A stretch of 64,000 bases of DNA. Source: an uncultured Bacillales bacterium (GTDB taxonomy: Bacteria > Bacillota_I > Bacilli_A > RF39 > UBA660). A program made the position numbers and the translations under genes. Below, piece after piece: positions 1 through 64,000 of this stretch. Below the pieces are notes generated by a model. That model was not told the origin of the DNA. It saw only the letters and a program-made list of their open reading frames with translations, and ran no database searches. Each line of letters begins with the position of its first letter. Within the stretch, counting starts at the first letter, position 1. The stretch spans positions 3,858 through 67,857 of the forward strand of contig CAMKGA010000004.1 of assembly GCA_946412015.1 (NCBI GenBank). Direction: 5' to 3'.

Positions 1-1
1 T

Positions 2-175
2 GCTAAGGTTAATAATGAAGAATATGGAATATCAGCGCGTAGTATTGGAGAGTATGATATACTTAAAGTAATTAGGAAACTAGATGGTGGAGGATCAACT
101 ACTAGTGCGGGGGCTAAGACTAATAAAAGTTTATCTAGTATTAAATCAATTATAATTAAATCAATTAAAGGATAG
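2..175 (+). CDS. 3' end of a DHH/DHHA1-family phosphoesterase (GdpP-like), partial at window edge
   Basis: Frame-2 ORF runs off the 5' edge and ends at TAG 173-175. GGGSTTSAG resembles the DHHA1 GGGHxxAAG motif. Lies upstream of rplI as in Firmicutes gdpP-rplI-dnaB. Confidence 0.35.
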   Translation, partial: AKVNNEEYGISARSIGEYDILKVIRKLDGGGSTTSAGAKTNKSLSSIKSIIIKSIKG

Positions 176-181
176 GTGTTT

Positions 182-619
182 ATGAAGATAATATTATTAG
201 AAGATATTAAGAAAAAGGGTAAAAAGGGAGATATTCTAAATGTAAAAGATGGATATGGGAACTTTTTAATTAATGAGAAGAAAGCTATTATAGCAAGCCA
301 AGAAAATGTTAGAAATTTAGATAGAAATAATGAAAGAAAAAAAGAAGAAGAAGAAAAGTTAATTAAAGAGTGTGAACAAATAAAAAATAAATTAGAAAAA
401 GAAAAAATTGAATTTAAAGTGAAAACAGGAACACAAGATAGAGTGTTTGGTAGTGTTAGTGCAAAACAAATTGAAAAACAACTTAAAAACTTAGGATATA
501 ATATTGATAAAAAAAGTATTAAAATAGATAGTAGTTTATCTAGTTTAGGTACTCATATAGTTAATATTGAATTACATAAAAAGGTAATTGCTAAGGTAAA
601 TATTAATTTAGTAAAGTAG
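182..619 (+). CDS. rplI: 50S ribosomal protein L9
   Basis: N-terminus MKIILLEDIKKKGKKGDI matches the L9 family. ~146 aa, RBS aaaggatagg upstream. The track ORF starts at GTG 176; ATG 182 is preferred. Confidence 0.9.
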   Translation: MKIILLEDIKKKGKKGDILNVKDGYGNFLINEKKAIIASQENVRNLDRNNERKKEEEEKLIKECEQIKNKLEKEKIEFKVKTGTQDRVFGSVSAKQIEKQLKNLGYNIDKKSIKIDSSLSSLGTHIVNIELHKKVIAKVNINLVK

Positions 620-626
620 GTGTTTT

Positions 627-1955
627 ATGAATAAAGAGATTCCAAAAAATATAGATGCGGAACAATCTGTTATTGGATCTATGTTTTTAACAAAAAAAGC
701 AATGCAAAAAGTACTTGAAAACTTAAAAGAGGATTCTTTTTATTTAGATAGTCATAAAAAAATATTTTCTTGTATATATGAATTAGATAGTAAAGGAAAG
801 CCTGTTGATTTAACTACTGTTGTTGAAGAGTTAAATAATAGAAATTGGCTTGGTCAAGTTGGTGGTGTTGAATATTTAACTGAGGTAATCGAGAGTGTAC
901 CAACTGCTGCTAATGTTGATGAATATATAAAAATTGTAGAAGATAAGTTTGTACTTCGTACGCTAATCGATGAGGCAACAAGTATAATTACTGAAAGTTA
1001 TAATACTACTAATGATGTAAACGAAGTAATTGAAACAGCTGAAAAAAAGATATTTGATGTATCTAAAAATATTCGTTCTACTGAGTTTAAGACTATTCAA
1101 GATGTTCTTGTAAAAACTCAAAATGATTTAGAGAAATTAGCTTCTATGAAAGGTGATATAACAGGTATTCCAACAGGATATTATGAACTTGATAAAATAA
1201 CATCAGGATTTCATCCACATGAGCTAATTATAATTGCAGCACGTCCTGGTATGGGGAAGACAGCAATTGCGCTTAATATGGTAAATAATATTGCAATTAA
1301 TGCAAAAAAAAGTGTTGCTTTATTTAATATGGAGATGGGTGCTGAGCAACTTGCTACTCGTATGCTTGCATCAGTCGGTCAAATTGATTCTGGCAAGCTT
1401 AAAACAGGTAATTTAAATCACAGTGATTGGAAAAGAGTTAATGAAGCTGTAAGTAGGCTTTCTGAATCTAGAATATTTATAGATGATACTGCAGGTATAA
1501 CTGTTAATGAAATTAGAGCTAAATGTAGGCGTCTTGCTGCATCTCCATCAGGATTAGATATAGTTGTAATTGACTACTTAACTTTAATTCAAGGTAATAG
1601 TAAAAGTGGAGCAAATAGACAACAAGAAGTATCTGATATATCACGTGCATTAAAGACTATGGCGATGGAACTTGATGTTCCTGTAATTGCTTTATCACAG
1701 TTATCACGTGGGATTGAACAGAGAACAGATAAAAAACCAATGCTTAGTGATTTAAGAGAATCTGGTGCGATAGAACAGGATGCGGATATTGTTGCTTTTC
1801 TTCACTGTAGTGATGAGGAAAGAGAAAAAGAGAATAGTTTAATGGAATTTGTAATTAGAAAGCATCGTAATGGTCCACTTATGGATATTCCACTTATATT
1901 TCAAAGAAATACAAGTACGTTTGCTAATGTTGCGAATTTTGAAGAGGGTGTATAA
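627..1955 (+). CDS. dnaB: replicative DNA helicase DnaB
   Basis: 442 aa with Walker A GMGKTA, RecA-like helicase motifs and a DnaB N-terminal domain. Sits immediately after rplI. Confidence 0.95.
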   Translation: MNKEIPKNIDAEQSVIGSMFLTKKAMQKVLENLKEDSFYLDSHKKIFSCIYELDSKGKPVDLTTVVEELNNRNWLGQVGGVEYLTEVIESVPTAANVDEYIKIVEDKFVLRTLIDEATSIITESYNTTNDVNEVIETAEKKIFDVSKNIRSTEFKTIQDVLVKTQNDLEKLASMKGDITGIPTGYYELDKITSGFHPHELIIIAARPGMGKTAIALNMVNNIAINAKKSVALFNMEMGAEQLATRMLASVGQIDSGKLKTGNLNHSDWKRVNEAVSRLSESRIFIDDTAGITVNEIRAKCRRLAASPSGLDIVVIDYLTLIQGNSKSGANRQQEVSDISRALKTMAMELDVPVIALSQLSRGIEQRTDKKPMLSDLRESGAIEQDADIVAFLHCSDEEREKENSLMEFVIRKHRNGPLMDIPLIFQRNTSTFANVANFEEGV

Positions 1956-3676
1956 TGAAAAAGTTTTTAATGTATTTTAGTGTGATATTAATTAGTATAC
2001 TTGTATTAGTTTTAGCTAGTAGTCATAAAAAGTCTAGGATACCTAATACGTTTTATCAGGTATATTTAGATGGTGAACAATTAGGGATGATTAATTCGAA
2101 AAGAGAGCTTGAAAGCTATATAGATTCACAAGCAGATGTAATCCGTGAAAATGTAAGAGATTATGAAAAAAAGATTAATGCTATTGATGATTTTAACGAA
2201 TTAGTAAGTAGTATTGATGCAGAAAAGATTGGTGCAGATTATCCTGTATTTATAAATATGCAAAATGAAGCTAAAGCTACTTATATGCTTAGTAATAGAG
2301 ATTTATGTAGAATTAGTGATTCAAAATATTCTAATTTAAAATATTACAATTCTAATCGTATGTGGAATTTATCAGATAAAGAAATAAAGGAGATAAGAGA
2401 CTATTACGATAGTAATAAAGTATATTTGGAATCAGATAAAATATATATACCTAATGGTATTGAGATGAAAGAAGTAAAAACATATAAAACATCACTTGTA
2501 TCAACTGAAGCTATGTATAAAAAAATAATTGAAAAGAAGAATTGTACAATACCTGGTTATAAGTTCATTATTCATAGTGATAATAAAGAAAATGAGATCT
2601 ATGTTACAGATAAAGAAATATTCAGCGATTCTATAGATACAATGGCATCAATCTTTGTTGGAGATAATGCTTATAATCAATATAAAGAGGATAATCAACC
2701 AGAAATAGAATCTACGGGAGATATGATTAATAATGTATATGTAGATGAAGATATATCATATAAAGCTGTAAATATATCTACTGATGAAAAAATTTATACA
2801 GATTCTAAGGAACTAGTACAGTATTTATTATATGGAGATAATCATAATGAAACTACTGTAACAGTAAATGCAGGAGATTCAATAAGTAGTCTTGCATATA
2901 ATAATAAGATAAGTGTTGAAGAGTTTTTAATTTCTAATCCTGAATATACTAGTGAAGATAATTTATTATATACAGGCAAACAGGTCAAGATTGCTAAAGT
3001 TGATCCACAAATTAATATTGTCGAAGAAAAATATAGTGTTAATGATGTTGAGTCTAATTATAATACAGTTGAAGTATATGATAGTTCTATGACACAGGGG
3101 GATCAAGTTGTAACACAAGAAGGTGAAACAGGAATAGAGCGAGTTTCACAAAATGTTAAGGTTGTTAACGGTGAGATTGCATATGTAGAACCTGTTAGTA
3201 AACAAACTATTAAAAGTTCTATAGATAGAAAAATTACTGTTGGTACTAAAGTTACACCACATATTGGTAGTACGTCTTCGTGGGGATGGCCAACTAGTCA
3301 AGGTTATACATTAAGTTCAAGATTTGGATATCGTATTGCAGTATTTGGAGAAGGAAATTTCCATTCTGGTCTCGACATAGCCGGAACAGGTTATGGATCA
3401 CCAGTGTATGCTACAAATAATGGCGTAGTTACAACAGCATCTTATGTAGGAACTTATGGACATCATATAATAATAAATCATAATAATGGATATTACTCAC
3501 TATATGGACACTTATCAGGATATGCAAGTGGTATTAAACCTGGTGTAGTTGTAGAACGTGGTCAATTAATCGGATATGTTGGTTCAAGTGGATGGGCAAC
3601 AGGGCCACATTTACACTTTGAAATTAGAACTTGTGAACGATATGCTTGTGTTGTTAATCCAGAGAATTACTTATAA
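1955..3676 (+). CDS. membrane-anchored LysM domain / M23 family metallopeptidase
   Basis: N-terminal TM segment, one LysM-like segment (DSISSLAYNNKISVEEFLISNP...) and a C-terminal LytM domain with HSGLDIA and HLHFEIR motifs intact. Confidence 0.75.
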   Translation: MKKFLMYFSVILISILVLVLASSHKKSRIPNTFYQVYLDGEQLGMINSKRELESYIDSQADVIRENVRDYEKKINAIDDFNELVSSIDAEKIGADYPVFINMQNEAKATYMLSNRDLCRISDSKYSNLKYYNSNRMWNLSDKEIKEIRDYYDSNKVYLESDKIYIPNGIEMKEVKTYKTSLVSTEAMYKKIIEKKNCTIPGYKFIIHSDNKENEIYVTDKEIFSDSIDTMASIFVGDNAYNQYKEDNQPEIESTGDMINNVYVDEDISYKAVNISTDEKIYTDSKELVQYLLYGDNHNETTVTVNAGDSISSLAYNNKISVEEFLISNPEYTSEDNLLYTGKQVKIAKVDPQINIVEEKYSVNDVESNYNTVEVYDSSMTQGDQVVTQEGETGIERVSQNVKVVNGEIAYVEPVSKQTIKSSIDRKITVGTKVTPHIGSTSSWGWPTSQGYTLSSRFGYRIAVFGEGNFHSGLDIAGTGYGSPVYATNNGVVTTASYVGTYGHHIIINHNNGYYSLYGHLSGYASGIKPGVVVERGQLIGYVGSSGWATGPHLHFEIRTCERYACVVNPENYL

Positions 3677-4440
3677 TGAGAGTATGTGTTTTATCAAGTG
3701 GAAGTAAGGGAAATTGTTCCTATATTGAGACTAAAAATCATAAGATTTTAATTGATATAGGTAACAGTTGCGCTTACGTTGAAAGATCTCTTAGATCAAT
3801 TGGTATAGATTCAGATGAAATCGATACTATATTAATAACACATGCTCACATAGATCACGTGGCAGGACTTAGAGTTTTTGCAAAAAAACATAAACCTAAT
3901 ATTTATATGACAGAAAAAATATATAAAGAATGTAATTTGATGCTTGAAAATGTATTTGATATTCCTGCTTATTATGAGATAGATGATGTAAAAATTACTA
4001 GTATAAAAACATCACACGATGTAGATGATTCTAATGGATATATTATTGAAGAAGATGGATTATCTTGTGTTTATATAACAGATACAGGATATATTAATAA
4101 AAGATACTTTAAAAAATTATATGACAAAACTATTTATATTTTTGAAAGTAATCACGATCCAGAAATGCTTATGAATAATCCTAATTATCCTCATCATACT
4201 AAGATTAGAATATTAGGAGATACAGGGCATTTATCTAATCAAGATTCTGCATATTATATGTCAGAGTTTATTGGACCTAATACTAAAAAAGTTTATCTTG
4301 CCCACTTAAGTGAACAGAATAATACATCGGAACTTGCATTAAACACTTTAAAAAAAGAATTAAAAAGTAAAAATATTAAATTTAATAATATTGAAATTAC
4401 TTTTCAAAATGAATTGTCTGAGGTATTCGTATATGATTAA
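3676..4440 (+). CDS. MBL-fold metallo-hydrolase (WalJ/YycJ-like)
   Basis: HAHIDHVAG beta-lactamase-fold motif, ~254 aa. Confidence 0.75.
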   Translation: MRVCVLSSGSKGNCSYIETKNHKILIDIGNSCAYVERSLRSIGIDSDEIDTILITHAHIDHVAGLRVFAKKHKPNIYMTEKIYKECNLMLENVFDIPAYYEIDDVKITSIKTSHDVDDSNGYIIEEDGLSCVYITDTGYINKRYFKKLYDKTIYIFESNHDPEMLMNNPNYPHHTKIRILGDTGHLSNQDSAYYMSEFIGPNTKKVYLAHLSEQNNTSELALNTLKKELKSKNIKFNNIEITFQNELSEVFVYD

Positions 4441-4888
4441 AATAATATGCGTAGGTAAGATTAAAGAGAAATATTTAAAAGATGCAATTAGTGAATATCA
4501 AAAAAGATTAAGTAAATATACTAAGATAGAAATTATTGAACTTAATGATATTAGTAACTTAAATAAGAATGATATTATAGAAAAAGAAGGGATTAATATC
4601 CTTAATCATATTAAAGATAAAGATTATGTTATTACACTTGATATTAATGGTGTTAAAATGGATAGTGTTACATTTGCTGATACTTTATCTAAAACTTTAA
4701 TTATTAATTCTAATATTGTTTTTATAGTTGGTGGTTCATATGGGCTTAGTAATTCAGTTAGTAATAGAAGTAATTTCAAATTATCTTTTTCAGATTTAAC
4801 ATTTCCACATCAATTATTTAGAGTAATATTATTAGAGCAAATTTATAGGGCGTTTAAAATAAATAACAATGAAGAATATCATAAATAG
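4433..4888 (+). CDS. rlmH: 23S rRNA (pseudouridine1915-N3)-methyltransferase RlmH (SPOUT)
   Basis: MIKIICVGKIKEKY... is the typical RlmH start; ~150 aa. Start chosen at ATG 4433 with a gaggt RBS; the track ORF starts further upstream. Confidence 0.85.
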   Translation: MIKIICVGKIKEKYLKDAISEYQKRLSKYTKIEIIELNDISNLNKNDIIEKEGINILNHIKDKDYVITLDINGVKMDSVTFADTLSKTLIINSNIVFIVGGSYGLSNSVSNRSNFKLSFSDLTFPHQLFRVILLEQIYRAFKINNNEEYHK

Positions 4889-4991
4889 GTATTCTTTTTT
4901 AGTTTTCAATTAATTTTCATTTTATGATGATATAATTTTATTGATAAAATAATTATTTTGTATTAGAATATATTTTGCGGATGGGTGATTT

Positions 4992-6329
4992 ATGAAAGAT
5001 GTAATTGAATATTTATTAAAATTACTTAATGATAGTGATTATATTGTTACTGCAATTTCTGGTGGTCCAGATTCGATGTGTTTGTTAGATATACTTATTA
5101 AGGTAAGAAAATCGAAAAAAGTTAATATTGTAGTTGCACATGTAAACCACAATGTAAGAGTTGCAGAAAGTGAGCTTGAAAAAGTACAAGTTGAGAATTA
5201 TTGTAAAGATAACAACTTAATATTTGAGTATATGAAAATAGAAAAATATGAAAATACCAATTTTCATGATTATGCTAGAAGTGTAAGATACAACTTCTTT
5301 AATAAATTAGTAAAAAAATACAACGCTAAATATTTAATGACTGCACACCATGGTGATGATTTAATGGAAACTGTTTTAATGAGAATAGTGAGAGGATCAA
5401 GTTTGTCTGGTTATGCAGGATTTAATAAAGAAAGCAAGTTAAAAGATTATAAAATAATAAGACCATTAATTACAAAAACAAAGTTAGAAATACAAAATTA
5501 TATGGACAGTAATAATTTATGGTATGCAATTGATAAATCCAATTTAAAAGATGTTTACACACGTAATAGATATAGAAAGTATATATTGCCAAAACTTAAG
5601 GATGAAAATGAGAATGTTCATTTAAAGTTTTTAAAGTTTTCAGAAAAAATAAGTGAAGTTAGTAACTTTTTAGAAAAATATACTAATAAAGTATATGATG
5701 AGTTAATTAAAGATAAAAAGATTAATATAAAGTCATTATTAAAAGAAGATAAGATAGTTATTGACAATGTTTTGTCAAAATATTTGTATAGTTTTTATAA
5801 AAATAATATTCATTTGATTAATGATATAAATATTGAAACAATATATAATTGTATGAATAACAAAAAATCTAGTTTATCGATAGACTTGCCAGGTAATTTT
5901 AGATTTATTAAATCATATAACTTAGGATATATTATGTCTGATGAGAATAAAACAATATATAAATATAAACTAAAAGATAATCTAAGTATAAAAGGGTATG
6001 GAACTATAAAAAAAATAGAATCATCAAAAGAAACTGATAATAATATATTATATTTAGATAGTAATGATATTGCTTTACCACTATATGTTAGATGCAGAAA
6101 AATAGGTGATAAGATGCATGTTAAAAACATGAAAGAATTAAAAAAGGTAAAAAATATTTTTATTGATTGTAAGATACCTATAGAATTAAGAGATACATAT
6201 CCAATTGTAGTAGATAGTAATGATAATATACTATGGATACCGGGTTTAAAAAAATCGCAATTTGATAGGAAAAATAGTACAAAGTATGATATAATACTTA
6301 AGTATGAGCAAGAAAGGATGTTTTTATGA
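4992..6329 (+). CDS. tilS: tRNA(Ile)-lysidine synthetase
   Basis: PP-loop SGGPDSM motif near the N-terminus. Directly upstream of ftsH, as is usual. Confidence 0.85.
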   Translation: MKDVIEYLLKLLNDSDYIVTAISGGPDSMCLLDILIKVRKSKKVNIVVAHVNHNVRVAESELEKVQVENYCKDNNLIFEYMKIEKYENTNFHDYARSVRYNFFNKLVKKYNAKYLMTAHHGDDLMETVLMRIVRGSSLSGYAGFNKESKLKDYKIIRPLITKTKLEIQNYMDSNNLWYAIDKSNLKDVYTRNRYRKYILPKLKDENENVHLKFLKFSEKISEVSNFLEKYTNKVYDELIKDKKINIKSLLKEDKIVIDNVLSKYLYSFYKNNIHLINDINIETIYNCMNNKKSSLSIDLPGNFRFIKSYNLGYIMSDENKTIYKYKLKDNLSIKGYGTIKKIESSKETDNNILYLDSNDIALPLYVRCRKIGDKMHVKNMKELKKVKNIFIDCKIPIELRDTYPIVVDSNDNILWIPGLKKSQFDRKNSTKYDIILKYEQERMFL

Positions 6330-8293
6330 GAAAAAAGAGTGTTAAAAGAAGTATTGTTTCTTGGGTTGCTTTAATAATTATATTTTTAGGAGTTATATAC
6401 TTATTTAATGTATTTAACAGAACTATAAATAAATTATCTTATAGTGAACTTATGAAAGCAATGGATAAAAATAAGATTACAGAATTAAATATTACGCCTA
6501 ATGGTAGTGCTGGAATATATGAACTTACTGGAAAAATGAAAAATTATAAAGAAAATGAATCATTTCAAGCATCAGCGCCATTAGCAGATGAAACTATTAA
6601 AGAAATTTATGATGGAAGAAAAGAATATGATTTTGATGTTAGTACATCATCTGATCCATCATCAAGTATATTATTATCATTACTTATAAATGTTTTACCT
6701 ATAGTTTTACTTGTAGGTATTGGTTTTTACTTTATTACAAGACAAATGGGTGCAGCTAATAAGTCTATGGATTTTGGTAAAAGCAAGGCAAGACTTACAT
6801 CGGATAAAGATAAAGTAACATTTAAAGAGGTAGCTGGACTTGAAGAGGAAAAAGAAGAAGTAGCTGAATTAATCGATTTTTTGAAACAACCAAAAAGATT
6901 CCAAAGTATGGGTGCAAGAATTCCTAAAGGAGTACTATTAGTTGGTCCTCCTGGTACTGGTAAAACATTACTTGCAAAAGCAGTTGCTGGAGAAGCTAAT
7001 GTTCCATTTTATTACATAAGCGGTTCAGATTTTGTTGAGCTTTTTGTAGGTGTAGGTGCATCACGTGTTCGTGATATGTTTAAACAAGCAAAACAAAATG
7101 CTCCATGTTTAATATTTATAGATGAAATTGATGCAGTAGGAAGACAAAGAGGTGCTGGTTTAGGCGGAGGACATGATGAACGTGAACAAACCTTAAATCA
7201 ATTACTTACTGAAATGGATGGATTTGGAGCAAATGAGGGAATAATTATTATTGCTGCTACAAATAGACCAGATGTACTTGATCCTGCACTATTAAGACCA
7301 GGTAGATTTGATAGACAAATTACTGTTAACTTACCAGATATTAAGGGTCGTGAAGAAATACTTGAAGTGCACGCAAGAGGTAAAAAGTTTGCTCGTAATG
7401 TAAAACTTTCTAATATTGCAAAAAGAACAGTAGGATTTAGTGGAGCGGATTTAGAGAATTTATTAAACGAAGCTGCACTACTTGCTGTAAGACGTGGTAA
7501 AGATAAAATAACTATGTCTGAAATTGATGAAGGACACGATAGAGTTATTATGGGACCTGCTAAAAAGAGTAAGCAATATACTGAGCATGAAAAAGAAGTT
7601 GTTGCATACCACGAAGCAGGACATGCTGTTGTTGGCATTAAACTAGAAGGTGCTAACGAAGTACAAAAAGTAACAATTATTCCAAGAGGTGCAGCTGGTG
7701 GTTATAACCTAATGTTACCTAAGGAAGAAACTTTCTTATCTACTAAAAAAGAGTTGCTTGAGACAATCAGTGGCTTACTTGGTGGACGTGTTGCTGAAGA
7801 AATACAATTTAATGAGGTTACAACTGGTGCACATAATGACTTTGAAAAAGCTACAAAGATAGCTCGTGCAATGGTTACAGAATATGGTATGAGTGAACTT
7901 GGACCTGTTCAATTTGAGCATCAAGAATCAAGTGTGTTCTTAGGAAGAGATTACAATAAAACACGTAACTTTTCTTCACAAGTAGCATTTGAAATAGATC
8001 AAGAACAAAGAAAAATAATTAATGAATGTTACGATGTAACAAAGAAAATTATAAATGAAAACAAAGATTTACTTGATTTAATTGCCAAGACATTACTTGA
8101 GTATGAAACAATTACTAAAGAACAAATTGAATATCTTGTAGAACATGGTCATATGCCAGATGAAGACGAAAAAAATGATAACAATTTAAATGATAAAACA
8201 TTAGAAGAATTAAAAGAAATAGCAAAAGAAAATGGACTTAAAAATTATAGTAAATTAAATAAAGATGAATTAATTGATAAACTAAGTGAATAG
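6326..8293 (+). CDS. ftsH: ATP-dependent zinc metalloprotease FtsH
   Basis: TM segments, AAA Walker A GPPGTGKT, second region of homology, and the HEAGH zinc-protease motif. Confidence 0.95.
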
Positions 8294-8380
8294 ATTATAT
8301 TCATCTTTTTTATTTATTTATACTTATTGCAATTTTATAAAAAAAAATATATAATTTATATAAGAATAGAGGGTGCTTTT

Positions 8381-9427
8381 ATGGGTAGTGTAGGAAATAT
8401 TTCTTTATTAGAAGAGTTAAAGAATGAATTTGAAAAAAGAGATACTGCTTTAGAAAAGTTAAGAAATAAAAATCATAATGTTTATTATTCTATAGATTTA
8501 GATTTTTTAAAGAATGTTGATCCAAGGTATAAGAGTATTGCTAATGCTATTATTAATATGTATGATAAAATAGTTCCTATTAAATTATTAACAGATGATA
8601 TAGATACTGCAAAAAAGAATGAGAATACACTTAATACAATATATTTAAATTCTAATAAATTAAAAAAAGAAGTAAAAAAAGATTTAGTTAATGTAGTTGA
8701 TTATGTTGATAGAGTATTTAATAGACTAGATATATCAAATATTAATAAGAGTACTCCTTTAGGTATATATATAATAAATAAATATAATTCTTTAAAAATA
8801 TTTTCGTCTAATATTGATATTCAAAATATAAATAGAGGTATGAAAAATCAATCAGAGAGGTTAATTGGGATAAAAGAATTACAGCAATTAATAGAGCAGT
8901 ATAATAAAATAAATTCTATATATAATAAAGATAATACAAAAAATTTTATTAATAATTTATATTATATATTAGGTAATTATATACATTTACTTACAAATCA
9001 AGAATATGAATATACTAAAGAAGCAATAAAAAAGTTATTATCATATCAGTTTAATTTTATAGATAAATATATTTATACATATAAAATTATAGTTTCTAAA
9101 ATATGGCATAGTGATGAATTAAATATGAAATTTGTATGTAATTTAGATTTAGATGATGATAATGTATATATTATGTTTAATAATAATGTTGATAAGTATT
9201 GGACTTCGGGATATATTTGTGATGTACCAGAAGATTTCTTTGATTATTTTAAAATAAATGATATTAATATAATTAATTTTCCTTTACCTAAAGATATTAA
9301 AGATAAATATGCATTAAAAATAGGTGATATAAATAATAATAATGTGAGATTTAATGCAATGTATACTAAATACGATAAAATAGATTTTGATAGTTTACTG
9401 CCTGTTGTTTATTTAAATGAAAAATAA
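8381..9427 (+). CDS. hypothetical protein (Asn/Ile-rich, no recognisable domain)
   Basis: ORF with RBS agaggg before ATG 8381; no motif recognised. Confidence 0.3.
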   Translation: MGSVGNISLLEELKNEFEKRDTALEKLRNKNHNVYYSIDLDFLKNVDPRYKSIANAIINMYDKIVPIKLLTDDIDTAKKNENTLNTIYLNSNKLKKEVKKDLVNVVDYVDRVFNRLDISNINKSTPLGIYIINKYNSLKIFSSNIDIQNINRGMKNQSERLIGIKELQQLIEQYNKINSIYNKDNTKNFINNLYYILGNYIHLLTNQEYEYTKEAIKKLLSYQFNFIDKYIYTYKIIVSKIWHSDELNMKFVCNLDLDDDNVYIMFNNNVDKYWTSGYICDVPEDFFDYFKINDINIINFPLPKDIKDKYALKIGDINNNNVRFNAMYTKYDKIDFDSLLPVVYLNEK

Positions 9428-9457
9428 GTAAGATGAATTTATCTTACTTATTTTTTT
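9426..9457. terminator. bidirectional rho-independent terminator between convergent genes
   Basis: Hairpin aagtaagat-gaattt-atcttactt followed by a T-run, between the stops of 8381..9427(+) and 9448..10653(-). Confidence 0.5.
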
Positions 9458-10653
9458 ATTAGTTTATATATTTTTGTTAGAATTGGTTTAAACACTTTTA
9501 CAAAATTATATTTTTTCTTATTTATTATAAGATCATATTCTCCTGCAAATTCTAATATAACAGCGTTATATTTAGATTTAAATTTAGTAAGAGAATCATC
9601 AAGAGTTCCAGATATTCCTCCTAAATTGCAGTAATGACAATTATTTTCAATTGATATTTTAGCAGCTTCTAAAGCAATACCACCAGAGACATTAAGTTTA
9701 TTTAATCTTAAATCATTTCCTGCATATAAGTATTCACTACACCTATACCCATCATTAATTGGTAGTAATAAAAGTGCACTTGATAAAGTTAGTATATCTT
9801 GTTCTTTTAATAATTCTTTTACTTGACTTATTTCATCTTCTTTTCCATTGTTATTATTTAAAAACTCTAAATACTTGTTTAAATCTACTTTTCCAAATAA
9901 AATACAAGCTCTATTTTTAAAGTTATCCACAATTTTGTTGAAATATTCTTCATTTCTTAAATGTATATTTTTATTCTTTTCAGTACATTTTAATAATTGA
10001 ACAAACTCTTTAATATCTTTTTTATCGTGAGAGCATGTAAAAAATACTCCTCTTTTAGTGTGATAATCACCTAAATAATATCTAAATTTACTTTTAAAGT
10101 TTTTAAGTAATTGTTCATAACTTATAAACTTATTATCTTCATCAATTAATGGTACAGCCATTTGATACCTTGGTTGAAAGTTTTTATGAATATCTTTAGT
10201 ATATCCTGTATGAACATAACCTAATTCTATTAAATTATTATGCTTTTTGTGATATTTATTAGAATATATGTTAAAAGAGATATTTTGATTTTTAAAAAGT
10301 TTTTCACTTACGCAAAAGTTAGGGTCTATTTTAACTAAGTAAACTTTTTCATCTTTAGCAACCTTTTTAATATTATCTGTCATAAACTTAAGTAATTCTT
10401 TATTTTCAAAGTCAATCAAATATCCTCTTGGAATATAAAATATTTTAAATCCTTTATACAATGTTCTTTTTAGTATTGAGCATGCGGCAATTAACTTTTT
10501 ATTTTCATAAACACCGCATAATATATTTTTAAAATTGTCTTTAACATTAGCCCAATTACTTTCTTGCATAAAAGATGTATATTCGAATTTTTTTACAAAA
10601 TTATCATATTCTTTTTTTTCTATATTTATTTTGAATGTATACATATATATCAT
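9448..10653 (-). CDS. FemAB-family peptidoglycan interpeptide bridge peptidyltransferase (FemX/MurM-like)
   Basis: 401 aa with the overall FemAB pattern (QESNWANVKD..., C-terminal region). Confidence 0.65.
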   Translation of the reverse strand: MIYMYTFKINIEKKEYDNFVKKFEYTSFMQESNWANVKDNFKNILCGVYENKKLIAACSILKRTLYKGFKIFYIPRGYLIDFENKELLKFMTDNIKKVAKDEKVYLVKIDPNFCVSEKLFKNQNISFNIYSNKYHKKHNNLIELGYVHTGYTKDIHKNFQPRYQMAVPLIDEDNKFISYEQLLKNFKSKFRYYLGDYHTKRGVFFTCSHDKKDIKEFVQLLKCTEKNKNIHLRNEEYFNKIVDNFKNRACILFGKVDLNKYLEFLNNNNGKEDEISQVKELLKEQDILTLSSALLLLPINDGYRCSEYLYAGNDLRLNKLNVSGGIALEAAKISIENNCHYCNLGGISGTLDDSLTKFKSKYNAVILEFAGEYDLIINKKKYNFVKVFKPILTKIYKLIKK

Positions 10654-10744
10654 CCTTTCTTTAATTATTATAGACTAAAGTAGGACTTTTTACAACTTGT
10701 TTAAATATAAAAAAGATAGTATAATTATTCCTAGGGAGAATGAT

Positions 10745-12331
10745 ATGAAAAAAAATTCATTTATGGAAGGAGCTATAATTGCTACCTTAGGTATTATTTT
10801 AGTAAAAATAATTGGTCTTATATATGTAATACCATTTAATGCAATTATTGGTGAAAAAGGTGGAGCATTATATGGTTATGCATATAATATATATATGTTG
10901 TTTTTATCTGTATCTAGTGCAGGTTTTCCTTTTGCAATCAGTAAGATTACTAGTGAATATAGTGCTTTAGGTTATAAAAAAGCAATAAAAGATACATATA
11001 AAATTGCAACTAAAATTATTTTAGGAATATCTATTTTTATATTCTTATTATTATTTATATTTGCTCGTCCAATAGGACATTTAATAATTGGAAATTCAAC
11101 AGGTGGTAATAGTCCTGATGATATTGCATTTGTAATTAGAATGGTTTCTTTTGCTATTTTAATAATTCCATTTTTAAGTGTTTCTAAAGGATTTTTACAG
11201 GGGCACAAATATATAAAACCTACTACAGATAGTCAAATTATAGAACAAGTTGTTCGCGTTATAATAATTATATTAGGTAGTTTTCTAGCCTTAAAAGTAT
11301 TCCATACAGATTTAAAAACTGCTGTTGGTATTGCTGTATTTGGTGCATTTTTAGGTGGACTTGCTGCATATCTTTTCTTAAAAAGAAAAATAAAAAAGTC
11401 AAATTTATTACCTGATAAGATAGAAGATAATAAACATATTACATCTAAAGAAATAGTAAAGAAAATACTTGCATATTCAATTCCATTTATTATAGTTAGT
11501 TTAATATATAATTTATATAATACTGTAGATATGATTTTAGTATCACGTACTATGAGTGATATATTACATTTACCTATTAATAGAGTAGAATCTGTACTTA
11601 GCGTATTTACAACCTGGGGTGTTAAACTTAATAATATCTTGCTTGCAGTAACTACAGGACTTACCACAAGTTTAATACCTAATATAGTTGCAAGTTATAC
11701 AAAAGGTGATATGAAAGATGTTAACTCTAAATTTAATAAAGCATTACAATGTACATTACTTGTAATAGTTCCTGCAACATTATTTTTATCATTATTAGTA
11801 AAACCTGTATGGATGCTATTTTATGGTAATAGTAATTATGGCCCTATTGTTTATAAAGTATTTGTATATACAGCTTTATTTGGAGGATTACATTCTGTTG
11901 TTGTAAATACTTTACAAGGACTTAGTAAATATAAGCTAGTAATTATTTGTGTATTAACAGGGCTTTTAATTAACACATTTATGGATGTACCATTTATGTT
12001 AATATCAAATAAATTAGGGTTTGATGTTAGTTATGGAGCAATAGTTGCTGCAATACTTGGATATACTGTATCGATGATAATAGCTTTAATGATATTAAAT
12101 AAAAAGTATGGTTTTAATTTTATGGATACAATAAAGAGAATGCCAAGTTTTATAATTTCTGTAATAGCATTTGTATTGGTTATAGTTTTATTAAAGTTAG
12201 TTATACCAATAGATTTAAAAGGAAGATTTGTTCAAATACCAATACTTTTAGTTTATGGATTGTTAAGTTTTGGTGTATACTTTGTAATTAATTATTTCAG
12301 TGGTAATTTAAAAAGTTTATTTAAAAAATAA
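10745..12331 (+). CDS. MOP-superfamily polysaccharide/lipid-II flippase (SpoVB / MurJ-like)
   Basis: ~14 predicted TM helices; the N-terminal motif matches the SpoVB/polysaccharide biosynthesis protein family. RBS gggaga precedes ATG 10745. Confidence 0.65.
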   Translation: MKKNSFMEGAIIATLGIILVKIIGLIYVIPFNAIIGEKGGALYGYAYNIYMLFLSVSSAGFPFAISKITSEYSALGYKKAIKDTYKIATKIILGISIFIFLLLFIFARPIGHLIIGNSTGGNSPDDIAFVIRMVSFAILIIPFLSVSKGFLQGHKYIKPTTDSQIIEQVVRVIIIILGSFLALKVFHTDLKTAVGIAVFGAFLGGLAAYLFLKRKIKKSNLLPDKIEDNKHITSKEIVKKILAYSIPFIIVSLIYNLYNTVDMILVSRTMSDILHLPINRVESVLSVFTTWGVKLNNILLAVTTGLTTSLIPNIVASYTKGDMKDVNSKFNKALQCTLLVIVPATLFLSLLVKPVWMLFYGNSNYGPIVYKVFVYTALFGGLHSVVVNTLQGLSKYKLVIICVLTGLLINTFMDVPFMLISNKLGFDVSYGAIVAAILGYTVSMIIALMILNKKYGFNFMDTIKRMPSFIISVIAFVLVIVLLKLVIPIDLKGRFVQIPILLVYGLLSFGVYFVINYFSGNLKSLFKK

Positions 12332-12342
12332 GAGGTGATAAA

Positions 12343-12780
12343 ATGATAATAGGAATAGGTAATGATAGACATGCTGTTGAAATTAAAAATAATTTGACAA
12401 AATATTTAACGGATAAGGGTTATAATGTAATAAACTATGGTTCTGATTGCGAGTCATATGATGATTATTGTGATTATGCTTTTAAAGTGGGAGAAGATGT
12501 AGCAAGTAAAAAGTTAGATTATGGCATACTTATATGTAATACAGGAATAGGAATGAGTATTGCTGCTAATAAAGTAAAAGGTGTTAGATGTGCAAAAGTA
12601 TCAGATGAATATGAAGCAAAAATGACAAGAAGAGATAATAATGCTAATGTACTTGCGCTTGGAGCTCATATGGATATTAAAAAAATGTATGAAATTATAG
12701 ATATATTTCTTAACACAGAATATATGAATATTGAAAGATACAATAGAAGATTAGAAAAGATAGATAATTATGACAGCTAA
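12343..12780 (+). CDS. rpiB: ribose-5-phosphate isomerase B (RpiB/LacAB family)
   Basis: MIIGIGNDRHAV...ICNTGIGMSIAANKV is diagnostic of RpiB. Confidence 0.85.
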   Translation: MIIGIGNDRHAVEIKNNLTKYLTDKGYNVINYGSDCESYDDYCDYAFKVGEDVASKKLDYGILICNTGIGMSIAANKVKGVRCAKVSDEYEAKMTRRDNNANVLALGAHMDIKKMYEIIDIFLNTEYMNIERYNRRLEKIDNYDS

Positions 12781-12991
12781 GATAGTTTTATATATTATTA
12801 CAGTACCATTATCAATTTATGCACTTGATAGTATTAGAATAAATAATGTATTTAAAGTAAATAGAGTATTTCAAGCACGACTATTATATTTAATGATTAG
12901 TTTTTCTTTATCTTATCTATTTACAAATTTTTTATACGATTTTTTCTTAAATTGTCAAATAATAAAGTAGTATGTTTTATATGAAAGGTAA

Positions 12992-13912
12992 GTGATCATC
13001 TTGAATATAAAAAAATTACTACTTTTTTCTTTTTTAATAATATTAATTCCATTTATAATAGTAAGCTTATTTATAAGTAATGATAATATAAAATTTAATT
13101 ATACATCTAATAATATAGTTAGAGTTTATAAAGAAAAAGAAAATGTTATTGAATCAGTTCCTTTAGAAGAATACGTATATAGAGTAGTTTCATCTGAAAT
13201 GCCTGCAACATTTAATAAAGAAGCATTAAAAGCTCAAGCTGTTGCATCTAGAACTTATGTTATGTATCAAATAAATAAAAATAAAGATAAAGATTATGAT
13301 GTATATGATTCTGAAAATAGTCAAGTATATAGTACAGAAGATAAATTGAAAGAAAAATGGAAGGATAAATATAGTGAATATAGTAATAAAATAAAAAAAG
13401 TAGTAGTAGAAACAATGGGAGAATGTATATTTTATAATAATGAAATTATTGATGCATTATTCTTTTCAACTTCTGTTGGTTATACAGAAAATAGTGAGGC
13501 AGTATTTAGTGAGAGTCTTCCTTATCTTAGAAGTGTTGAAAGCAAGTGGGATATGGATTCTCCTTCATATGAATCAGAAAAAAGTTTTTCTAAACAAGAA
13601 TTCTGTAATATGTTAAATACTGATTGTTCTAATTTAATAATAGAAGTATTATCTAAAACAGATACTGGTAAGATTGACAAAATTAAAATAAATAATAAAG
13701 AATATACAGGAAAAGAATTAAGAAGTATTTTAGGACTTAGATCAAGTTATTTTGAAATTATAAATGAAAATAATATAATTATTAAAACAAAAGGATATGG
13801 TCATAATGTTGGGATGAGTCAGTATGGTGCTAATGGAATGGCTAATTTAGGATATAAATATAAAGATATTATAAAACATTATTATACTAATGTAGAGGTA
13901 AAAAAATTATAA
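12992..13912 (+). CDS. spoIID: stage II sporulation protein D (SpoIID lytic transglycosylase)
   Basis: SpoIID/LytB domain motifs EMPATF...ALKAQAVASRTYV. The start codon is uncertain (GTG 12992 or TTG 13001). Confidence 0.8.
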   Translation: MIILNIKKLLLFSFLIILIPFIIVSLFISNDNIKFNYTSNNIVRVYKEKENVIESVPLEEYVYRVVSSEMPATFNKEALKAQAVASRTYVMYQINKNKDKDYDVYDSENSQVYSTEDKLKEKWKDKYSEYSNKIKKVVVETMGECIFYNNEIIDALFFSTSVGYTENSEAVFSESLPYLRSVESKWDMDSPSYESEKSFSKQEFCNMLNTDCSNLIIEVLSKTDTGKIDKIKINNKEYTGKELRSILGLRSSYFEIINENNIIIKTKGYGHNVGMSQYGANGMANLGYKYKDIIKHYYTNVEVKKL

Positions 13913-13963
13913 ATTTATGTATAAAATCTCATTTGTGGTTAAAACTGTAAATGAGGTGATAAA

Positions 13964-14617
13964 ATGAATAGAAGATTGAAAAGATCTGTTGTTTATAGTT
14001 TGTACGCTTTATCTATTTGTATGCTTATTGGAGGGATAATTTTACTAGAGGTAAATAGTAAAAAATTAAAAAGTGATAATACTAATACAAATAATGATAA
14101 TAATTATCAATATGTATCAAAAACAGGAATAGATAAAAAAGATATACCTGTTGTTAATACTAAAAATACTTTAATAAGACCATATAAAGATACAGATATA
14201 AAAATAGTAAAAAATTTTTATGATTATAAAGCAACAGAAGAAGAACAGAAAAACTCATTAATTTATTATGAAGGTACTTATATTCAAAGTAGTGGAGTAT
14301 CTTATGGTAAGGAAGATGAATTTGATGTAATAGCTGTATTTGATGGAAAAGTAACATCAGTAAAAGAAGATGAACTATTAGGTAATGTTGTAGTTATTGA
14401 AAATAGTAATGGAATTAAAGCAACATATGAAAGTATTAAAGATATTAAAGTAAAAGAAGGAGATACAGTATCTCAAGGAAATATGATTGCTAAAAGTTCT
14501 ACATCAAACATATCTAAAGATTTAAATAATCATCTTTATTTTGAATTAACTGTTAAAGATACGTCTGTTAATCCAGAAAAATACTTTGATAAATCAATTG
14601 ATGAAATAGGAGCATAA
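13964..14617 (+). CDS. SpoIIQ-like membrane protein with degenerate M23/LytM domain
   Basis: N-terminal TM and a C-terminal LytM-like region, but HLYFEL replaces HLHFE and no upstream HxxxD was seen. Adjacent to spoIID as spoIIQ is in Peptostreptococcaceae-type layouts. Confidence 0.5.
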   Translation: MNRRLKRSVVYSLYALSICMLIGGIILLEVNSKKLKSDNTNTNNDNNYQYVSKTGIDKKDIPVVNTKNTLIRPYKDTDIKIVKNFYDYKATEEEQKNSLIYYEGTYIQSSGVSYGKEDEFDVIAVFDGKVTSVKEDELLGNVVVIENSNGIKATYESIKDIKVKEGDTVSQGNMIAKSSTSNISKDLNNHLYFELTVKDTSVNPEKYFDKSIDEIGA

Positions 14618-14759
14618 TTGCTCTTTTTTAAGTAATAATTATTTATTATTTGAATATGATAATTATGTAAAATATGTGTGCAAAAAAAATGAAAATTTGT
14701 AATTATTGTTAAAAACTAATTAATATATGATATAATATATGTTGCGATGGGGTGATAAA

Positions 14760-15749
14760 ATGTTTACAAAAGATATTGGTATAGATTTAGGTACAGCTAA
14801 TGTATTAATATATATAAAAGGACAAGGTATAGTTCTTAACGAACCAAGTATAGTTGCAATAGATGCAGAAACAAAAAAACCACTTGCAGTAGGTGCAGCA
14901 GCGCGAGAAATGTTTGGAAGAACACCAGGAAGTGTAAAAGCAATTAGACCTATGAAAGATGGAGTAATAGCTGATTTTGAAATAACTGAGATTATGCTTA
15001 ATAACTTTATTAAAAAGGTAAATGGTAAATCGTTTTTTTCGCGCCCTAGAATTCTTATTTGTTGTCCATCAAATATTACCCAAGTAGAAAAAAATGCCAT
15101 AAAAGAAGCAGCAGAAAGAACTGGAGCTAGAAAGGTATTTCTAGAAGTAGAACCAAAAGTTGCTGCAATAGGAGCTGGTATGGATATATCTAAACCAAGT
15201 GGTAATATGGTAATAGATGTTGGTGGGGGAACTACTGATATTGCGATATTATCATTAGGAGGAATAGTTACTAGTTCATCAATAAAAATTGCAGGGAATG
15301 TTTTTGATAATGATATAGTAAAATATATTAAAGATAAGTATAAATTATTAATAGGCGAAAGAACAGCAGAAGATATTAAATTTACAATTGGTTCAGTATT
15401 TCCAGGAAGTAGAAATGAAAAAATGGAGGTTAAAGGTAGAGATTTAGTTACAGGATTGCCTCATACAGTTACAATTACATCAGATGAGATTGAAGAAGCA
15501 CTTAGAGAAAGTATTTATGAGATAATCCATGCTGCAAAAAATGTATTAGAACAAACTCCGCCAGAACTTGCAGCTGATATTATTGATAAAGGAATTGTAG
15601 TAACAGGTGGAGGTGCGTTAGTTCACGGATTTGATGAATTATTATCACATGAGTTAAAAGTCCCTGTATTTATTGCAGAAAGTCCTCTTACTTGTGTTGC
15701 AGAAGGTACAGGAGTTCTTTTAGATAATATTCATTTAATTGGCAAATAA
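14760..15749 (+). CDS. mbl: rod-shape determining protein MreB/Mbl
   Basis: MFTKDIGIDLGTANVLIY... actin-fold ATPase. RBS ggggtga precedes ATG 14760. Confidence 0.9.
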   Translation: MFTKDIGIDLGTANVLIYIKGQGIVLNEPSIVAIDAETKKPLAVGAAAREMFGRTPGSVKAIRPMKDGVIADFEITEIMLNNFIKKVNGKSFFSRPRILICCPSNITQVEKNAIKEAAERTGARKVFLEVEPKVAAIGAGMDISKPSGNMVIDVGGGTTDIAILSLGGIVTSSSIKIAGNVFDNDIVKYIKDKYKLLIGERTAEDIKFTIGSVFPGSRNEKMEVKGRDLVTGLPHTVTITSDEIEEALRESIYEIIHAAKNVLEQTPPELAADIIDKGIVVTGGGALVHGFDELLSHELKVPVFIAESPLTCVAEGTGVLLDNIHLIGK

Positions 15750-15837
15750 AATTTGGAAAATTAAAGAAAAACTATTGCATTTTACAAAAAAATATTATAT
15801 ACTTAATGAGTAATTTAATCAATTGATTGAATTATGT

Positions 15838-15926
15838 GCCTGAGTGGCGAAATTGGTAGACGCACAGGACTTAAAATCCTGCGGGAGTCAAATCCCGTGC
15901 CGGTTCAAGTCCGGCCTTAGGCACCA
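15838..15926 (+). tRNA. tRNA-Leu (anticodon TAA)
   Basis: Cloverleaf with long variable arm, anticodon loop cttaaaa, acceptor gcctgag/cttaggc, 3' CCA encoded. Confidence 0.85.
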
Positions 15927-15933
15927 TTATATT

Positions 15934-16024
15934 GGAGAAATACCCAAGTCTGGTTGAAGGGACTGGTCTTGAAAACCAGCAGGTCGGAAACGGCGCGGGG
16001 GTTCGAATCCCTCTTTCTCCGCCA
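15934..16024 (+). tRNA. tRNA-Ser (anticodon TGA)
   Basis: Long variable arm, anticodon loop cttgaaa, T-loop gttcgaatc, CCA end. Confidence 0.85.
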
Positions 16025-16039
16025 CTAATATTTTAATAT

Positions 16040-16116
<77 letters not shown>

Positions 16117-16121
16117 ATAAT

Positions 16122-16197
16122 GGTCCCGTGGTGTAGCGGTTATCACGTCTGCCTGTCACGCAGAAGATCGCGAGTTCGATTCTCGTCGGGACCGCCA
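16122..16197 (+). tRNA. tRNA-Asp (anticodon GTC)
   Basis: tgcctgtcacgcag anticodon arm is identical to Firmicute tRNA-Asp; CCA end. Confidence 0.8.
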
Positions 16198-16207
16198 TTA
16201 TTTTTTT

Positions 16208-16283
16208 GGCTCTATAGCTCAGTCGGTAGAGCACAGGACTGAAAATCCTGGTGTCGGTGGTTCAATTCCACCTGGAGCCACCA
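16208..16283 (+). tRNA. tRNA-Phe (anticodon GAA)
   Basis: Anticodon loop ctgaaaa, gctcagtcggtagagc D-arm, CCA end. Confidence 0.85.
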
Positions 16284-16296
16284 TAGAAATAATATA

Positions 16297-16314
16297 GCTG
16301 GCATGCCAGCTTTT
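16297..16314 (+). terminator. intra-array hairpin terminator after tRNA-Phe
   Basis: Perfect palindrome agctggcatgccagct followed by tttt. Confidence 0.45.
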
Positions 16315-16377
16315 AAAAAAGACAAATATTGACTTATTTTAAAAAAAGTGATAACATTAATGATGTCTCGGGGATAC

Positions 16378-16454
16378 GCGCTCGTAGCTCAGCTGGATAG
16401 AGTGTTTGGCTACGAACCAAAAGGTCAGGGGTTCGAATCCCTTCGAGCGCACCA
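16378..16454 (+). tRNA. tRNA-Arg (anticodon ACG)
   Basis: Acceptor gcgctcg/cgagcgc, anticodon loop ctacgaa, CCA end. Confidence 0.85.
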
Positions 16455-16460
16455 TATTAT

Positions 16461-16537
16461 CGGGAAATGGCTCAACTTGGTAGAGCACTTGGTTTGGGAC
16501 CAAGGGGTTGCAGGTTCAAATCCTGTTTTCCCGACCA
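16461..16537 (+). tRNA. tRNA-Pro (anticodon TGG)
   Basis: Acceptor cgggaaa/tttcccg, anticodon loop tttggga, CCA end. Its 3' end is the attachment site of the adjacent island. Confidence 0.85.
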
Positions 16538-16572
16538 TTAAGTTTATAAATCCTTGTATTGCAAGGATTTTA
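16521..16572 (+). repeat. attL: 3' end of tRNA-Pro plus downstream hairpin, direct repeat of 22863..22915
   Basis: tcctgttttcccgaccattaagtttataaatccttgtattgcaaggatttt recurs with about 5 mismatches at 22863..22915. It includes the terminator-like hairpin aatccttg-tatt-gcaaggatt. Confidence 0.65.
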
Positions 16573-16612
16573 TAATAATTTGATATTCATAACCCTTATA
16601 AAACACTTAAAA

Positions 16613-17701
16613 TTATTTGTTTTGTTTCATTTGATTCAAGATGTTGACCGCTTTATCTTCATCTTTAGGAATCATATGAGAATAGGTATTGAGTGTCATA
16701 TTGATATCTGAATGTCCTAAACGTTCGGAAATAACTGTTATAGGGACATTCATTGATAAAAGTAAGGATGCATGACTATGTCTGAAGTCGTGTATTCTTA
16801 TTTTTTTGACCTTAGCTATATCACAATACTTATTCTTCTTTCTACCAATTGTTGATGGTGCTAATGGATTTAATCCACCAAATATAAACCAATTATCATT
16901 GAAATCTACACATTGTTGATAATATTTCTTTAAAAGATTAAGTTTATTAATTAATTCATTATCTAGTTTTACTTTTCTGATACTTTGACTAGTTTTAGGT
17001 GTATTAATAATATGTTTGTTATCAACCATTTCTTTAGAGATAGTTTTATTTATGTCTAAATATCCATCTTTAAAATCATTCCAGTTAAGAGCTAGTGCTT
17101 CACCTTGCCTTAATCCAGTATAGTATAGTGTTTCAAATAAGAATTTATATACTAAATCATCAACACATTTAATAAACTTTTGATATTCTTCTATTGTCCA
17201 AAAATCAACATTTTTAACTAACTCTGTTTTTCTTTTGAAATTACCAGTTAGTGTGGCTACATTTGTTTTTAGTCCATAAAACCTAATAGCATAATTTAAG
17301 ATATTAACCATTGCTCCATGCAAACTAGAATTGTATTTATGTTTAAAACCTTTTTTCTCAATTTCAATTTGCCATTTTAAATAAACACTATTAGTTATTT
17401 TATTAAGTTTATAGTTTTCAAAATATGGTAGTATATGATTTTTAAATCTACTCTCAACTGATCTATATGATTGAGTCTTTAATCTTAATTCTTTATAATT
17501 AGCATATTCTTTCCATAAATCATTAAAAGTCATATTAGAGAAATTAAACTTATCTCCCATTTTAAAATCATATTCAGCTTGTTGAGCTTCCTTTTTGGTA
17601 TTAAATCCTTTTCTCTCAAACTGTTTTCTATTTCCATATACATCATCACAATAGGTTCTAAACTTCCATTTCTTTGTTCTCTTATCTTGATATACCGGCA
17701 T
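16613..17701 (-). CDS. int: tyrosine-type site-specific integrase
   Basis: 362 aa; C-terminal catalytic region ...HDFRHSHASLLL...LGHSDINMTLNTYSHM carries the R-H-R-Y box residues; immediately adjacent to the tRNA. Confidence 0.9.
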   Translation of the reverse strand: MPVYQDKRTKKWKFRTYCDDVYGNRKQFERKGFNTKKEAQQAEYDFKMGDKFNFSNMTFNDLWKEYANYKELRLKTQSYRSVESRFKNHILPYFENYKLNKITNSVYLKWQIEIEKKGFKHKYNSSLHGAMVNILNYAIRFYGLKTNVATLTGNFKRKTELVKNVDFWTIEEYQKFIKCVDDLVYKFLFETLYYTGLRQGEALALNWNDFKDGYLDINKTISKEMVDNKHIINTPKTSQSIRKVKLDNELINKLNLLKKYYQQCVDFNDNWFIFGGLNPLAPSTIGRKKNKYCDIAKVKKIRIHDFRHSHASLLLSMNVPITVISERLGHSDINMTLNTYSHMIPKDEDKAVNILNQMKQNK

Positions 17702-17969
17702 ATTTTAAAGTCCTATTATTTAATTTAACTTCTGTATCTGCCATGCTAATAATATAATCTAAATCAAGACCAAGATATTCAATTACTTTTTTAGTAGGTA
17801 CAAGTATTGTTTTACCACTAGGAAGTTGTTTACCATTTTTAACAATTTCATCGGCTATTACTTTTCTGATTTTAATCGCACTGTTTCTTCCGCAATTAGC
17901 AATTAAAGCAATTTCTTTAATACTTGCCCATGGTTTTGATATAATTTTATATAATTCTAAATTGGACAT
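17682..17969 (-). CDS. small excisionase/DNA-binding (Xis-like) protein
   Basis: ~95 aa ORF upstream of and overlapping int, with a strong RBS aaaggaggtgaagat; helix-turn-helix-like segment. Confidence 0.4.
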   Translation of the reverse strand: MSNLELYKIISKPWASIKEIALIANCGRNSAIKIRKVIADEIVKNGKQLPSGKTILVPTKKVIEYLGLDLDYIISMADTEVKLNNRTLKYAGISR

Positions 17970-18108
17970 ATCTTCACCTCCTTTCTTTTGGAAACTTGTT
18001 TCCAAATACACTATACCACTTTAAAAATATTTTGTCAACTAGTTTCCAAAAAATGTTTGGTTTTTTGATAAGATGTGCTATAATGTAGGTGTTGAGGGAT
18101 GTGAATCA

Positions 18109-18609
18109 ATGAAAAAAAAAGAACAAGAATTAGGGGAATTAGTAAAAAAAGCTAGAGAAGAAAAAGGATTATCAGCACGTAAATTAGCTGAGTTATGTAA
18201 TGTGAGTCATACCGAAATTAATAATATTGAAAAAGGTTTAAGAGTAAAACCTGCTGTACTAACACTTAAAGGTTTTGAAAAATATCTTGATTTACCTTTT
18301 GATAAAATAGCTAAGATGGTTGGGTATTCAGATGTAACTATTGACTTTACAGAAAAGAATATAATTGTATCTTATGAAATGTATGATAAATATGTTCAAC
18401 TCAGAAAAAGTGAAGAAGATAATATGTTACATACAATTGATATTAAAAGACATATGGCAATGGATATAAAAAAATCTTTTAATGAAATATATAATTATTT
18501 AAAAAAACAGCCTGATGTTGATAAAACATTATTGAAAAATGCCGATGAAATTATTGATATGCTAAATATAATTGAATTAAAATATGAACCTATTATTAAA
18601 GAAAAATAA
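18109..18609 (+). CDS. XRE-family HTH transcriptional regulator (island repressor candidate)
   Basis: N-terminal ELVKKAREEKGLSARKLAELCNVSHTEINNIEKG is a classic XRE/Cro-C1 HTH; divergent from int/xis. Confidence 0.75.
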   Translation: MKKKEQELGELVKKAREEKGLSARKLAELCNVSHTEINNIEKGLRVKPAVLTLKGFEKYLDLPFDKIAKMVGYSDVTIDFTEKNIIVSYEMYDKYVQLRKSEEDNMLHTIDIKRHMAMDIKKSFNEIYNYLKKQPDVDKTLLKNADEIIDMLNIIELKYEPIIKEK

Positions 18610-18993
18610 TCGTTATAATAATTAAATGATTATTTTTTTTGTGGGCACTTTTCCCTAAATTATTCAAAAATTACATAAAAAAGCACTGTATTTTTTTAAT
18701 GAGCATAAGATGTTCGCCACCCATTTTCGAGTTCCCACTTATAAATCAAAGGAAAAACTGGGTGGCATTTCTATTTTTGCATTTGCAAAAATGCCGACAT
18801 TTTTAAGGAAAAGTGTCCACTCATTATCAAAAACACCATATATATCAACGAATTTAATGCCTACTAATTTAGTGACAAGTACCGGCAATAGTTAAAATGG
18901 TGTTAAAAAAGTGCTTCCTATAATTTTTTTGAATTGATATAAATATGTTGACAATGATAGTTATTTTTTTATATAATAAATTACCAAGAAAGA

Positions 18994-20883
18994 ATGATTT
19001 GGATGAAAAAATTATTAGAATTAAATGAATTATTAAAGAATTATTTAGATATTGACTTTATATACTGTAATAATGAAATTGCAAAAAAAATAAACAATAG
19101 GATAAAAAAACAATTTACTGTAAGCATGAATTTAGAAGATTTAACAAATAAAGTTTATAAACAAAAAGTAAATTTTGAACCTATTAAAAAAAATACTAGT
19201 GATAGTACGCAAGCTGTATCTGCAAATATTAAAGAATTATTTAAAGAAAAAATTTCCAATCCTGATTTAGTATTGTCTTTAGAAAATTTGGGGTATTCAT
19301 ATGAAACAATAAGTTATTATATTGAGACAGAAGAAGAAAAAATGGAATTAGGAATATATAATGAACCTGTCATCAAATTATCTAATATGATAAGCAAAGC
19401 TCATTTTTTAACTCTTTTAGAGAATATGACAAAAAAAGAAATTGATTTTTCAAAATTAGAATATTTAACTTGGGAAGAAGTTGCACCAGCTTTAAATAGA
19501 GAGGGATATGCTAGCACTTGTAAATGTCATAATCCAAATATTTTTAAGAATATTCAATCAATAGATGGAACAATTTTATGTAAGTATTTAGATTTTACTA
19601 ACTATCAGGGCTATAAATCTGACGATTTTTTTCCAAAAAATATTTATGTTACGATTAATCCTTTAGAATACTTTTATGAAAAATTAAGTCTTTCGGAGAA
19701 ATTAATTTTATTTAATGAATCTTGTACAAATGATATTAAACAATCTATCCCTGAACTAATTGATGAAAATCAAATAATAGAACAGATACTATTAATAATA
19801 AAAGATGAAATTGTAAAAAAAGTGTCTAAATATATAGATTTGATAGACAATAAATATATTAAAGGTAGTGAAAATGGAGTCACTAAATTTGATTTAGATA
19901 TTAATAAATCTCTTGATTTTCATTATATTAATCACTTATCTGAAATATATAAATTAGATGTACCTGAATTCACAATAGAAAGTTTGAAGATATTTAAAAA
20001 TAATATATTGGAGATTGAAAATAATAATTTAAAACATTTTATCAAAAAGCGAGAATTAATTGAAACTGAAAAATTTAAAATTGAAATAAAAAACAAAAAA
20101 AATCAGCTTTGTTTTAAAAAAAATAAATCAGCATTTTTAGAAAAAATAATAGAATTTGAAAGATTATTTGAAAATGGAGAAATTTGTGATCCTGATTGGT
20201 ATTTGGAAGATACAACATATAGATCAATAGAAGTTGAGCACTTAACAACATATATAGATAACATAATATATTGTCTAAAAGCTTTTCTTAATGATGATAC
20301 AGAAACGCTGAAAGAAAATCAATTTAATCTTGAATTTGTTAGTGATAATCTAGATTATATTGAAAGAATGTGTAACGAATATATGAGTTATGACCCCCAA
20401 AAGTTTTATGTTGGGAACATTGACAATTTTTATGAATATGGCAAATGGGATAAGTTGCCTTATCAAGAAATAAAATTAATTATTAAATATATTAAAAGCG
20501 AAATGCCTTTTCTTAATGATTATAAAAATGGTCTGTATTCTAATGATACAACTAAAACTCTAGATGAACAAGAAGATAATTGTAATACAAATATTTACAA
20601 TATTGAACGAAAGATCAATTATGACATAGAACAAAATATAAGATTTATTTGTGATGAAATAGAAAAGAATTCTAATATTTATGATGCTTTAACAAATATA
20701 ATTGGTTTACTAGATACTATTAATAAGCCTAATATATTTAATGAAACTATAATTGAACAATTATATGAATTATTGAAAGTGTATGGAATGTTAAGTAATA
20801 GAAAAATTTCTGTTGAATGCGGTATTAATAAGGGACAAAAAGAATCAATACAAAAAGTCTTGATGATAAAAGATAATAAATAA
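18994..20883 (+). CDS. hypothetical 629-aa island cargo protein, no recognisable domain
   Basis: Long ORF with its own TTGACA-N18-TATAAT promoter (18949..18978), located just upstream of Abi_2 inside the island. Confidence 0.3.
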   Translation: MIWMKKLLELNELLKNYLDIDFIYCNNEIAKKINNRIKKQFTVSMNLEDLTNKVYKQKVNFEPIKKNTSDSTQAVSANIKELFKEKISNPDLVLSLENLGYSYETISYYIETEEEKMELGIYNEPVIKLSNMISKAHFLTLLENMTKKEIDFSKLEYLTWEEVAPALNREGYASTCKCHNPNIFKNIQSIDGTILCKYLDFTNYQGYKSDDFFPKNIYVTINPLEYFYEKLSLSEKLILFNESCTNDIKQSIPELIDENQIIEQILLIIKDEIVKKVSKYIDLIDNKYIKGSENGVTKFDLDINKSLDFHYINHLSEIYKLDVPEFTIESLKIFKNNILEIENNNLKHFIKKRELIETEKFKIEIKNKKNQLCFKKNKSAFLEKIIEFERLFENGEICDPDWYLEDTTYRSIEVEHLTTYIDNIIYCLKAFLNDDTETLKENQFNLEFVSDNLDYIERMCNEYMSYDPQKFYVGNIDNFYEYGKWDKLPYQEIKLIIKYIKSEMPFLNDYKNGLYSNDTTKTLDEQEDNCNTNIYNIERKINYDIEQNIRFICDEIEKNSNIYDALTNIIGLLDTINKPNIFNETIIEQLYELLKVYGMLSNRKISVECGINKGQKESIQKVLMIKDNK

Positions 20884-20946
20884 AATCTATAATTTATGGA
20901 GACTAGATTTATTGTATCATTTCTTAAAAATTTTTTGAAAAATGAT

Positions 20947-20974
20947 TTGACATTTGGTCAAAATAGTGTATAAT
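20947..20974 (+). promoter_or_regulatory. sigma-A-like promoter of Abi_2 gene
   Basis: TTGACA at 20947-52, 16-nt spacer, TATAAT at 20969-74. Confidence 0.45.
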
Positions 20975-20981
20975 TATATTT

Positions 20982-21020
20982 AATTGGTACTCAGGAAACT
21001 TTCGAAGCCCTGAGTCAATT
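20982..21020 (+). repeat. 39-bp element with internal 6-7 bp hairpin, upstream copy flanking Abi_2
   Basis: aattggtactcaggaaactttcgaagccctgagtcaatt; near-identical copy at 21936..21974. Confidence 0.6.
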
Positions 21021-21040
21021 TTATATATGGGGGCATAAAA

Positions 21041-21907
21041 ATGAAGGAATATAAAAGCAATGAAGAATTATTAGAATATTTAATATCTAAAGGTGTTAGT
21101 GTTAAAAATAAGAAAGTAGCTTTAGATAAAATAGAAAGATATACGTATTATTGTATTGTAAACACTTATAAAGAAGTATTTAAAGAAGATAATAAGTATA
21201 TTGATGATGTTACATTTGAAGAAATATATGCCCTATATGATTTTGATAAGAGTTTAAAGAATATATTTTTAAAATATATATTGGAAATAGAACAAGTTGT
21301 TAAAGCTCTTATAGCTAATACTGTATCAGAGAAATATGGCATTAAAGATTATTTAACATATAATTGTTTCAATCAAAAAATAAATCAAGATGTTATAGAT
21401 GAAATGATATTAAAAATAGATGATGAAATAAGTAAAAACTATGGTAAACATGCTGCAATAACACATTATAAAGATACATATGGTTTTATCCCGCCTTTTG
21501 TATTAGTTAAAATAATGACAATAGGACAGATAAGTAGATATTATGGAATATTAAAACAAGAAGATAGACAAAAGGTTAGTAAATATTTTAAAATATCTGA
21601 TAAATTACTAAAACAAATACTTCTAAATATTACTTTAGTTCGTAATTTCTGTGCTCACAATAATAGATTATATACATTTCATAGTAAATTCTTTATTAGT
21701 TTTAAATCAATAGATACATCATATAATAGTGCTAATAAAACAACTAATCTTTATATGATTATGAAATGTATGGAATTGTTATTAGATAAAAAAAGGAAGA
21801 AACAATTTATAAATCAAATTAATAAAGAAATAAATAAATTAGATAAAAAGTTAAATGTTATAGATATAAGAATTATTTTAAAGATTATGGGTTTCCCATG
21901 TGAATAA
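21041..21907 (+). CDS. Abi_2 family abortive-infection protein (AbiD/AbiF-like)
   Basis: 288 aa; the N-terminal region matches the Abi_2 family pattern (...EELLEYLISKGVSV...YCIVNTYKEVF...); second paralog at 36545..37468. Confidence 0.7.
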   Translation: MKEYKSNEELLEYLISKGVSVKNKKVALDKIERYTYYCIVNTYKEVFKEDNKYIDDVTFEEIYALYDFDKSLKNIFLKYILEIEQVVKALIANTVSEKYGIKDYLTYNCFNQKINQDVIDEMILKIDDEISKNYGKHAAITHYKDTYGFIPPFVLVKIMTIGQISRYYGILKQEDRQKVSKYFKISDKLLKQILLNITLVRNFCAHNNRLYTFHSKFFISFKSIDTSYNSANKTTNLYMIMKCMELLLDKKRKKQFINQINKEINKLDKKLNVIDIRIILKIMGFPCE

Positions 21908-21935
21908 TTATTTATAATTTGAATATAATAATAGT

Positions 21936-21974
21936 AATTGGTATTTAGGAAACTTTTGAAGCCCTAAGTCAATT
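21936..21974 (+). repeat. 39-bp element, downstream copy flanking Abi_2
   Basis: aattggtatttaggaaacttttgaagccctaagtcaatt; 35/39 identical to 20982..21020 with a compensatory pair change in the stem (ctcagg/cctgag to tttagg/cctaag). Confidence 0.6.
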
Positions 21975-22057
21975 ATTCCTTAATTTTCTAATATGAAAAT
22001 TAAGGTTTTTTTAGAATTTAAAAAGAAGAAACGAATTCTTCTTATAATAAGCATATG

Positions 22058-22723
22058 CTAATATTCTAAATCAATATCTTGATTAATTAATTCTAAATTA
22101 TTGTAAATAGAATGTTTAAAATAACTATATTGATTTTCGATTACCTTACCATATTCATCCAATTTATTATTTAATTTATAATGTCTAATAATATAATTAA
22201 TTACTGTTATTATTTGTGTATAATTATATTCTTTTAATAACTCAGTAAATATATTATCATAATTTGTTAAATTAATATCAGTATCTTTTATAAAGCCTTT
22301 TCTAACTAATTCTAATGTTAAACTATGGTGAATAGTTTTATCTATTTTATCTTTGTTATTATTGCTTTGTATATTAGTATTTAGTAGTGATTTGTTATCG
22401 GTACACCCTTTATCCGTGAACCCTTTAGGGTATTGTGGTGTTTCATAAATATCATATTGATAATTGATTCTACCTTTTTCATCATGTGTTTTTTCTCTTA
22501 TTAAATAACAATTATCTTCTAATTCTTTTAATGTTGATTGTATAGCTTTCTTTCCTTCTTTGCACATTCCAACTAATCCATTAACAGAATATATCCAATC
22601 ATCAGGTAAACTTAACATCATTGATAGTAATCCTTTAGTCTTTAATGATAATTTTTTATCTCTTAAATGATAGTTAGACATCACTGTATAGTTCTTTGTT
22701 TTATTAATTCTAAATACTGCCAT
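22058..22723 (-). CDS. replication-initiator-like HTH protein (RepA_N / DnaD-like N-terminal domain)
   Basis: N-terminus MSNYHLRDKKLSLKTKGLLSMMLSLPDDW...LKELEDNCYL resembles Firmicute plasmid/PICI replication-initiator N-terminal domains. Confidence 0.4.
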   Translation of the reverse strand: MAVFRINKTKNYTVMSNYHLRDKKLSLKTKGLLSMMLSLPDDWIYSVNGLVGMCKEGKKAIQSTLKELEDNCYLIREKTHDEKGRINYQYDIYETPQYPKGFTDKGCTDNKSLLNTNIQSNNNKDKIDKTIHHSLTLELVRKGFIKDTDINLTNYDNIFTELLKEYNYTQIITVINYIIRHYKLNNKLDEYGKVIENQYSYFKHSIYNNLELINQDIDLEY

Positions 22724-22862
22724 AAATTACTCCTCTCCAGCCCTTATCTAGCCCCTTAAAAATTCTTTCTTTAAGCGTTTTAAGCAGAAATGAGTAGTAA
22801 TGAAACGTAAAAAACCTACTATTTTCTGTAGGTTATGTAATATCAAATTATTTTATATTTTC

Positions 22863-22915
22863 TCCTGTTTTCCCGACCATTTAGTTTATAAACCTTGTAT
22901 AACAAGGTTTTTTCT
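22863..22915 (+). repeat. attR: direct repeat of tRNA-Pro 3' end
   Basis: tcctgttttcccgaccatttagtttataaaccttgtataacaaggtttttt, copy of 16521..16572. Confidence 0.65.
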
Positions 22916-22981
22916 TTACTTTAATGTTTTATAGATTTTCTAATAGCTTTTTTAGAATATATTATTAACTGATTTACATCA

Positions 22982-23005
22982 GTTATTTTTTGTAATATAA
23001 AGGTA
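22982..23005 (+). promoter_or_regulatory. conserved 24-bp motif gtaatataaaggtagttactgata (copy 1), ~125 bp upstream of the pilin gene
   Basis: Second copy at 24405..24428 (22/24 identical). Both follow a hairpin and T-run, and each precedes a + strand gene by ~100-125 bp. Confidence 0.4.
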
Positions 23006-23128
23006 GTTACTGATACTAGAATTATAATAAATAATGTGATAAAATTATTTTGTAAAATAAAACAGTACAGTTTTGTTTTATAATTTCTCTTTTATTCAAA
23101 TTTTTATTTTGAAAGGATGGTAGATTTT

Positions 23129-24175
23129 ATGAATAAGAATAAAAGAAAAGGATTCACATTAATAGAACTAATAGCAGTTCTAGTAATACTAGCAATTCTT
23201 GCATTAATAGTAACACCACTAGTTATGAATATTATAAGAAAAGCTAGAATTTCAGCGGATAAAAGAAGTATTGATGCATACGGAAGAAGTGTTGAGTATG
23301 CAATAGCTACATATTTACTAGATAACGGAAAGTTCCCAACAAGTATAGAAGAGCTAACGATAGAATATACAGGAGATGAAGTAGTATGTTCAACATCTAA
23401 GCTTAATTCTGATTCTTCAGTATATCTAGCTGGATGTACTGTAGCAGGAAGAAGTGTAGATTATACATATGGTAGTGAAGAGTCTATCGTATATGATGTA
23501 TATCAAAAAGGAGATACAGTAACATATAATGGAATGAATTTCCACGTAATAAAAGATAGTGGAACAAGTCAAGATTATGTTACATTATTATTAGATACTC
23601 CGTTGACTGCAACTGAGGTTAATACATATGGAGGAGTAGGAACAGCAAATAACCATGTAAATATGCATGTAACTTCTAATACAAATGCATCATATTACCA
23701 AAAAGCATATGATTATAATAGTGCAGGCTATTTAGCATTCTACTCAAGTGAAACTTGTGGATATGATAGTAATAACAATTGGGTAACTACTGGATGTAAT
23801 AATAATTATGCAGATAGTGATATAAAATATGTAGTAGATGCTTGGGCGTTAGATAAAACAACCTCAAGTGATTTAAAAGAAATAGATGGATATAAAGCAA
23901 GAATGATAACATATGATGAATTAACAGATGAGCTAGGATATGAAAAAGCATCAAGTGGAACAATAATGCCATCAAGTAATGGTGATACACCAAACTGGGT
24001 ATGGAATTCAGGAAATAACGCTGGATATTGGACAATGAGTGGGGTAGCAGATAGCACTGACCGTGCCTGGTATGTTATTGGTGATGGCGGGCTTAACAAC
24101 AACAACGTGCGCTACGGCAACTACAGCTACGGGTCTGTTCGCCCAGTTATAAATCTCTTGAAATCTGCCATCTAG
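23129..24175 (+). CDS. type IV pilin/pseudopilin-like protein with large C-terminal domain
   Basis: N-terminal prepilin signal KRKGFTLIELIAVLVILAILALIV (G/FTLIE methylation motif). The C-terminal ~90 aa share a motif block with two modules of the 1906-aa protein (…YW…G…VRPVI…). Confidence 0.65.
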   Translation: MNKNKRKGFTLIELIAVLVILAILALIVTPLVMNIIRKARISADKRSIDAYGRSVEYAIATYLLDNGKFPTSIEELTIEYTGDEVVCSTSKLNSDSSVYLAGCTVAGRSVDYTYGSEESIVYDVYQKGDTVTYNGMNFHVIKDSGTSQDYVTLLLDTPLTATEVNTYGGVGTANNHVNMHVTSNTNASYYQKAYDYNSAGYLAFYSSETCGYDSNNNWVTTGCNNNYADSDIKYVVDAWALDKTTSSDLKEIDGYKARMITYDELTDELGYEKASSGTIMPSSNGDTPNWVWNSGNNAGYWTMSGVADSTDRAWYVIGDGGLNNNNVRYGNYSYGSVRPVINLLKSAI

Positions 24176-24362
24176 GTTATCAAGAAGGTCTCGTGCTAGG
24201 AATAAACTAGATTTAAACAAGTACAATATTTAGAACAATATGAAATGCAATAATTTGGAAACAAATTATTGTAAAAGGCAGCTTGTCTGCCGTAGCTTCA
24301 CGTCTGCGTAGCGAAAGTGAAGCTTATAAATATATATTTTAATGGATAAAGAGAAATTATGA

Positions 24363-24396
24363 AACCCAGTAATATTTAAATTACTGGGTTTTGTTT
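24363..24396 (+). terminator. rho-independent terminator after pilin gene
   Basis: Hairpin aacccagtaat-atttaa-attactgggtt followed by ttgtttt. Confidence 0.55.
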
Positions 24397-24404
24397 TATA
24401 TTGT

Positions 24405-24428
24405 GTAATATAGAGGTAGTTACTGATA
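24405..24428 (+). promoter_or_regulatory. conserved 24-bp motif gtaatatagaggtagttactgata (copy 2)
   Basis: Paired with 22982..23005. Confidence 0.4.
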
Positions 24429-24554
24429 TATATAAGGTATTCCAAAAAAGTATACCCTATATAAATTTTTATTATTAAAATTATTATTAATAATTATTTA
24501 CAATTTTTATCTTGCTGTGATATACTATTGTTGTATAGGATAGTGAGGTATAGT

Positions 24555-24767
24555 ATGAACAAAAGAATTATTGAAGATGTAAATATTAAATGTGAAAAGT
24601 GTGGTAGAGATATTGGCTTTAAGGTATATTATGAGTCAAGTAATGAAACAGGAGAGAATAAATATAAAAAGTCTAATTTAGATGATGTAGAGGTATGCTC
24701 TTGTAGTGGTGCATATAAGCAGTATGTTAGTAAATATAATGATCTGCCTGCATTAATTACAAGATAG
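24555..24767 (+). CDS. small hypothetical protein with CxxC...CxC cysteines (zinc-ribbon-like)
   Basis: 70-aa ORF, RBS gtgagg; CEKCGR ... CSCSG. Confidence 0.3.
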   Translation: MNKRIIEDVNIKCEKCGRDIGFKVYYESSNETGENKYKKSNLDDVEVCSCSGAYKQYVSKYNDLPALITR

Positions 24768-24768
24768 A

Positions 24769-25263
24769 TTATTTAAATATTGTAAGTTTTTTTATAGGAT
24801 TATCTTTAATTTTTCTTTTTGAAAGATAATCTTTTTTTATGTTTGAAATGTTATATAGTTTATTTATTGAATTTGTTATTTTTATTTTTGTATCTTCATC
24901 TATATTATTTTTATTATATAAATATTTTTTTATAATTGTTGGATTTACTCCTGTTATTTTTTTGCACATTTCTGAAAAATATTCTAACGAATTAAAACCA
25001 CTTATTAGTGCGATATTTAACATATTGTTATTGCTTGTTTCTATAGATTTAATTGTGTTATATATTTTAAGTGAATTAATATAATCTGTAATCGTTAAAC
25101 CTATTTCTTTTTTAAATAATTTCATTATGTAATATCTATTATAATAAAATTTTTCTTCTAATGTTTGAATAGATATTTTATGTTTTAAATTATCATTTAT
25201 ATAAATTAAAATGTTACAAATAAGTTCATTTGAAAACATATTATCACCAATTATAATATACAT
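24769..25263 (-). CDS. AraC-family HTH domain protein
   Basis: The C-terminal half has AraC-type HTH features (…YFSEMCKKITGVNPTIIKKY). Confidence 0.5.
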   Translation of the reverse strand: MYIIIGDNMFSNELICNILIYINDNLKHKISIQTLEEKFYYNRYYIMKLFKKEIGLTITDYINSLKIYNTIKSIETSNNNMLNIALISGFNSLEYFSEMCKKITGVNPTIIKKYLYNKNNIDEDTKIKITNSINKLYNISNIKKDYLSKRKIKDNPIKKLTIFK

Positions 25264-25349
25264 TATATATTTGTTAGAGTCAATATACCACTATTGTTTA
25301 AATGTAATATTAATATCTAGTATATACTGAGTGTGAAAGGAGAGATAAT

Positions 25350-26639
25350 ATGTTAGAATCACATTTTGAAACTACAGAAAATATGAAAAAGTATGTACCA
25401 TTAATACCGGTTAACAAGAATTCTAAAATTAATAATTCAGGTGTTTATATGTGCTATGATGATGAGAATATTTATATTGATAAAAAGTTTAACAATAATT
25501 TAATTATTGGAGAGGGTGGAAGTGGTAAGACACAAGCAGTAACTTTGCCATTATTAAAAACATCACTTTTAGCAACCGAATCTGTAATTGTAACTGATTT
25601 AGGTGGTGATATATATAAAAATATGCATGACGAGTTTGAGAAGAATGGTTATACTAATTTAGTTTTAAACTTTGATAATCCACGTAATGGGGATAGGTGG
25701 AACCCATTTTCTTTAATTACTAAATTATATAAAAATAAAGATTATGATCTAGCGCAAGAAGCAATTGAAAATTTAGGATTTTCTTTAATTAGAGAAAGAA
25801 CAGATAATACTAATGATCCGTTTTGGGAAAATTCTGCTGTAAACTTTTTTTCGGGACTTGTATTATATGCGCTTGAAAATAATATTGATTTAACTTTTGA
25901 TGCGTTACAAGATATAGAAAATAAGATTGATGAAAATAGTAGTGAATTTATTAATTCTTTAGATAAAAAAGATCCGTCATATATAAATTTAGTTGGAATA
26001 TTAAATGCACCAAATGAAACAAGAGGAAGTATTATTTCTGTATTTAATCAGAAAATTAAATCGTTTTTTAGTAAAATAGATTTAAAAAATATGTTATCAG
26101 ATGCCAATTTTGATTATGATAAATTATTAAATAGCAAAACTATTGTTTATTTAATACCAGGAGTAACTACAGTATCTGAAAGATTAATATCACTTTTTGT
26201 AAGTCAATTTGCGTATGTAAAAAGGATTTTTAAAAGCACACTTAAATACAATATTATATTAGATGATTTTTATAATATGAATTATATAAAAAATATTGTA
26301 AATATTATTAATAATTCAAAATCTTTTGGAATGAAGTTTACTATTACAGTAGGTGGTTTTAATGAGATTAATAATATATATGGTAAGGAACAAGCAAATT
26401 TATTAAAGGCATGTTTTAATAATATTATATATTTATTATCATCTGATATTGAAACACTTGAAGAAGTTAGTAAGATGTGTGGTAGTAAAAGTAGCGATGG
26501 TAAAATGTTGCCGCTAGTATCGGTATCTGAGTTAAAAACATTAAAAATGTTTGAAGCAATTATTTTAGCTCAAAGAGTTATGCCTTATAAAACTAAGTTA
26601 TGTCCATATTATAAATTAACTGAAAATGGTATATTTTAA
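25350..26639 (+). CDS. type IV secretion coupling protein (TraG/VirD4/TcpA-like) ATPase domain, N-terminally truncated relative to canonical T4CPs
   Basis: Walker A IIGEGGSGKTQ, the NP..GDRWNPF block, and Walker B/ATPase C-region NIILDDFYNM...GMKFTITVGGFNEINNIYG all match the T4CP soluble domain. No N-terminal TM segments, 429 aa. Confidence 0.55.
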   Translation: MLESHFETTENMKKYVPLIPVNKNSKINNSGVYMCYDDENIYIDKKFNNNLIIGEGGSGKTQAVTLPLLKTSLLATESVIVTDLGGDIYKNMHDEFEKNGYTNLVLNFDNPRNGDRWNPFSLITKLYKNKDYDLAQEAIENLGFSLIRERTDNTNDPFWENSAVNFFSGLVLYALENNIDLTFDALQDIENKIDENSSEFINSLDKKDPSYINLVGILNAPNETRGSIISVFNQKIKSFFSKIDLKNMLSDANFDYDKLLNSKTIVYLIPGVTTVSERLISLFVSQFAYVKRIFKSTLKYNIILDDFYNMNYIKNIVNIINNSKSFGMKFTITVGGFNEINNIYGKEQANLLKACFNNIIYLLSSDIETLEEVSKMCGSKSSDGKMLPLVSVSELKTLKMFEAIILAQRVMPYKTKLCPYYKLTENGIF

Positions 26640-26707
26640 GCTAAGTAATTAGCTTTTTTTTTTATATTAATTAGTGTATAATTGTATATAGGAAAGTTGG
26701 TATTAAG

Positions 26708-27736
26708 ATGAATTACATAGGCTCTAAACATTCAATAATTAATTTTTTAGAAGAATCTATTATTGATTTTACAAATAAAGAAGGTAAAGTATTTTGTGAC
26801 ATATTTGCAGGAACTGGAGTTGTTGGAAAAAGGTTTAAAAAACTTGGTTATGATATAATTGCTAATGATACACAGTTTTATAGTTTTGTTTTAAATAAAC
26901 ATTATTTAGAGAATAACAATAACTTATTATTTTCTAAGCTAAAATTAAAAGGAATACAGGATGTATTTATATATTTAAATAAACTTAATAATTATCAAGG
27001 GTTTATTTATAATAATTATACTAGTATTGGAACTATTAACGATAAATATGAAAGAAACTATTTTACTATAGAGAATGCTATTAAAATTGATTCAATGAGA
27101 GATCAAATAGAAAAGTGGTATAAAAAAGAATATATTGATAAAAATGAATATTATTATTTACTTGTTTGTTTAATTGAAGCTGCAGATAAGGTAGCAAATA
27201 CTGCATCAGTATATGAAGCTTTTTTAAAGAATATAAAAAAGAGTGCGCAAAAAACTATAGAGATTAAACCGCTTGAAATAGTTATAAATAAAAATACTAA
27301 ATCTAAAGTTTTTATTGAGGATTCTAATGAGTTAATAAAAGAAATAAAGGGAGATATTTTATATTTAGATCCTCCATATAACTCTAGAAGATATAGTTCT
27401 AATTATCACATACTTGAAACAATAGCTTATGGAGATAATCCTATTATTAAAGGAAAAACTGGAATTAGAAAAGAGAGTATCTCATCAAAATATAATAAAA
27501 AAAATGAAGTAGCTAAGGCTTTTGAAGATTTGATTGCTAATGCTAAATTTAAATATATATTTTTAAGTTATAATGATGAAGGAATTATGAGTTTTAAAGA
27601 AATAGAAGAAATTATGAGTAAATATGGTAAGTATAAAAGATATGAGACTAATCATAAAAGATATAAGGCTAGTAAAAATAAAGAAGTAGGAAAGAAGACA
27701 ACTATTGAATATTTACATGCTTTAAAAAAAGAATGA
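26708..27736 (+). CDS. Dam-class (D12) N6-adenine DNA methyltransferase
   Basis: MNYIGSKHSIINF start, FAGTG SAM motif I, DPPY catalytic motif IV (LYLDPPYNSR). Confidence 0.85.
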   Translation: MNYIGSKHSIINFLEESIIDFTNKEGKVFCDIFAGTGVVGKRFKKLGYDIIANDTQFYSFVLNKHYLENNNNLLFSKLKLKGIQDVFIYLNKLNNYQGFIYNNYTSIGTINDKYERNYFTIENAIKIDSMRDQIEKWYKKEYIDKNEYYYLLVCLIEAADKVANTASVYEAFLKNIKKSAQKTIEIKPLEIVINKNTKSKVFIEDSNELIKEIKGDILYLDPPYNSRRYSSNYHILETIAYGDNPIIKGKTGIRKESISSKYNKKNEVAKAFEDLIANAKFKYIFLSYNDEGIMSFKEIEEIMSKYGKYKRYETNHKRYKASKNKEVGKKTTIEYLHALKKE

Positions 27737-27782
27737 TAATATAATAAAAGTATATAAAAATAATAAATATAATAATAGAAAA

Positions 27783-28651
27783 GTAAAGAAGGTAAGAACT
27801 TTTAAAAAGAGAGCACTCGCTCTTACAGGAATTGGTATTTTAGTTTTATGTGGAATTAATATTGCTAAAACTAATGTAGAAGAGGATGAAACAAAGATAG
27901 TTGTGACTATTGATGAAGATAATAAAAAAAATAAAAATATTAATACTAACGTAAATAATCCAATAATTGATCCGTTTAAAGTTGGTTCTTTAAGTGTTAG
28001 AGAAGTAAATGATTGTTTATATGGACCACTTGGGAGGTATTTTTATGAATATGCTGATATGTATGATGTAGATGCTAATTTAATGTGTGCTATTGCTATG
28101 CAAGAATCATCTTTAAACCATAAGGCTTGTATTCCTAGAGTCTGGATATGGAGTAGGACTTATGCAATTAGAAAGTCCATCTGGGGAGGAGATTAGAGCT
28201 TATAATTATAAAACCGGACAGATAGATACAGAATATATTACAATGGATGAAGCTTGTGATATTATTAAGAATATTAAAATTGGCTGTATGATTTTTCAAA
28301 ATAGTTTGAATTATAATAATGGTAATGTATTTAGCTATACAGTCACATAACTATGGTCCTGGAATGACTGATTTGGTTTTAACAAGTGCGTATGGTAATT
28401 CTGATGATATAAAAGATGATTATACAAACTACAAATGGGTAGAATATATGAAGGATGCTCATGAAAACCCTTGGAAATACTTACCTGATTGGAAAGAAAG
28501 TAAATATGTAGATGGAAATTATGTTAGTAATGTTTTAAGATTTTTTCCAAGTGATAAAGTAAAGTATAATTATGATGGTAAAAGAATTTGCCTAAATTTA
28601 AAAACAATGAAAGTAGAAAGTAAGATAGATTTGAATTCAAAAATAAAATAA
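27783..28651 (+). pseudogene. lytic transglycosylase (SLT domain, VirB1-like), disrupted by two frameshifts and lacking an in-frame ATG
   Basis: Signal/TM-like RTFKKRALALTGIGILVLCG in one frame and the SLT motif AIAMQESSLNHKA. The text then continues as SGYGVGLMQLESPSGEE in a second frame and MVMYLAIQSHNYGPGMTD... in a third (ORFs 27903..28196, 28162..28350, 28319..28651). Confidence 0.6.
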
Positions 28652-28679
28652 TAGTTATTTAATTTAGGGAGGTATTTAA

Positions 28680-29804
28680 ATGAGTATTATTGATAATATG
28701 AATAAATTTGAAAAGAATTTGTCTAAATATGCTTGTAAAAATAGTGATGCAATAAGAATAAGAAAAGAGGAAAATGATATTAGGCCTCCGTTTTTTAGAG
28801 ATATAGATAGAATTATATATTCACTTTCATATACAAGATATTTAGACAAAACGCAAGTGTTTAGTAATAATGAGAATACTAATATTAGTAAGCGTATGAC
28901 TCACGTACAACTTGTAAGTAAGATTGCAAGAACAATAGGTAGAGCTCTTAATTTAAATGAAGATTTAATTGAAGCTGCTTCCTTGGGACATGATTTAGGA
29001 CATGTTCCTTATGGACATGTGGGAGAGGCTATATTAAATAAAATTAGCTTAGAAAATAATGAAGGATTTTTTAATCATAATATTCAGAGCGTAAGAACAC
29101 TTATGAATATTGAAAATAAAGGACAAGGAAGAAATATGACTGTTCAAGTGTTAGATGCAATTATGTGTCATAATGGTGAGATACCATTAGGCTTATATGA
29201 ACCTAAAAAAAAGAGTGTTGATGAATTTATTAAAGAATATGAAGATTCATATAAAGATAAAAGTATTATTTCTAAAATGCGCCCAATGACATTAGAAGGG
29301 TGCGTTGTTAGAATTAGTGATATAGTAGGCTATATTGGAAGAGATATAGAAGATGCACTAAGAGTAGGTGTAATAAGTAGAGATAAAATTCCTAAGCATA
29401 TTACTAAATACTTAGGTAGAAATAATAGGGAACTTGTTAATAATGTTATATTGGATATAATTAATAATAGTTATAATAAACATTATATAACTATGTCTAG
29501 TGAAATATATAAAGCTATTGTTGATTTAAAAAAATTTAATTATGAAAATATATATTTAAAAGCAAATTCCAAAGAGCAAATTAAAAATTATGAAAAGATG
29601 TTTAGACTTCTTTTTAATACATATCTTAATGATTTAAATAATAATAATTTAGATTCGCCAATTTATAGTGTATACTTAGATTATAAGAATAAAAATTATC
29701 ATAAAAATACGAATGCAAGAATGGTGATTGATTTTATTGCTGGCATGACAGATGATTATTTTAATCGTGAATATAAAAGAATTAGAAATGTGAAAAATAT
29801 GTGA
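28680..29804 (+). CDS. HD-domain dGTP triphosphohydrolase-like protein (Dgt family)
   Basis: The HD motif THVQLVSKIARTIGRAL...LGHDLGHVPYGHVGE matches dGTPase-type HD phosphohydrolases; RBS gggagg. Confidence 0.7.
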   Translation: MSIIDNMNKFEKNLSKYACKNSDAIRIRKEENDIRPPFFRDIDRIIYSLSYTRYLDKTQVFSNNENTNISKRMTHVQLVSKIARTIGRALNLNEDLIEAASLGHDLGHVPYGHVGEAILNKISLENNEGFFNHNIQSVRTLMNIENKGQGRNMTVQVLDAIMCHNGEIPLGLYEPKKKSVDEFIKEYEDSYKDKSIISKMRPMTLEGCVVRISDIVGYIGRDIEDALRVGVISRDKIPKHITKYLGRNNRELVNNVILDIINNSYNKHYITMSSEIYKAIVDLKKFNYENIYLKANSKEQIKNYEKMFRLLFNTYLNDLNNNNLDSPIYSVYLDYKNKNYHKNTNARMVIDFIAGMTDDYFNREYKRIRNVKNM

Positions 29805-29852
29805 ATTTGTTTACACATAATATATAATTTGTTATAATTAAGCTGTGATACT

Positions 29853-31739
29853 ATGAGAAAGAAAAATAAAACAAGAAAAAGAAAAATAAGTTTTTTTAAA
29901 ATATTAGCATTATTATTAATGATTGCTTCAATATTTATTTCATATATTTTATATAAGGTAAATATACTTCCTAATAAATATTATTATGCAATTGTTATAG
30001 CTTTAGGATTTATAAACATTTTATTTTCTTCATTTTTAATGCGGAGAAAAGCTAAAAAAGGATTAAGGATATTTATAAGTTTTTTATCAATTATTGTAAT
30101 AGGTATTATTTGTTTTGCATCTTATTATATATTGCATACATTAGGATTTTTATCAAAGATTAAGAATGTAAATTATAAATTAGAAAATTATTCAGTGATT
30201 GTACTTAAAGATAGTAAGTATGAAAAAATAGAAGATATTGATTCGCTTGATGTTGGATATTATAGTAATTCTAATGGAGCTGCTGATGCAAATAAAAAGA
30301 TTTTAAAGAAAGTAGATGTAACATTTAAAAAATATAATGATTCTACATCAATTGCATCTGATTTACTTAATGATAAGATAAAAGTAATTGTAATTGAAGA
30401 TTCTATTTTGTCTATGATAAAAGAGGAAAACATTGATTTTGATTCTAAGACAAAAGTAATATATAAGTTCTCTATTAAAATTAAATCGAAAGCTAAGGCA
30501 AAAGATGTAGATGTAACATCTAAACCATTTACAATTTATGTAAGTGGAATTGATACATATGGAAAAATTTCTTCTGTATCTAGAAGTGATGTAAATATGC
30601 TTATAACAGTAAACCCAGAAACAAAACAGGTTTTACTTACAAGTATTCCTAGAGATTATTATGTTCAGTTACATGGAGTTAGAGGAAATAAAGATAAGTT
30701 AACACATGCTGGGATGTATGGTGTTGATATGTCAATTTCAACTATTGAAGATTTACTTGATGTAGAAATAAATTATTATGTTAAGGTTAATTTTACTTCA
30801 TTAATTGATATTGTAAATGCACTTGATGGAATAACTGTTTATTCTGATTATACATTTACATCCATTGATGGAATGCATTATACACAGGGTAATAATTTAA
30901 TGAATGGAGAGCAGGCATTATCGTTTGCCCGTGAAAGGAAAGCATTTGCAGCAGGAGATAGACAACGTGGTAAAGATCAACAGGCAGTAATTTCAGCTAT
31001 TATAAAAAAAGTATGTAGTAAAAAAATAATAACAAAATATAGTTCTTTATTGAAATCGCTTGAAGGAAAATTTCAGACAAATATGAGTCAAAATAAAATT
31101 ACATCTCTTTTAAAGATGCAGCTTAATGATATGGCAAGTTGGAATGTATCTACTTATAATTTAGAGGGAGTAGATAGCAGGGAATATACATATAGTGGAG
31201 GTAATTTACAACTTTATGTAATGTTACCTGTAACAGGGTCACTAGAACAAGCAAAAAATTTAATTGATGATGTAATTGCAGGTAAAACATTATCTTCATC
31301 TTATACATATGATGGACCGATAAATACTGTAACTACTACAAAGACAAATGAAAATGTTAATCAAGAAAAGAAGGAAAAAGAAGAAAATAAAGAAGAAAAG
31401 AAAGAAGAAAAAAATGAAATAAAAAAAGATACAAAGGAATATGAATATCCTAAGTGTAAAAATCCTGAAAATGGCATTTGTTTAATTGAAACAGATGATG
31501 TAGAAGTAGAGGAAGCTGTATGTGAGGGAGAATTAATTGATGAAGATGGCATTAAAAAGTGTAGTGAAGAATTAACTTGTCCTAAAGATTATACTTTAAG
31601 TAATGGAAAATGTATAAAAAATAGTATTGAGAAAGTTTCAGTATGTAAGGATAATTATCATTATGAAAAGGCTGGAATGGTATGTTGCCCTGATAATTAT
31701 TCATATGATTCTAATTTAAAAGCTTGTGTTGCTAATTAG
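29853..31739 (+). CDS. LytR-CpsA-Psr (LCP) family cell-wall glycopolymer transferase with K/E-rich linker and Cys-rich C-terminal extension
   Basis: N-terminal TM helices and the LCP catalytic domain (…ITVNPETKQVLLTSIPRDYYV…). The last ~140 aa are an EKKEKEENKEEKK low-complexity segment plus ~10 cysteines. Confidence 0.8.
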   Translation: MRKKNKTRKRKISFFKILALLLMIASIFISYILYKVNILPNKYYYAIVIALGFINILFSSFLMRRKAKKGLRIFISFLSIIVIGIICFASYYILHTLGFLSKIKNVNYKLENYSVIVLKDSKYEKIEDIDSLDVGYYSNSNGAADANKKILKKVDVTFKKYNDSTSIASDLLNDKIKVIVIEDSILSMIKEENIDFDSKTKVIYKFSIKIKSKAKAKDVDVTSKPFTIYVSGIDTYGKISSVSRSDVNMLITVNPETKQVLLTSIPRDYYVQLHGVRGNKDKLTHAGMYGVDMSISTIEDLLDVEINYYVKVNFTSLIDIVNALDGITVYSDYTFTSIDGMHYTQGNNLMNGEQALSFARERKAFAAGDRQRGKDQQAVISAIIKKVCSKKIITKYSSLLKSLEGKFQTNMSQNKITSLLKMQLNDMASWNVSTYNLEGVDSREYTYSGGNLQLYVMLPVTGSLEQAKNLIDDVIAGKTLSSSYTYDGPINTVTTTKTNENVNQEKKEKEENKEEKKEEKNEIKKDTKEYEYPKCKNPENGICLIETDDVEVEEAVCEGELIDEDGIKKCSEELTCPKDYTLSNGKCIKNSIEKVSVCKDNYHYEKAGMVCCPDNYSYDSNLKACVAN

Positions 31740-31762
31740 CCACAAGCTTTTATTTTGTTTTG
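31718..31762. terminator. bidirectional terminator between LCP gene and cotJC
   Basis: Hairpin aaagcttgtg-ttgctaattagc-cacaagcttt overlapping both stop codons, with a T-run downstream. Confidence 0.45.
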
Positions 31763-32325
31763 TAACTTTTACCATATTTTTCTAAATAATAATCTCTTAA
31801 TTCTTTAAATCTTTGGTAGTGAACTACTTCTCTTTGTCTTAAAAATGAAAGTGGAGCAAGTAAATCTGGATCATTAGTTAGATTCATTAAATATTCATAT
31901 GTTGCACGTGCTCTTTGTTCTGCTGCCATATCACTTTCTAAATCTGCTCTATAGTCTCCTTTAGTTTCAATATATGCACTACTAAATGGTACACCGTTTG
32001 CATTTAATGGAAATATTGCGTGATCGCTATATACATAATTTGGAGTAAGACCTGCATTTTCTAATTCCTTAGTAGTTGCACCTTTCATAAGTTGAGTAAC
32101 CATTGTTGCAATCATTTCAACGTGAGCAAGCTCTTCTGTTCCTATATCATTTAAAAGTGCAAATCCTTTTTCATCTGGCATAGAATACCTTTGATTTAAA
32201 TATCTCATAGCTGCTGCATATTCACCATCCGCACCGCCATATTGATCTAGTAGTAATTTTGCCATCTTTAAATCTTTGTTTTTTATATTAACTGGATATT
32301 CCAGTTTTTTTTCATATATCCACAT
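31750..32325 (-). CDS. cotJC: spore coat protein CotJC (manganese-catalase family)
   Basis: 191 aa with a ferritin-like di-metal motif (EELAHVEMI...), typical CotJC length. Follows cotJB. Confidence 0.85.
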   Translation of the reverse strand: MWIYEKKLEYPVNIKNKDLKMAKLLLDQYGGADGEYAAAMRYLNQRYSMPDEKGFALLNDIGTEELAHVEMIATMVTQLMKGATTKELENAGLTPNYVYSDHAIFPLNANGVPFSSAYIETKGDYRADLESDMAAEQRARATYEYLMNLTNDPDLLAPLSFLRQREVVHYQRFKELRDYYLEKYGKSYKTK

Positions 32326-32333
32326 ATTTACCT

Positions 32334-32744
32334 CTAATTATTATCCCATGGCCATGGCCTTTCATTCCAAGCCCACGGATATGCATTTAATGCATCACTA
32401 TCAAGTGTTAATGGACCAAATTTTTCTTGATATTTATCCATTAAACTGTTTTTTTGTCTATTATATTTATTAAATAAATTAATAATATCTTTATTATTTG
32501 GAAATACATCTAAATAAAGTCCTAAATCAATACAAGCAAAACATAAAGCATCAATATAAGTTAACATTTCAGCTTGTTCATTCATTGGTTTTATTTCATA
32601 TGGAGAGCTAATTTTATAAGGGTCATATAATTCTTTATACATATTTCCTCTAATAAATCCCTCATATGGGTCATATAAATCTATGTTTTGTTTATTAATA
32701 TCTTTATTAAAAAATTTATTATCTATATCAAAATAGTTATTCAT
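32334..32744 (-). CDS. cotJB: spore coat protein CotJB
   Basis: CotJB-like core (LYLDVFP...) and the characteristic C-terminal W.W...PWPW; immediately upstream of cotJC. Confidence 0.65.
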   Translation of the reverse strand: MNNYFDIDNKFFNKDINKQNIDLYDPYEGFIRGNMYKELYDPYKISSPYEIKPMNEQAEMLTYIDALCFACIDLGLYLDVFPNNKDIINLFNKYNRQKNSLMDKYQEKFGPLTLDSDALNAYPWAWNERPWPWDNN

Positions 32745-32871
32745 AACATCCTCCTCGTTTTATAATATGTTACTAGTTAATATGTGTATAGGCTTTTATT
32801 ATAATTAAAGTATTAATTTTTTATTGTAAAAATAAATAAAATATGTATATAATAAGTACATTGGAGGTATT

Positions 32872-33528
32872 ATGATTGGTATTATTGTTGCAATGGATGA
32901 AGAATTAGATGCATTATTAAAAATATTTAAATTAAATAAAGAAAATGAATTATATGGTATAAAATTTTTAGAAGGAAATATTAATAATAGAGATGTTGTT
33001 ATAGTAAAATGTGGAATAGGCAAGGTTAATGCTTCTCGTACTGCACAAATTTTAATTGATAATTATAAACTAGATTATGTTATTAATGTTGGTGTTGCAG
33101 GAGGCTTGAAGGATACTAAAATTGGTGATTTAATAGTTGCAGAAAGGCTAGTTCAACATGATTTTGATTTAACTAAATTTAATCACGAACTAGGTTATAT
33201 TCCTGATATTGGAGTATATATTGAAGCATCGAAAAAGTTAGTTAATGAATGTGTTAAATTTGGAATAAAAAAAGGTGTAATTGCATCCGGTGATATATTT
33301 GTAACAGATATAGATTATTCTAGAATGTTAGAAAATAAATTTGATTGTGATGCAGTAGAAATGGAAGGTGCTGCTATCGCACAAGTATGTTACTTATCCG
33401 ACATTGATTTTATAGTTGTTAGAAGCATATCAGATAACCCTAATAGTAATAATCAAATGGACTTTTTACAATTTTTAACATCTTCATCTGAAAAAATAGC
33501 TAATTTTATAAGTAAATTAGTAAAATAA
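32872..33528 (+). CDS. mtnN: 5'-methylthioadenosine/S-adenosylhomocysteine nucleosidase
   Basis: MIGIIVAMDEEL N-terminus and overall PNP/UDP-1 fold pattern, 218 aa. Confidence 0.85.
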   Translation: MIGIIVAMDEELDALLKIFKLNKENELYGIKFLEGNINNRDVVIVKCGIGKVNASRTAQILIDNYKLDYVINVGVAGGLKDTKIGDLIVAERLVQHDFDLTKFNHELGYIPDIGVYIEASKKLVNECVKFGIKKGVIASGDIFVTDIDYSRMLENKFDCDAVEMEGAAIAQVCYLSDIDFIVVRSISDNPNSNNQMDFLQFLTSSSEKIANFISKLVK

Positions 33529-33716
33529 TGTAAATAAAAAATAAATATATATAATTATTTATTTTTTTGTGTTAAAATTTAAATATGAAAATGTACATTA
33601 TATTAATTGTTATTTTATAATAAACTATTGTGCAAACTATGATTATCATCCAAATAAGATTGGTAATGAGTTAATAGTTAAGAAAATTATAGGCCAAATA
33701 GACAATTATATAAGAG

Positions 33717-34910
33717 GTGATAATAGTGCAAGAAAAGAAAATTTTAGAAATACAAAATGAAGAAAATAACAGATTAGCTGGTATATTTAGTAATCTTGGA
33801 ATAAAAAATGTTATTATGACCAGTCTTGGAAATTCTATTGGAGCAGGCTATTCAATGACTAGAAAAATAAAACCTTTGTTAATGAGAAATGAAAGTTTAG
33901 ATATTTTATTAAATAAACATAATATTAAGTTAGAAAGACATAGTTTTGCTCGTGCTCAAAATAATGGTGACGAGCATATATATGATTGGCTTATTTCTAA
34001 TATAAAAGAATCAGAAATGAATAATATGGTAAGAAGAGACTATAGTGGTGGTGTTACTTCTATGGTTTCACCTGGTATAACTGATGATGAAATTAATGAG
34101 TATTATCCTTTAAAAGTTGATGATGATAAAGGATTAAATGATATTATTACTAAAGATGATGAAAATTTAGCTAATATAGTTATATACAATGGTTGTACAG
34201 GATCATTTTTAGACAACGTAACAAGGGGAGGAAAAATAAAAAATAAACTTGTTTATGGTGTGAAAAGGGATTTAAAATCATTAGAAGCAATTTTAAAATA
34301 TATTCATAATCAAAATCGTATTAGTGGAAAAAATACTCAAGTTTATTTGTGTGGAGCACCTAATTGGTTAGGAATTCATTTAACTGATATTTTGAATAGA
34401 AAACTAAAACAAATTGCAAAGGAGTATGCTAATGTAACCTATGTAGATAGTGTTCCATCTAAGTTTTTTTATAAAAAGATTAGAGATGATGAAATTACTG
34501 ATGCATCTTTAGCACAATCAATGTTAAGCAGTATTCCACTGCCTGATCCACATTATGATGAAGGGGAATACTTAAAGTTTAATAATAATATTATTGAAGC
34601 TATAAATAATAATTATGTTTTAAAGCAAGCTTTAATAAATATTGATAGAAATTTATATAGAGCAAGTTTATTTATAGAAAAAGAAGGAAAAAGTGAATTT
34701 AGGGAGGAAGAATTTCAAAAGCAAATAATCAAGACTGCTATTGAAAATGAGATTCTATTAATTGAAAAAAGCAATATTCCTTCTAGTTCATTGAGTACGA
34801 TAAAAAAACAAATAATTAATTATGTTATTAATAGATTTCCTTATGATTTTTATTATCTGGGTAAAAAAAATATAAAATCAGTTATAAACGATGAATTTAT
34901 AACAAAATAA
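33717..34910 (+). CDS. hypothetical protein (possible SGNH/GDSL-like hydrolase fold with GNS variant)
   Basis: VIMTSLGNSIGAG near the N-terminus and DPHY near the C-terminus loosely resemble SGNH blocks I and V; otherwise unassigned. The start could be GTG 33717 or 33726. Confidence 0.25.
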   Translation: MIIVQEKKILEIQNEENNRLAGIFSNLGIKNVIMTSLGNSIGAGYSMTRKIKPLLMRNESLDILLNKHNIKLERHSFARAQNNGDEHIYDWLISNIKESEMNNMVRRDYSGGVTSMVSPGITDDEINEYYPLKVDDDKGLNDIITKDDENLANIVIYNGCTGSFLDNVTRGGKIKNKLVYGVKRDLKSLEAILKYIHNQNRISGKNTQVYLCGAPNWLGIHLTDILNRKLKQIAKEYANVTYVDSVPSKFFYKKIRDDEITDASLAQSMLSSIPLPDPHYDEGEYLKFNNNIIEAINNNYVLKQALINIDRNLYRASLFIEKEGKSEFREEEFQKQIIKTAIENEILLIEKSNIPSSSLSTIKKQIINYVINRFPYDFYYLGKKNIKSVINDEFITK

Positions 34911-34920
34911 AGGAGTAATT

Positions 34921-35139
34921 ATGAATTATGGAAAAATAGTTGAATTTGATGGTAATACAGGGAGTATAATTGACTTAAATGGTGATAATTATCTACTTTT
35001 AAGTCATGAATTAAAAGATAAAAAATTAAATTTAAATGATTATGTAATATTTAAAGCTGAAGAGTTTAAAACACCGGAGATAAATGAAAATGTAGCTCGA
35101 TTTGTAAAGAAGTTAAAAAAAGAAAACTTGTCTAAATAA
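34921..35139 (+). CDS. small hypothetical protein (72 aa)
   Basis: ORF only; RBS aaggag upstream. Confidence 0.25.
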   Translation: MNYGKIVEFDGNTGSIIDLNGDNYLLLSHELKDKKLNLNDYVIFKAEEFKTPEINENVARFVKKLKKENLSK

Positions 35140-35202
35140 ATATTAATTATATACTATCTACTATTTTTAATAAATGATTAATTTGACAAGTTATATACAA
35201 GA

Positions 35203-35231
35203 TGGTAACATGAATCTATACTTAATTTTAA
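35203..35231 (+). promoter_or_regulatory. sigma-A-like promoter TTGACA-N17-TAACAT
   Basis: ttgacaagttatatacaagatggtaacat upstream of 35246. Same architecture as the pnuC promoter at 37710..37738. Confidence 0.4.
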
Positions 35232-35245
35232 ATTGAGGTGGATTT

Positions 35246-35860
35246 GTGAAGTTTAATAAGAAGTTTGGAATAATACTAACTATTCTTGATGTTATTGTAA
35301 TAGTTTTAGTTTTAGTAATAAAAGGTAACACAAAGGTAGATGTTAAGGCTAAAGATACGCTTGCAGCAGCCAATGTTTTAGTTGATAGTGAAGATGCTTT
35401 AGATGATTATAAAAATAGTGAAATACAAGAATATATTGATTCAAGACCTGTTATTGTATATGACAATATGACTATTGAAGAGTTGTCTATGAAATTAGAT
35501 AGAGTATTACATTCAACTATGTCTGGTAAAGGTAATTTAATCGCAACTTATGCTTTAGAGGTTGGTGTAGATCCTTATCTTGCAACTGCGATTATTCTGC
35601 TTGAAACAGGATGTAATTCATCTTGTAGTAGAATGGTAAACACTTGTTATAATGTTGGTGGAATGAAAGGATCTGGTTGTGGAGCTTATGCTTCTTTCCC
35701 ATCACTTGATGATGGAATTAAAGCGTTTATAGATAATTTAAATAGAAATTATTATAGTTATGGTCTAACTACTCCTGAGACTATGGGACCTAAGTATGCT
35801 GAATCTAAGGAATGGCCAATGAAAGTTAATAATTATATAAATAAAATAAAAAATGCATAA
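35246..35860 (+). CDS. membrane-anchored glucosaminidase-domain protein (FlgJ/LytD-like muramidase/glucosaminidase)
   Basis: N-terminal TM followed by the glucosaminidase-family core (…YALEVGVDPYLATAIILLETG…NVGGMKG…). GTG start with RBS gaggtgg. Confidence 0.55.
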   Translation: MKFNKKFGIILTILDVIVIVLVLVIKGNTKVDVKAKDTLAAANVLVDSEDALDDYKNSEIQEYIDSRPVIVYDNMTIEELSMKLDRVLHSTMSGKGNLIATYALEVGVDPYLATAIILLETGCNSSCSRMVNTCYNVGGMKGSGCGAYASFPSLDDGIKAFIDNLNRNYYSYGLTTPETMGPKYAESKEWPMKVNNYINKIKNA

Positions 35861-35933
35861 CTAAAGTTATGTTTTTTTATAAAAAAATGTGTATAAATAA
35901 TAAATATTTAATCAAAATAATAGTGGAGGAAAA

Positions 35934-36488
35934 ATGAAAAAGATATTTATTATTATACTTACTTTAATTATAATTAGTGGATGTAGTTTAAATATTAATG
36001 ATATAGATAATACTCCTATAAAAAAAGTGGAAAGTTATTTAAATAATTATCAAAAATTAACCGATGATGTATTAAATGATTTGAATTTGGTTGTAGAAAA
36101 GGAGCAATTATTCAATAGCAATCAAAAAAGCATGTATAAAGATATAATGAAAAAGAACTTTCAGAATATGGTATATTCAATAAAAGACGAAACTGTCAAC
36201 GGTGATAATGCAATGGTAGAAGTTGAAATTACAGTATATGATTACTATAAAGTAATTAAATTTAGTGATAATTATTTAAATAATAATATGAATGAATTTA
36301 CCAATAAAGACAACACAATAAATTTAGAAAAATTTACAGATTATAAATTAGATAAAATGAAAAATAATACTGATAAAGTTAAATATACTATTTATTTTAA
36401 TTTAACAAAAGATGAAAATAATAAATGGATAGTAGATGAATTAAGTGAACTTGATGAAGAAAAAATATTAGGAATTTATGAATATTAA
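35934..36488 (+). CDS. putative lipoprotein, unknown function
   Basis: Signal peptide with lipobox IISGCSL. Confidence 0.4.
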   Translation: MKKIFIIILTLIIISGCSLNINDIDNTPIKKVESYLNNYQKLTDDVLNDLNLVVEKEQLFNSNQKSMYKDIMKKNFQNMVYSIKDETVNGDNAMVEVEITVYDYYKVIKFSDNYLNNNMNEFTNKDNTINLEKFTDYKLDKMKNNTDKVKYTIYFNLTKDENNKWIVDELSELDEEKILGIYEY

Positions 36489-36544
36489 AGAACTATTTTG
36501 TTCTTTTTTTTCTTATAATATGTTATACTTGATATGGTGATAAC

Positions 36545-37468
36545 ATGAGAAAAGTATTTAGAACATTAGATGAACAAATTGAAATATTAAAAAATAGGGG
36601 ACTAATTATTTTTGATGTAGAAAAAGCAAAAAATATTTTGCTTAGGGAGAATTATTTCTTCTTAAGTGGATATAGACATTTTTTTGAATCTTCAAAAGAT
36701 AAGTTTATAAAGGGTACAACATTTGAAGAATTACATGGTATGTTTATATTTGACAGAAAAATGCGTAATATATTTTTTAAAAATTTGTTGGTAATTGAGA
36801 ATAACTTAAAATCAATAATTAGTTATCAGTTATCGCAAAACTATGGTATTAATGAAAAAGAGTATTTATTGCCTAAAAATTATACAAATGATCCTATGGA
36901 TGTTAGACAAGTTCATGATGTGCTTAATAAAATTAGTAGACAAATTAAAATTAATGGATCTAAACATACTGCAACTTACCATTATATAACTAATTATGGT
37001 TATGTTCCTATGTGGATTCTTGTTAAGGTTTTATCATTTGGATTAGTATCAGAATATTATGATATATTAAAGACTAAAGATCAAAAAATGATATCTGATT
37101 TATATAATTTAGATCCAATAACGTTCTCAACATATTTGCACATTTTATCTAATTATAGAAATTTATGCGCTCACGAGGATATTTTATATGAACATAAGAC
37201 ACAAAGATCAATACCTGATACTGTTTATCACAGTTTGTTAAAAATTGAGAAAAAAGACGATGAGTATATTTATGGAAAAGATGATATGTTTGCAGTAATT
37301 ATTATATTTAAACAGATGCTGACAACTGATGAATTTAGAGACATGATGAATGAAATAAGTTATGAATTTGATATTTTAGATGGTAAAACAAATATTATTC
37401 CAACTAATAAATTACTAAATAAAATAGGATTTCCAGATAATTGGAGAGATATTGTAGATATGAATTAG
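36545..37468 (+). CDS. Abi_2 family abortive-infection protein (second paralog)
   Basis: 307 aa; same family pattern as 21041..21907 (…EQIEILKNRGL…FFLSGYRHFF…LVIENNLKSII…). Confidence 0.7.
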   Translation: MRKVFRTLDEQIEILKNRGLIIFDVEKAKNILLRENYFFLSGYRHFFESSKDKFIKGTTFEELHGMFIFDRKMRNIFFKNLLVIENNLKSIISYQLSQNYGINEKEYLLPKNYTNDPMDVRQVHDVLNKISRQIKINGSKHTATYHYITNYGYVPMWILVKVLSFGLVSEYYDILKTKDQKMISDLYNLDPITFSTYLHILSNYRNLCAHEDILYEHKTQRSIPDTVYHSLLKIEKKDDEYIYGKDDMFAVIIIFKQMLTTDEFRDMMNEISYEFDILDGKTNIIPTNKLLNKIGFPDNWRDIVDMN

Positions 37469-37532
37469 TTACTATAGATTATTAATTATTTTATCGTAAA
37501 ATAATTAATGATTAATACCTTAAATGCAATGC

Positions 37533-37631
37533 AAAAGGTAATATAATTGAATATTTGTCAACAGAAAGTAAATTGTAATTATATTTTTATTAATTAAGAA
37601 AAAGTGTAAATATTATATTGTACACTTTTTT
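37533..37631 (+). repeat. ~100-bp intergenic repeat element, copy 1 (ends in terminator-like hairpin + T-run)
   Basis: ~85% identical to 41554..41653. Shared blocks are aaaggtaaYataattgaatatttgtcaa … ttatatttttat … aagtgtaaataYtatRttgtacactttttt. Confidence 0.6.
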
Positions 37632-37709
37632 ATTTGAATTTACTATTCTATAAAGTTTATACTTATGATATAAAATCTTATACATATGGTAAAAAGTACC
37701 ATAAACATA

Positions 37710-37738
37710 TTGACAATGTATTACATATGGTGTAACAT
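37710..37738 (+). promoter_or_regulatory. sigma-A-like promoter TTGACA-N17-TAACAT upstream of pnuC, embedded in palindromic candidate operators
   Basis: ttgacaatgtattacatatggtgtaacat. Flanking inverted repeats are atggta-N5-taccat and ttacatat-N13-tatatgtaa. Confidence 0.4.
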
Positions 37739-37762
37739 ACTATATGTAAGAGGTGATTATTT

Positions 37763-38314
37763 ATGTTTTTTGAAATAGGAGCTACAGTATTTGGTTTAAT
37801 TCAAGGGGTGTTGGTAATGCTCAATAAAAGGAGTAACTGGATATTTTATATTTTACAGATGATATTTTTAATAATATTTTCTGCTTTAAATCACTTGTAT
37901 GGAGATATAGCTAATAATAGTATTTACTTAGTTATGGGGGTAATAGGATTTATACTTTGGAATAATAGCAAAGAATCAAATAAAATAACTAAAGCAAGTA
38001 CAAAGGAAAGAATAATTTATATTTTGTTAATTGCTTTAGGAACAATTATTTTAAGTACAGTTCTTAAAAAAACAAATGATCCGTTGCCGGTACTTGATTC
38101 ATTTACAACAATATCTAGTTTAATTGCAACTTTTTATATGATGAAGAAAAAAATTGATACTTGGATAATTTGGTTTGTTAATGATATTTTCTATGCTGTA
38201 GAATATTTTATTCTTCCCAATCAAGCATTATACTTATTTGCACTAAATATCATTTGGACATTTATGGCAATTGGATCTTATATAAATTGGAATAAAATTA
38301 TGAAAGGACAATAA
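37763..38314 (+). CDS. pnuC: PnuC-family nicotinamide riboside/nucleoside transporter
   Basis: ~7 TM helices, 183 aa, PnuC-like W-rich motifs (…WNN…, WIIWFVND). Confidence 0.6.
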   Translation: MFFEIGATVFGLIQGVLVMLNKRSNWIFYILQMIFLIIFSALNHLYGDIANNSIYLVMGVIGFILWNNSKESNKITKASTKERIIYILLIALGTIILSTVLKKTNDPLPVLDSFTTISSLIATFYMMKKKIDTWIIWFVNDIFYAVEYFILPNQALYLFALNIIWTFMAIGSYINWNKIMKGQ

Positions 38315-38319
38315 TAAAT

Positions 38320-38829
38320 ATGATTAAACTATTTTATTCAGGAACATATAAAGTTAGACATGAAATGATTAATGAAAAAAATGTATTAGAAATGTTAAAA
38401 GACGATATGAGAAGTAAAATTGTTGGAAATGTTAAAGATACCGTTTATGCATCTGATGGTGTAATTATTGAAAAAAATAAAAATGTTATGTATATTGGTG
38501 GATTCTACTACGAAAAACAAGATAAAAATAAAACGGTTTGTGAAAATGTAGTAAGTGAAGAATTAAATCAAATAGATAGGTGCGATTTAGTTGTTGCTAA
38601 TCTAACTAATTATTCAGCAATTGCTTCAGTAACAGAAATTATATATGCTGCATTTAAGCAAAAGAAAATAGTTTTATTTTGTGATCCAAAAATGACAAGT
38701 TATAAAGTAGAAGGAGAATATTGGTTTCCAATATTAACTTGTAAACAATTAAATAAAAATATAGAAATAAAATTTATAAATAATGAAGAAGAAATAATAA
38801 ATTACATAAATGAATTAGGTGAGATTTAA
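38320..38829 (+). CDS. nucleoside 2-deoxyribosyltransferase-like protein
   Basis: YIGGFYY and CDLVVANLT...EIIYAAFKQKKIVLF resemble the NDT family YFGAGWF and D..G.E..YA blocks. Confidence 0.35.
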   Translation: MIKLFYSGTYKVRHEMINEKNVLEMLKDDMRSKIVGNVKDTVYASDGVIIEKNKNVMYIGGFYYEKQDKNKTVCENVVSEELNQIDRCDLVVANLTNYSAIASVTEIIYAAFKQKKIVLFCDPKMTSYKVEGEYWFPILTCKQLNKNIEIKFINNEEEIINYINELGEI

Positions 38830-38830
38830 A

Positions 38831-39724
38831 ATGATAATGAAATATGGAAATATTAATAATACAGAAAGAAAGTTTATTTCTACAAACATAGTATATTTAA
38901 ATAACTATTTAGAAAGATTAGAAATTATAGAGGATGTTAACATTATTCAAACATTTTATAAAGAATATAAATATAGAAAATATATAACATCAAATGGGTA
39001 TGAATACACAAAAAATCTTAAAGTAAATAATATAACTATTGTAAACAAAATTGATGAAAAAGAATTTAACAAAATTTTATGCATAACAAAAAAATGTATA
39101 AAAAAGCGAAGAAGAACTTACATAGATAATAATTATCAAATTGATGTTGATGATTTTTTAGCGCCTAATAAATTTACTATGGTCGAAGTATCAAATGACA
39201 ATTTAGATGAATATAAAATACCTAAAGGATTGGTTGATGTAACAAATATAAATGGATACCAAAATAAAGAAATATATAATGGATTTATAAAAAAGGTAGG
39301 AATAATTATAGAAGGAACAGATGCTGTTGGTAAATCATTAACACTTAAAGGATTATTAAAAGAAGGTATAGTATGTAAGGATAGAGAATCTAAAGTGATA
39401 TCTGTTAATATGTTATTTGAAATTCCTATGGAAGAAAGAGCAAAAAAATATGAAGACTTTTTAATAAATAATGATGATCTATTGCTGTTCTTAATTAATA
39501 ATGATAAAGAAGAATTATTAAGAAGGGTATATTCAAGGGGCAATATATCAGATTTTGATTTAGATACATATGAATACAACAAATTATACAAAAAAACATA
39601 TGAATATATGCGAGCTAATAATATGTTACATGATAAGCTTCATTGTGTTGATTGTACAGGATTAGATGTAAATAAACAATTGGTAAAAGTTAAAAAGGTA
39701 ATTGATAAGTATGCCAAATATTAG
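38831..39724 (+). CDS. P-loop nucleoside/nicotinamide-riboside kinase-like protein
   Basis: Walker A GTDAVGKS in the C-terminal half; adjacent to the PnuC-like transporter (NadR-RNK-like context). Confidence 0.4.
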   Translation: MIMKYGNINNTERKFISTNIVYLNNYLERLEIIEDVNIIQTFYKEYKYRKYITSNGYEYTKNLKVNNITIVNKIDEKEFNKILCITKKCIKKRRRTYIDNNYQIDVDDFLAPNKFTMVEVSNDNLDEYKIPKGLVDVTNINGYQNKEIYNGFIKKVGIIIEGTDAVGKSLTLKGLLKEGIVCKDRESKVISVNMLFEIPMEERAKKYEDFLINNDDLLLFLINNDKEELLRRVYSRGNISDFDLDTYEYNKLYKKTYEYMRANNMLHDKLHCVDCTGLDVNKQLVKVKKVIDKYAKY

Positions 39725-40292
39725 TGCACATATGATTGTTGCTAAAGAAGTAGCTAAAAGGTTAAATATTAATAGTGATGAATTTATAAAAGGAAACCTA
39801 CTTCCTGATATTATAGATATGGAAGATAGTCACCACAAAGTACAAAATGGTGTTTATATGGTACCTGATATAGAATATTTTTTACAAAACTTGGATTTTA
39901 GTAAAGATTTAAATATTGGCTATCTTACACACTTGCTTTTAGATAAGTATTATTTAAGTGATTATTTGGGGTCTTTATATCCTAATACAAATATATTCTT
40001 AGATGGTACTATTTACAAAGATTATGATTATTTAAACTTTCTACTTGTTGATAGATATGGATTAAATATTGATAAATTAGAAAACATATTAAGTCAGTAT
40101 GATTGCAAAATTTTAGAAGAAAAGTTAAAATATAATATAGAATGTTTAAAGCAAAAGAAAGCCGAGAAAACTAAATATCTGAATTTTGAGAGCTTTGCTA
40201 GCTTTCTTTTAGAAATTTCGGATACTATTAGTAAGGAGTTGTTAGATTATGCAAATAAATCTAGTAAGTTGTATATTCGTATTAGACAGTGA
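39702..40292 (+). CDS. hypothetical protein
   Basis: ORF only; overlaps the next gene by 44 nt. Confidence 0.25.
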   Translation: MISMPNISAHMIVAKEVAKRLNINSDEFIKGNLLPDIIDMEDSHHKVQNGVYMVPDIEYFLQNLDFSKDLNIGYLTHLLLDKYYLSDYLGSLYPNTNIFLDGTIYKDYDYLNFLLVDRYGLNIDKLENILSQYDCKILEEKLKYNIECLKQKKAEKTKYLNFESFASFLLEISDTISKELLDYANKSSKLYIRIRQ

Positions 40293-40962
40293 AAAAAATG
40301 ATAATATTAGAAAAAATGACGTAAAAAAATTAAAAGTGTTAGTTAATAACAATAATGAATTGCCAACAATTAGCATTGAAGGTAATGAGATAAAAAAGCA
40401 GGTTAGAAAGAGCATTTCTAGTATTATAGGTAGCAATATTTTTCATTTAGAACAAGTATATACTATGGATTATAAAAGTGATATAGATATAATCTATTTA
40501 GGTGTGACAAATATTGATAATATAAGTGAATTAAAAGAAGATTATAAACTTGTAGATTTTGAAATTAAAGATAATAGCTTAATTATTTTAGATAATAAAG
40601 AATATGAATATAAAACTATTGAATTAGAAGATAACAATAATATTGAATATATACATGATATAAAAATAAAAGATGAGCAAGTTAAGAGAACATTAATGAA
40701 TTTATTAATAAGTTATAAGCGTATTAGAAATAATATTGATAGTACTGATATTATATTTAAGTTTATGGGTTCTAGTTTCACTTTAGAAGATGTTAGAATT
40801 GTATATGAATTAATAAAAGATTGTAGTGTAGATAAGTCTAATTTTAGAAAAAAAATTATTAAATATTGTGAAAAAGTTGATTCTACCACAAATGAAAAAA
40901 ACGGATATAGGCCAAGTCAAAGATATAAATTTAAACCTTTAAAAGGAGATGTATGGTTATGA
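40249..40962 (+). CDS. NrtR-like regulator (degenerate Nudix N-domain + C-terminal winged-helix)
   Basis: The C-terminal SFTLEDVRIVYELIKD...DKSNFRKKIIKY...GYRPSQRYKFKP matches the NrtR winged-helix domain pattern. Next to NAD/nucleoside salvage genes. Confidence 0.45.
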   Translation: MQINLVSCIFVLDSEKNDNIRKNDVKKLKVLVNNNNELPTISIEGNEIKKQVRKSISSIIGSNIFHLEQVYTMDYKSDIDIIYLGVTNIDNISELKEDYKLVDFEIKDNSLIILDNKEYEYKTIELEDNNNIEYIHDIKIKDEQVKRTLMNLLISYKRIRNNIDSTDIIFKFMGSSFTLEDVRIVYELIKDCSVDKSNFRKKIIKYCEKVDSTTNEKNGYRPSQRYKFKPLKGDVWL

Positions 40963-41534
40963 TTTTAGCAACAAATAATAAAGGCAAATTAGAAGAAATA
41001 AGAAAAATATTAACAGATTATAAGATATATTCTTTAAAAGATAAAAACATAAATGTCGATGTTGAAGAAGATAAAGATTCATTTTTAGGTAATGCAATGA
41101 AGAAAGCAAAAGAAATATATGAAATTTCTCATGAAGAAACTATTGCTGATGATTCTGGATTATGTATTAATTGTTTAGATGGTTTTCCTGGAGTTATGAC
41201 ACATAGATTTTTAGGCGATGATGCTACTGATAGAATGAGAAATGAGTATTTAATCAATGAAGTAAATAAATATGAAGATAGAAGTGCTCAAGTAGTATGC
41301 AATCTAGTTTACTATGATGGAGAAAAAGAAATAGTTGGTGAAGGAGTACTGAATGGATTTATTTCTACAGAATGTAGAGGAAATAATGGCTTTGGATTTG
41401 ATGAAATATTTGAACTGCCAAATGGGTTAACTCTAGCAGAACTTTCCTTTGAAGAAAAGAATAGAATTAGTGCTCGTAGTATAGCTATAAATGCTTTAAA
41501 AAAGAAATTAATTAAATATAAAAGCAATAAATAG
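40953..41534 (+). CDS. rdgB: non-canonical purine NTP pyrophosphatase (RdgB/Ham1, dITP/XTPase)
   Basis: MILATNNKGKLEEI start and Ham1 family motifs, 193 aa. Confidence 0.85.
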   Translation: MVMILATNNKGKLEEIRKILTDYKIYSLKDKNINVDVEEDKDSFLGNAMKKAKEIYEISHEETIADDSGLCINCLDGFPGVMTHRFLGDDATDRMRNEYLINEVNKYEDRSAQVVCNLVYYDGEKEIVGEGVLNGFISTECRGNNGFGFDEIFELPNGLTLAELSFEEKNRISARSIAINALKKKLIKYKSNK

Positions 41535-41553
41535 AGTATATTTATATCAACGT

Positions 41554-41653
41554 GAAAGGTAACATAATTGAATATTTGTCAATAAGAAGTTAATTGGGGT
41601 TATATTTTTATGAATTGAAAAGAAGTGTAAATACTATGTTGTACACTTTTTTT
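41554..41653 (+). repeat. ~100-bp intergenic repeat element, copy 2
   Basis: See 37533..37631. Confidence 0.6.
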
Positions 41654-41685
41654 TAATTCGAATATAATAATTTAGGAGTGATAAT

Positions 41686-41982
41686 ATGGCAAATATAGTT
41701 ATTGATGCAGGACATGGAGGTACTGATTCTGGTGCTGTTGGAAATGGTATTATCGAAAAAGATTTAACACTTAAAATATCTAAATATATGGCTGATAGAT
41801 TAAAGCAACTTGGAGCTAATGTTACTTTGACAAGAGATACTGATGAAACATTAACACCCGATGAAAGGGTAAAAAGAGTATTAAATGCATATGGTAACAA
41901 TAAAGATGTTTTAGTTATTTCTAATCACATAAATGCTGGAGGTCCTGATACAAGTAATTATGAATGGTTAAATTTAATATAA
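41686..41982 (+). pseudogene. N-acetylmuramoyl-L-alanine amidase (Amidase_3, CwlD/endolysin-like) N-terminal fragment only
   Basis: MANIVIDAGHGGTDSGAVG...LVISNHINAGG is the first ~85 aa of Amidase_3. The ORF then diverges and stops (98 aa versus ~180-aa domain), so it is truncated at ~41945. Confidence 0.55.
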
Positions 41983-42064
41983 TAAATATCTAATAATGAA
42001 ACAATTAAAATTGTTTGAGATAAAGAACAAGAAAAAAATTGTAATGAGAAAGAGGTGATTGATT

Positions 42065-42613
42065 ATGGATTTAAAAATAATATATTATGTACATGGTACA
42101 ACATTTGATAATGCATCTAAAAAATGTAGTGGTTGGAAACAAGTAGAATTGAATGATTTAGGAAAAGAACAAGCAATTAATTTAGGAAAAAATACACCAT
42201 ATAAATTCGATGTATTATTTACATCAGACTTGATAAGAGCAAAGGAATCGGCAAAATTAGCTTTTCCAAAGTTTCAAGTAATTGAAGACAAAAGGCTTAG
42301 AGAATGTAATTATGGAGATTTAGATGGTGAAGATAAAAATCAAATTATATATGAAGACCATATAAATAATCCATTTCCAAACGGAGAATCTTTAAAAGAT
42401 GTAGAAAAAAGACTTAGAGATTTTTTTAAGTATGTAAAAGAAAATTACAAAGATAAAACTATAGGAATTATAGCTCATAGAGCCCCTCAATTAGCAATCG
42501 AGGTTATTACAAAGAATATATCTTGGGAAGAAGCTAATGCTAATGATTGGAGAAAAACAGGTGCTTGGCAGCCAGGTTGGGAATATTGTTTAAAAAAATC
42601 TGATTTATTTTAA
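42065..42613 (+). CDS. histidine phosphatase family protein (phosphoglycerate mutase-like)
   Basis: The start (IYYVHGTTFDNASKKCSGW) and the overall histidine-phosphatase (branch 1) pattern; ATG 42065 with RBS agaggtga. Confidence 0.65.
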   Translation: MDLKIIYYVHGTTFDNASKKCSGWKQVELNDLGKEQAINLGKNTPYKFDVLFTSDLIRAKESAKLAFPKFQVIEDKRLRECNYGDLDGEDKNQIIYEDHINNPFPNGESLKDVEKRLRDFFKYVKENYKDKTIGIIAHRAPQLAIEVITKNISWEEANANDWRKTGAWQPGWEYCLKKSDLF

Positions 42614-44263
42614 GAAATTTTTTCCTTTTCTCCCGTATGGGTTACGAACTCTATTATCTTTATATTTAAAAGTATGGTTATCTAGAATATTGTATTTAAG
42701 TTTAATAATTATATTTCTATCTTTGTCTGCTTCAATTCTTTCTATTAGAGCAAATAATAAATTTTTATTAGGGTTGTTTAAGTTTAACAACTTTTTTATT
42801 TTGTCTTCATAGTTTAGATATTTATCAGTATTATCTTTTTCATTTTGAATTTCATTATTAATATCTTCTAAAATATTATTTAAATCTTTTAATTTATCTT
42901 CATATGGCTTTGATAATATTTTATATTGATTAGGCGTAATATTACCTTCTAAACGGTCTTTATATATAGTTTGAATAGTGTCTAATAATTTGTTTTGTTC
43001 TTTAATAATACCTTCTTTTCTTTTTTTATAATCGTTAGAATTATTCTTAGTTCTTTTAATAACTTCTTCATTTAATTCTTTTATGTTTAAATTAAGAAAT
43101 AATTTAGATAGTATTTTTTTTAGTTCTTTTAAAACTAATTCTTCAAAATAATCATATGAAAAAAAGTGCGATGTGCATAATTTTCTAACTGGGTCTCTAG
43201 CATACTTATTACAATTAATACACCAGTAGTCTTGCTTTTTTCTATAAAGTACACTAAGTCTATTTCCACATTCATGACAAAATAATAATCCTTCTAATAA
43301 TCTTTCAGGTCTTTTTCTTTTAGAATAAGATCTATTTTTATTATTTGTTTTTTTATTAATTAACATAAATGTATTTTTGTCTACTAATGCTTCATGTGTA
43401 CCTTCAACAATTATCCATAATCTTTTATCTAAAGTAATTCTTTTTTTCGATTTATAATTTATATTTGTCTGAGTACGTTGTACCATGTCACCAGTATACA
43501 TTCTGTTTTGTAATATATTATGAATTGAATGTATTGTCCATTTATTATTATTTTTATTTCGATTAGAAATAGGCAAGTTTTTATAATCTGCAGGAGTTGG
43601 TGCACCCATATTAGTTAATTTAGTTGCTATTTCACTAATTTTTATGTTATTTGCTCTTAGTTCAAATATTATTTTTACATATTTAGCTACTTGAGGATCA
43701 GGTATCAAATGTCCTTTATCATTTGGGTCTCTCATATATCCATAACAAGGTTTGCTACCTATAAATTTACCATCTTTTCGTTTTAAATCTAATACATTTC
43801 TAATTTTTAATGAGTTTTGTTTACTATAGTAATCATTGCACGCAATTATAAATGTTGATGAATCGTTACTAGCTTGATCCTTTATGCTATCGTAATTTTC
43901 TACAATCGATATAAATCTTACTTTGTTTTCTGGGAAATACTTTTCAATGTAATATCCTGTCATTACATGGTCTCTACCTAATCTTGATAAATCTTTTACA
44001 ATAACTAAATTAATTGTTTTGTTTTTTATATCTTCTATCATTTTATTAAATCCAGGTCTATTGAAATTAGTGCCAGAATACCCATCATCTATATATTCTT
44101 TAATTAATTTAAAGCTGTTCTTTTTACAGTAAGTACGCAGTATATTTTTTTGATTTATTACGCTTTCACTATCTAATTCGTGCTTCTTGTCTTTATCTTC
44201 TTGTGATAATCTTATATAAATACCAGCGTTATAATCTGAGTCTAGTAAGCAGCTATAATTCAT
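42605..44263 (-). CDS. large serine recombinase (TnpX/TndX/SpoIVCA-like)
   Basis: N-terminal resolvase catalytic domain YNAGIYIRLSQED...DDGYSGTNFNRPGF...VIVKDLSRLGRD, recombinase domain, and a C-terminal zinc-ribbon (CHECG...C) with coiled-coil, ~550 aa. Confidence 0.9.
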   Translation of the reverse strand: MNYSCLLDSDYNAGIYIRLSQEDKDKKHELDSESVINQKNILRTYCKKNSFKLIKEYIDDGYSGTNFNRPGFNKMIEDIKNKTINLVIVKDLSRLGRDHVMTGYYIEKYFPENKVRFISIVENYDSIKDQASNDSSTFIIACNDYYSKQNSLKIRNVLDLKRKDGKFIGSKPCYGYMRDPNDKGHLIPDPQVAKYVKIIFELRANNIKISEIATKLTNMGAPTPADYKNLPISNRNKNNNKWTIHSIHNILQNRMYTGDMVQRTQTNINYKSKKRITLDKRLWIIVEGTHEALVDKNTFMLINKKTNNKNRSYSKRKRPERLLEGLLFCHECGNRLSVLYRKKQDYWCINCNKYARDPVRKLCTSHFFSYDYFEELVLKELKKILSKLFLNLNIKELNEEVIKRTKNNSNDYKKRKEGIIKEQNKLLDTIQTIYKDRLEGNITPNQYKILSKPYEDKLKDLNNILEDINNEIQNEKDNTDKYLNYEDKIKKLLNLNNPNKNLLFALIERIEADKDRNIIIKLKYNILDNHTFKYKDNRVRNPYGRKGKNFLK

Positions 44264-44540
44264 ATTTATTACCTTCCTTATCATACTATCTTTTAGTAAT
44301 TAATTCTTTTATCAAATAGTTAATAATGATTTCAGTAAATAATTTTTCCTTATTTTTATTCATATTTTAATTTATGATTTATATTTTTATATTATTCTTT
44401 TTTCTTCATAATTGGTCTATATTTACACAACTACAGTTTGTCTAAAAATGTTGTTTTTTATATAGATTTATGGTATACTCGAATAGTAAAGTAGTAAATC
44501 ATAAAAAACCTTTACGATGTATCATAAAGGAGGTGGAAAA

Positions 44541-45089
44541 ATGAAAGGGGATAAGAAAATTCTAGTAGCTGCCATTTTAGTTTTACTATTAGCAGTATGC
44601 TTTGGAACATATGCTATTTATAGAGCAACTGGAAATGCAACTGGTAGTATTAAAGCTGCAACTTGGTCTGTTAAAGTAAAAGATACTGATATTGCTTCAA
44701 CAAACTATACTTTTGGTGCGGATGATATTACTTGGACTACATTAACTGGTTATAATCATACAATCGCACCAGGATCAGAAGGATATATTGAAATTCCTGT
44801 TGATGCTACTGGATCTGAAGTAGATGTAGTTCTTACTGCAACATTAGGTTCAACTAATCTTCCAAATGGAATGACTGCAACTCTTGCTAGTGGTAGCGAT
44901 TCACAAACAATTGCTTATTCTGAAACTGAAGGTGCAATGAAAAAAAAGGTAAGAATTAATATTGCATGGGCTGGAGCTGAATCAGATACTGCAGAAAAAG
45001 ATGGTACTGACTTAGCAGCTAAAGGTACAACTTTAAGTATTCCAGTAACATTAACTGCTAAACAATCATTAACTCATCATAATCCATAA
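44541..45089 (+). CDS. TasA/camelysin-like secreted fibre protein with SipW-cognate-type signal peptide
   Basis: N-terminal KKILVAAILVLLLAVCFGTYAIYRATGN resembles SipW-cognate signals (…GGTYAYF…). Thr/Ser-rich beta-type body; encoded in an operon with sipW. Confidence 0.5.
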   Translation: MKGDKKILVAAILVLLLAVCFGTYAIYRATGNATGSIKAATWSVKVKDTDIASTNYTFGADDITWTTLTGYNHTIAPGSEGYIEIPVDATGSEVDVVLTATLGSTNLPNGMTATLASGSDSQTIAYSETEGAMKKKVRINIAWAGAESDTAEKDGTDLAAKGTTLSIPVTLTAKQSLTHHNP

Positions 45090-45194
45090 GAGCAGTAAAA
45101 ATAAGAAAAGAATAATACATATTATTCTTTTGTTTAAAGTTTATAAGTAATTGTAGATTTTAACCAGAAGAATAATTTTTAGGAAGTGAAACAA

Positions 45195-46412
45195 ATGTCT
45201 AAACAAGAAAAAAATAATGATAGTAATATAATAAATAGAGTAATTCAAGTGATATTAATAATTATAATTATTATTTTGTTATTACATAACTGTTCTTTAA
45301 TTAAGAAGAAAAATGGTAAGGGGAATACTATTGATATAAAATGTGATGATGGTAAGTGCAGTAAAGATGATAAAATGATAGATTGTTTGTACGATGATGA
45401 AAATAGTAAATGCTTAGTTCCTAATTTTGTAGGGAAAAGTAAAAAAGATGTTTTAAAATGGCTTAGTTTATTATCAAATAATATTGATGTTGAGTTTAAA
45501 CTAGTAGAAAATCCTAATTATAAAGATGTAGTTGTTTTAGAACAATCAATTGTAGGAAAAAGTGTTAAAGAACTAATTAAAGGTAGAAAAAAAAATGTAA
45601 TTACAATTGTAAATAATGGTTCACTTGTAGATTGTAATAAAGATAGTCAAAATGATAAATGTACATTACCAAATTTTATAGATAAGAAAATAAGCAATGT
45701 AGAAAAATGGCTTGATAGTATTGCAAATAATGTAAAAATAAAATATGTTTATGTTGATTCTGATAAAATGGCAGGAACAATTGTTAATCAATCTATAAAA
45801 GGTGGCGCACCTATTAAAGAACTCATAAATAGTGACGAGGTAATAATTATTTATATTTCTAAAGGAAGTAAAAATAATAAATCTAATAACAGTAATAATA
45901 GCAATCAAGGTAGTAGTAATATACCGGAATCTAATCCAAGTTCAGATTCTGAAACAGAACCAGAGTTAGAAGATGACTTTTATGTTAGTGATAATGATAA
46001 AGTAAAATGGCATGATGACGTGAATTTAAATGTTTTTGAAGATTCATTGAAGATATCTAAAGTTAACGGAAAAATTGCTCCTGAAAGTACTGGAACTTAT
46101 AAATTCACGGTTAATAATGGAACTAAATATAATTTAAAATATAAAATTTCCTTTAATGAAGAAAATGAATATAATATGAATATAAAATATAAACTAAAAA
46201 AAGGAAATACATATTTAGTAGATGAATATGTTTCATATAATCAATTAAGTATAAATAATATGACATTAAACAGTACTAAGTCTGAGACATATTATTTGGA
46301 ATGGAAATGGGTTGGAGATAACGATTTAAATGATACTGCTATTGGTAATAGTGCTAAAAATAGTGATATTAAATATAGTTTAAAAATAAATGTAGAGGCA
46401 GAGAGTATATAA
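45195..46412 (+). CDS. membrane-anchored protein with two PASTA-like domains and C-terminal domain of unknown function
   Basis: N-terminal TM; two ~65-aa units (LVPNFVGKSKKDVLKWL...VLEQSIVGKSVKEL...VNNG and LPNFIDKKISNVEKWL...VNQSIKGGAPIKEL...SKG) fit the PASTA pattern. Confidence 0.4.
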   Translation: MSKQEKNNDSNIINRVIQVILIIIIIILLLHNCSLIKKKNGKGNTIDIKCDDGKCSKDDKMIDCLYDDENSKCLVPNFVGKSKKDVLKWLSLLSNNIDVEFKLVENPNYKDVVVLEQSIVGKSVKELIKGRKKNVITIVNNGSLVDCNKDSQNDKCTLPNFIDKKISNVEKWLDSIANNVKIKYVYVDSDKMAGTIVNQSIKGGAPIKELINSDEVIIIYISKGSKNNKSNNSNNSNQGSSNIPESNPSSDSETEPELEDDFYVSDNDKVKWHDDVNLNVFEDSLKISKVNGKIAPESTGTYKFTVNNGTKYNLKYKISFNEENEYNMNIKYKLKKGNTYLVDEYVSYNQLSINNMTLNSTKSETYYLEWKWVGDNDLNDTAIGNSAKNSDIKYSLKINVEAESI

Positions 46413-46861
46413 TGAATAAAGTATTTAAAATAATATTTGATGTTATATTTATTATTTCTATTATTATATTAGGACTATATTTTTTATTAAGATTATTAAA
46501 GATAGCTGAAATATATGAAGTTAAAACAGGCTCTATGGAAGATGATATTCATGTTGGTGATTATATATTAATTATAAAAAAAAGTGACTATAAAGTAAGA
46601 GATGTAGTTACATATGAAAAAGATGGATACTATGTTACTCATAGAATTATAAAGAAAAATAAAAATAAAGTTATTACTAAAGGTGATGCTAATAACGTTG
46701 CAGATGAAGAGATAAAAGTATCTAGTATAGTCGGAAAAGTAATATATCATGGAGGAATATTAAATTTCTTAATAAACTTTAAATATTTTATAGTTTGTGG
46801 ATTATTAGGATTATATTTATTAAGTACATTTTTTAATAAAAAGATAAAAGAACAGGAGTAA
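46412..46861 (+). CDS. sipW: signal peptidase I, SipW type (S26B, ER/archaeal-like)
   Basis: VKTGSMEDDIHVGDYILI...VTHRI...VITKGDANNVADEE...GKV matches SipW-type peptidases; N- and C-terminal TM. Confidence 0.75.
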   Translation: MNKVFKIIFDVIFIISIIILGLYFLLRLLKIAEIYEVKTGSMEDDIHVGDYILIIKKSDYKVRDVVTYEKDGYYVTHRIIKKNKNKVITKGDANNVADEEIKVSSIVGKVIYHGGILNFLINFKYFIVCGLLGLYLLSTFFNKKIKEQE

Positions 46862-46883
46862 AAAAAGTGAAAGGAGTATTGAT

Positions 46884-47360
46884 ATGAAAAATAAGATAAT
46901 AAAATCAATGTTATTGATTGTAGGAATATCACTTGTTTTTTATGCAGTACATACTTTTGCTTTAATGAGAGCTAGCGGTTCTGTTAATGGCTCAATTAAT
47001 ACATCTACATGGAGTGTAACAAGAAATCATAGTCAGAGTGGAGATTCAATAAATGTATATAAGGGTGGAGCTACAGATAGTTATACATTAACAGTTCAAA
47101 GTAATTCGCAAGTTGATGTTTTATATAAAATTATTATTAGTAATTTACCCTCTGGTGTTGAAGTAGATATTGATAATACCGGTTATCTAACTCCAACGGC
47201 TAGTGGAACTTTAACAATAGAAAATGCCAATACTGTTATAAATTATGGCGATTCGACAAAAACAAAAACGCATATTTTAACATTTAGAGCTACTAATGGC
47301 GCACAATTGGTAACAAATCAAAAAATAGATATTGATGTAGAATTTAGACAAGGGATTTAA
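46884..47360 (+). CDS. TasA/camelysin-like secreted protein, second paralog
   Basis: N-terminal TM plus ALMRASGSVNGSINTSTWSV, similar to the 44541 protein (…TGNATGSIKAATWSV). Confidence 0.5.
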   Translation: MKNKIIKSMLLIVGISLVFYAVHTFALMRASGSVNGSINTSTWSVTRNHSQSGDSINVYKGGATDSYTLTVQSNSQVDVLYKIIISNLPSGVEVDIDNTGYLTPTASGTLTIENANTVINYGDSTKTKTHILTFRATNGAQLVTNQKIDIDVEFRQGI

Positions 47361-47393
47361 TAAAAAAATAGAAAAAGGAAGTGAGGTATAGAT

Positions 47394-50300
47394 ATGAAAT
47401 TAAAGAAGCATAAAAAAATTTTGATTCTTTTTGCTTTTGTTGTTGCTTTCTATGCCATTGTTAGTGGGACTTTTTCTATTTATAGAGAAAAAAAAGGGGA
47501 TAAGATTGATTTAAGTATTTTGGATGCTTCTGGAATGGTTACAGTAAATTTTAAGGCTAATGGTGGAGTAATTGATTCTGAAGATGAGACAAAAACTGTT
47601 CAATCAGGTACGACTATTGGACAATTACCAGAAGCAACAAGAGATGATTATAATTTTGATGGATGGTATACTGAACCAACGGGTGGAGAAAAAATTGATG
47701 AGAATACTGTGGTAACGGGAACAACTGTTGATTATTATGCACATTGGATTAAAATAGTATGTAAAAAGGCCGTAACTGGTACATTACACAGTGAAACTTG
47801 TGCTCAAGGTGGAGCGTGTTCAGGATCTGGCGGTGGTTATCACGCTAATGATACTATCTATTATGGAACAATTCCAAGTTCTATTAGCCCTATTGTCGGA
47901 GATGCTTATGATTGTGATGTAAACGATGATGATACATGGGATCCTCAGACTGAAAGATTTTATTATGTTAGACATTATGGGACAACAGATGAATTTGAAA
48001 ATTCTGTATTGGTTCATTATACAAGTTTTGATGATTTAGGGCAAATGGATTCATCTCCTTCAAGAACCAATTATTTATACGGAGATGCTAGTGATTATTT
48101 ACCTACATCTGCAACTTGGGATAATCCAGCTCTTATTGAAATGAATGGTAATATTACTAGATTTATTGCACGAGAGGATTTAGCTGCAGCTTGTGGTTCT
48201 GAATCAGGAGGAAATAAATTTGAAAATTGCCGCTTCTATTTAGAAAATAGTAGGTATCAATCTAGTAGTTTAGGTAGAGCAGGTATATGGTTAGCTGCCG
48301 AAGGAAATACACATTATAGAATTCATACAGAACAACTATCTGTTTCAGTTGCTGATACAGATAGTAAAAATACAGTTAGACCAACTATTCAAATTCCGTC
48401 TAATAGAATAGAAGATTTTAACAAGAAGAAAAAATATACTATAAATCTTGATTCTCAGGATGGAATGCCAAGCGAGTATTCTTTTGAGAAATGGGAAGGT
48501 GAAAGATTAGACACACTTCCAATCCCAACAAAATTTGGTTATATTTTTTCTGGATGGTATACAGACAATGAAGATTATACAACTGAAATTACACAAAATA
48601 CTATTGTAACAGGTAATATTAATGGATATGCTAAATGGGTACCTAAACAAGTGCCATTAGATTATGTATTCTATATACCAGGAGAGTGTTCTTTTACATC
48701 AACAGGTATTGTAAATGGTGAAAATGGAGATTGTATTAGTACAATTAATCCAACAGGATCAAATATTGATTATACAGGAAGTTCTTTATCTTCAAAAAAA
48801 TACATAGATACTCAAGTAGGTTTATATAATTCAATAAATCACGATAAAGATTTTGAAGTGGGATTTACTATCGTAAGTTATAATTCAGCTGATAATATAA
48901 ATAGAGCAACATTAGTTCATTCAAAAGCAGAAATAGTAAATAGATATCCAGGATTTACGTTTAGAAAAAAAGATGCTACAAATAATTTTTTACTACAGTC
49001 TAGAGAAACACAAAGTAGTAATGCTGAGTATATAATTGCATCCTCATCTGTACAAAATGTAAAAATATATAGAATAAGTAATTCTATTTACTATAGTATA
49101 AATGATGGTGAAAAAACTAAATTAAATGATTTAAATCAATACAATCCAGTTTTTGATTTAACAACTTGGTTTGGTGGTGCTCCAAAAGATGAATCAGCAC
49201 TTGTTGCGGATAGATTATTTATAGGTACATTAAGTAATATGTATATCAAACTATCTCCAACAGCAAAAGTAACATTTGATCCTAATTATACTGGAGAACC
49301 ATCATTTGAACAAGATGCTAATGTTGGTAAAAAAATTGGTGATTTACCAACAATTACTAGACCGGGATATGCATTTATTGGTTGGTATACCGATCCAGTT
49401 AATGGTTCTAAGATTAACTCAAATACTATAATTGATGGAGATATTAGATTTTATGCTCATTGGACTGATGGTGCTACAGTAACACTTCATGCAAATGGTG
49501 GAAGTGTAAGTCCAAATACAATAACAGTTTATCATGGACATGAAGTAGGAAATCTTCCGACACCAGAGAGAACAGGATATACTTTTGATGGTTGGTATCA
49601 AGATGTGAATCTTACAATTCCTGCTACATCAGAAACAGTAATAAATCAAAATACAGATTTCTACGCAAAATGGATTGAAAATGTTACTATTACATTTGAT
49701 GCTGATGGTGGAGAAGTAAGTCCAACTAGTAAAACACAAGCTTCTGGACTTGCAATTGGAGATTTGCCAATACCATCAAAAATAGGTTATGACTTTGTAG
49801 GTTGGTATACCGATAATACATATACAACAGAAGTAACTTCTTCGACAGTGTTTAATACAACAACAACAATTATTGCAAAATGGGAAGAATTAGATGATAT
49901 AACTGTTAATTTTGATGCAGATGGAGGAAGTGTAAGTCCAACTAGTGTTACATTCCCACCTGGATCAGCAATAGGTGAATTACCAATTCCGGAAAAAACA
50001 GGATATAATTTTGTAGGTTGGTATACGGATAATACATATACAACAGAAGTAACATCTTCTACAACATTTAATACAACAACAACAATTATTGCAAGGTGGG
50101 TAGATGAGCAATATGTAGCTTGTGTAGGATTGAATTGTTATCTAACATTAGATGAAGCTATAGCTGCGGTACCAACTACTAAAGTAAAAACTAAAGTTAA
50201 AATCTTAAAAGATATTACGACTACAGATACTATAAATATAACAAGTAGCAAATGGGTTGAATTAGATATTGGAAATAATACTATTAGTGCTACTAGCGGA

Positions 50301-53114
50301 ACGTTCTCTTTGTTTACAAATACAGGTAAATTAGATATTATTAATGGTAAATTATATAGTTCAGGTGGATATATTATTGAAAATAAATCTACTGCAACTG
50401 TAAATATTTATGATGGAGAGCTAACTTATAATAAATCAAGTGATGGTGAGAAAAAAGTAATTGAAATTAAAGGTGGAACAGTTAATATTTACGGTGGAAC
50501 ACTTTCTTGTAACTCTAAAGCTGCAGTAATTAATGTTAATGCAGGAGCGTCATTAAATGTATATGGTGGAAAAATTAAGGGTACTAATACATTTAAAGGA
50601 CAAGCAGTTTATAACAATGGTGGAATAGTAACAATAAGTGGAACAGCTTATTTAGAGAATAACTCTCAGACTGGTACTGCAAATGGTAGAGCAGCTCTTC
50701 ATAATAATGCTGGAACAATTAATATACTTGGTGGAACAATTATAAGTAATAATAATTCAGCTGTAAAAAATAGTGATACAATGACAATTGGTACTAATGA
50801 TGATCCAATAGATAATACAAACCCAGTTATGCAAGGCTATAATTATGGTTTAGAAATAGCTAGTGGGAAAACAGTAACAGTTTACGATGGTATTTTCAAA
50901 GGTAATGTAAATACTAATAATAAAGCAATTAATGATGAATCAGGCGTAATTGTTAATAATGCAACAATTGTTCATACCAATGAAACAATAGATAATATTC
51001 AATATGATGTAGCTTATCTAGAAGATATTTCAGTTAATATTACAGTAAACTTTAATAAAAATGGTGGGGATACGGTTGAGTATAATTCAAAAACATTAAC
51101 TGAAATAGGTCCTATTGGAAACCTGCCTACTGCAACTAAAGCTAATTCAGAATTCTTAGGTTGGTTTACTGCAGGAGTTGGTGGAGAAAGAGTACTTTCA
51201 ACAACAGAAGTTGATGATGATGTTACTTATTTCGCACATTATACAAACACAAAAACAGTATGTAGACCAGCGACTGTTCTACATTCATCTGGATCAACAG
51301 AATTTGGACAAATTCCAAGTAGTCCATCATTAAGTGCTGGAGACGCTTTTGATTGTGATGTTAATGGTGACGGCACATATGATGCAACAAATGAAAGATT
51401 TTATTATTTAAATAAAACAAGTGATGGCAAAGCAGTATTAATATTCTATAATAATACATCACAAGTTAATAATAATGTATCTCCAGTTTGTAGTGCAACT
51501 GCTGTTAGTTATGCTCCTACATTTACAGAAGGTCCAAATACAGCTATTTCTGAGCTTCCTACGATAGCTCAGTGGCCAAATGTAAGTTTATATACAGAGC
51601 CAAGAACTATCACAGATGAGTCTGGAAATACTGTTTTAAGTAATTATGTATATAGTGGTTCAGCTGCAAGATTTGCAACTCTTGATGAGATTAAAGCAGC
51701 AACTAATTCTAATTTAAATGAAACTGCAAATGAGTTAGAAGATTACACATTCTTACTTGAAAATACAATTTCATATGGAAGCGATTGTAGATCAAATTAT
51801 TGGTTAGAAACAGTTAATTCAAATGGTGGAGCTGAAAGAATTAATGGTGCTGTTACTGCTAAGAGTCTTGGCCATGCTTCTGGTAATTCAGGAGTAAGAC
51901 CTGTAATCGAAGTCCCATTTGATTCAATTGAAGGAGCAATAAATATTGTTGAATTTGATACAATTCCAGAAGCAATGAGAACATATTTTAACAATGTTAA
52001 TTCATGGAATACTGGACAGGATGATACAAATTATAGTAGTTTTAATGATGCTATGACAGCAAATCTTAATAATTATGATTGTGCATATTATAAAAATGAT
52101 AATGTTACAACACAATATGGTAGTGTCTATTGTGATCAGCCAAATAAGTATAATACAGGTATTACAGGTAATATTAATGTATATGAATATAACGAGTTAA
52201 CAGGATTAAGATCAAATAATACAGTAAACTATGTATTTAATGATAATGGTAAGCTATATAATTTTATTCCTGGTAAAACATATTATTGGGAATCAGCTAG
52301 TGATAATACTAAAAAAGGTTTTGTAAGACCTACTGGTGAAAGACGACTTATTACTATTCCTGGTGTTAATAGACAGACGCGTAATGTAAGAGATTTAGGT
52401 GGCCTTCCTGTTGATACAAATGGTGATGGTGTTATTGATGGAAAACTTAAATATCAAAAGCTATATCGTGGTGAAAAAATTTGGGGATTAAATAATGATG
52501 GTACAACAAGAGCACAATTTGAAAAGTTAGGTATTTATAATGAATATGACCTTCGAACTCCAGGTTCAGATATTGTTATATCAGAAGAAGATAAATTGGC
52601 AAATTATAATCAAAACGAAATAGTTCATTATAAGATTGATCATACTGAATTTGGATCTCCTGCAACAGAAACACGTTTCAATGGTAAAAGTTATTATCAG
52701 TTATCTAGAGATGCTGCAATAGATGTAATGAAAAAAGTAGTAGCTGGTAATGATGATTATTCTATTTATTTACATTGTCGTATAGGAGCTGATAGAACAG
52801 GTACTCTTGCTTATTTATTAGAAGGTGTTTTAGGAGTGCCAACGGAATATAGATATCAAGATTATGAATTAACAACTTTCTTCGGATTAAGAGAAAGAAC
52901 AAGGTATTATTATATGAAAGATTCTACTAATGATATGTATAAATTCATATATTTAAAAAAAGCAATTCGTCATGCAACTTTAGGAAATGATGAGATTACT
53001 GGAGAAGAAAATGTAATTGATTGGTTCTTATTAGAAGGTAATTCCACAAGTGAATGTAGTGATATAACTGCACTAATAAATCAATTTAGAGCTAAGATGA
53101 TTGACTATAATTAA
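47394..53114 (+). CDS. giant (1906 aa) surface/secreted protein: SipW-type signal, Listeria-Bacteroides (Flg_new) repeats, parallel beta-helix, duplicated VRPVI modules, C-terminal CX5R tyrosine-phosphatase-like domain
   Basis: N-terminal FAFVVAFYAIVSGTFSIY signal. Seven G[YF].F.GW[YF]T..........W repeats, Gly-rich GG..IYGG beta-helix repeats, and a C-terminal HCRIGADRTG (CX5R P-loop). Two ~220-aa modules end in ..YW..G....VRP[VT]I..P. Confidence 0.7.
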   Translation: MKLKKHKKILILFAFVVAFYAIVSGTFSIYREKKGDKIDLSILDASGMVTVNFKANGGVIDSEDETKTVQSGTTIGQLPEATRDDYNFDGWYTEPTGGEKIDENTVVTGTTVDYYAHWIKIVCKKAVTGTLHSETCAQGGACSGSGGGYHANDTIYYGTIPSSISPIVGDAYDCDVNDDDTWDPQTERFYYVRHYGTTDEFENSVLVHYTSFDDLGQMDSSPSRTNYLYGDASDYLPTSATWDNPALIEMNGNITRFIAREDLAAACGSESGGNKFENCRFYLENSRYQSSSLGRAGIWLAAEGNTHYRIHTEQLSVSVADTDSKNTVRPTIQIPSNRIEDFNKKKKYTINLDSQDGMPSEYSFEKWEGERLDTLPIPTKFGYIFSGWYTDNEDYTTEITQNTIVTGNINGYAKWVPKQVPLDYVFYIPGECSFTSTGIVNGENGDCISTINPTGSNIDYTGSSLSSKKYIDTQVGLYNSINHDKDFEVGFTIVSYNSADNINRATLVHSKAEIVNRYPGFTFRKKDATNNFLLQSRETQSSNAEYIIASSSVQNVKIYRISNSIYYSINDGEKTKLNDLNQYNPVFDLTTWFGGAPKDESALVADRLFIGTLSNMYIKLSPTAKVTFDPNYTGEPSFEQDANVGKKIGDLPTITRPGYAFIGWYTDPVNGSKINSNTIIDGDIRFYAHWTDGATVTLHANGGSVSPNTITVYHGHEVGNLPTPERTGYTFDGWYQDVNLTIPATSETVINQNTDFYAKWIENVTITFDADGGEVSPTSKTQASGLAIGDLPIPSKIGYDFVGWYTDNTYTTEVTSSTVFNTTTTIIAKWEELDDITVNFDADGGSVSPTSVTFPPGSAIGELPIPEKTGYNFVGWYTDNTYTTEVTSSTTFNTTTTIIARWVDEQYVACVGLNCYLTLDEAIAAVPTTKVKTKVKILKDITTTDTINITSSKWVELDIGNNTISATSGTFSLFTNTGKLDIINGKLYSSGGYIIENKSTATVNIYDGELTYNKSSDGEKKVIEIKGGTVNIYGGTLSCNSKAAVINVNAGASLNVYGGKIKGTNTFKGQAVYNNGGIVTISGTAYLENNSQTGTANGRAALHNNAGTINILGGTIISNNNSAVKNSDTMTIGTNDDPIDNTNPVMQGYNYGLEIASGKTVTVYDGIFKGNVNTNNKAINDESGVIVNNATIVHTNETIDNIQYDVAYLEDISVNITVNFNKNGGDTVEYNSKTLTEIGPIGNLPTATKANSEFLGWFTAGVGGERVLSTTEVDDDVTYFAHYTNTKTVCRPATVLHSSGSTEFGQIPSSPSLSAGDAFDCDVNGDGTYDATNERFYYLNKTSDGKAVLIFYNNTSQVNNNVSPVCSATAVSYAPTFTEGPNTAISELPTIAQWPNVSLYTEPRTITDESGNTVLSNYVYSGSAARFATLDEIKAATNSNLNETANELEDYTFLLENTISYGSDCRSNYWLETVNSNGGAERINGAVTAKSLGHASGNSGVRPVIEVPFDSIEGAINIVEFDTIPEAMRTYFNNVNSWNTGQDDTNYSSFNDAMTANLNNYDCAYYKNDNVTTQYGSVYCDQPNKYNTGITGNINVYEYNELTGLRSNNTVNYVFNDNGKLYNFIPGKTYYWESASDNTKKGFVRPTGERRLITIPGVNRQTRNVRDLGGLPVDTNGDGVIDGKLKYQKLYRGEKIWGLNNDGTTRAQFEKLGIYNEYDLRTPGSDIVISEEDKLANYNQNEIVHYKIDHTEFGSPATETRFNGKSYYQLSRDAAIDVMKKVVAGNDDYSIYLHCRIGADRTGTLAYLLEGVLGVPTEYRYQDYELTTFFGLRERTRYYYMKDSTNDMYKFIYLKKAIRHATLGNDEITGEENVIDWFLLEGNSTSECSDITALINQFRAKMIDYN
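49684..50103 (+). repeat. tandem near-identical duplication of a 216-bp (72-codon) Flg_new repeat unit inside the giant gene
   Basis: 49800..49878 and 50016..50094 are ~92% identical at DNA level (ggttggtataccgataatacatatacaacagaagtaac...); the flanking parts of the units are also similar. Confidence 0.6.
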
Positions 53115-53120
53115 AAAAAT

Positions 53121-53160
53121 TAGTAGTGTTGGTAATTATATTTACCAGCACTATTTATTT
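53121..53160 (+). terminator. putative rho-independent terminator after giant gene
   Basis: Hairpin agtgttggtaa-ttatat-ttaccagcact (one G-U pair) followed by a T-rich run. Confidence 0.4.
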
Positions 53161-53204
53161 TGAAATCTTGATAAGTTTAGTAAAATATGATATTATTCTA
53201 CTAG

Positions 53205-53660
53205 GTGATTAGAGTGGAAACGAAGCAAAGAAAAATTAAATTAAAAAGCATAATTATATTATTAAGTATAGTTTTAATAATTGGAGTTGTGTTAGTATTT
53301 ATATTGAAAAAAAATAATACAATAGATGATGGTCTTAAACACAATAATAATAAAAGTTTTGTACAAAAGCAAAAGGTAAAGGGGATTATTTTTAAAAATA
53401 TAAAATGTACTTATGATGGTAAAAATTCATTGATTAGTTATACTATGGTTAATAAAACGAAAAATAAAATATATTTAAACAATTATGATGTAATAGTAAA
53501 GGATAAAAATAAAGTTAAACTTGTTAGAATAGCTGCTCACGTTACACAAACTCTATCGCCTGATGAACCAGTAGATATGGCTAATCAAGTAGTAGGAGTA
53601 GACTTAACAAATGCTCATTATATGGAATTAAAATTGAATACCAAAAAGAAGGATAAGTAA
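53205..53660 (+). CDS. small membrane-anchored hypothetical protein
   Basis: N-terminal TM (SIIILLSIVLIIGVVLVFIL); no recognised domain. Confidence 0.3.
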   Translation: MIRVETKQRKIKLKSIIILLSIVLIIGVVLVFILKKNNTIDDGLKHNNNKSFVQKQKVKGIIFKNIKCTYDGKNSLISYTMVNKTKNKIYLNNYDVIVKDKNKVKLVRIAAHVTQTLSPDEPVDMANQVVGVDLTNAHYMELKLNTKKKDK

Positions 53661-53821
53661 TATGAGATTACTTATTTTTTTAATAAATATATAAATAGTA
53701 ATATATTTTATAATATAATTTATTTATAATATCTTCTATCGTGAGGTGGCGACAGTCATTGTGTAACAAATATTAAGTATAACAATTAAAGCCTAAATAT
53801 GATAAGAAAAGAGGAAATGCT

Positions 53822-54172
53822 ATGAATATTAGTTACATTAAACAAGGGGATTATTTATTACCTGATTTAATACTAAAAGAGAAAGTTCAATATAATATAG
53901 GAAAATATGGATTATTAAGATTAGAGTATATAAAAAAATATAAACTTGGATTATATTTTGATTTACTTGTTAATGATAATTTAAATGAATATCTTCAAGA
54001 TATAGACACTACTGTTATGGAGAAGGTGCAAAGTTTAATTAAAGAACTTGATGAAAAAGAAAATATAAATGAAAAATTAAAACAAGATAATCAAATACTT
54101 TGGGTAAGTAAAATGAATAATATTAAAAATATAGCAGAAGAAATAATTCTAAAGGAGTATATCTATGTGTGA
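53822..54172 (+). CDS. TnpV-like protein (Tn4451/Tn5397-type mobile element accessory protein)
   Basis: 116 aa; length and blocks (…EYIKKYKLGLYFDLL…NQILWVSKMNNIKNIAEEII) resemble what I recall of TnpV. This was not verified by search. Confidence 0.35.
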   Translation: MNISYIKQGDYLLPDLILKEKVQYNIGKYGLLRLEYIKKYKLGLYFDLLVNDNLNEYLQDIDTTVMEKVQSLIKELDEKENINEKLKQDNQILWVSKMNNIKNIAEEIILKEYIYV

Positions 54173-54464
54173 TATTACCGATAAAGAATTTGAAAGAATA
54201 TACTTACCAGTATGTATTAATTATGATAACTATCTAAAAGAATTTGTAATACCCGATGTAGTAGCTTTTTATATAGCAGATAATTTTTATAAGAAAGTAC
54301 TTTCTAAAGCACCACTTTATAATCATATTAATTCAGCAATAGATATTTTTAACGTAAGATGTGATATAGATAAATTAATACCATCTATAAAAAAGATATT
54401 AAAAATAAAATATAATTTAAGGATAGTAAAAGATAATCCATTAATATTAAAGAAATTTTATTAA
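54165..54464 (+). CDS. hypothetical protein (99 aa)
   Basis: ORF overlapping the tnpV-like stop by 8 nt. Confidence 0.2.
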   Translation: MCDITDKEFERIYLPVCINYDNYLKEFVIPDVVAFYIADNFYKKVLSKAPLYNHINSAIDIFNVRCDIDKLIPSIKKILKIKYNLRIVKDNPLILKKFY

Positions 54465-54696
54465 AAAGAAGAACTCTATCAAATTTAAACGATAGAGTTT
54501 TTAAGTTCAATTATTATTTTAGGAGTTATGTTATTGTCTAGCCAGCACTTAATTTGTACTCTCGTACGAAATTCTTTCGTGGGATTACTCCCAAACCCTA
54601 TTTTAAAAATTTGTAAGTATTTCAATGTCAAAATTAAAAATTTGTCGAATTATATGTTATAATAATATTGATTTGAAACTTTAGGAGTGAGAGAGT

Positions 54697-55353
54697 ATGA
54701 AAGAAAAATGTGGAGTAATTTATATATTAACTAATCCATCATTTCCAGAGTATATCAAAATTGGATATGCTGACGATGTTGAAGCAAGAGTAAAACAATT
54801 AAATAATTCTGAGGCTGTTCCTTTTTCATTTCATATTTATGCAACATTTGATGTAACTGAGAGATTAACTGATATAAAATTACACAAGTTTATAGATACT
54901 ATAAATCCAGAACTTAGAAGTAAAGAAAAAATAGGAGATAAAATTAGAGTCAGAGAATTTTATCATATGAGCCCAGAAGAAATGTATTCTGCATTTGAAA
55001 GTATGGCTGAAATAAATGGAACAACTAATAGACTTCATTTATGGAAGGAAACAAATGAAGAAATAGAAGATAGGAAAGAAGCATTATTATTATCAAAAAA
55101 TAGACATCATTTTAAAAATATAAATTTTCATTCAAGTTTAACAGGAAAAGATTATTATTCTAAAACAAATGAAGATGGAACTTTGGGTATATATGAAAAA
55201 GATACAGATAATGAAGTTCCTAATAATTCAAATCCCTCAAAACGTCAAATCTTATATTCAGCACTTGAAGATTTAGGTGGAGATGTATCTAGTGGAAATA
55301 CTTTATATCAATTAGAGCATAAATTAGAGAAAATTTTAGTTAGTAGGAAGTGA
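54697..55353 (+). CDS. T5orf172 / GIY-YIG superfamily domain protein
   Basis: GVIYILTNPSFPEYIKIGYADDVEARVKQLNNSEAVPF matches the T5orf172 (MUG113-like GIY-YIG) consensus. RBS ggagtgagag. Confidence 0.6.
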   Translation: MKEKCGVIYILTNPSFPEYIKIGYADDVEARVKQLNNSEAVPFSFHIYATFDVTERLTDIKLHKFIDTINPELRSKEKIGDKIRVREFYHMSPEEMYSAFESMAEINGTTNRLHLWKETNEEIEDRKEALLLSKNRHHFKNINFHSSLTGKDYYSKTNEDGTLGIYEKDTDNEVPNNSNPSKRQILYSALEDLGGDVSSGNTLYQLEHKLEKILVSRK

Positions 55354-55357
55354 TTAT

Positions 55358-56488
55358 ATGTCAAAGAATCATCAGTTAACAAACGCAAAAAAAAATAAAG
55401 ACGATGAGTTTTATACTGAATATTCAGATATTCAAAAAGAAATAAATGCCTATATAGAATATAATCAAGATGTTTTCAAAGATAAAACAATATTACTACC
55501 ATGTGATGATCCAGAGTGGTCAAATTTTACAAAGTTTTTTGCTCAAAACTTTGAAAGATTTGGATTAAAAAAATTAATAAGTACGAGTTATGCTAATGAT
55601 AAAAAGAATGATATATATATTCAATTATCATTATTTGAATCAGAGTCACCTAAATTTGATAAGAATAAGACTAATTCACATGGGAAAATATTTACATTAG
55701 ATAGAGATACAAATAAATCAGGTAGAATTGATATAAATGATTTAGAATGGGACTATCTAAAAGGAGATGGAGATTTTAGATCTGACGAAGTGAAAAAATT
55801 AAGAGATGAAGCTGATATAATAGTTACTAATCCACCTTTTAGTCTATTTAGAGAATTTATTGATTGGATTTTTGAGGGTAAAAAAGATTTTATAATATTA
55901 GGAAATGAAAATAATGAAACGGATAAAGATATCTTTACTTTAATTAGAGAATCAAAGATGTGGCTTGGTAAATCTAATGGTGAAATGGCTTTTAAAGTTC
56001 CAAAAACATCAGAAAAAAGAGATACAAGATTTTGGATAGATGAGACTGGTCAAAAATGGCGAAGTTTTGGAAATATGTGCTGGTTTACCAATCTTGATTT
56101 AGGAAGAAGACATCAACCACTGAGATTAATGAATATGGCTGATAATTTGAAATATAATAAACCATTAATAAAAACATTAAGTGAGAAGTATAATGTTGAT
56201 TTCTATCCTGAATTTGATAATTATGATGTGATAGAAGTTCCAAGATATGATGCAATTCCTTATGATTATAACAAACCAATGGCTGTTCCAATTACTTTTT
56301 TAAAGTATCATGACCCACATCAATTTAAAATTTTAAATGCAAATGATTTTAGAAAAAATAATTCCATTCCGATTAAAGCACATGGATTGATAAAAGATAA
56401 GGAAAGCACTATAAATGGGAAGGCAACATATGTTAGAGTTGTAATTATAAGTAGAGGTGAAGAATATGAAAACAATATTGAAAACTGA
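55358..56488 (+). CDS. EcoRI-methylase-family N6-adenine DNA methyltransferase
   Basis: N-terminus …NAKKNKDDEFYTEYSDIQKEI… matches what I recall of the M.EcoRI N-terminus (…KAKKSKSDEFYTQY…); catalytic TNPPFS (NPPF) motif at ~aa 157. Confidence 0.65.
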   Translation: MSKNHQLTNAKKNKDDEFYTEYSDIQKEINAYIEYNQDVFKDKTILLPCDDPEWSNFTKFFAQNFERFGLKKLISTSYANDKKNDIYIQLSLFESESPKFDKNKTNSHGKIFTLDRDTNKSGRIDINDLEWDYLKGDGDFRSDEVKKLRDEADIIVTNPPFSLFREFIDWIFEGKKDFIILGNENNETDKDIFTLIRESKMWLGKSNGEMAFKVPKTSEKRDTRFWIDETGQKWRSFGNMCWFTNLDLGRRHQPLRLMNMADNLKYNKPLIKTLSEKYNVDFYPEFDNYDVIEVPRYDAIPYDYNKPMAVPITFLKYHDPHQFKILNANDFRKNNSIPIKAHGLIKDKESTINGKATYVRVVIISRGEEYENNIEN

Positions 56489-57629
56489 TTTAACTGTTAG
56501 AGATATAAATGAAGGATTTGTTTATAATGAGTATGAAGGTAAAGGTTTATTTGGTTGGGGTGGAAAATTAACTATTCAACCAGAATATCAAAGGAATTAT
56601 ATTTATGCTGATGGGAAAAGAGATGTTGCAGTAATTGACTCATTATTAAAAGGATATCCTTTAGGTTTGTTATATTTTGTTAAAGTTGGGGAAGATAAAT
56701 ATGAGATATTAGATGGACAACAAAGAGTTACTAGCTTCGGAAGATTTATTACGGATAAATTTGCTATTAAGGATGAACATGGCATGGAGCAATATTTTGA
56801 TGGTTTTGCCAAGAATTTACAAGATAAAATTTTAGATTCTCAATTAACAATTTATATTTGTGAAGGTGAAGAATCAGAAATTAAAGAATGGTTTAAAACG
56901 ATTAATATTGTAGGTGTTCCACTTAATAATCAAGAATTATTAAATGCAATTTATTCAGGACCATTTGTAACTATGGCTCGTGAAGAATTCTCTAATTCTC
57001 AAAATGCAAATATTCAAAAATGGAGTGCATATATAAAGGGTGATGTAAATAGACAAGAGTATCTTGCAACAGCACTTAATTGGGTAAGTAAAGGGAATGT
57101 TGATAGTTATATGAGTCAACACAGATTTGATACTAATATTACAGAATTAAAATCATATTTTAACTCTGTAATAACTTGGGCATCAACTGTATTTAAAGAT
57201 GTTAAATCTGATATGAGGGGCTTAGAATGGGGAAGATTATATGAAATGTATCATAATAATTCATATGATCCTAACAAAGTTTCAGAAATACTATGTAAAT
57301 TATATGCTGACCCTCAAGTACAAGATACTAAGGGTATATGCGAGTATATATTGGGTGGATGTAAAGATACTAAATTATTAAATATTAGAGTATTTGATGA
57401 TAATACAAAGCGAGTTGTATATGAAAAACAAACTCAAGAAGCAAAATTAAAAGATATTAGTAATTGTCCATTATGTGCAATGGGAAATGACAATAATAAA
57501 AATAGAATTTGGGAATTAAAAGAGATGGATGCAGATCATGTAACAGCATGGAGCAAAGGCGGCTCTACTGATATTGATAATTGCCAGATGCTATGTCAAA
57601 CACATAATCGAGCAAAAGGAAATAAATAG
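56466..57629 (+). CDS. DUF262 (ParB/GmrS-like, DGQQR) + C-terminal HNH nuclease protein
   Basis: ILDGQQRVTSF is the DUF262 signature. The C-terminus CPLC...DADHVTAWSKGG...NCQMLCQTHNRAKGN is an HNH motif. Its start overlaps the MTase stop by 23 nt, which indicates translational coupling. Confidence 0.7.
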   Translation: MKTILKTDLTVRDINEGFVYNEYEGKGLFGWGGKLTIQPEYQRNYIYADGKRDVAVIDSLLKGYPLGLLYFVKVGEDKYEILDGQQRVTSFGRFITDKFAIKDEHGMEQYFDGFAKNLQDKILDSQLTIYICEGEESEIKEWFKTINIVGVPLNNQELLNAIYSGPFVTMAREEFSNSQNANIQKWSAYIKGDVNRQEYLATALNWVSKGNVDSYMSQHRFDTNITELKSYFNSVITWASTVFKDVKSDMRGLEWGRLYEMYHNNSYDPNKVSEILCKLYADPQVQDTKGICEYILGGCKDTKLLNIRVFDDNTKRVVYEKQTQEAKLKDISNCPLCAMGNDNNKNRIWELKEMDADHVTAWSKGGSTDIDNCQMLCQTHNRAKGNK

Positions 57630-57704
57630 TATTAAAGCGCTAGTACAGGCTTAAATATATTTAAGTTTTTGTATTGCGCTTTTTATGTAGTGGGAGGTAA
57701 TTAT

Positions 57705-59834
57705 ATGCAGTTAGAATTTTTAAAACTAAAAAAGGAAAATATTTTTTGTGAAGATTTTATTGATATGAATAAAAATAATATAATTGATTTTACTAATACA
57801 AACATCAGTGTTTTATATGCTCCTAATGGTGTTGGTAAAAGTAGTTTTTGTAAAGTTTTAGATAATCAAGGAGAATTTACACTTAACTATGATGGAAATC
57901 AATATTCAACTAATAATTGTAATTTGTTTCATATTATAAATGATCAGAATAGTAGAAATATTATTAAAGGAAAAGCGCAAGACTTTTTATTAGGTGATAA
58001 TATAGCTAGAGAATATGAACTTAAAGAATGGATTGATGATAAATTTGATGATATTTATAAGGATTTAAGATTATCATTAAAAAATAATATGAATTTGTCT
58101 AAAATTTCAGATAATAAATTTTCATGGATAGATCATTCATTACATAATATTCTGAAAAAGATTGTAAATGTTAGAGCAAAATCAACAGATATTAATCTAG
58201 ATGATTATATACATCTTATTCAAAAATTGAAAGAAGAAAAACTGGATGAACATAATGCTGATAAATTTAAGTATGTCATTTCTGATGAAAATTTTGAAAT
58301 TATTAATAGAATAGTGAGAATTTCTAATATTAAGGAATCAAACGATTTTTCCAAAATCGAACAATATGATGATGCTATTATTATATTAAATAAATATAAT
58401 GAATTAAGTAATTGTATAGTTTGTGATAATGACAATATTAATTCAAAAGAATTACTGGAAAAGAAGAATATTAAAAAAGCAGAAATAATTAATAATCTTG
58501 ACGATGATACTAAAAATATATTAATTGAAATTATAAATAGAATTGGTGAAACTGATCCTTTTAATATAAAAAATACTTTGACTCGTGCAATATCATCTGG
58601 AAGTATAGATATTGTTTCAAATCTTATAAAAGAGATTGAAATGTACATTAATATTTATAAATCTTTAATAAACAATTTATTATCTTCTTCACTTTCAAAA
58701 GAATTTGTTGATAAATATACAGAATATAAAGAAATGTTGACTAAAGAATTAAATATTACTGATGAGGACTTAATGTTTATTGAAGAATTTATAGAAAAAA
58801 ATATCAATAAAAGCATAAAATTACAAAGAGCAGATAATAGAATTGTTATTACTTTAGATTCTGAAGATTTAATTGGAGTAGCGCGTGAAAATTTAAAATT
58901 GAGTTCTGGTGAACAAAATTTTATTTCATTAACATTTGAACTTTTGAAAGCAAAAAATGTTGAAAATGAAATAATAGTTATAGATGATCCAATCTCAAGT
59001 TTTGACTCTATTTTTAAAAATAAATTGGTATATGCTATAGTAAAATTTTTAATAAAAAAGAAAGTAATTATTTTAACTCACAATATTGATTTAATACGAT
59101 TAATTGAATATCAAAATAAAAATAGTTTTAACATTTATTTATTTAATAATTTTGATGGACAAGAAAATGGATTTATTGAAGTTAATCGTAATGAAAAAAT
59201 GCTTTTAATTTCAATCCCTGATTTTCTCGATTTTATTCGTTCGAATGAAATTATTGAATTTGTAAAAGATGAAAAATTATATATTTATTCATTAATTCCA
59301 TTTATGAGGGGATATGTTAAATATACAGGTGATCAAGTTATAAAAAATCAATTAACAAAATTAATGCATGGATATGAAACAGAATATGTTGATTTAGGAC
59401 AAATATATTATTCACTATTTAATAATAACTTAATTAATAATTATACTATAAATATTAGTGATATATTAAGTTTAGATATTTGTAATCTAAATGAGATTAT
59501 TGACAAAAACGAATATCCAATTTTGAATAAAGTTTTATGCAATAATCTTACATATTTGTATTTAAGATTGAAAACTGAAAAAACATTAGTCGATAAATTT
59601 AGTATTAATACCACTAAATATGATCAACTTTCAAGTATAATTTTCCAATCATTTAAAGAAGAAACAATTGAAAATAGTAGGATGAGAATATTTTTCTATT
59701 CAAAAAAAACATTGCTTAACGAGTTTAATCACTTTGAAGGAAATATAAATATTTTTCAGCCTGCTATAGATATATCTGAGAATATTTTAATCAAAGAGAG
59801 AAATGAAATTTTAGATAAATTAAATAATTTATAA
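57705..59834 (+). CDS. ABC/SMC-like ATPase (AAA_15/AAA_21-type) with ~400-aa uncharacterised C-terminal region
   Basis: Walker A VLYAPNGVGKSSF, signature-like LSSGEQNF, Walker B IIVIDDPISSFD. RBS gtgggagg; 710 aa. Confidence 0.6.
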   Translation: MQLEFLKLKKENIFCEDFIDMNKNNIIDFTNTNISVLYAPNGVGKSSFCKVLDNQGEFTLNYDGNQYSTNNCNLFHIINDQNSRNIIKGKAQDFLLGDNIAREYELKEWIDDKFDDIYKDLRLSLKNNMNLSKISDNKFSWIDHSLHNILKKIVNVRAKSTDINLDDYIHLIQKLKEEKLDEHNADKFKYVISDENFEIINRIVRISNIKESNDFSKIEQYDDAIIILNKYNELSNCIVCDNDNINSKELLEKKNIKKAEIINNLDDDTKNILIEIINRIGETDPFNIKNTLTRAISSGSIDIVSNLIKEIEMYINIYKSLINNLLSSSLSKEFVDKYTEYKEMLTKELNITDEDLMFIEEFIEKNINKSIKLQRADNRIVITLDSEDLIGVARENLKLSSGEQNFISLTFELLKAKNVENEIIVIDDPISSFDSIFKNKLVYAIVKFLIKKKVIILTHNIDLIRLIEYQNKNSFNIYLFNNFDGQENGFIEVNRNEKMLLISIPDFLDFIRSNEIIEFVKDEKLYIYSLIPFMRGYVKYTGDQVIKNQLTKLMHGYETEYVDLGQIYYSLFNNNLINNYTINISDILSLDICNLNEIIDKNEYPILNKVLCNNLTYLYLRLKTEKTLVDKFSINTTKYDQLSSIIFQSFKEETIENSRMRIFFYSKKTLLNEFNHFEGNINIFQPAIDISENILIKERNEILDKLNNL

Positions 59835-59985
59835 TTAGGTTCTATGAGAGTACAGTTTTTACTCCTTTTTTCTTTTTTGTAGAATATCTTTTTATTTTTA
59901 TTTGATGTAAGATGAAAACACCTAGGAGAAGTAGTATGTAAAAGTGCACTTTTATAAAGATATATTTTATGTATGATTCTATAGA

Positions 59986-60450
59986 ATGGATACTATGGAA
60001 GAATTTATAAATCCAATTATACCAATATCGGTATTAAGTGATAGTAGAATATTATCTTTAGAAAAGTTATTATTACTACACATAATTTCTTTGTGTAAGA
60101 ATAAAGGATATTGTTGGCCTACTAATAGGTATTTTATGAATAAGGTTAATTGCACCAAGACAACAGTATCAAAGAGTATAAGTAGTTTATCAAAGTTTGG
60201 ATATATTGATATAGAAATTAATAATAGTGAAACAAATAATTCAAAGAGGATAATTAGACTATCCGAAGTGTTAAAGAAAAGAATAACAAGTATTCAAGGA
60301 AATATTAATACTAGTATTCAAAATAATTTTAACCATTATAATAAATATAATAAAAATAATAAAGATAAAATAGATAACATTTATTATGTTGATGATAATG
60401 GTATGAATACTGGCATGGTAAACCTACCCTATCAAAAGAAGCAACTATAG
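59986..60450 (+). CDS. HTH protein resembling replication-initiator N-terminal (RepA_N/DnaD-like) domain
   Basis: ISVLSDSRILSLEKLLLLHIISLCKNKGYCWPTNRYFMNKVNCTKTTVSKSISSLSKFGYI resembles the N-terminal segment of 22058..22723. Confidence 0.35.
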   Translation: MDTMEEFINPIIPISVLSDSRILSLEKLLLLHIISLCKNKGYCWPTNRYFMNKVNCTKTTVSKSISSLSKFGYIDIEINNSETNNSKRIIRLSEVLKKRITSIQGNINTSIQNNFNHYNKYNKNNKDKIDNIYYVDDNGMNTGMVNLPYQKKQL

Positions 60451-60718
60451 AAGAGCAAGAAGAGTTAGAGAGAATATTAGAGAGTTTTAAAGAAAATGAG
60501 GAAGATATAAAATGACTAAGACACTCATAAACTTAAATGAGGTGGCTTATGTTTAATATAATAGAAACTTTCAAAGATGATTCTCCTAATTTTAATGAAC
60601 TGGTAACTGAATTTATAAAAAGTATGGTAAATAGAGACTGATATCGTGGGCCAAGTTAAATTTATGTGGTATAATTTAATTGGCTTTAGTTGTTATACAA
60701 CGGAAAAGGATAGTAAGC

Positions 60719-62299
60719 TTGTATAACACTTTAAAACAGATGCCAGATTACTATAAAGCAGGAATTTATATAAGATTATCAGAAGCTGATGAAGGCAAGT
60801 CTTACGAATCTGAAAGTGAGAGTGTCCTTAACCAAAGAAATATACTAATGAATTTTATTAAGGAAAAAGGATTTATTTTTGTAGATGAATATGTAGATGA
60901 TGGATATTCTGGCACTACTTTTGATAGACCAGGATTTCAAAGACTAATTGAAGATATTAAAGCTAAAAGAATTAATCTTGTAATAGTAAAAGACTTATCA
61001 AGATTAGGTAGAGATCATATTTTAACAGGTTATTATGTTGAAACTTTCTTCCCTGAAAATGGAATAAGATTTATTTCTATGCTAGAGGGGTATGATAATG
61101 CTGTAAATCAAGCAAGCAATGATTCATCAACATTTATCTTTGCTTGTAACGATTTTTATAGTAAACAAAATTCAGTTAAAATACGTAATGTTTTAAATGA
61201 TAAAAGAAGAGATGGTAAGTTTATAGGTAGTGTTCCAAGTTATGGATATTTAAGAGATCCAGAAGATAAGGGACACTTAATACCAGACCCAGATTATGCG
61301 TGGGTAGTAAAAAAGATATTTAATATGGCTTATAGTGGAGTAGGAGTTTCTGAAATAACTACTTATTTGAATGACAATAACATTAAAACACCTAGTAGTT
61401 TAAAAAGAAAAAATCCTAATTCAAAAGCTAAATATAATCCTATGTGGACTATTTCTTCAGTTAAAAAGATATTAAAAAATCAAATGTATGTAGGTGATAT
61501 GGTACAAAGTGTACAAACTAAGGTATCATATAAATCTAATAAGAAAAAAACATTACCTAAAAGTAACTGGGATATTGTTAAAAATACTCATGAACCATTA
61601 GTAGATAGATTTATATTTGAAAGTGTTCAAAATAATGTTAAAAGAACAAATGTTTCTAATGTTACTAAAAGAGAAAAAAGATTATTTGAAAATTTATTAT
61701 ATTGTAAAGAATGTGGTAATACTTTAACAGTATCATATAGAAAACAACATAACTATTGGACCATTAATTGTAATAGATATTCAAGAGATCCAAAAAGAAG
61801 AATGTGTGAACCTCATTTTAGCCCGTATGATAAATTAGAAGAAGCATTACTTGAAGTTATAAAAAATACTTGTAAAAAGTATTTAAAAAATTTAGATATA
61901 TCAGAAATATCTAAAAATATTAATAAAAAAGATAATAGTGATATTAATAATCAGATAAATGATTTAAGAAAACAAGAAAAAGACTTAATTAGTAAATTAG
62001 ATATGCTATATCAAGATAAATTTAATGGAATAGTATCTGAAGAAATGTATTTACGAATATCTAGAGAAACAGAGAATTCTTTAATTAGAACAAGAGAAAA
62101 AATCCAAAGTCTACAAGATATAAAAGAAGAGAAGAAAGTTAATAAATCAGAAATAAAAGACTACGAAGATAAAATAAGAAAATTAATTGATATTGATAAT
62201 TCTTCAAGAGAGTTAATACAAGCCTTAATCGATAAAATTGTTATAGATAAAGATAGAAATATAGAAATTATCTATAAATTTAGTATACTTAATAATTAG
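60719..62299 (+). CDS. large serine recombinase (second copy, TnpX/TndX-like)
   Basis: YKAGIYIRLSEAD...DDGYSGTTFDRPGF...VIVKDLSRLGRD is ~70% identical to the 42605..44263 protein in the catalytic domain; C-terminal zinc ribbon and coiled-coil. Probable TTG start at 60719 (RBS aaaagga); alternative ATG at 60740. Confidence 0.9.
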   Translation: MYNTLKQMPDYYKAGIYIRLSEADEGKSYESESESVLNQRNILMNFIKEKGFIFVDEYVDDGYSGTTFDRPGFQRLIEDIKAKRINLVIVKDLSRLGRDHILTGYYVETFFPENGIRFISMLEGYDNAVNQASNDSSTFIFACNDFYSKQNSVKIRNVLNDKRRDGKFIGSVPSYGYLRDPEDKGHLIPDPDYAWVVKKIFNMAYSGVGVSEITTYLNDNNIKTPSSLKRKNPNSKAKYNPMWTISSVKKILKNQMYVGDMVQSVQTKVSYKSNKKKTLPKSNWDIVKNTHEPLVDRFIFESVQNNVKRTNVSNVTKREKRLFENLLYCKECGNTLTVSYRKQHNYWTINCNRYSRDPKRRMCEPHFSPYDKLEEALLEVIKNTCKKYLKNLDISEISKNINKKDNSDINNQINDLRKQEKDLISKLDMLYQDKFNGIVSEEMYLRISRETENSLIRTREKIQSLQDIKEEKKVNKSEIKDYEDKIRKLIDIDNSSRELIQALIDKIVIDKDRNIEIIYKFSILNN

Positions 62300-62413
62300 A
62301 ACTTTGTCGCAAACTGAGACAAGGTGTACATATAAAAATTGATAAACTACTTATACAACTATTGTAATTAGAACATATGTTTGATATAATATATACAGCA
62401 AAGGAGGTATCTT

Positions 62414-63271
62414 ATGAATCAAGATAAAATGCATTTAGTAAATAAAATATTTAATAATGAAACAATTAGAACTGTTTGGGACAAGGAGCAAGAAAAATAT
62501 TTTATAAGTGTTGTTGACATAGTTGGAGTACTTGCCGATAGCACTGAACCTAGAAAGTATTGGAATTGGTTAAAAAGTAAGTTAAAAAAAGAAGAAAATT
62601 TTGAAACGTCTAGTATTACTAGACAGTTGAAATTGAAAGCCCAAGATGGTAAATATCGTATGACTGATGTTGTTGATATTGAAGGAATGTTTAGAATTAT
62701 TGAATCAGTTCCTAGCAAGAATGCAGAGCCTATAAAACAATGGCTAGCTAAACTAGGTAGTGAGAGAATAAATGAAACATTTGATCCTTCATTAGCAGCA
62801 CAAAGAGCGATAGACTTATATAGAGCTAAAGGTTATGATGAAAAATGGATTGCAAAAAGAATTAAAGGTATTCAGGATAGAAAACAACTTACTGATTTAT
62901 GGAAAGATGGTGGAATAACTGAATCAAAGGAATATGCAATTCTAACAAATGAAATTTATAAAGAATGGTCTGGCATGACTGCTAAAGAGTACAAATCATT
63001 TAAAGGACTTAGGAAAGAATCACTCCGAGATAATATGACTGATGTTGAAGTAGCACTAGCAGATTTAGGAGAAATAGCAACTAGAGAAATTGCCAAAAAG
63101 AAAAATCCAAAGGGTTTAAATGAAAATATAGATGTAGCAAGGCGTGGCGGTAAAATTGCTGGTAATGCAAGAAAAGAATTAGAACACGAAATAGGCGAAA
63201 GTGTAGTTACTAATGCAAATGCTTTAAACTATCAATATGTAGATGAAAGAGAAATTGAAATGAAAAATTAA
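62414..63271 (+). CDS. Bro-N domain protein (phage antirepressor / DinD-like)
   Basis: N-terminal ...IRTVWDKEQEKYFISVVDIVGVLADSTEPRKYWNWLK fits the Bro-N pattern; RBS aaaggagg. Confidence 0.65.
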   Translation: MNQDKMHLVNKIFNNETIRTVWDKEQEKYFISVVDIVGVLADSTEPRKYWNWLKSKLKKEENFETSSITRQLKLKAQDGKYRMTDVVDIEGMFRIIESVPSKNAEPIKQWLAKLGSERINETFDPSLAAQRAIDLYRAKGYDEKWIAKRIKGIQDRKQLTDLWKDGGITESKEYAILTNEIYKEWSGMTAKEYKSFKGLRKESLRDNMTDVEVALADLGEIATREIAKKKNPKGLNENIDVARRGGKIAGNARKELEHEIGESVVTNANALNYQYVDEREIEMKN

Positions 63272-63362
63272 TTACTCTAAGATGTAATAATTTTGAAAAA
63301 CAAAAAGTTATTACGCTTAACCGTAATAACTTTCTAAAATAAAAAAGTAGTAGGTGAGGTAA

Positions 63363-64000
63363 ATGGATAATAAATTTAATAATATGATTAATGAGTTTTT
63401 AGCAAATACTGATGCTAAAGATGAAAAAGAACTTAATGAAAAATTACAAGAGTTTATAAAAATGTATAATAATGGAGAAATAGAATATGAAAATACACCT
63501 CTAGATGATGCATATGAAATATTAGAAGAAGCACAAAATGCAAAAACTGAAAAAGAGGCTATAAAGTTGGCTAAAAAGGCATATGAAAAATCAAGAGAAT
63601 GTTTTGATGCAATTTTATTTCAATGTGATTTAGAAGAAAACGGAATAAAAAGAATGAAACTTTTAGATGATGGTTTAGAATTTGAAAAAAGCAGATTAAC
63701 AAAAGAGAAATATTTTGATAAAGAAAATATTGGACATTTTTATGGAATATTTGAAACAAGACCATACATTAGAGGATTGGTTATTAAAGCAGAGTATTTA
63801 CTAGAAGAAGGAAAAATAAGTCAAGCAGAAAATGTATGTAGGGAAGTTTTAAGATTAAATGAGAATGATAATATGGGTGCTAGATATTTATTAATGGCAA
63901 TATATGCAACATTAGAAAAGGAAAACGATATGTTGAAATTGTATAAAAAATATCCAGAAGAAGATTTAGAGATGATGTTCCCTTTATTTGCTCTATACTA
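63363..64000 (+). CDS. hypothetical protein, truncated by window end
   Basis: ORF starts MDNKFNNMINEF with RBS gtaggtgagg and continues to the edge; no domain recognised. Confidence 0.3.
   Translation, partial: MDNKFNNMINEFLANTDAKDEKELNEKLQEFIKMYNNGEIEYENTPLDDAYEILEEAQNAKTEKEAIKLAKKAYEKSRECFDAILFQCDLEENGIKRMKLLDDGLEFEKSRLTKEKYFDKENIGHFYGIFETRPYIRGLVIKAEYLLEEGKISQAENVCREVLRLNENDNMGARYLLMAIYATLEKENDMLKLYKKYPEEDLEMMFPLFALY

Follow-up and report, generated by a model that had tools for sequence, protein, structure and literature searches.

A defence-carrying island at tRNA-Pro(UGG) in a member of the Bacilli, probably a relaxase-less derivative of small integrative mobilizable elements

The locus raises the question of what kind of element lies at the end of a tRNA-Pro(UGG) gene in a low-GC, uncultured member of the Bacilli from the rumen or gut, and by what means it could move. 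The original prediction left two descriptions of it side by side, a PICI-like phage satellite and a minimal integrative element with anti-phage cargo. The second turned out to be the better half of that reading: the element is bounded by att repeats, is absent from sister species and carries a gene of the AbiD/AbiF family. With a probability of roughly 0.7, positions 16521-22915 of the window (the whole stretch of DNA analysed, 64 kb) represent a site-specific tRNA-Pro(UGG) island that is a relaxase-less derivative of an integrative mobilizable element (IME) family or a mobile genomic island, carrying defence genes.

Target site, boundaries and insertion

The island, 6.34 kb in length, is delimited by the following features:

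16461..16537, + strand: tRNA-Pro(UGG), the integration target, which closes a cluster of seven tRNA genes downstream of mreB
16521..16572, no strand: attL, made up of the final 17 nt of the tRNA gene and, from the element, an arm (P′) that contains a terminator hairpin
22813..22834, − strand: terminator-like hairpin at the island edge, facing inward-reading chromosomal transcription
22863..22915, no strand: attR, in which the final 17 nt of the tRNA gene recur beside a flank that contains a terminator hairpin

The target was called by ARAGORN as tRNA-Pro(tgg) at 16461-16537 and scored 68.4 bits with the Rfam tRNA model. The predicted direct repeat of about 50 bp was recovered in both copies on re-reading; it consists of the last 17 nt of the tRNA gene and about 35 nt that include the terminator hairpin. 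Alignment of attL with attR gave 47 identical columns out of 56 with one indel, the repeat running through the hairpin (CCTTGTATTGCAAGG / CCTTGTATAACAAGG), and the repeat finder scored the core (16521-16550 versus 22863-22892) at 29/30. When up to three mismatches are allowed, this 30-mer occurs exactly twice in the window, where shuffles lead one to expect 0.00 occurrences. The P′ arm ATTTAGTTTATAAAGCCTTGTATTTCAAGGCTTTTATAAT is kept beside int in loci L097-L101, whose hosts differ, and its hairpin in attL re-terminates the tRNA operon. The attR of the island is identical in loci L083, L084 and L085. Its flank resembles the element's own P′ arm, in contrast to the host-specific flank found in other hosts, and could be the scar of an earlier element or a signature of the host of origin. 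The hairpin at 22813..22834 probably insulates the island from chromosomal transcription.

Comparison of the tRNA-Pro loci of relatives, proposed with the original prediction, showed that sister species have this MreB/seven-tRNA locus but lack the island there. The seven-tRNA cluster lacks the island in loci L003, L005 and L034. The first two, whose MreB is 95-96% identical to that of the window although their flanking proteins are only about 55-70% identical, share the upstream genes and the cluster with the window; there, an MvaI_BcnI gene and the pilin-like gene come immediately after tRNA-Pro, with no int. The conclusion that the island was inserted rests on these sister species, since no same-species empty site was found. 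The search for an excised circle or an attP junction was also negative, most contigs with an exact MreB match ending at or before the end of tRNA-Pro, and a 45-mer of attB/attR had zero matches in a JGI metagenome scan.

The missing same-species empty site would also suit an ancestral, immobile chromosomal cluster whose tRNA-end repeat arose by chance or duplication. So would base composition: the GC content of the island (0.237) does not differ from that of its flanks (0.25) and thus gives mobility no independent support. Such a reading is at odds with a 30-mer repeat not expected by chance and with the absence of these genes from the same locus in sister species. In addition, this combination of int, attL arm and Rep encloses differing cargo at tRNA-Pro in unrelated chromosomal contexts. 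The sister-species loci and these tRNA-Pro relatives effectively refute it.

Backbone genes and their relatives

All six open reading frames listed in the original prediction lie where they had been placed, and most of their annotations hold. Those of the backbone are accompanied by one regulatory region:

16613..17701, − strand: tyrosine integrase, 362 aa, with arm-binding, SAM-like and catalytic domains
17682..17969, − strand: presumed Xis/recombination directionality factor, 95 aa, overlapping int by 20 nt
17970..18108, no strand: divergent promoter and putative operator region between the Xis-like and XRE genes
18073..18609, + strand: XRE-family HTH regulator, 178 aa
22058..22723, − strand: winged-helix replication-initiator-like protein, 221 aa, with a phage-type replisome organiser/DnaD-like N-terminal domain

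The integrase and the divergent XRE regulator were confirmed by domain matches. The integrase contains Phage_integrase, SAM_3 and Arm-DNA-bind_4 (Pfam E values of 5.4e-20, 4.1e-13 and 2.2e-08) and matches phrog_1 (5.8e-74); its catalytic motifs appear intact (R198 in YYTGLRQGE, HDFR at 304-307, LGH at 328-330 and Y340). The regulator matches HTH_3 (6.4e-12), phrog_8 and phrog_3, and its likely start is the ATG at 18109, preceded by GAGGGA. It is presumed to repress the excision module: GTTTCCAAA occurs twice (17998 and 18042) around a leftward promoter (18038-18010, 11/12 with an extended TG), an arrangement that suggests operators. For the Xis-like gene, the reading frame and its overlap with int were confirmed, whereas family support was lacking, with no match in Pfam, PHROGs, PADLOC or NCBIfam. 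Its role is therefore assigned by position, that is, by the overlap and by its retention beside int in relatives. The mechanical reading frame extends to 18011, and gene calls in L085 and L109 give the product 95 aa.

The initiator-like gene does lie on the opposite strand, as predicted, but the RepA_N-like label was not supported: there is no Pfam RepA_N match, and the PHROG matches are to initiator families (phrog_4707 at 1.5e-23, phrog_428 and phrog_186). Pfam HTH_36 is matched at the cut-off (1.4e-05). In the AF2 model (pLDDT 74), the N-terminal domain resembles, with weak E values, RctB domain 1, DnaD-N, primosome DnaB and RepA-DNA 5kbj. These weak fold and profile matches suggest a Rep function; neither iterons nor a replication origin were found for the island. 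The protein has more than 7800 homologues, and the gene is 72% identical in nucleotides to that of a 'replication initiation protein' of a C. innocuum phage.

The closest relatives carry these genes in the full-form order attR-Rep-TnpV-orf-Mob_Pre relaxase-[variable cargo]-XRE-Xis-Int-attL, and loci L097-L102 and L202-L205 conform to it as Rep-(TnpV-orf)-Mob_Pre-cargo-XRE-Xis-Int. Among L097-L101, every locus that extends to the int end of its element adjoins tRNA-Pro(tgg) and is bounded by the 17-nt repeat of the island together with the conserved P′ arm; L102 breaks off within int and shows the Rep-side repeat only. Compared with the relatives, the integrase of the island is 85-86% identical (L097-L101), the Xis-like protein, alike in position, 67-72% and the XRE protein 52% (both L097-L102), and the Rep 58%. 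In nucleotides, two blocks (74% and 80% identity) enclose a centre that shows no homology. Because they carry a Mob_Pre (MOBV) relaxase and TnpV, the relatives are, judging by gene content, IMEs that hitchhike on conjugation. Backbone homology and att site place the island within this very large family of small IMEs.

The centre of the island differs. No relaxase, coupling-protein or T4SS domains were found in the island with Pfam, PHROGs, PADLOC or NCBIfam, and its DNA shows no similarity to the mobilization region of the relatives, including the TnpV-Mob_Pre intergenic region that would be expected to hold a MOBV oriT. With the backbone present and the relaxase module absent, the island would be a relaxase-less derivative or a mobile genomic island with defence cargo. 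The att repeats, the absence from sister species, the domain content, the relaxase-bearing homologues and the lack of relaxase DNA are all direct observations. Loss of the module and its original absence cannot be polarised; Mob_Pre occurs in only two of the five Rep lineages sampled.

The same backbone could be the left arm of a temperate phage, which also has Int, Xis, XRE and a phage-type initiator. Every PHROG match is to a phage family and Abi_2 is a common prophage moron, so that a degenerate prophage, reduced by deletion of its structural genes, might leave a similar set. This origin is very improbable. Both att sites are intact, and the compact architecture is kept in many independent hosts, always at 5-10 kb and never with structural genes. 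Full-length relatives bear Mob_Pre and TnpV and not phage modules, and Rep lies at the far end beside attR, reading inward, unlike in a lambdoid left arm.

The cargo region

Backbone homology to the relatives stops at about 18552, beyond which lie a spacer and two independently promoted genes:

18610..18947, no strand: 338-nt spacer in which neither a gene nor an RNA is recognisable
18948..18977, + strand: consensus sigma-70-type promoter of the 629-aa gene, TTGACA-18-TATAAT, 12/12
18994..20883, + strand: 629-aa orphan protein, an N-terminal mixed alpha/beta region and a C-terminal long-helix region
20947..20974, + strand: consensus promoter of the Abi_2 module, TTGACA-16-TATAAT, 12/12
20980..21023, + strand: 5′ hairpin copy, a 7-bp stem with an AAA internal loop and a CUU/AAG mini-stem
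21041..21907, + strand: 288-aa HEPN protein of the Abi_2/AbiD-AbiF family, residues 201-206 forming RNFCAH (Rx4H)
21934..21977, + strand: 3′ hairpin copy, 27 nt past the Abi_2 stop codon
21978..22005, + strand: intrinsic terminator of the Abi_2 transcript, an 11-bp stem and a T run

The small reading frames of the spacer had no match in the family libraries (Pfam, PHROGs, PADLOC, NCBIfam) and Rfam found none; the GC content of 18610-18993 is 0.273. The strong promoter attributed to the 629-aa gene was borne out, as was the description of its product as an unknown: it has no match in the same four libraries, 3 matches in 5.8 billion proteins and 7 in 1.84 billion representatives. The structure prediction that had been suggested gave an AF2 model with a pLDDT of 56.5, for which Foldseek returned only coiled-coil noise from the PDB (best E 0.33). 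The protein is most likely another defence or competition gene.

The Abi_2 protein was confirmed as AbiD/AbiF by Pfam (Abi_2, 8.8e-41), PADLOC (AbiD, 3.3e-54) and homology to PDB 8VZ6 (PbAbiF, E 3.6e-14), and R201 and H206 are invariant in the alignment of homologues (A4). The hairpins around its gene score 66.6 bits (E 2e-15; 5′ copy) and 64.1 bits (3′ copy) with covariance model R1, but are not matched by Rfam abiF. The 5′ copy begins about 6 nt past the −10 element, and a short U tract comes after it; the promoter-then-hairpin order recurs in homologous Abi_2 loci. The 3′ copy, present in essentially every homologous locus, differs at four positions, two of which preserve stem pairing (C-G to U-A and C-G to U-G), and together with the terminator it has a fold z-score of −3.86. 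The pair, each hairpin of about 40 nt, is kept at essentially all 80 homologues sampled, with strong covariation. AbiF and a cis ncRNA form a type III toxin-antitoxin system (PMC12373285, PMC12737573, PMC13064643). The hairpin pair is most likely such a toxin-antitoxin RNA, the 5′ copy being the presumed RNA antitoxin or attenuator, and the module most likely acts in abortive infection as a toxin-antitoxin system of type III. Among the relatives, L100 and L102 likewise have Abi_2 in the cargo slot, and other loci have unrelated genes there. Abi_2 genes near int are found as well in the streptococcal 'satellite prophages' of the Javan series.

Proposed movement of the island and comparison with known systems

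In the proposed mechanism, the leftward Xis-int promoter would be held off by the XRE protein. Once this repression is lifted, Int and Xis would excise the island as a circle through recombination between attL and attR inside the 17-nt tRNA segment, and the Rep-like protein may sustain replication of the circle. Int would put the circle back at tRNA-Pro, where the element-borne P′ arm would restore the tRNA 3′ end and supply a terminator. Downstream of XRE, the cargo slot would express the AbiF/AbiD HEPN RNase module, its hairpin RNA binding and silencing the AbiF dimer, and the 629-aa orphan. Without its own relaxase and oriT, the island would be unable to start conjugative transfer alone, and would thus be vertically inherited or decaying, or move only with help. 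Such help might come from a cryptic oriT nicked in trans, from a full IME lying in tandem at this site, with which the island is co-transferred, or from transduction.

The first of these routes defines a possible but doubtful alternative, in which the island is a still mobilizable, non-canonical IME ('mobile genomic island') whose cryptic oriT would be nicked by a relaxase supplied from a plasmid, a helper ICE or a full-length sibling IME. Relaxase-less, oriT-only IMEs and mobile genomic islands are documented (PMC5704250), and relaxase-less architectures recur, a second lineage being L199 (Rep-7 cargo genes-XRE-Xis-Int). Mob_Pre-bearing siblings share the att site of the island and can be arranged there in tandem, a full IME occupying the mreB/tRNA site of a related host in L098, and a VirD4-like coupling protein gene (25350-26639) lies 2.4 kb downstream of the island. 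However, the island shows no similarity at the expected place of a MOBV oriT, and no oriT-like feature was identified in it. Copies of the island are 98-100% identical (most at least 99%) across at least 12 contigs from different samples, whereas the adjacent pilin-like gene varies at 92-98%; this contrast is weak evidence of transfer, as the pilin-like gene, adjoined by a DGR in L084, may be hypervariable for other reasons.

Transduction leads to the phage satellite of the original prediction (PICI- or PICMI-like), which would be induced by a helper, replicate with a phage-type Rep and travel in helper capsids, AbiF and the 629-aa protein acting on competing phages or on the helper. The int/divergent regulator/rep layout and small size resemble minimal satellites, the Javan elements share Abi_2 near int, and the N-terminal domain of Rep occurs widely among phages (at least 569 IMG/VR relatives of the protein, and one in phage Maintenon). 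Nevertheless, a satellite is unlikely: the island contains no terS, capsid-size redirection, ppi, head, packaging, primase or helicase gene, its closest relatives, with the same att site, bear a MOBV relaxase and TnpV, Abi_2 has no close relative in IMG/VR, and no phage or satellite record resembles the whole island.

In conclusion, the PICI layout was not supported; the island measures 6.3 kb, compared with 10-15 kb for PICIs. An integrase-overlapping gene like that of the island is typical of PICMIs, but these have mandatory alpA and prim (PMC10803314), and both AlpA and primase domains are missing here. The island is best compared with the IMEs at tRNA-Pro (for IMEs in general, definitions, phage-type replisome organisers and tandem accretion have been described; PMC5704250): it shares their Int/Xis/XRE and Rep blocks and differs from them in the TnpV/orf/Mob_Pre/oriT block, which it lacks.

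The tRNA-Pro insertion and its gene content

The island, 6.34 kb in size, lies at the 3′ end of the last of seven tRNA genes found by ARAGORN on the + strand (15838-16537), namely tRNA-Pro(tgg) at 16461-16537. The original prediction that some 50 bp, comprising the 3′ end of tRNA-Pro plus its terminator hairpin, occur in two copies was borne out at both sites. A direct repeat with 29 of 30 positions identical was returned by the repeat finder (16521-16550 and 22863-22892), and reading of the two sites showed that it extends through a hairpin at each end (attL, AATCCTTGTATTGCAAGGATTTT; attR, AACCTTGTATAACAAGGTTTTTT), with 47 identical columns among the 56 of a global alignment. When up to three mismatches are allowed, the 30-mer occurs exactly twice in the 64 kb, where shuffles give an expectation of 0.00. 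Composition does not distinguish the island, whose GC content is 0.237 compared with 0.25 in the flanks.

Boundaries of the island and corresponding junctions
16521-16572: attL
22863-22915: attR
Predicted empty-site junction: GGTTCAAATCCTGTTTTCCCGACCATTTAGTTTATAAACCTTGTATAACAAGG
Predicted circle junction: TTATATTTTCTCCTGTTTTCCCGACCATTAAGTTTATAAATCCTTGTATTGCAAGG

All six ORFs that had been named are present, and searches of Pfam, PHROGs, PADLOC and NCBIfam were used to check their annotation.

Genes and cargo promoters of the island
16613-17701, - strand: integrase, 362 aa, with arm-binding, SAM-like and catalytic domains
17682-17969, - strand: small ORF with a 20-nt overlap with the integrase gene, 95 aa; no match in any library
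18073-18609, + strand: XRE regulator, 178 aa, HTH_3
18948-18977: promoter of the 629-aa gene
18994-20883, + strand: orphan, 629 aa; no match in any library
20947-20974: promoter of the Abi_2 gene
21041-21907, + strand: Abi_2 / AbiD, 288 aa; Pfam PF07751, 8.8e-41; PADLOC AbiD, 3.3e-54
22058-22723, - strand: Rep-like protein, 221 aa; HTH_36 at the Pfam cut-off; PHROG replication-initiator families (phrog_4707, 1.5e-23)

The integrase retains its catalytic motifs, and the island has its own recombinase together with flanking att sites. The protein described as 'Xis-like' does lie beside the integrase gene but matches no family in the four libraries; its position suggests an Xis, and operator sites are likewise assigned by position. 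Each cargo gene stands behind a promoter that matches TTGACA/TATAAT in 12 of 12 positions, including the strong promoter foreseen for the 629-aa gene. The name 'RepA_N-like' did not survive, since Pfam RepA_N (PF06970) was unmatched and the sole Pfam match was HTH_36, at 25.3 bits for a cut-off of 25. A search for iterons or an origin near or within rep returned nothing convincing; the sole iteron-like feature is a 15-nt tandem pair (TTATCGGTACACCCT / TTATCCGTGAACCCT, 22395-22424) in the low-confidence linker of the Rep-like gene. An Rfam scan of the island detected tRNAs only. The gap of about 385 nt between the XRE and 629-aa genes (18610-18993) is slightly raised in GC content (0.27) and shows neither an ORF nor any Rfam match or homology, and the backbone homology to sibling elements stops at about 18552, just short of it.

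Comparison with relatives' tRNA-Pro loci was based on MreB, which is encoded directly 5′ of the tRNA cluster. An MreB query recovered rumen and gut MAGs of uncultured low-GC Bacilli, 'Erysipelotrichaceae' and 'Tenericutes'. The nearest species-level genomes (L003 and L005, MreB 95-96% identical) share the upstream genes and the seven-tRNA cluster, and in both of them a 247-aa ORF directly follows tRNA-Pro. This ORF was scored as MvaI_BcnI-family in L005, where a homologue of the pilin-like gene of the window (23117-24175) comes next. Neither genome carries an integrase at this locus, nor the island as a whole, so that compared with these sister species the island is an insertion. The MvaI_BcnI gene recurs beside Rep in relatives and was considered as a gene of the element; its presence beside the unoccupied tRNA-Pro of L005 identifies it as a native neighbour.

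An empty site of the same species was found neither by scanning JGI metagenomes for the exact attB/attR 45-mer (0 matches) nor among contigs encoding an identical MreB. The latter mostly stop at or before the 3′ end of tRNA-Pro, three independent metagenome contigs ending within 2 nt of it (L110, L111) or about 6 nt short of it (L112), and a single one (L109) reads into the island. Another contig end (L001/L086) lies just past attR. Such breaks at the att site (L110-L112, L001/L086) are consistent with branching of the assembly graph, that is, with population heterogeneity, although they are suggestive only. The island proteins are 98-100% identical (at least 99% in most copies) across at least 12 contigs from different samples, and the copies that reach the chromosomal flank are always at the same site. 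Exact look-up of the pilin-like neighbour returned no record elsewhere.

Relatives of the island and the class of element

The Rep-like protein has more than 7800 full-length homologues, and genomic contexts were sampled for five Rep lineages.

Gene order in the five sampled Rep lineages, with the identity of Rep to that of the window
Window type (P0010), 100%: Rep-Abi_2-629 aa-XRE-Xis-Int; without relaxase
L097-L102, 58%: Rep-TnpV-105 aa-Mob_Pre relaxase (~457 aa)-variable cargo on the other strand-XRE-95 aa-Int
L202-L205, 54%: Rep-Mob_Pre-one cargo gene-XRE-Xis-Int; only ~5.4 kb
L199, 54%: Rep-seven cargo genes-XRE-Xis-Int; without relaxase
L093-L096, 62%: degenerate; beside Rep only a truncated int fragment

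The TnpV and Mob_Pre assignments of the relatives were confirmed with Pfam. Mob_Pre occurs in two of the five lineages, and two intact-looking lineages are without it. The L097-L102 elements are bounded by the same 17-nt tRNA 3′ segment as that of the window, and their integrase gene adjoins tRNA-Pro(tgg) in L097-L101 (L102 ends inside int). Their proteins share 85-86% (Int), 67-72% (small ORF), 52% (XRE) and 58% (Rep) of amino acids with the island. At the nucleotide level, two blocks are common to the window and L097, L098 and L100, one at 74% identity containing attR and rep (22912-22065) and the other at 80% containing the 3′ end of the XRE gene, xis, int and attL (18552-16401). Between these blocks, comparison with the same three loci detected no TnpV, Mob_Pre or oriT-like DNA in the window. 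Further, no relaxase domain was found in the island ORFs with any of the four libraries, and none of the six ORFs is related to a T4SS.

On this sequence comparison, the backbone and the att site make the island a member of a tRNA-Pro IME family. It is not a canonical IME, because it has no relaxase, TnpV or recognisable oriT; in the terms of PMC5704250 it would be a relaxase-less MGI or a decaying IME, and both loss of the relaxase and its non-acquisition are compatible with the sampled lineages. The island itself is of an ordinary kind, a variant without relaxase in a large IME family that has been little described, and it could be a 'hitcher' that is still mobile with the help of sibling IMEs. 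In L098, from a related host, the mreB/tRNA-Pro site is occupied by a complete IME with a relaxase, at the Rep end of which there is, in tandem, a decayed and fragmented second integrase with an Xis-like gene (8950-9861, 41-58% aa identity) and its own attL-type arm; this is a tandem accretion of two family members. The family, made up of tRNA-Pro elements of 5-10 kb from uncultured Bacilli of the gut and rumen, is very large, and no description of it was found in the IME literature consulted (PMC5704250, PMC5357655). Relaxase-bearing and relaxase-less siblings at a single att site provide a natural system for studying how 'hitcher' islands persist and move.

The island had been read as PICI-like, that is, as a phage satellite, and several features agree with this. 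The order of int, regulator and rep resembles that of satellites, as does the gene overlapping int, and streptococcal satellite prophages carry Abi_2 genes. Rep is 72% identical in nucleotides to the 'replication initiation protein' of a C. innocuum phage, and its N-terminal winged helix is widespread in phage genomes, with at least 569 IMG/VR relatives. The AF2 model of the Rep-like protein (pLDDT 74) also gave weak fold matches, of a generic winged helix-turn-helix kind, to RctB domain 1, DnaD-N, primosome DnaB and RepA-DNA (5kbj, E 0.09); a search against PDB sequences gave no match. On the other side, Pfam and PHROG searches of all ORFs returned no match to terS, capsid-size redirection, packaging, head, primase or helicase genes, and replication is represented by one 221-aa wHTH initiator-like protein with no primase-helicase module. 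In the published model of PICMIs, int, alpA (PF05930/PF12728) and primase (DUF3987/DUF5906) are mandatory (PMC10803314); Pfam detected neither AlpA nor primase domains in the island, which has only int among these genes. Close Abi_2 relatives were not found in IMG/VR. With these genes missing, a size of 6.3 kb and nearest relatives that carry conjugative-mobilization genes, the satellite reading is a minority view that we consider improbable. An integrative island with anti-phage cargo is the part of the earlier interpretation that stands, whereas the PICI-like layout does not. Whole-island similarity searches among plasmids and phages returned just short integrase or Rep segments. Matches to 'Dulem virus' were discarded, these being inoviruses that merely have a related recombinase in common with the island.

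Within the family, the arm on the integrase side after the tRNA end (ATTTAGTTTATAAAGCCTTGTATTTCAAGGCTTTTATAAT) is kept across different hosts, which indicates that the tRNA operon receives a terminator hairpin from the element itself. On the Rep side, L097 and L099-L102 have host-specific flanks beyond a core of 17-22 nt. The attR flank of the window, unlike those host-specific flanks, resembles the attL arm of the element itself, and the repeat is for this reason about 53 nt long here rather than 17-22 nt as in other hosts. Further, the MvaI_BcnI gene, which natively follows tRNA-Pro (L003, L005) and lies beyond attR in L097 and L202, is missing from the window. The unusual flank and the missing gene suggest an earlier event of integration and decay at this site; a scar of a previous element, comparable to the tandem remnant of L098, would explain both, as would a signature of the host of origin.

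The slot downstream of the XRE gene holds Abi_2, a radical-SAM gene cluster or other unknowns in the siblings. Between Mob_Pre or Rep and XRE, the gene set differs in each lineage (L097-L102, L199, L202-L205), the contents seen being Abi_2 with small unknowns, a radical-SAM gene with three unknowns, two ~300-aa unknowns, an MFS/EamA set, and a 434-aa protein plus an HTH set. This slot is a compact hotspot of defence genes and a place to mine new ones, such as the 629-aa orphan. In the related genome L034, a distant Abi_2 gene (14551-15438, 30% identical), which is without the hairpin motif treated below, lies about 8 kb downstream of the same tRNA-Pro, and the neighbourhood of this tRNA seems to be a recurrent location of defence genes. 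The pilin-like protein (23117-24175), with an N_methyl signal and the C-terminus ...YGSVRPV, is the most variable part of the flank (92-98% aa identity). One metagenome copy, L084, has a diversity-generating retroelement (RVT_1 and bAvd) and an HTH_38 protein at 1356-4848, between attR and the pilin-like gene, and the pilin-like protein may be the target of such a retroelement. Farther downstream, a block absent from L005 (24769-28651) may be the remnant of a conjugative element.

Genes downstream of the island
24769-25263, - strand: AraC-type regulator, downstream of the island and the pilin-like gene
25350-26639: VirD4/TraG-like coupling protein, 429 aa
26708-27736: Dam-like D12 methyltransferase
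27903-28196 and 28319-28651: SLT lytic transglycosylase, apparently split in two ORFs (one 308-aa gene in L083)

The Abi_2 gene with its hairpin pair and the 629-aa orphan

The most interesting content of the island is its AbiF module with a hairpin pair that is not in Rfam, followed by the 629-aa gene. The predicted Abi_2 cargo was confirmed as an Abi_2 domain (Pfam; AbiD in PADLOC) with an Rx4H motif. The protein aligns to PbAbiF (PDB 8vz6) with an E value of 3.6e-14, the HEPN motif being RNFCAH (residues 201-206) compared with RNSCCH in PbAbiF, and R201 and H206 are invariant in the alignment of homologues. The repeat finder identified a 40-nt direct repeat (20981-21020 and 21935-21974) on both sides of the gene, each copy of which lies within a hairpin.

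Hairpins flanking the Abi_2 gene
20980-21023: 5′ hairpin, starting about 6 nt past the -10 of the Abi_2 promoter
21934-21977: 3′ hairpin, 27 nt past the Abi_2 stop, with an 11-bp intrinsic terminator immediately after it

The predicted fold is the same for the two copies, with a 7-bp stem, an internal loop (AAA) and a mini-stem (CUU/AAG), and two of the four differences between them preserve stem pairing (C-G to U-A and C-G to U-G). Sampling of 80 loci with Abi_2 homologues at 49-75% identity (L117-L196) revealed a common layout of consensus promoter, hairpin, RBS, ORF and hairpin, the pair being present around the ORF in essentially all of them. A covariance model built on the hairpin found 149 copies in these loci. 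All of them share the strand of the gene and flank the ORF, with one copy some 60 nt before it and one some 30-90 nt after it. In the 64-kb window, the model recovered two copies only, and it found none on C. difficile phage CD2301 or beside the distant (~30% identical) Abi_2 genes of L034, L100 and L102. Covariation was analysed on 35 distinct hairpins with 500 shuffles. The 7-bp stem is paired essentially always, with up to four pair types, and the loop AAACU(U)UNGAAGC (AAACUUUNGAAGC) is nearly invariant; 92% of cells are paired, double-sided changes occur in 11 of 15 pairs, and the observed score was reached by none of the shuffles. The 5′ and 3′ copies within a locus are differentiated subtypes rather than homogenised duplicates.

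The Rfam abiF family (RF03085) missed the hairpin at E<=10, both in the window and in a set of 13 homologous loci. As a positive control, the same model scored the two motifs upstream of abiF in CD2301 at 26.6 and 19.5 bits, under its gathering score of 37. The RF03085 consensus on CD2301, CCCGCC-A-AGC...GCU-CAAAUC-GGCGGG, has its internal loop on the 3′ side (CAAAUC), whereas that of the window hairpin is on the 5′ side (AAA). The same hairpin loop, on different and fully paired stems, was seen in two IMG/VR phage contigs, L103 (2444-2486, - strand) and L106 (13169-13210, - strand), in both cases in a 5′ UTR and in L106 just downstream of the promoter. The genes that follow are not Abi genes, one being a phage exonuclease (phrog_284) and the other a 132-aa unknown. 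This phage hairpin could be an antitoxin decoy or a more general 5′ UTR element.

AbiD/F proteins have been established as HEPN RNase toxins that are neutralised by an upstream ncRNA acting in cis, that is, as type III toxin-antitoxin systems, and proposed as ancestors of Cas13 (PMC12373285, PMC12737573, PMC13064643). In the island, the 5′ hairpin and its U tract would give rise to a short antitoxin RNA through partial termination, processing or both, and the full-length Abi_2 mRNA would bear a hairpin at each end. A dimer of AbiF would bind two hairpins and would be freed once the module ceases to be transcribed in the course of an infection.

The 629-aa protein has no domain in Pfam, PHROGs, PADLOC or NCBIfam and very few relatives. 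Three matches were found in 5.8 billion clustered proteins and seven in 1.84 billion representatives, mostly fragments, plus a 557-aa relative at 27% identity; word-indexed and exhaustive searches gave near-identical copies, fragments and two weak distant matches, one of them a junk repeat. The contigs of the distant homologues are too short for genomic context. The AF2 model, made on a 7-sequence alignment, is poor (pLDDT 56.5); its N-terminal part contains beta structure and its C-terminal half is long and helical, and a Foldseek search of the PDB returned coiled-coil noise only. The gene lies in the slot downstream of XRE and has its own consensus promoter. Its most likely role, by inference only and with chances somewhat short of even, is another defence or competition function, and the protein could be a new stand-alone defence protein. 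Taken jointly, the proposals that the hairpin pair is a new RNA-antitoxin family of one AbiD/AbiF clade, that the hairpins of L103 and L106 are decoys, that the 629-aa protein is a stand-alone defence and that the island hitches with sibling IMEs would hold together with a tentative probability of about 0.3.

Comparison with known mobile elements and AbiF systems

Firmicutes IMEs that combine a tyrosine integrase with a MOBV (Mob_Pre) relaxase have been reviewed (Guedon et al. 2017, PMC5704250; Coluzzi et al. 2017, PMC5357655). The island shares with them the insertion in a tRNA 3′ end, the small size, the int, xis and regulator genes, a phage-type replisome-organiser gene and a cargo slot of variable content. 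L098 illustrates another common trait, tandem accretion at the att site, and Mob_Pre is present in the direct relatives (L097-L102, L202-L205), accompanied or not by TnpV; unlike these IMEs, the window copy has no relaxase, TnpV or recognisable oriT. In being att-bounded and relaxase-less, it resembles relaxase-less MGIs, decayed IMEs and CIMEs (PMC5704250), and its mobilisation could proceed in trans, or in cis together with a sibling element. In known MGIs, an oriT mimicking the one of the helper has been demonstrated, whereas none was identified in the island; CIMEs have lost the integrase, whereas int and xis are apparently intact here. The clostridial mobilizable transposons of the Tn4451/Tn4453 type combine TnpV with a Mob/Pre protein and use the large serine recombinase TnpX; they are not known to target tRNA genes. 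Relatives of the island likewise pair TnpV with a Mob_Pre relaxase, although the window copy has neither. With PICIs, SaPIs and PICMIs, the island has in common the integrase, a small gene overlapping int, a divergent regulator, a replication gene, small size and anti-phage cargo. Contrary to PICIs and PICMIs, it lacks packaging or capsid-redirection genes, a primase and AlpA, and measures 6.3 kb compared with about 10-18 kb in PICIs; its relatives are conjugative hitchhikers, whereas PICIs and PICMIs are satellites.

The closest likeness of the cargo module is to PbAbiF-AbiFr (8VZ6) and to AbiF-RCd22 of C. difficile (PMC12373285), with which it shares an Abi_2/HEPN protein with the Rx4H motif, homologous to PbAbiF, and a structured hairpin of about 40 nt that follows a consensus promoter and forms the extreme 5′ end of the transcript. 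The presence of two hairpins per locus matches the binding of two RNAs by the AbiF dimer. The hairpin sequence differs from that of the known AbiF RNAs (RF03085), and the copies flank the ORF, in the 5′ and 3′ UTRs, rather than being arranged in tandem upstream of it as in known AbiF systems. The AbiF literature covered (PMC12373285, PMC12737573, PMC13064643, the primary structural paper not being among it) describes upstream RNAs only, and the flanking layout may already have been noted. If the pair does represent a new RNA-antitoxin family, it would occupy both untranslated ends of the toxin mRNA, and the AbiF dimer would bind or process its own message at both ends, giving a repeat-gene-repeat layout, whereas known type III systems have their repeats in tandem upstream. 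An RNA partner and a layout peculiar to one AbiF clade would be relevant to the diversification of repeat RNAs, because AbiF and its ncRNA are viewed as ancestors of Cas13.

Follow-up and report, generated by a model that had tools for sequence, protein, structure and literature searches.

A hairpin RNA found on both sides of an Abi_2 gene, probably a cis-encoded antitoxin of an AbiD/AbiF-type module

The two direct repeats that bracket the Abi_2 gene of the window (the whole stretch of DNA analysed, 64,000 nucleotides from an uncultured Bacillales bacterium) are probably copies of a structured RNA belonging to an AbiD/AbiF abortive-infection module, and the comparative analysis points to a cis-encoded, type III-like antitoxin as the most likely role of this RNA. 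The AbiD/F (Abi_2) proteins are among the most abundant anti-phage families and have been proposed as the ancestor of Cas13; to our knowledge, their RNA partner has been characterised for a single class, RF03085, always located upstream of the gene. The hairpin described here appears, from its sequence and its fold, to be distinct from RF03085, an RNA class of its own that Zilberzwige-Tal et al. (Cell 2025) may already cover. It would add a second AbiD/F-linked RNA class, one whose structure is well supported and for which a covariance model is already available. The layout is different as well: each end of the mRNA carries a copy, and in other loci the hairpin forms small-RNA genes that stand alone or in tandem, a range that bears on the origins of repeat arrays. 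The hairpins also have a use in annotation, flagging a two-component system that is otherwise called a lone 'Abi-like protein'.

The repeat search of the window returned a direct repeat of 40 nt (20981-21020 and 21935-21974; 36/40 identical, spacing 954 nt), and a degenerate 39-mer allowing up to three mismatches found two sites in the whole 64 kb, both of them these repeats, and none in 100 dinucleotide shuffles. The 39-bp direct repeats reported in the initial annotation (20982-21020 and 21936-21974) are therefore real, and their reported placement, in the promoter-proximal 5' UTR and at the 3' end of Abi_2, was correct: the first copy starts about 7 nt past the -10 box and the second 28 nt past the stop codon. 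The covariance model R1, built from 115 distinct hairpins, scored the 5' copy at 69.4 bits (E 4e-16) and the 3' copy at 64.9 bits (E 7e-15), the next-best match in the window reaching 12.5 bits. The four differences between the copies are all transitions: C20990 to T21944, whose partner G is constant (a C-G pair becoming a U.G wobble); C20992 to T21946 together with its partner G21012 to A21966 (C-G becoming U-A, a true compensatory pair); and C21003 to T21957, the sole variable position of the loop. The initial annotation had seen in the stem substitutions a preservation of pairing; this stands for one compensatory pair and one wobble, and since the window holds no more than these two, its evidence taken alone is weaker than had been implied.

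The same bulged hairpin is predicted on the + strand for both copies. In the 5' copy (20980..21024) the minimum free energy fold agrees with the proposed structure, which consists of an outer stem (20982-20986/21016-21020), a GU bulge (20987-20988), an inner stem of 7 bp (20989-20995/21009-21015) and an invariant apical region, AAACUUUCGAAGC (20996-21008). The 3' copy (21934..21978, core 21936-21974) carries the stem variant UUUAGG/CCUAAG, and its minus-strand fold is no better than that of shuffled sequence. The stability of the hairpin is ordinary (z = 0 for the leader, z = -1.3 for the 3' copy), so the case for an RNA structure rests on covariation.

Both copies lie between a sigma-70 promoter (20947..20974; TTGACA, 16-nt spacer, TATAAT; 12/12 match to the consensus) and an intrinsic terminator detected by the terminator scan and the fold (21978..22012, hairpin 21978-22005; 11-bp stem, 6-nt loop, T7) which closes the unit; they thus belong to one transcription unit, all of it on the + strand, with the repeats at its two ends. 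The predicted transcription start, judged from the position of the promoter, falls at ~20981-20983, on the first bases of copy 1. Right after the 5' hairpin there is a U-rich tract (21019..21028), which its T content and the analogy with RCd22 (PMC12373285) suggest to be a leaky terminator or attenuator; the terminator scan made no call at the 5' hairpin and U-tract. The ribosome-binding site, GGGGG (21029..21033), is left free by the hairpin in the leader fold, and the gene (21041..21907, 288 aa) starts with an ATG 17 nt from the end of the 5' copy. Six nucleotides ahead of the 3' copy there is a -10-like TATAAT box (21924..21929), conserved in the 3' flanks of the homologues, possibly a weak independent promoter or the remnant of one. 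The 3' copy abuts the terminator hairpin, and this terminator is kept with the module in other genomic contexts.

The 288-aa protein matched Pfam Abi_2 (PF07751; E 8.8e-41, 140.7 bits against a cut-off of 25.6), the AbiD model of PADLOC (E 3.3e-54) and, with phmmer against the PDB, chain 8vz6_A (E 3.6e-14). Its HEPN motif, R201-N-x-x-A-H206, aligned with the TRNSCCH of 8vz6, and R201, N202, A205 and H206 are invariant in the homologue alignments. The AlphaFold2 model (pLDDT 88.6) had a sole Foldseek match at E <= 0.001, again 8vz6_A (TM 0.77, E 3e-10), a PDB entry corresponding to the PbAbiF dimer bound to its ncRNA. On these matches the protein is assigned as an HEPN toxin of the AbiD/AbiF type, with toxicity and RNase activity as predicted properties.

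Homologous loci provide the evidence that the window alone could not. In all the close homologues (93-63% protein identity, found by exact-protein look-up) the block formed by promoter, 5' hairpin, ribosome-binding site, gene, 3' hairpin and terminator is present, and the neighbours of the module are unrelated from one homologue to another (rpsD; Fic..ftsA/ftsZ; truB..IS66). A further 80 loci were picked by protein homology, one genome per species (53-79% identity); nearly all come from AT-rich gut MAGs labelled Bacilli, Clostridia or Tenericutes. R1 detected at least one hairpin in 79/80 of these loci; in L104 none was found within 1.5 kb of the gene. The matches in the 80 loci numbered 161, every one of them on the strand of the gene, and of the 78 loci in which both flanks were covered, 74 showed the bracket layout, one copy on each side of the gene, the 5' copy ~45-55 nt ahead of the ATG and the 3' copy ~25 nt past the stop codon.

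In the gapless alignment of the 115 distinct hairpins, the proposed pairs were filled in 94.5% of the cells, compared with at most 52% when the partners were slid, and double-sided changes occurred at 10/15 pairs; four pairs of the inner stem swap among GC, AU, UA and CG with zero unpaired cells. G-U pairs, valid on the + strand only and A-C mismatches on the other, are frequent in the stem. Almost no variation is seen in the apical AAACUUUNGAAGC, in the GU bulge on the 5' side or in the closing GUC, even as protein identity falls to 53%; the loop reads GGAAACUUNCGAAGCCC. Covarying stems together with near-invariant unpaired nucleotides argue for a sense-strand RNA recognised sequence-specifically at those nucleotides, and selection on the hairpin as an RNA, not as a DNA site, is strongly supported by the alignment. 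The selection on structure proposed in the initial annotation was thus confirmed by the comparative data, and folding and covariation analysis, the check put forward with it, gave the same bulged hairpin in both copies and strong stem covariation in the 115 hairpins; of the two forms that had been offered for the structure, RNA hairpin or palindromic protein site, the covariation, the G-U pairs and the strand bias (161/161) uphold the first and not the second.

The two positions of the hairpin differ in their transcription signals. The promoters ahead of the 5' copies match the consensus at a mean of 10.5/12 positions (78 distinct loci), and the 8 nt after the hairpin contain a mean of 6.7 T for the 5' copies versus 2.8 for the 3' copies, which are followed by a separate terminator. 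Ahead of the 3' copies (73 distinct 3' flanks) TATAAT is conserved at fixed spacing (mean 5.6/6), with a poor -35 (3.0/6) that overlaps the end of the gene. A 3'-type stem stays 3'-type in orthologues and the 5' and 3' copies are distinct across clades, with occasional gene conversion in which the 3' copy has turned 5'-like (L003, L076, L140).

More distant relatives extend this layout. In a gut phage locus (L013/L021/L036; 31% protein identity) hairpin and terminator occur on both sides of the gene, the loop being the same and the stem different (CUACGG/CCGUAG). Locus L091 (62% identity) has five hairpin units, each formed by a TTGACA-17-TATAAT promoter, the hairpin and its own terminator, one of them upstream and four downstream of the gene as a tandem array with a 145-nt period, and its abi gene has a separate promoter of its own. 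These relatives, with clear terminators after the hairpin in L013 and L091, present it as a predicted small-RNA gene in its own right. A Cas13-like CRISPR array was discarded as an explanation: in the window the 'spacer' is the gene itself, and in L091 the sequence between repeats is a conserved promoter plus terminator with the 145-nt period. Locus L172, with two hairpins 2.2 kb apart, was considered as a case of 'other cargo' and also rejected, the hairpins being duplicated longer small-RNA units on the opposite strand to the intervening Fic and UDG genes.

At the gathering threshold Rfam identified tRNAs only over the whole window; with no Rfam match to the hairpin when the locus was scanned at E <= 10, it is not a curated family. 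RF03085 gave no cmscan match at E <= 10 in window positions 20900-22060 or in L001, L003 and L009, while its positive controls were recovered (phiC2, 37.6 bits; 7/9 PbAbiF-like loci, 47.8-58.4 bits; gathering threshold 37 bits). The PbAbiF-like loci have one RF03085 copy, upstream of the gene, and no further copy downstream; R1 found no match in them or in the C. difficile loci. RF03085 (Weinberg et al. 2017; abiF is not mentioned in the main text) resembles the window hairpin in being short (~37-45 nt), in having conserved unpaired nucleotides and in adjoining Abi_2 genes, and the 5' copy of the window shares its position immediately upstream of the gene. The RF03085 consensus (CCCGCCAAGCC..GCUCAAAUCGGCGGG), however, has a 3'-side internal loop, whereas the window hairpin is bulged on its 5' side (GU), with an AAA internal loop on that side too and CUU-UNG-AAG at the tip; RF03085 loci have no counterpart of the second, 3' copy. 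Homology between the two RNAs is unproven.

AbiD/F systems are now viewed as two-component, an HEPN toxin plus a short upstream RNA (PMC13064643). The neutralisation of PbAbiF by a cis-encoded hairpin RNA is credited to Zilberzwige-Tal et al. (Cell 2025) by PMC12373285, PMC12737573 and PMC13064643, and, according to PMC12737573, the PbAbiF HEPN dimer (8vz6) binds one hairpin ncRNA per monomer, the unpaired bases of which block the HEPN site. No structure other than this PbAbiF-AbiFr complex matched the window protein, but the PbAbiF-like loci have no downstream motif and no R1 match. In C. difficile phi027, RCd22 carries two tandem RF03085 motifs upstream of abiF; its transcripts mostly stop at a terminator ahead of abiF, the excess of RNA being produced by premature termination, and it binds and neutralises the AbiF dimer in cis as well as in trans (PMC12373285, Saunier et al. 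2025). The window module shares with RCd22/AbiF the Abi_2/HEPN toxin, a sigma-A promoter, a hairpin at the transcription start and two motifs per module, a number which in RCd22 matches the protein dimer; compensatory stem changes are tolerated in RCd22 as well. The two systems differ in arrangement, RCd22 having both motifs in tandem upstream plus a strong terminator and the window one copy upstream and one downstream of the gene, and also in RNA sequence and architecture; the proteins are ~29% identical.

The reading of the repeats as a cis-encoded antitoxin draws on several further observations. Among bacterial genomes the element is confined to this Abi_2 clade; that the RNA class tracks the protein clade is as expected for a specific RNA-protein pair. 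Repetition of the RNA units in cis with a protein RNase toxin, a type III trait, was found as two units per module in 74/78 loci and five in L091, and promoter and hairpin persist after the loss of the toxin, at empty sites and next to pseudogenes. According to the mechanism that we propose, transcription would begin at the 5' hairpin from the consensus promoter; the hairpin and U-tract would stop many transcripts early, yielding a surplus of free hairpin RNA, and read-through past them would yield the toxin mRNA. That mRNA would carry the second hairpin just ahead of the terminator, a hairpin perhaps also made from its own weak promoter. Each monomer of the AbiD dimer would bind one hairpin, with the invariant apical nucleotides and the GU bulge as contacts, the HEPN site being thereby blocked, and phage infection or loss of the RNA would free the RNase. 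In this scheme we infer the binding of the hairpin, the antitoxin activity, the 5' attenuation and the 3' promoter activity from the comparison with the characterised systems.

ToxIN/AbiQ type III modules are alike in combining an RNase toxin with repeated cis RNA units, to which the tandem array of L091 is similar, in that their RNA excess is set by termination, and in that phages counter them by RNA mimicry (pseudo-ToxI; PMC3475682). The fold of ToxN/AbiQ is different, and in ToxI, units of 36 nt adjoin one another upstream of the gene and are processed from one precursor by the toxin; unlike these, the window units are hairpins which bracket the gene or (L091) have their own promoter and terminator.

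Recombination between the repeats is a real feature of these loci. A metagenome search with the hairpin itself returned 21 loci, among them intact modules, abi pseudogenes still accompanied by promoter and hairpin (L170, L173, L179, L185), solo units (L175, promoter-hairpin-terminator) and two independent empty sites. At the first empty site (L174/L176/L184/L189) the flanks are shared with L006-8 and the abi gene is missing, its place being taken by a single hybrid hairpin that has the promoter and a 5'-type stem on one side and the 3'-type flank with the terminator on the other; at the second, L183 relates to L182 in the same manner. From the hybrid hairpins it follows that the toxin gene is deleted when the repeats recombine, a promoter-hairpin-terminator gene being left behind, and we consider this comparison of occupied and empty sites decisive for deletion of the toxin gene with retention of the putative antidote. 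We know of no other safe way in which a toxin-antitoxin pair can be lost. These sites are genomic evidence of repeats mediating toxin loss with the (putative) antitoxin retained, and an orphan antitoxin left in this way, if it is one, might shield against re-addiction.

The initial annotation had gone further, proposing a recombination-mobilised defence cassette, and the search which it suggested, for the repeat in other genomes and for cassette-less variants, did recover intact modules and the two gene-less sites; a search for variants of the island through its 629-aa upstream neighbour found no relatives in the metagenomes. Recombination between the copies is upheld by these two sites, but the repeats do not behave as the boundaries of the unit or as a mobilising mechanism: the DNA common to the window and to modules in other contexts runs from ~20919-20964 to ~21971-22013, promoter and terminator included, so the repeats are not the junctions of a mobile unit. 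That they serve chiefly for excision and insertion of Abi, with solo hairpins as landing pads for example, is in our estimate unlikely. It would account for the two independent occupied/empty pairs with the crossover within the repeat, the many genomic contexts, the gene conversion in L003, L076 and L140, and the solo promoter-hairpin-terminator units as potential targets (L175, L183, L091). Against it, the junctions lie outside the repeats, as promoter and terminator travel too; an invariant loop with variable stems is the contrary of what attC-type sites show; transcription signals accompany each copy; the distinctness of 5' and 3' copies across clades shows exchange to be rare; no dedicated recombinase accompanies the module; and deletion alone was observed, never insertion. 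Recombination as a consequence of the repeats fits these data; as their purpose it is not supported.

Integron attC sites, which like the window repeats are imperfect palindromes with bulged bases next to a gene and allow gene loss by repeat recombination, were also considered. Integron cassettes are arrayed at attI, whereas modules of the window type are single and scattered in diverse contexts; there is no IntI (the integrase of the island has an Arm-binding domain and is of the phage type), and the module has its own consensus promoter. An invariant hairpin centre with variable stems is, furthermore, the reverse of attC, with its R/L boxes and variable centre, and transcription signals surround each copy. 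An attC/integron origin was rejected on these grounds.

Against the antitoxin reading, the hairpins might be a cis-regulatory RNA sensor that answers to a phage factor by steering abi transcription read-through, mRNA decay or translation, with neither binding nor neutralisation of the protein; we judge this improbable too. A 5' copy in the leader followed by a U-tract would suit such a sensor, as would the precedents of abiD1, regulated through its mRNA with phage Orf1 activating translation (Bidnenko 2009, as reported in PMC13064643), and of RCd22, which likewise works in cis by termination (PMC12373285). Control through the leader, however, hardly explains the 3' copy, the ribosome-binding site is not sequestered, and the hairpin is kept once the toxin is gone. 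The stand-alone hairpin genes, of which L091 has as many as five, each equipped with a promoter and a terminator, fit a trans-acting RNA and not a cis sensor.

Copies of the hairpin were also found in phages. The strict hairpin pattern had no match in viral contigs; the loop-only pattern gave 60 loci in IMG/VR, among which R1 had 21 matches at E <= 0.1. Since the loop was fixed by the search pattern, the stems alone are independent evidence: ~20 loci have at least five further stem pairs, against ~1% by chance, and represent ~7 lineages with different stems. An Abi_2 neighbour is present in the L013-type lineage only. The remaining copies are orphans located 4 nt past a phage tRNA-Thr (L048), within an eight-tRNA array (L027/L056/L073), 24 nt past a tRNA-His (L037/L070), past a gene for a major tail protein, with a T-run (L025 group) and past an anti-repressor gene (L060). 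Phage PhiTE escapes ToxIN by RNA mimicry with pseudo-ToxI (PMC3475682), and a lytic cyanophage has been reported to carry an RF03085 RNA (PMC9964418); by analogy, it is plausible that the orphan hairpins are anti-defence decoys against AbiD/F. They provide a directly testable hypothesis of RNA-based anti-defence, which if true would be the first RNA decoy against an HEPN/AbiF system and an analogue of pseudo-ToxI. The broader proposition that the hairpin is a second class of AbiD/F antitoxin RNA, that the phage orphans mimic it and that the bracket provides an inbuilt way of losing the toxin safely is offered tentatively, as possible but on balance doubtful. The Abi-less orphans also mean that the hairpin may have another or wider role besides that of Abi partner.

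It is very unlikely that the hairpins have no specific partner and act as generic stabilisers of mRNA ends, or represent a duplicated hairpin akin to a terminator. A copy at each end of the mRNA occupies the classic positions for protection from exonucleases, 5' and 3', and some phage orphans are at expected terminator spots, such as that past the major tail gene with its T-run; but the 13 apical nucleotides and the GU bulge remain near-invariant despite divergence of stem and protein, as in sequence-specific recognition, the element is limited in bacterial genomes to this Abi_2 clade, and the true terminator is a separate one after the 3' copy. A tRNA-like or anticodon-mimic loop was discarded, as neither ARAGORN nor Rfam reported anything at the hairpin.

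A palindromic DNA operator for the XRE-type or HTH_36 regulator of the island, to which an inverted repeat placed just past the -10 box, where a repressor could plausibly sit, and the nearby HTH genes might point, is scarcely credible given the G-U pairs that become A-C mismatches on the opposite strand, the minus-strand fold of the 3' copy, the 161/161 matches in the gene's orientation, the homologous modules lacking XRE or HTH_36 neighbours, the promoter and terminator of each L091 copy and the lack of an obvious role for a copy past the gene. The surroundings of the module in the window comprise a tRNA cluster, a tyrosine integrase, XRE and HTH_36 genes, a pilin-like gene and a T4SS coupling protein, and look like an integrative, probably conjugative, island.

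The hairpin that brackets Abi_2 can outlast the gene. The abi gene was deleted in the comparison loci L174 (5626-5670), L183 (4787-4831) and, on the minus strand, L176 (2693-2737), L184 (841-885) and L189 (161-205), where the chromosomal flanks match those of the occupied loci L006-8 and L182 and one hybrid promoter-hairpin-terminator unit is left. Judged from these sequences, the gene was lost from the empty sites via crossover within the hairpin repeats. At L170, L173, L179 and L185 the hairpin is followed by residues 1-66 of abi only; the promoter and 5' hairpin are intact despite the decay of the gene to this short N-terminal remnant, a state consistent with loss of the toxin and retention of the putative antitoxin. 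The 5' and 3' hairpin copies remain distinct in most clades, the exceptions being a few loci; the 5'-type stem sequence is present in the 3' copy at L003 (1489-1539), L076 (2395-2439) and L140 (2395-2439), which suggests occasional gene conversion between both copies.

In L091, a homologous locus with two tandem abi genes, the hairpin type forms free-standing small-RNA genes (1217-1310 and 2424-2984), each unit with a consensus promoter and a terminator; a single unit is found upstream of abi, and the other four are arranged downstream as a 145-nt tandem array. This array-like state may have a bearing on the evolution of repeat arrays from AbiF-type systems. L172 carries a hairpin pair on the minus strand (330-374 and 2566-2610) spaced 2.2 kb apart, with a similar extension of approximately 90 nt and then a terminator behind each copy; Fic and UDG-family genes lie between them on the opposite strand, and the Abi gene is absent. 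The L172 hairpins appear to be a duplicated, longer version of the small RNA. Among the 80 homologous loci, L104 (1501-2358) is the sole case in which the hairpin was not found at a distance of up to 1.5 kb. This locus is a member of the L091-type subclade, in which abi carries a promoter of its own together with a distinct leader hairpin; the RNA may be encoded at another place in the L104 genome.

Orphan hairpin copies were also observed in phage contigs, at loci from which the Abi_2 gene is absent: L025 (4291-4335), L027 (209-237), L056 (4516-4544), L060 (8827-8855), L070 (4473-4497) and, on the minus strand, L037 (8307-8331) and L048 (2443-2487). Their loop is identical, their stems differ and covary, and they are positioned within or directly 3' of phage tRNA arrays, 3' of a major tail protein gene or 3' of an anti-repressor gene. 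These copies are candidate antitoxin mimics, that is, anti-AbiD decoys.

In the window, the XRE gene is separated from the Abi module by a 629-aa ORF (18994-20883), predicted to be driven by a second perfect consensus promoter preceding it (TTGACA, 18-nt spacer, TATAAT; 18948-18977). The ORF had no match in Pfam or PADLOC, and scanning metagenomes returned no relatives; it may represent an island or defence gene that is still uncharacterised. The stretch 15838-17701 holds seven clustered tRNA genes and, after them, the gene of a tyrosine integrase that has an Arm-binding domain. Further along, 23117-26639 encodes a pilin-like N_methyl protein, an AraC regulator and a T4SS coupling protein. The Abi module appears to lie within an integrative element inserted next to these tRNA genes, and this element is probably conjugative.

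Follow-up and report, generated by a model that had tools for sequence, protein, structure and literature searches.

Diversity-generating retroelements (DGRs) are known to act by reverse transcription that is error-prone at the adenines of a template, with subsequent retrohoming, and in targets such as Mtd of Bordetella phage, TvpA of Treponema denticola and the DUF1566- and FGE-sulfatase-type proteins the variable region (VR) is located at the C-terminus of a lectin-like scaffold. In a survey published in 2018, the highest numbers of DGR targets were 8 in tandem or 7 remote (PMC5758913). Modular pilins have been described from Streptococcus sanguinis, in which PilB carries a vWA module and PilC a lectin module (PMC8179133, PMC9934059). 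In Bacteroides, the tip adhesins of type V pili are diversified by DGRs (bioRxiv 10.1101/2024.11.15.621889). Pilin-type DGR targets are mentioned in passing in two surveys (PMC11661182, PMC6642488), and no paper joining "diversity-generating retroelement" with "type IV pilin" or "prepilin" was found in the library searched. DGRs and modular pilins are each already known, and the locus described here appears to combine the two, as a pilin that is also a DGR target.

The window, that is, the whole 64-kb stretch of DNA that was analysed, carries a gene that most probably (at roughly 80%) encodes a modular type IV pilin-like protein with a DUF6273-type lectin-like domain and a DGR VR, the DGR cassette being absent here. 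The features of this region are as follows.

16521..22881 (no strand assigned): integrated element in the 3' end of tRNA-Pro, delimited by a 19-bp direct repeat, TCCTGTTTTCCCGACCATT, at 16521-16539 and 22863-22881
22992..23030 (no strand assigned): site of the missing DGR cassette, with 39 bp in its place, located by blastn synteny and junction sequences
23129..24175 (+): gene for the modular type IV pilin-like protein, delimited by the ribosome-binding site AAAGGA and homologue starts, with 2118 homologues, most of them of ~340 aa
23129..23212 (+): predicted class III (prepilin) signal peptide, from matches to N_methyl, TIGR02532, the GspG and ComGC N-termini and pilins in the PDB
23159..23443 (+): predicted pilin module, a long alpha1 helix plus a small beta-hairpin head, from AlphaFold2, the family alignment and the lowest entropy
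23492..23596 (+): small CBM5/12-like beta-hairpin motif, YxxGDxVTYNGxxFxV (CBM_5_12 E=0.012, below the Pfam threshold)
23882..24172 (+): C-terminal core of the DUF6273-type lectin-like domain (aa 256-352), the block held in common with a giant protein of the window, from hhalign, homologue matches and Foldseek
24063..24146 (+): candidate DGR-type VR, about codons 318-343, W YVIGDGGL NNNN V RYGNYSY GS VRP, from GC, codons, orthologues and TR comparison
24359..24394 (+): terminator-like hairpin 3' of the pilin gene

The open reading frame extends over 23117..24175 on the + strand and mechanically yields 352 aa; residue numbers throughout refer to this frame. The likely start is 23129, which is favoured by the position of the ribosome-binding site (23113-23118) and by the close homologues, which begin at the second Met, and translation from there to the stop at 24175 gives a protein of 348 aa. 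The original prediction had paired the start at 23129 with a length of 352 aa; the start is retained and the length corrected. The contig index that was searched holds no record of the window protein itself. The gene lies outside the integrated element, the cargo of which consists of a tyrosine integrase, an HTH protein, a 629-aa unknown protein, Abi_2 and a Rep-like HTH_36 protein, and which is absent from the related locus L083. Carriage of the pilin gene as cargo of an integrase/T4CP island was considered and rejected: the related loci L068, L032 and L083 possess a pilin-like gene at the same site, between the tRNA cluster and the downstream genes, and the integrase element is a separate insertion in tRNA-Pro.

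The N-terminus consists of MNKNKRKG followed by FTLIELIAVLVIL, a basic leader that ends in Gly and continues with Phe at +1 and Glu at +5 (MNKNKRKG/FTLIE); cleavage is predicted before F13, the +5 Glu is E17, and a hydrophobic alpha1-N segment follows. The prepilin leader recognized earlier is borne out by matches to Pfam N_methyl (PF07963, aa 7-32, E=4.2e-9), to TIGR02532 (E=4.8e-8) and to the N-terminal models of GspG and ComGC, and the N-terminus of the family profile matches the solved pilins MshA, GspG and PilE1 in the PDB. The hydrophobic stretch runs on into an extended helix at aa 15-70 in the AlphaFold2 model (mean pLDDT 88.7 overall), with a profile match to alpha1 of the same three pilins. 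Before the grafted domains, the head consists of a single predicted beta-hairpin (aa 89-109), very small for a pilin head, which contains Cys91 and Cys107, both invariant in the family alignment. The pilin module shows the lowest sequence entropy of the family, ~0.6 bits, and aa 309-341 the highest, 2.5 bits (118 paralogues). For the CBM5/12-like hairpin, CBM_5_12 matches 18 of 52 family members at E<=0.01, and weak Foldseek matches to chitin-binding modules were obtained. The N_methyl segment and the DUF6273-like module together give the architecture of a modular pilin in the sense of PMC8179133.

As had been remarked in the first reading, genes for pilus assembly do not lie nearby: a Pfam scan of the window ORFs of at least 150 aa at 9.4-63.3 kb returned no pilB, pilC or pilD, and motif searches of the whole window, the seven ORFs at 627-9427 included, gave no sign of a T2SSE-type ATPase, a prepilin peptidase or T2SSF. 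T2SSF and Peptidase_A24 genes were found in the related MAGs L004 and L037; the T2SSF platform protein of related MAGs adjoins a prepilin peptidase (A24_N_bact E=4e-31 plus Peptidase_A24), and in L004 the T2SSF gene starts ~0.6 kb from a pilin-family member. No PilB/ComGA-type assembly ATPase was detected in ~1 Mb of related DNA, in which the motif scan gave ABC transporters only.

Codons 318-343 (nt 24068-24146) look, from their sequence, like the VR of a DGR, which is the main feature of the locus and was missed in the original prediction. This block has a GC content of 0.50-0.56 vs 0.26 for the window, and among 90-nt stretches it ranks second in GC, behind the tRNA genes; GC3 over 25 codons reaches a maximum of 0.72 in it vs <=0.44 in the other 58 ORFs, and it contains a run of NNC codons. 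It closes with an IMH-like GTTCGCCCAG, and at 24131-24146 the IMH-like 3' end reads GGGTCTGTTCGCCCAG; CGCCCAG occurs a single time in the 64 kb. Among 11 orthologues, identity is 95.2% outside aa 319-340 and 47% inside, and hypervariability is confined to the VR, with flanks that are identical up to its edges. All 11 VRs differ; VR length varies among orthologues by whole codons, and the variable codons are nearly always NNC, the third base being invariant. Five members listed in the cluster of P0001 (P0391-P0394 and P0403) are unrelated membrane-like proteins and were left out.

The machinery that would produce such a pattern is present in relatives. In L083, an orthologue of at least 90% identity lies directly downstream of a 2.4-kb cassette (447-2851 of L083) that contains a MutS_I-like ORF, bAvd, RT (RVT_1) and TR at the position corresponding to 22992-23030 of the window. 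The VR of L083 differs from this TR at 14 positions, 12 of them adenines and 2 at the 5' edge. The same adenine-specific pattern is fully developed in L011, which has RT (RVT_1 E=2e-17) and bAvd (E=3e-12) next to a paralogue and in which 12 of the 14 mismatches of a TR/VR pair of 87 nt fall at TR adenines, and in L014, where this holds for all 18 mismatches and the RT/Avd cassette likewise adjoins a paralogue. L074 shows the same cassette beside a paralogue (target, bAvd-like ORF, RT, TR), and L075 includes only the TR end and the genes downstream of it. A scan of metagenomes with the TR flanks yielded two loci only, both of the L011 type, and no TR for the VR type of the MAG CAKPFG01, the ~19 paralogues of which have one common VR frame, was found in the related DNA searched.

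Compared with the TR of L083, all six mismatches of the window VR fall at TR adenines (p ~9e-4, 25 A in 81 nt), in an alignment with 9 gap columns (one codon fewer, two more); judging from these sequences, the true TR of the window VR must be a length variant of that of L083. For the orthologue VRs, the numbers of adenine and other mismatches against the same TR are 11 and 0 in L076, 13 and 1 in L077, and 9 and 0 in L079. The boundary is of the IMH type: the window VR and the L083 TR agree at every position of the terminal 24131-24146 sequence and diverge directly after it. In the window itself, the site of the cassette holds 39 bp, and no DGR-type RT motif, Avd or TR-like repeat is present anywhere in the 64 kb. 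The cassette is absent from the window and its VR is therefore orphaned; it is frozen unless a DGR elsewhere in the genome acts in trans.

Based on these data, a mechanism can be proposed for the diversification and display of the protein. The signal peptide of class III, the alpha1 helix and the small head with its disulfide bond would make up the carrier. A prepilin peptidase would cut this carrier, which would become part of a filament of type IV or Com type, probably at the tip, where the CBM5/12-like hairpin and the DUF6273-type domain grafted onto it would be displayed. The ~26 codons before the invariant VRPV would constitute the DGR VR. In close relatives the TR encodes runs of AAC codons, and error-prone reverse transcription at its adenines followed by retrohoming, as in the known DGR mechanism, would turn AAC into NNC. 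The TR serving the window VR would read GTGCCTGG TAT GTT ATT GGT (AAT) GGC GGG CTT AACx4 GTG AACx7 GGG TCT GTT CGC CCAG. Such rewriting would alter the presumed ligand-binding surface, and the scaffold residues AR..T..EL, YW and VRPV would stay fixed. The domain would have an adhesive or ligand-binding role, and mutagenesis may still be active in the strain if a DGR acts in trans.

Like Mtd, TvpA and the DUF1566- and FGE-sulfatase-type targets, the protein would carry its VR at the C-terminus of a lectin-like scaffold, and it resembles the DGR lectin-fold targets in the AAC-rich TR of its relatives, in the adenine-specific differences, in the IMH-like 3' boundary common to VR and TR, and in the adjacent bAvd and RT genes of its relatives. 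In contrast to targets of the Mtd/TvpA type, the carrier is a type IV prepilin module rather than a phage tail fibre or lipoprotein, the scaffold is of the DUF6273 flavour, the cassette of the relatives includes a small MutS_I-like ORF, and in the window the cassette is deleted and the VR an orphan. In this monoderm an N-terminal IPR012902/N_methyl module is joined to a functional module that has no specific tie to pili, an arrangement also found in PilB and PilC of S. sanguinis; as for those pilins, tip display and an adhesive role would be expected. Unlike in S. sanguinis, the module is DUF6273-like and retroelement-hypervariable, and the genes are dispersed and lie outside a pil operon. The parallel with the type V pili of Bacteroides lies in the gut habitat, the DGR-diversified ligand-binding pilus tip and the large multigene pilin families, whereas the pilus system (type V with strand exchange there, a type IV prepilin here), the phylum and the carrier fold are unrelated.

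The original prediction had drawn attention to a C-terminal block that the pilin-like protein shares with a giant protein encoded at a SipW locus of the window, the features of which are as follows.

46412..46861 (+): SipW-like (archaeal-type) signal peptidase I, directly upstream of the giant gene, from TIGR02228
47394..53114 (+): giant secreted protein of 1906 aa, with a signal, seven Flg_new repeats, two DUF6273-like modules and a C-terminal Y_phosphatase3
48153..48398 (+): C-terminal core of module 1 (giant aa ~254-335, ITRFIAREDL...GIWL...VRPTIQIP), from BLASTP vs module 2, without a VR signature
51651..51932 (+): C-terminal core of module 2 (giant aa ~1420-1513, ARFATLDEI...YWLE...VRPVIEV), from hhalign, without a VR signature

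The SipW-like peptidase is real, scoring 72.1 bits on TIGR02228 vs a cut-off of 51.85. The N-terminus of the giant protein is a hydrophobic signal ending in VSGTFSIY, which by eye we take to resemble SipW-dependent signals such as that of TasA. The two modules are related to each other (BLASTP 1e-18; Smith-Waterman z=10.6). The proposed alignment of the pilin block with the ends of both modules failed at the pairwise level: BLASTP of the pilin-like protein against the giant gave no alignment of the C-terminal block, and Smith-Waterman comparison with 1000 shuffles gave z=1.26 for module 2 and z=0.13 for module 1, not above chance, which would agree with a chance match of short motifs such as YW and VRPV. 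Since the raw pairwise tests were unsupportive, profiles were used, and these overturned the pairwise outcome and make a chance match barely credible. In hhalign, aa 256-352 of the pilin-like protein align with aa 138-231 of module 2 (giant ~1420-1513) at 99.1% (E=1.8e-18), with nearly the boundaries originally proposed, and a separate run with only the last 96 aa of the pilin gave E=9e-14, whereas reversed or column-shuffled profiles gave E>=0.03 and the preceding 132 aa of the pilin E=0.039. The module-family HMM also matches the single pilin sequence (E=2.9e-10). The link to module 1 runs mainly via module 2, and only the last ~95 aa of the pilin align with the giant modules, the ~130 aa before them being family-specific.

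The YW...VRPVI block belongs to DUF6273 (PF19789), of which it represents the C-terminal core; Lcl_C/DUF1566, a closely related family, is also matched in homologues. The same Pfam model matches both families, namely 15 of 52 pilin-family members (at E<=0.01) and 20 of 52 module-family members; homologues of the window protein score 19-21 bits, their C-terminal motif aligning to positions ~126-171, and the window protein itself falls short of the gathering score of 23.5 bits, giving no match even at E<=10 with the domain alone. The best PDB match of the pilin model is the IgA protease of Thomasclavelia ramosa (9qa6, Foldseek E=7e-4), the N-terminal domain of which is DUF6273 (PMC12402451), and the best viral match of the AlphaFold2 model of module 2 (pLDDT 84.5, pTM 0.87) is a DUF6273 phage protein (E=5e-5). 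Thus the two models converge on DUF6273 proteins, and they predict the same order of secondary structure, beta-alpha-(loop)-beta-beta-beta-beta. The pilin model also gives weak Foldseek matches to TvpA (2y3c), Mtd (1yu0) and EgtB, and of the structural matches to proteins with a C-type lectin fold, most are weak when taken singly (E>0.1). By these models the DUF6273 domain resembles the C-type lectin fold, and the kinship of the pilin block with the ends of both giant modules, as one superfamily at the DUF6273 level, is supported by profiles, Pfam and predicted structures.

A ligand-binding role may reasonably be inferred for such a lectin-like fold, and to this extent the suggestion of a common binding or adhesive module stands. 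A common ligand is unlikely: on the pilin, the surface presumed to bind is hypervariable, and the equivalent segments of the giant show ordinary codon usage (GC3 0.07 in module 1 and 0.12 in module 2). What is held in common is the conserved scaffold only, AR-x-x-T-x-x-EL ... YW ... VRPV; the codon-usage check revealed no VR signatures in the two modules of the giant, which are non-diversified members of the same superfamily. The pairing is also not special to the window, since most homologues of that module of the giant are N_methyl proteins of ~380 aa and the 228-aa domain of the pilin occurs in other contexts, including tandem arrays and positions behind ordinary signal peptides. DGR action on this ~380-aa pilin family was considered and rejected: the P0130 sequence is identical on 23 contigs and has housekeeping neighbours.

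Two further explanations concern the protein itself. The prepilin N-terminus could be an export and anchor signal only, the product being a DGR-diversified surface or secreted lectin that is never polymerised. This is unlikely, even if it would fit the occurrence of the domain behind ordinary signal peptides and in tandem arrays, the failure to find an ATPase in ~1 Mb of related DNA, and the location of most paralogues without adjacent pilus genes, those of L073 and L080 being solitary among housekeeping genes. Likewise, five of seven MAGs of uncultured Bacilli/Erysipelotrichaceae have 6-22 copies each (16-22 in three), which means many subunits for one filament. However, aa 1-75 are the most conserved part of the family (0.6 bits), including E+5 and the whole ~56-residue helix, as expected of an assembly interface and not of a mere anchor; the lineage has T2SSF and prepilin peptidase genes, one pair of which adjoins a family member, and there is precedent for modular pilins onto which adhesive modules are grafted (PMC8179133). 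Alternatively, the hypervariable block might owe its origin not to a DGR but to recombination or gene conversion between paralogues, comparable to antigenic variation of the cassette type. The many paralogues per genome, often at contig ends, and the truncated C-terminal-domain fragments downstream of the full gene in L068 would be in line with such exchange, as would the whole-codon differences in VR length among orthologues, which to our knowledge are not a product of classical DGR mutagenesis. It is very improbable nonetheless, given the adenine-specific TR/VR pairs beside RT and bAvd in L011, L014 and L083 and the TRs of the same type in L074 and L075. Moreover, the variable codons are almost all NNC, the product expected from AAC templates and not from exchange between diverged paralogues, and the flanks are identical to the VR edges. 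The preferred reading is therefore the modular pilin with a DGR VR, for which cleavage by a prepilin peptidase, assembly into a type IV or Com-type filament and display at the tip are inferred.

If the protein is displayed on type IV filaments, the lineage would couple a hypermutation engine to pilus-tip lectins in unusually large gene families, in parallel with the type V pili of Bacteroides. In a broader view, to which slightly less than even odds are given, a lineage of uncultured Bacilli/Erysipelotrichaceae from gut and rumen, with very low GC, may maintain dozens of type IV pilin-like genes at dispersed sites, the lectin-like tips of which are rewritten by one or a few DGRs. Such a programmable repertoire of pilus-tip adhesins would possibly be the largest multi-target DGR system described, the 6-22 family copies per genome in five of seven MAGs comparing with the maximum of 8 tandem or 7 remote targets in PMC5758913, and the window would contain a member whose private cassette has been lost. 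DUF6273 gains a concrete role as a DGR scaffold, which explains the recurrence of its motif in unrelated surface proteins such as the giant protein of the SipW locus. The orphan VR of the window and its cassette-bearing orthologue lend themselves to a comparison of a target that is frozen with one that is active.

From its sequence, the pilin-like gene of the window appears to contain a variable region (VR) of a diversity-generating retroelement (DGR) at nt ~24063-24146, which the original prediction overlooked and which bears the same signatures as the VRs of relatives. The features discussed here are as follows:

23117..24175, + strand: ORF of the pilin-like gene, 352 aa
~24063-24146, + strand: putative DGR-type VR, with a GC spike, NNC codons, a CGCCCAG end, and variation among orthologues
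16521-22881 (6.3 kb): element integrated in the 3' end of tRNA-Pro, absent from the syntenic locus L083
46412-46861: SipW-like peptidase, directly 5' of the gene for the giant protein

The N-terminus of the protein (MNKNKRKG/FTLIELIAVLVILAILALIV; residue numbering follows the 352-aa ORF) is a class III (prepilin) signal. The prepilin leader that had been proposed is borne out by matches to N_methyl (Pfam, E=4.2e-9), TIGR02532, GspG, and ComGC, and by the family profile, whose matches to solved pilins (MshA, geopilin, GspG, and S. sanguinis PilE1) are confined to their alpha1 helices. The proposed coordinates, 23129-24175, likely delimit the gene because an RBS (AAAGGA, 23113-23118) lies 10 nt before the ATG at 23129 and close homologues begin at the second Met. 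The AlphaFold2 model (mean pLDDT 88.7) comprises a helix (aa 15-70), a small hairpin (aa 89-109) containing Cys91 and Cys107, both invariant in the family, and separate C-terminal domains after the hairpin. As had also been stated, no machinery genes lie nearby: T2SSE, T2SSF, and Peptidase_A24 were absent when the 40 ORFs of 150 aa or more located beyond 9.4 kb were scanned with Pfam, and their signatures were absent from motif scans of the whole window, which also took in the seven ORFs at 627-9427. In related MAGs, a T2SSF gene adjoins a prepilin peptidase gene, and the T2SSF gene of the related locus L004 starts ~0.6 kb from a pilin-family member. This pair of platform and peptidase genes is conserved 3' of a YqfQ-like gene (L004 1633-3775; L037 14611-16771) with no assembly ATPase beside it in either locus, and motif scans of the related loci found no assembly ATPase.

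The last ~90 aa of the pilin-like protein had been proposed to align with the ends of both duplicated modules of the giant 1906-aa protein encoded at 47394..53114 (+). Pairwise, this likeness did not hold and failed the shuffle test that had been set for it: BLASTP gave no alignment of the kind proposed, and in Smith-Waterman comparison with 1000 shuffles module 2 reached z=1.26 and module 1 z=0.13. The two modules are related to each other (BLASTP 1e-18). By family profiles it did hold, as hhalign of the pilin family (2118 homologues) with the module-2 family (584 homologues) aligned pilin aa 256-352 with module-2 aa 138-231 (giant aa ~1420-1513) at a probability of 99.1% and E=1.8e-18; of the control profiles, one reversed and eight column-shuffled, all gave E>=0.03. 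Since the last 96 aa of the pilin alone were significant (E=9e-14) and the preceding 132 aa were not (E=0.039), the ~90-aa boundary was right.

The Pfam family of the shared block, which the original prediction had left to be identified, is DUF6273 (PF19789), matched at E<=0.01 by 15 of 52 pilin-family and 20 of 52 module-family members; the score of the window protein itself is below the Pfam threshold, and Lcl_C/DUF1566 is also matched by a few pilin-family members. Structure searches agreed, the best PDB match of the pilin model and the best viral match of the module-2 model both being DUF6273 proteins. The former is the Thomasclavelia ramosa IgA protease (9qa6, E=7e-4), with further weak matches to TvpA, EgtB, and Mtd, which are C-type lectin (CLec) fold proteins. 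The latter, obtained with a module-2 model of pLDDT 84.5 and pTM 0.87, is a 'DUF6273 domain-containing protein' (E=5e-5); a DUF1566 protein was also among the matches, and the PDB matches of this model were weak and mostly C-type lectin-like. The N-terminal domain of the IgA protease is annotated as DUF6273 (PMC12402451). Because the literature on DUF6273 consists chiefly of phage and DGR papers, a search for DGRs was undertaken.

In three related loci, L011, L014, and L064, a motif scan located DGR-type reverse transcriptases (RTs; GxxxSQ ... YxDD) at a distance of ~1 kb from family members. In L011, the pilin-like gene (9995-11008) is followed by a MutS_I-like ORF, bAvd (PF22296, E=3e-12), an RT (RVT_1, E=2e-17), and an 87-nt repeat of the 3' end of the gene. 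Mismatches between VR and template repeat (TR) fall at TR adenines in 12 of 14 cases in L011 and in 18 of 18 in L014 (binomial p ~1.5e-8, computed by hand). TRs of the same type occur in metagenomic loci L074 and L075, the former also having an RT and a bAvd-like ORF. An ORF of ~140-150 aa lies 5' of bAvd (L011 11196-11648, L083 531-956, L074 975-1400); the L011 and L083 copies, the two covered by the scan, match MutS domain I, and this MutS_I-like ORF seems an unusual DGR accessory gene. Closest to the window protein is P0001 (94% identical), and P0400, of the same 90%-identity cluster, is encoded on L083 directly 3' of a MutS_I-like ORF, bAvd, RVT_1, and a TR reading GTGCCTGG TAT GTT ATT GGT AAT AAT GGC GGG CTT AACx4 GTG AACx5 GGG TCT GTT CGC CCAG. 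Relative to its own TR, the L083 VR is changed at 12 adenines and, at its 5' edge, at 2 further bases. Against the same TR, the window VR has 6 mismatches, 6/6 at adenines, and 9 gap columns, and the VRs of the orthologues have 11 mismatches at adenines and 0 elsewhere (L076), 13 and 1 (L077), and 9 and 0 (L079).

The window VR has a GC content of 0.50-0.56 in a window of 26% GC and is its second GC-richest stretch of 90 nt, tRNA genes being the first; GC3 over 25 codons peaks at 0.72 in this gene and at no more than 0.44 in the other 58 ORFs. It contains the NNC codon run AAC AAC AAC AAC GTG CGC TAC GGC AAC TAC AGC TAC, and CGCCCAG occurs once in the 64 kb, inside GTTCGCCCAG of this VR, the same end as in verified VRs and TRs. 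Among the four orthologous contigs, the 240 nt before and 35 nt after the VR are near-identical, and 12-23% of positions differ inside it, essentially all variable codons being NNC. When the 90% cluster is restricted to its 11 full-length members, pairwise identity falls from 95.2% outside aa 319-340 to 47% within these residues, and the VRs are all distinct. Five listed members of the P0001 cluster (P0391-P0394, P0403; ~230 aa, membrane-like) show no alignment with the pilin and may be a clustering or gene-calling artefact. Across the whole family, conservation is highest in the pilin module (entropy ~0.6 bits). Variability at aa 309-341 (2.5 bits) is second to that of the loop at aa 275-292 (2.8 bits), a loop that is invariable among the near-identical orthologues. 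The VRs of the window (24068-24130), L076-L079, and L083 span 36-39 codons between WTMS and VRP and so differ in length by entire codons, beyond what adenine mutagenesis alone could produce, which implies that TR length differs by strain; slippage in the AAC runs is our guess as to the cause.

VRs in the modules of the giant protein were ruled out, as their ends have ordinary AT-rich codons (GC3 0.07-0.12). Homologues of the giant's module are mostly ~380-aa N_methyl proteins, one of which, P0130, is identical on 23 contigs and is therefore not diversified. The giant protein consists of a hydrophobic N-terminal signal ending VSGTFSIY, seven Flg_new repeats, the two DUF6273-like modules, and a C-terminal tyrosine phosphatase domain (Y_phosphatase3), an odd combination with adhesin-like repeats. 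By eye, its signal resembles SipW-dependent ones and may be of that type. In this SipW-type locus (44517-47360 and 47394-53114), the SipW-like peptidase lies among the giant and two small proteins of 190 and 158 aa, all three with similar N-terminal signals (…FGTYAIY, …VHTFALM, …VSGTFSIY).

Compared with L083, the window shows two rearrangements, the gain of an integrase element and the replacement of the DGR cassette. The cassette 5' of the orthologue (L083 447-2851; MutS_I-like ORF, bAvd, RT, and TR) corresponds to 39 bp in the window (22992-23030), so that the window VR is, on this comparison of sequences, an orphan; mutagenesis may still act in the window strain. The tRNA-Pro element is bounded by 19-bp direct repeats (TCCTGTTTTCCCGACCATT, 16521-16539 and 22863-22881) and encodes a tyrosine integrase, an HTH protein, Abi_2, a Rep-like HTH_36 protein, and a protein of 629 aa that matches no family. 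Mobile and defence islands abound in the window, which has two Abi_2 genes (21041-21907, 36545-37468), two large serine recombinases (42605-44284, 60680-62299), and restriction/modification and GmrSD-like genes (55358-59834). A coupling protein of the VirD4/TraG type, only 429 aa long (25350-26639), adjoins an AraC regulator and a Dam methylase, with no other conjugation genes seen, and the orf70-AraC-T4CP trio is common to the window and L083.

When each GTDB species was represented by one genome, scanning gave 72 family loci, many at contig ends, in only seven MAGs (21, 18, 16, 8, 6, 2, and 1). These MAGs come from human gut and rumen and bear the labels uncultured Bacilli, Bacillales, or Erysipelotrichaceae. 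Paralogues are mostly solitary amid housekeeping genes. CAKPFG01, a Bacilli MAG from human gut, has 22 paralogues, of which 19 end in a GC3-rich, VR-like stretch (loci L001-L062, e.g., L001 1088-1175 and L026 12198-12285), in which NNC/NNT codons vary and the fixed bases are identical; nearly all share the frame ...TCT NNC GTG TGG NNT GTG NNC NNC NNT GGC NNC GTG NNC NNC NNC NNT GVG NNT NNC NNC NNA GGT TCC GTG CGC CC. A TR for this frame was not found in the DNA examined. The shared frame suggests that a single TR may serve ~19 dispersed targets, more than the maxima of a 2018 DGR survey (8 tandem and 7 remote targets; PMC5758913). In L068, a close relative (MreB 96% identical), the syntenic position (9995-12416) holds a pilin-like gene of 473 aa with a duplicated head and a different C-terminal domain, apparently of DUF6273 type, its own Pfam scan matching N_methyl only. 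Two N-terminally truncated fragments of C-terminal domains follow 3' (11721-12032, which matches DUF6273, and 12075-12416) and may represent either silent cassettes or copies in decay.

Modular pilins, which combine a pilin with a grafted functional module (PMC8179133), and CLec-fold DGR targets (PMC5758913) are both established, and type V pilus tips diversified by DGRs are described in Bacteroides (bioRxiv 10.1101/2024.11.15.621889). No paper combining DGR with 'type IV pilin' or 'prepilin' was found in the literature searched; in two surveys, pilin-type DGR targets receive one line each (PMC11661182, PMC6642488). The window gene joins these two known kinds, modular pilin and DGR target, and its product would be assembled into a filament, displayed at the tip, and bind a ligand.
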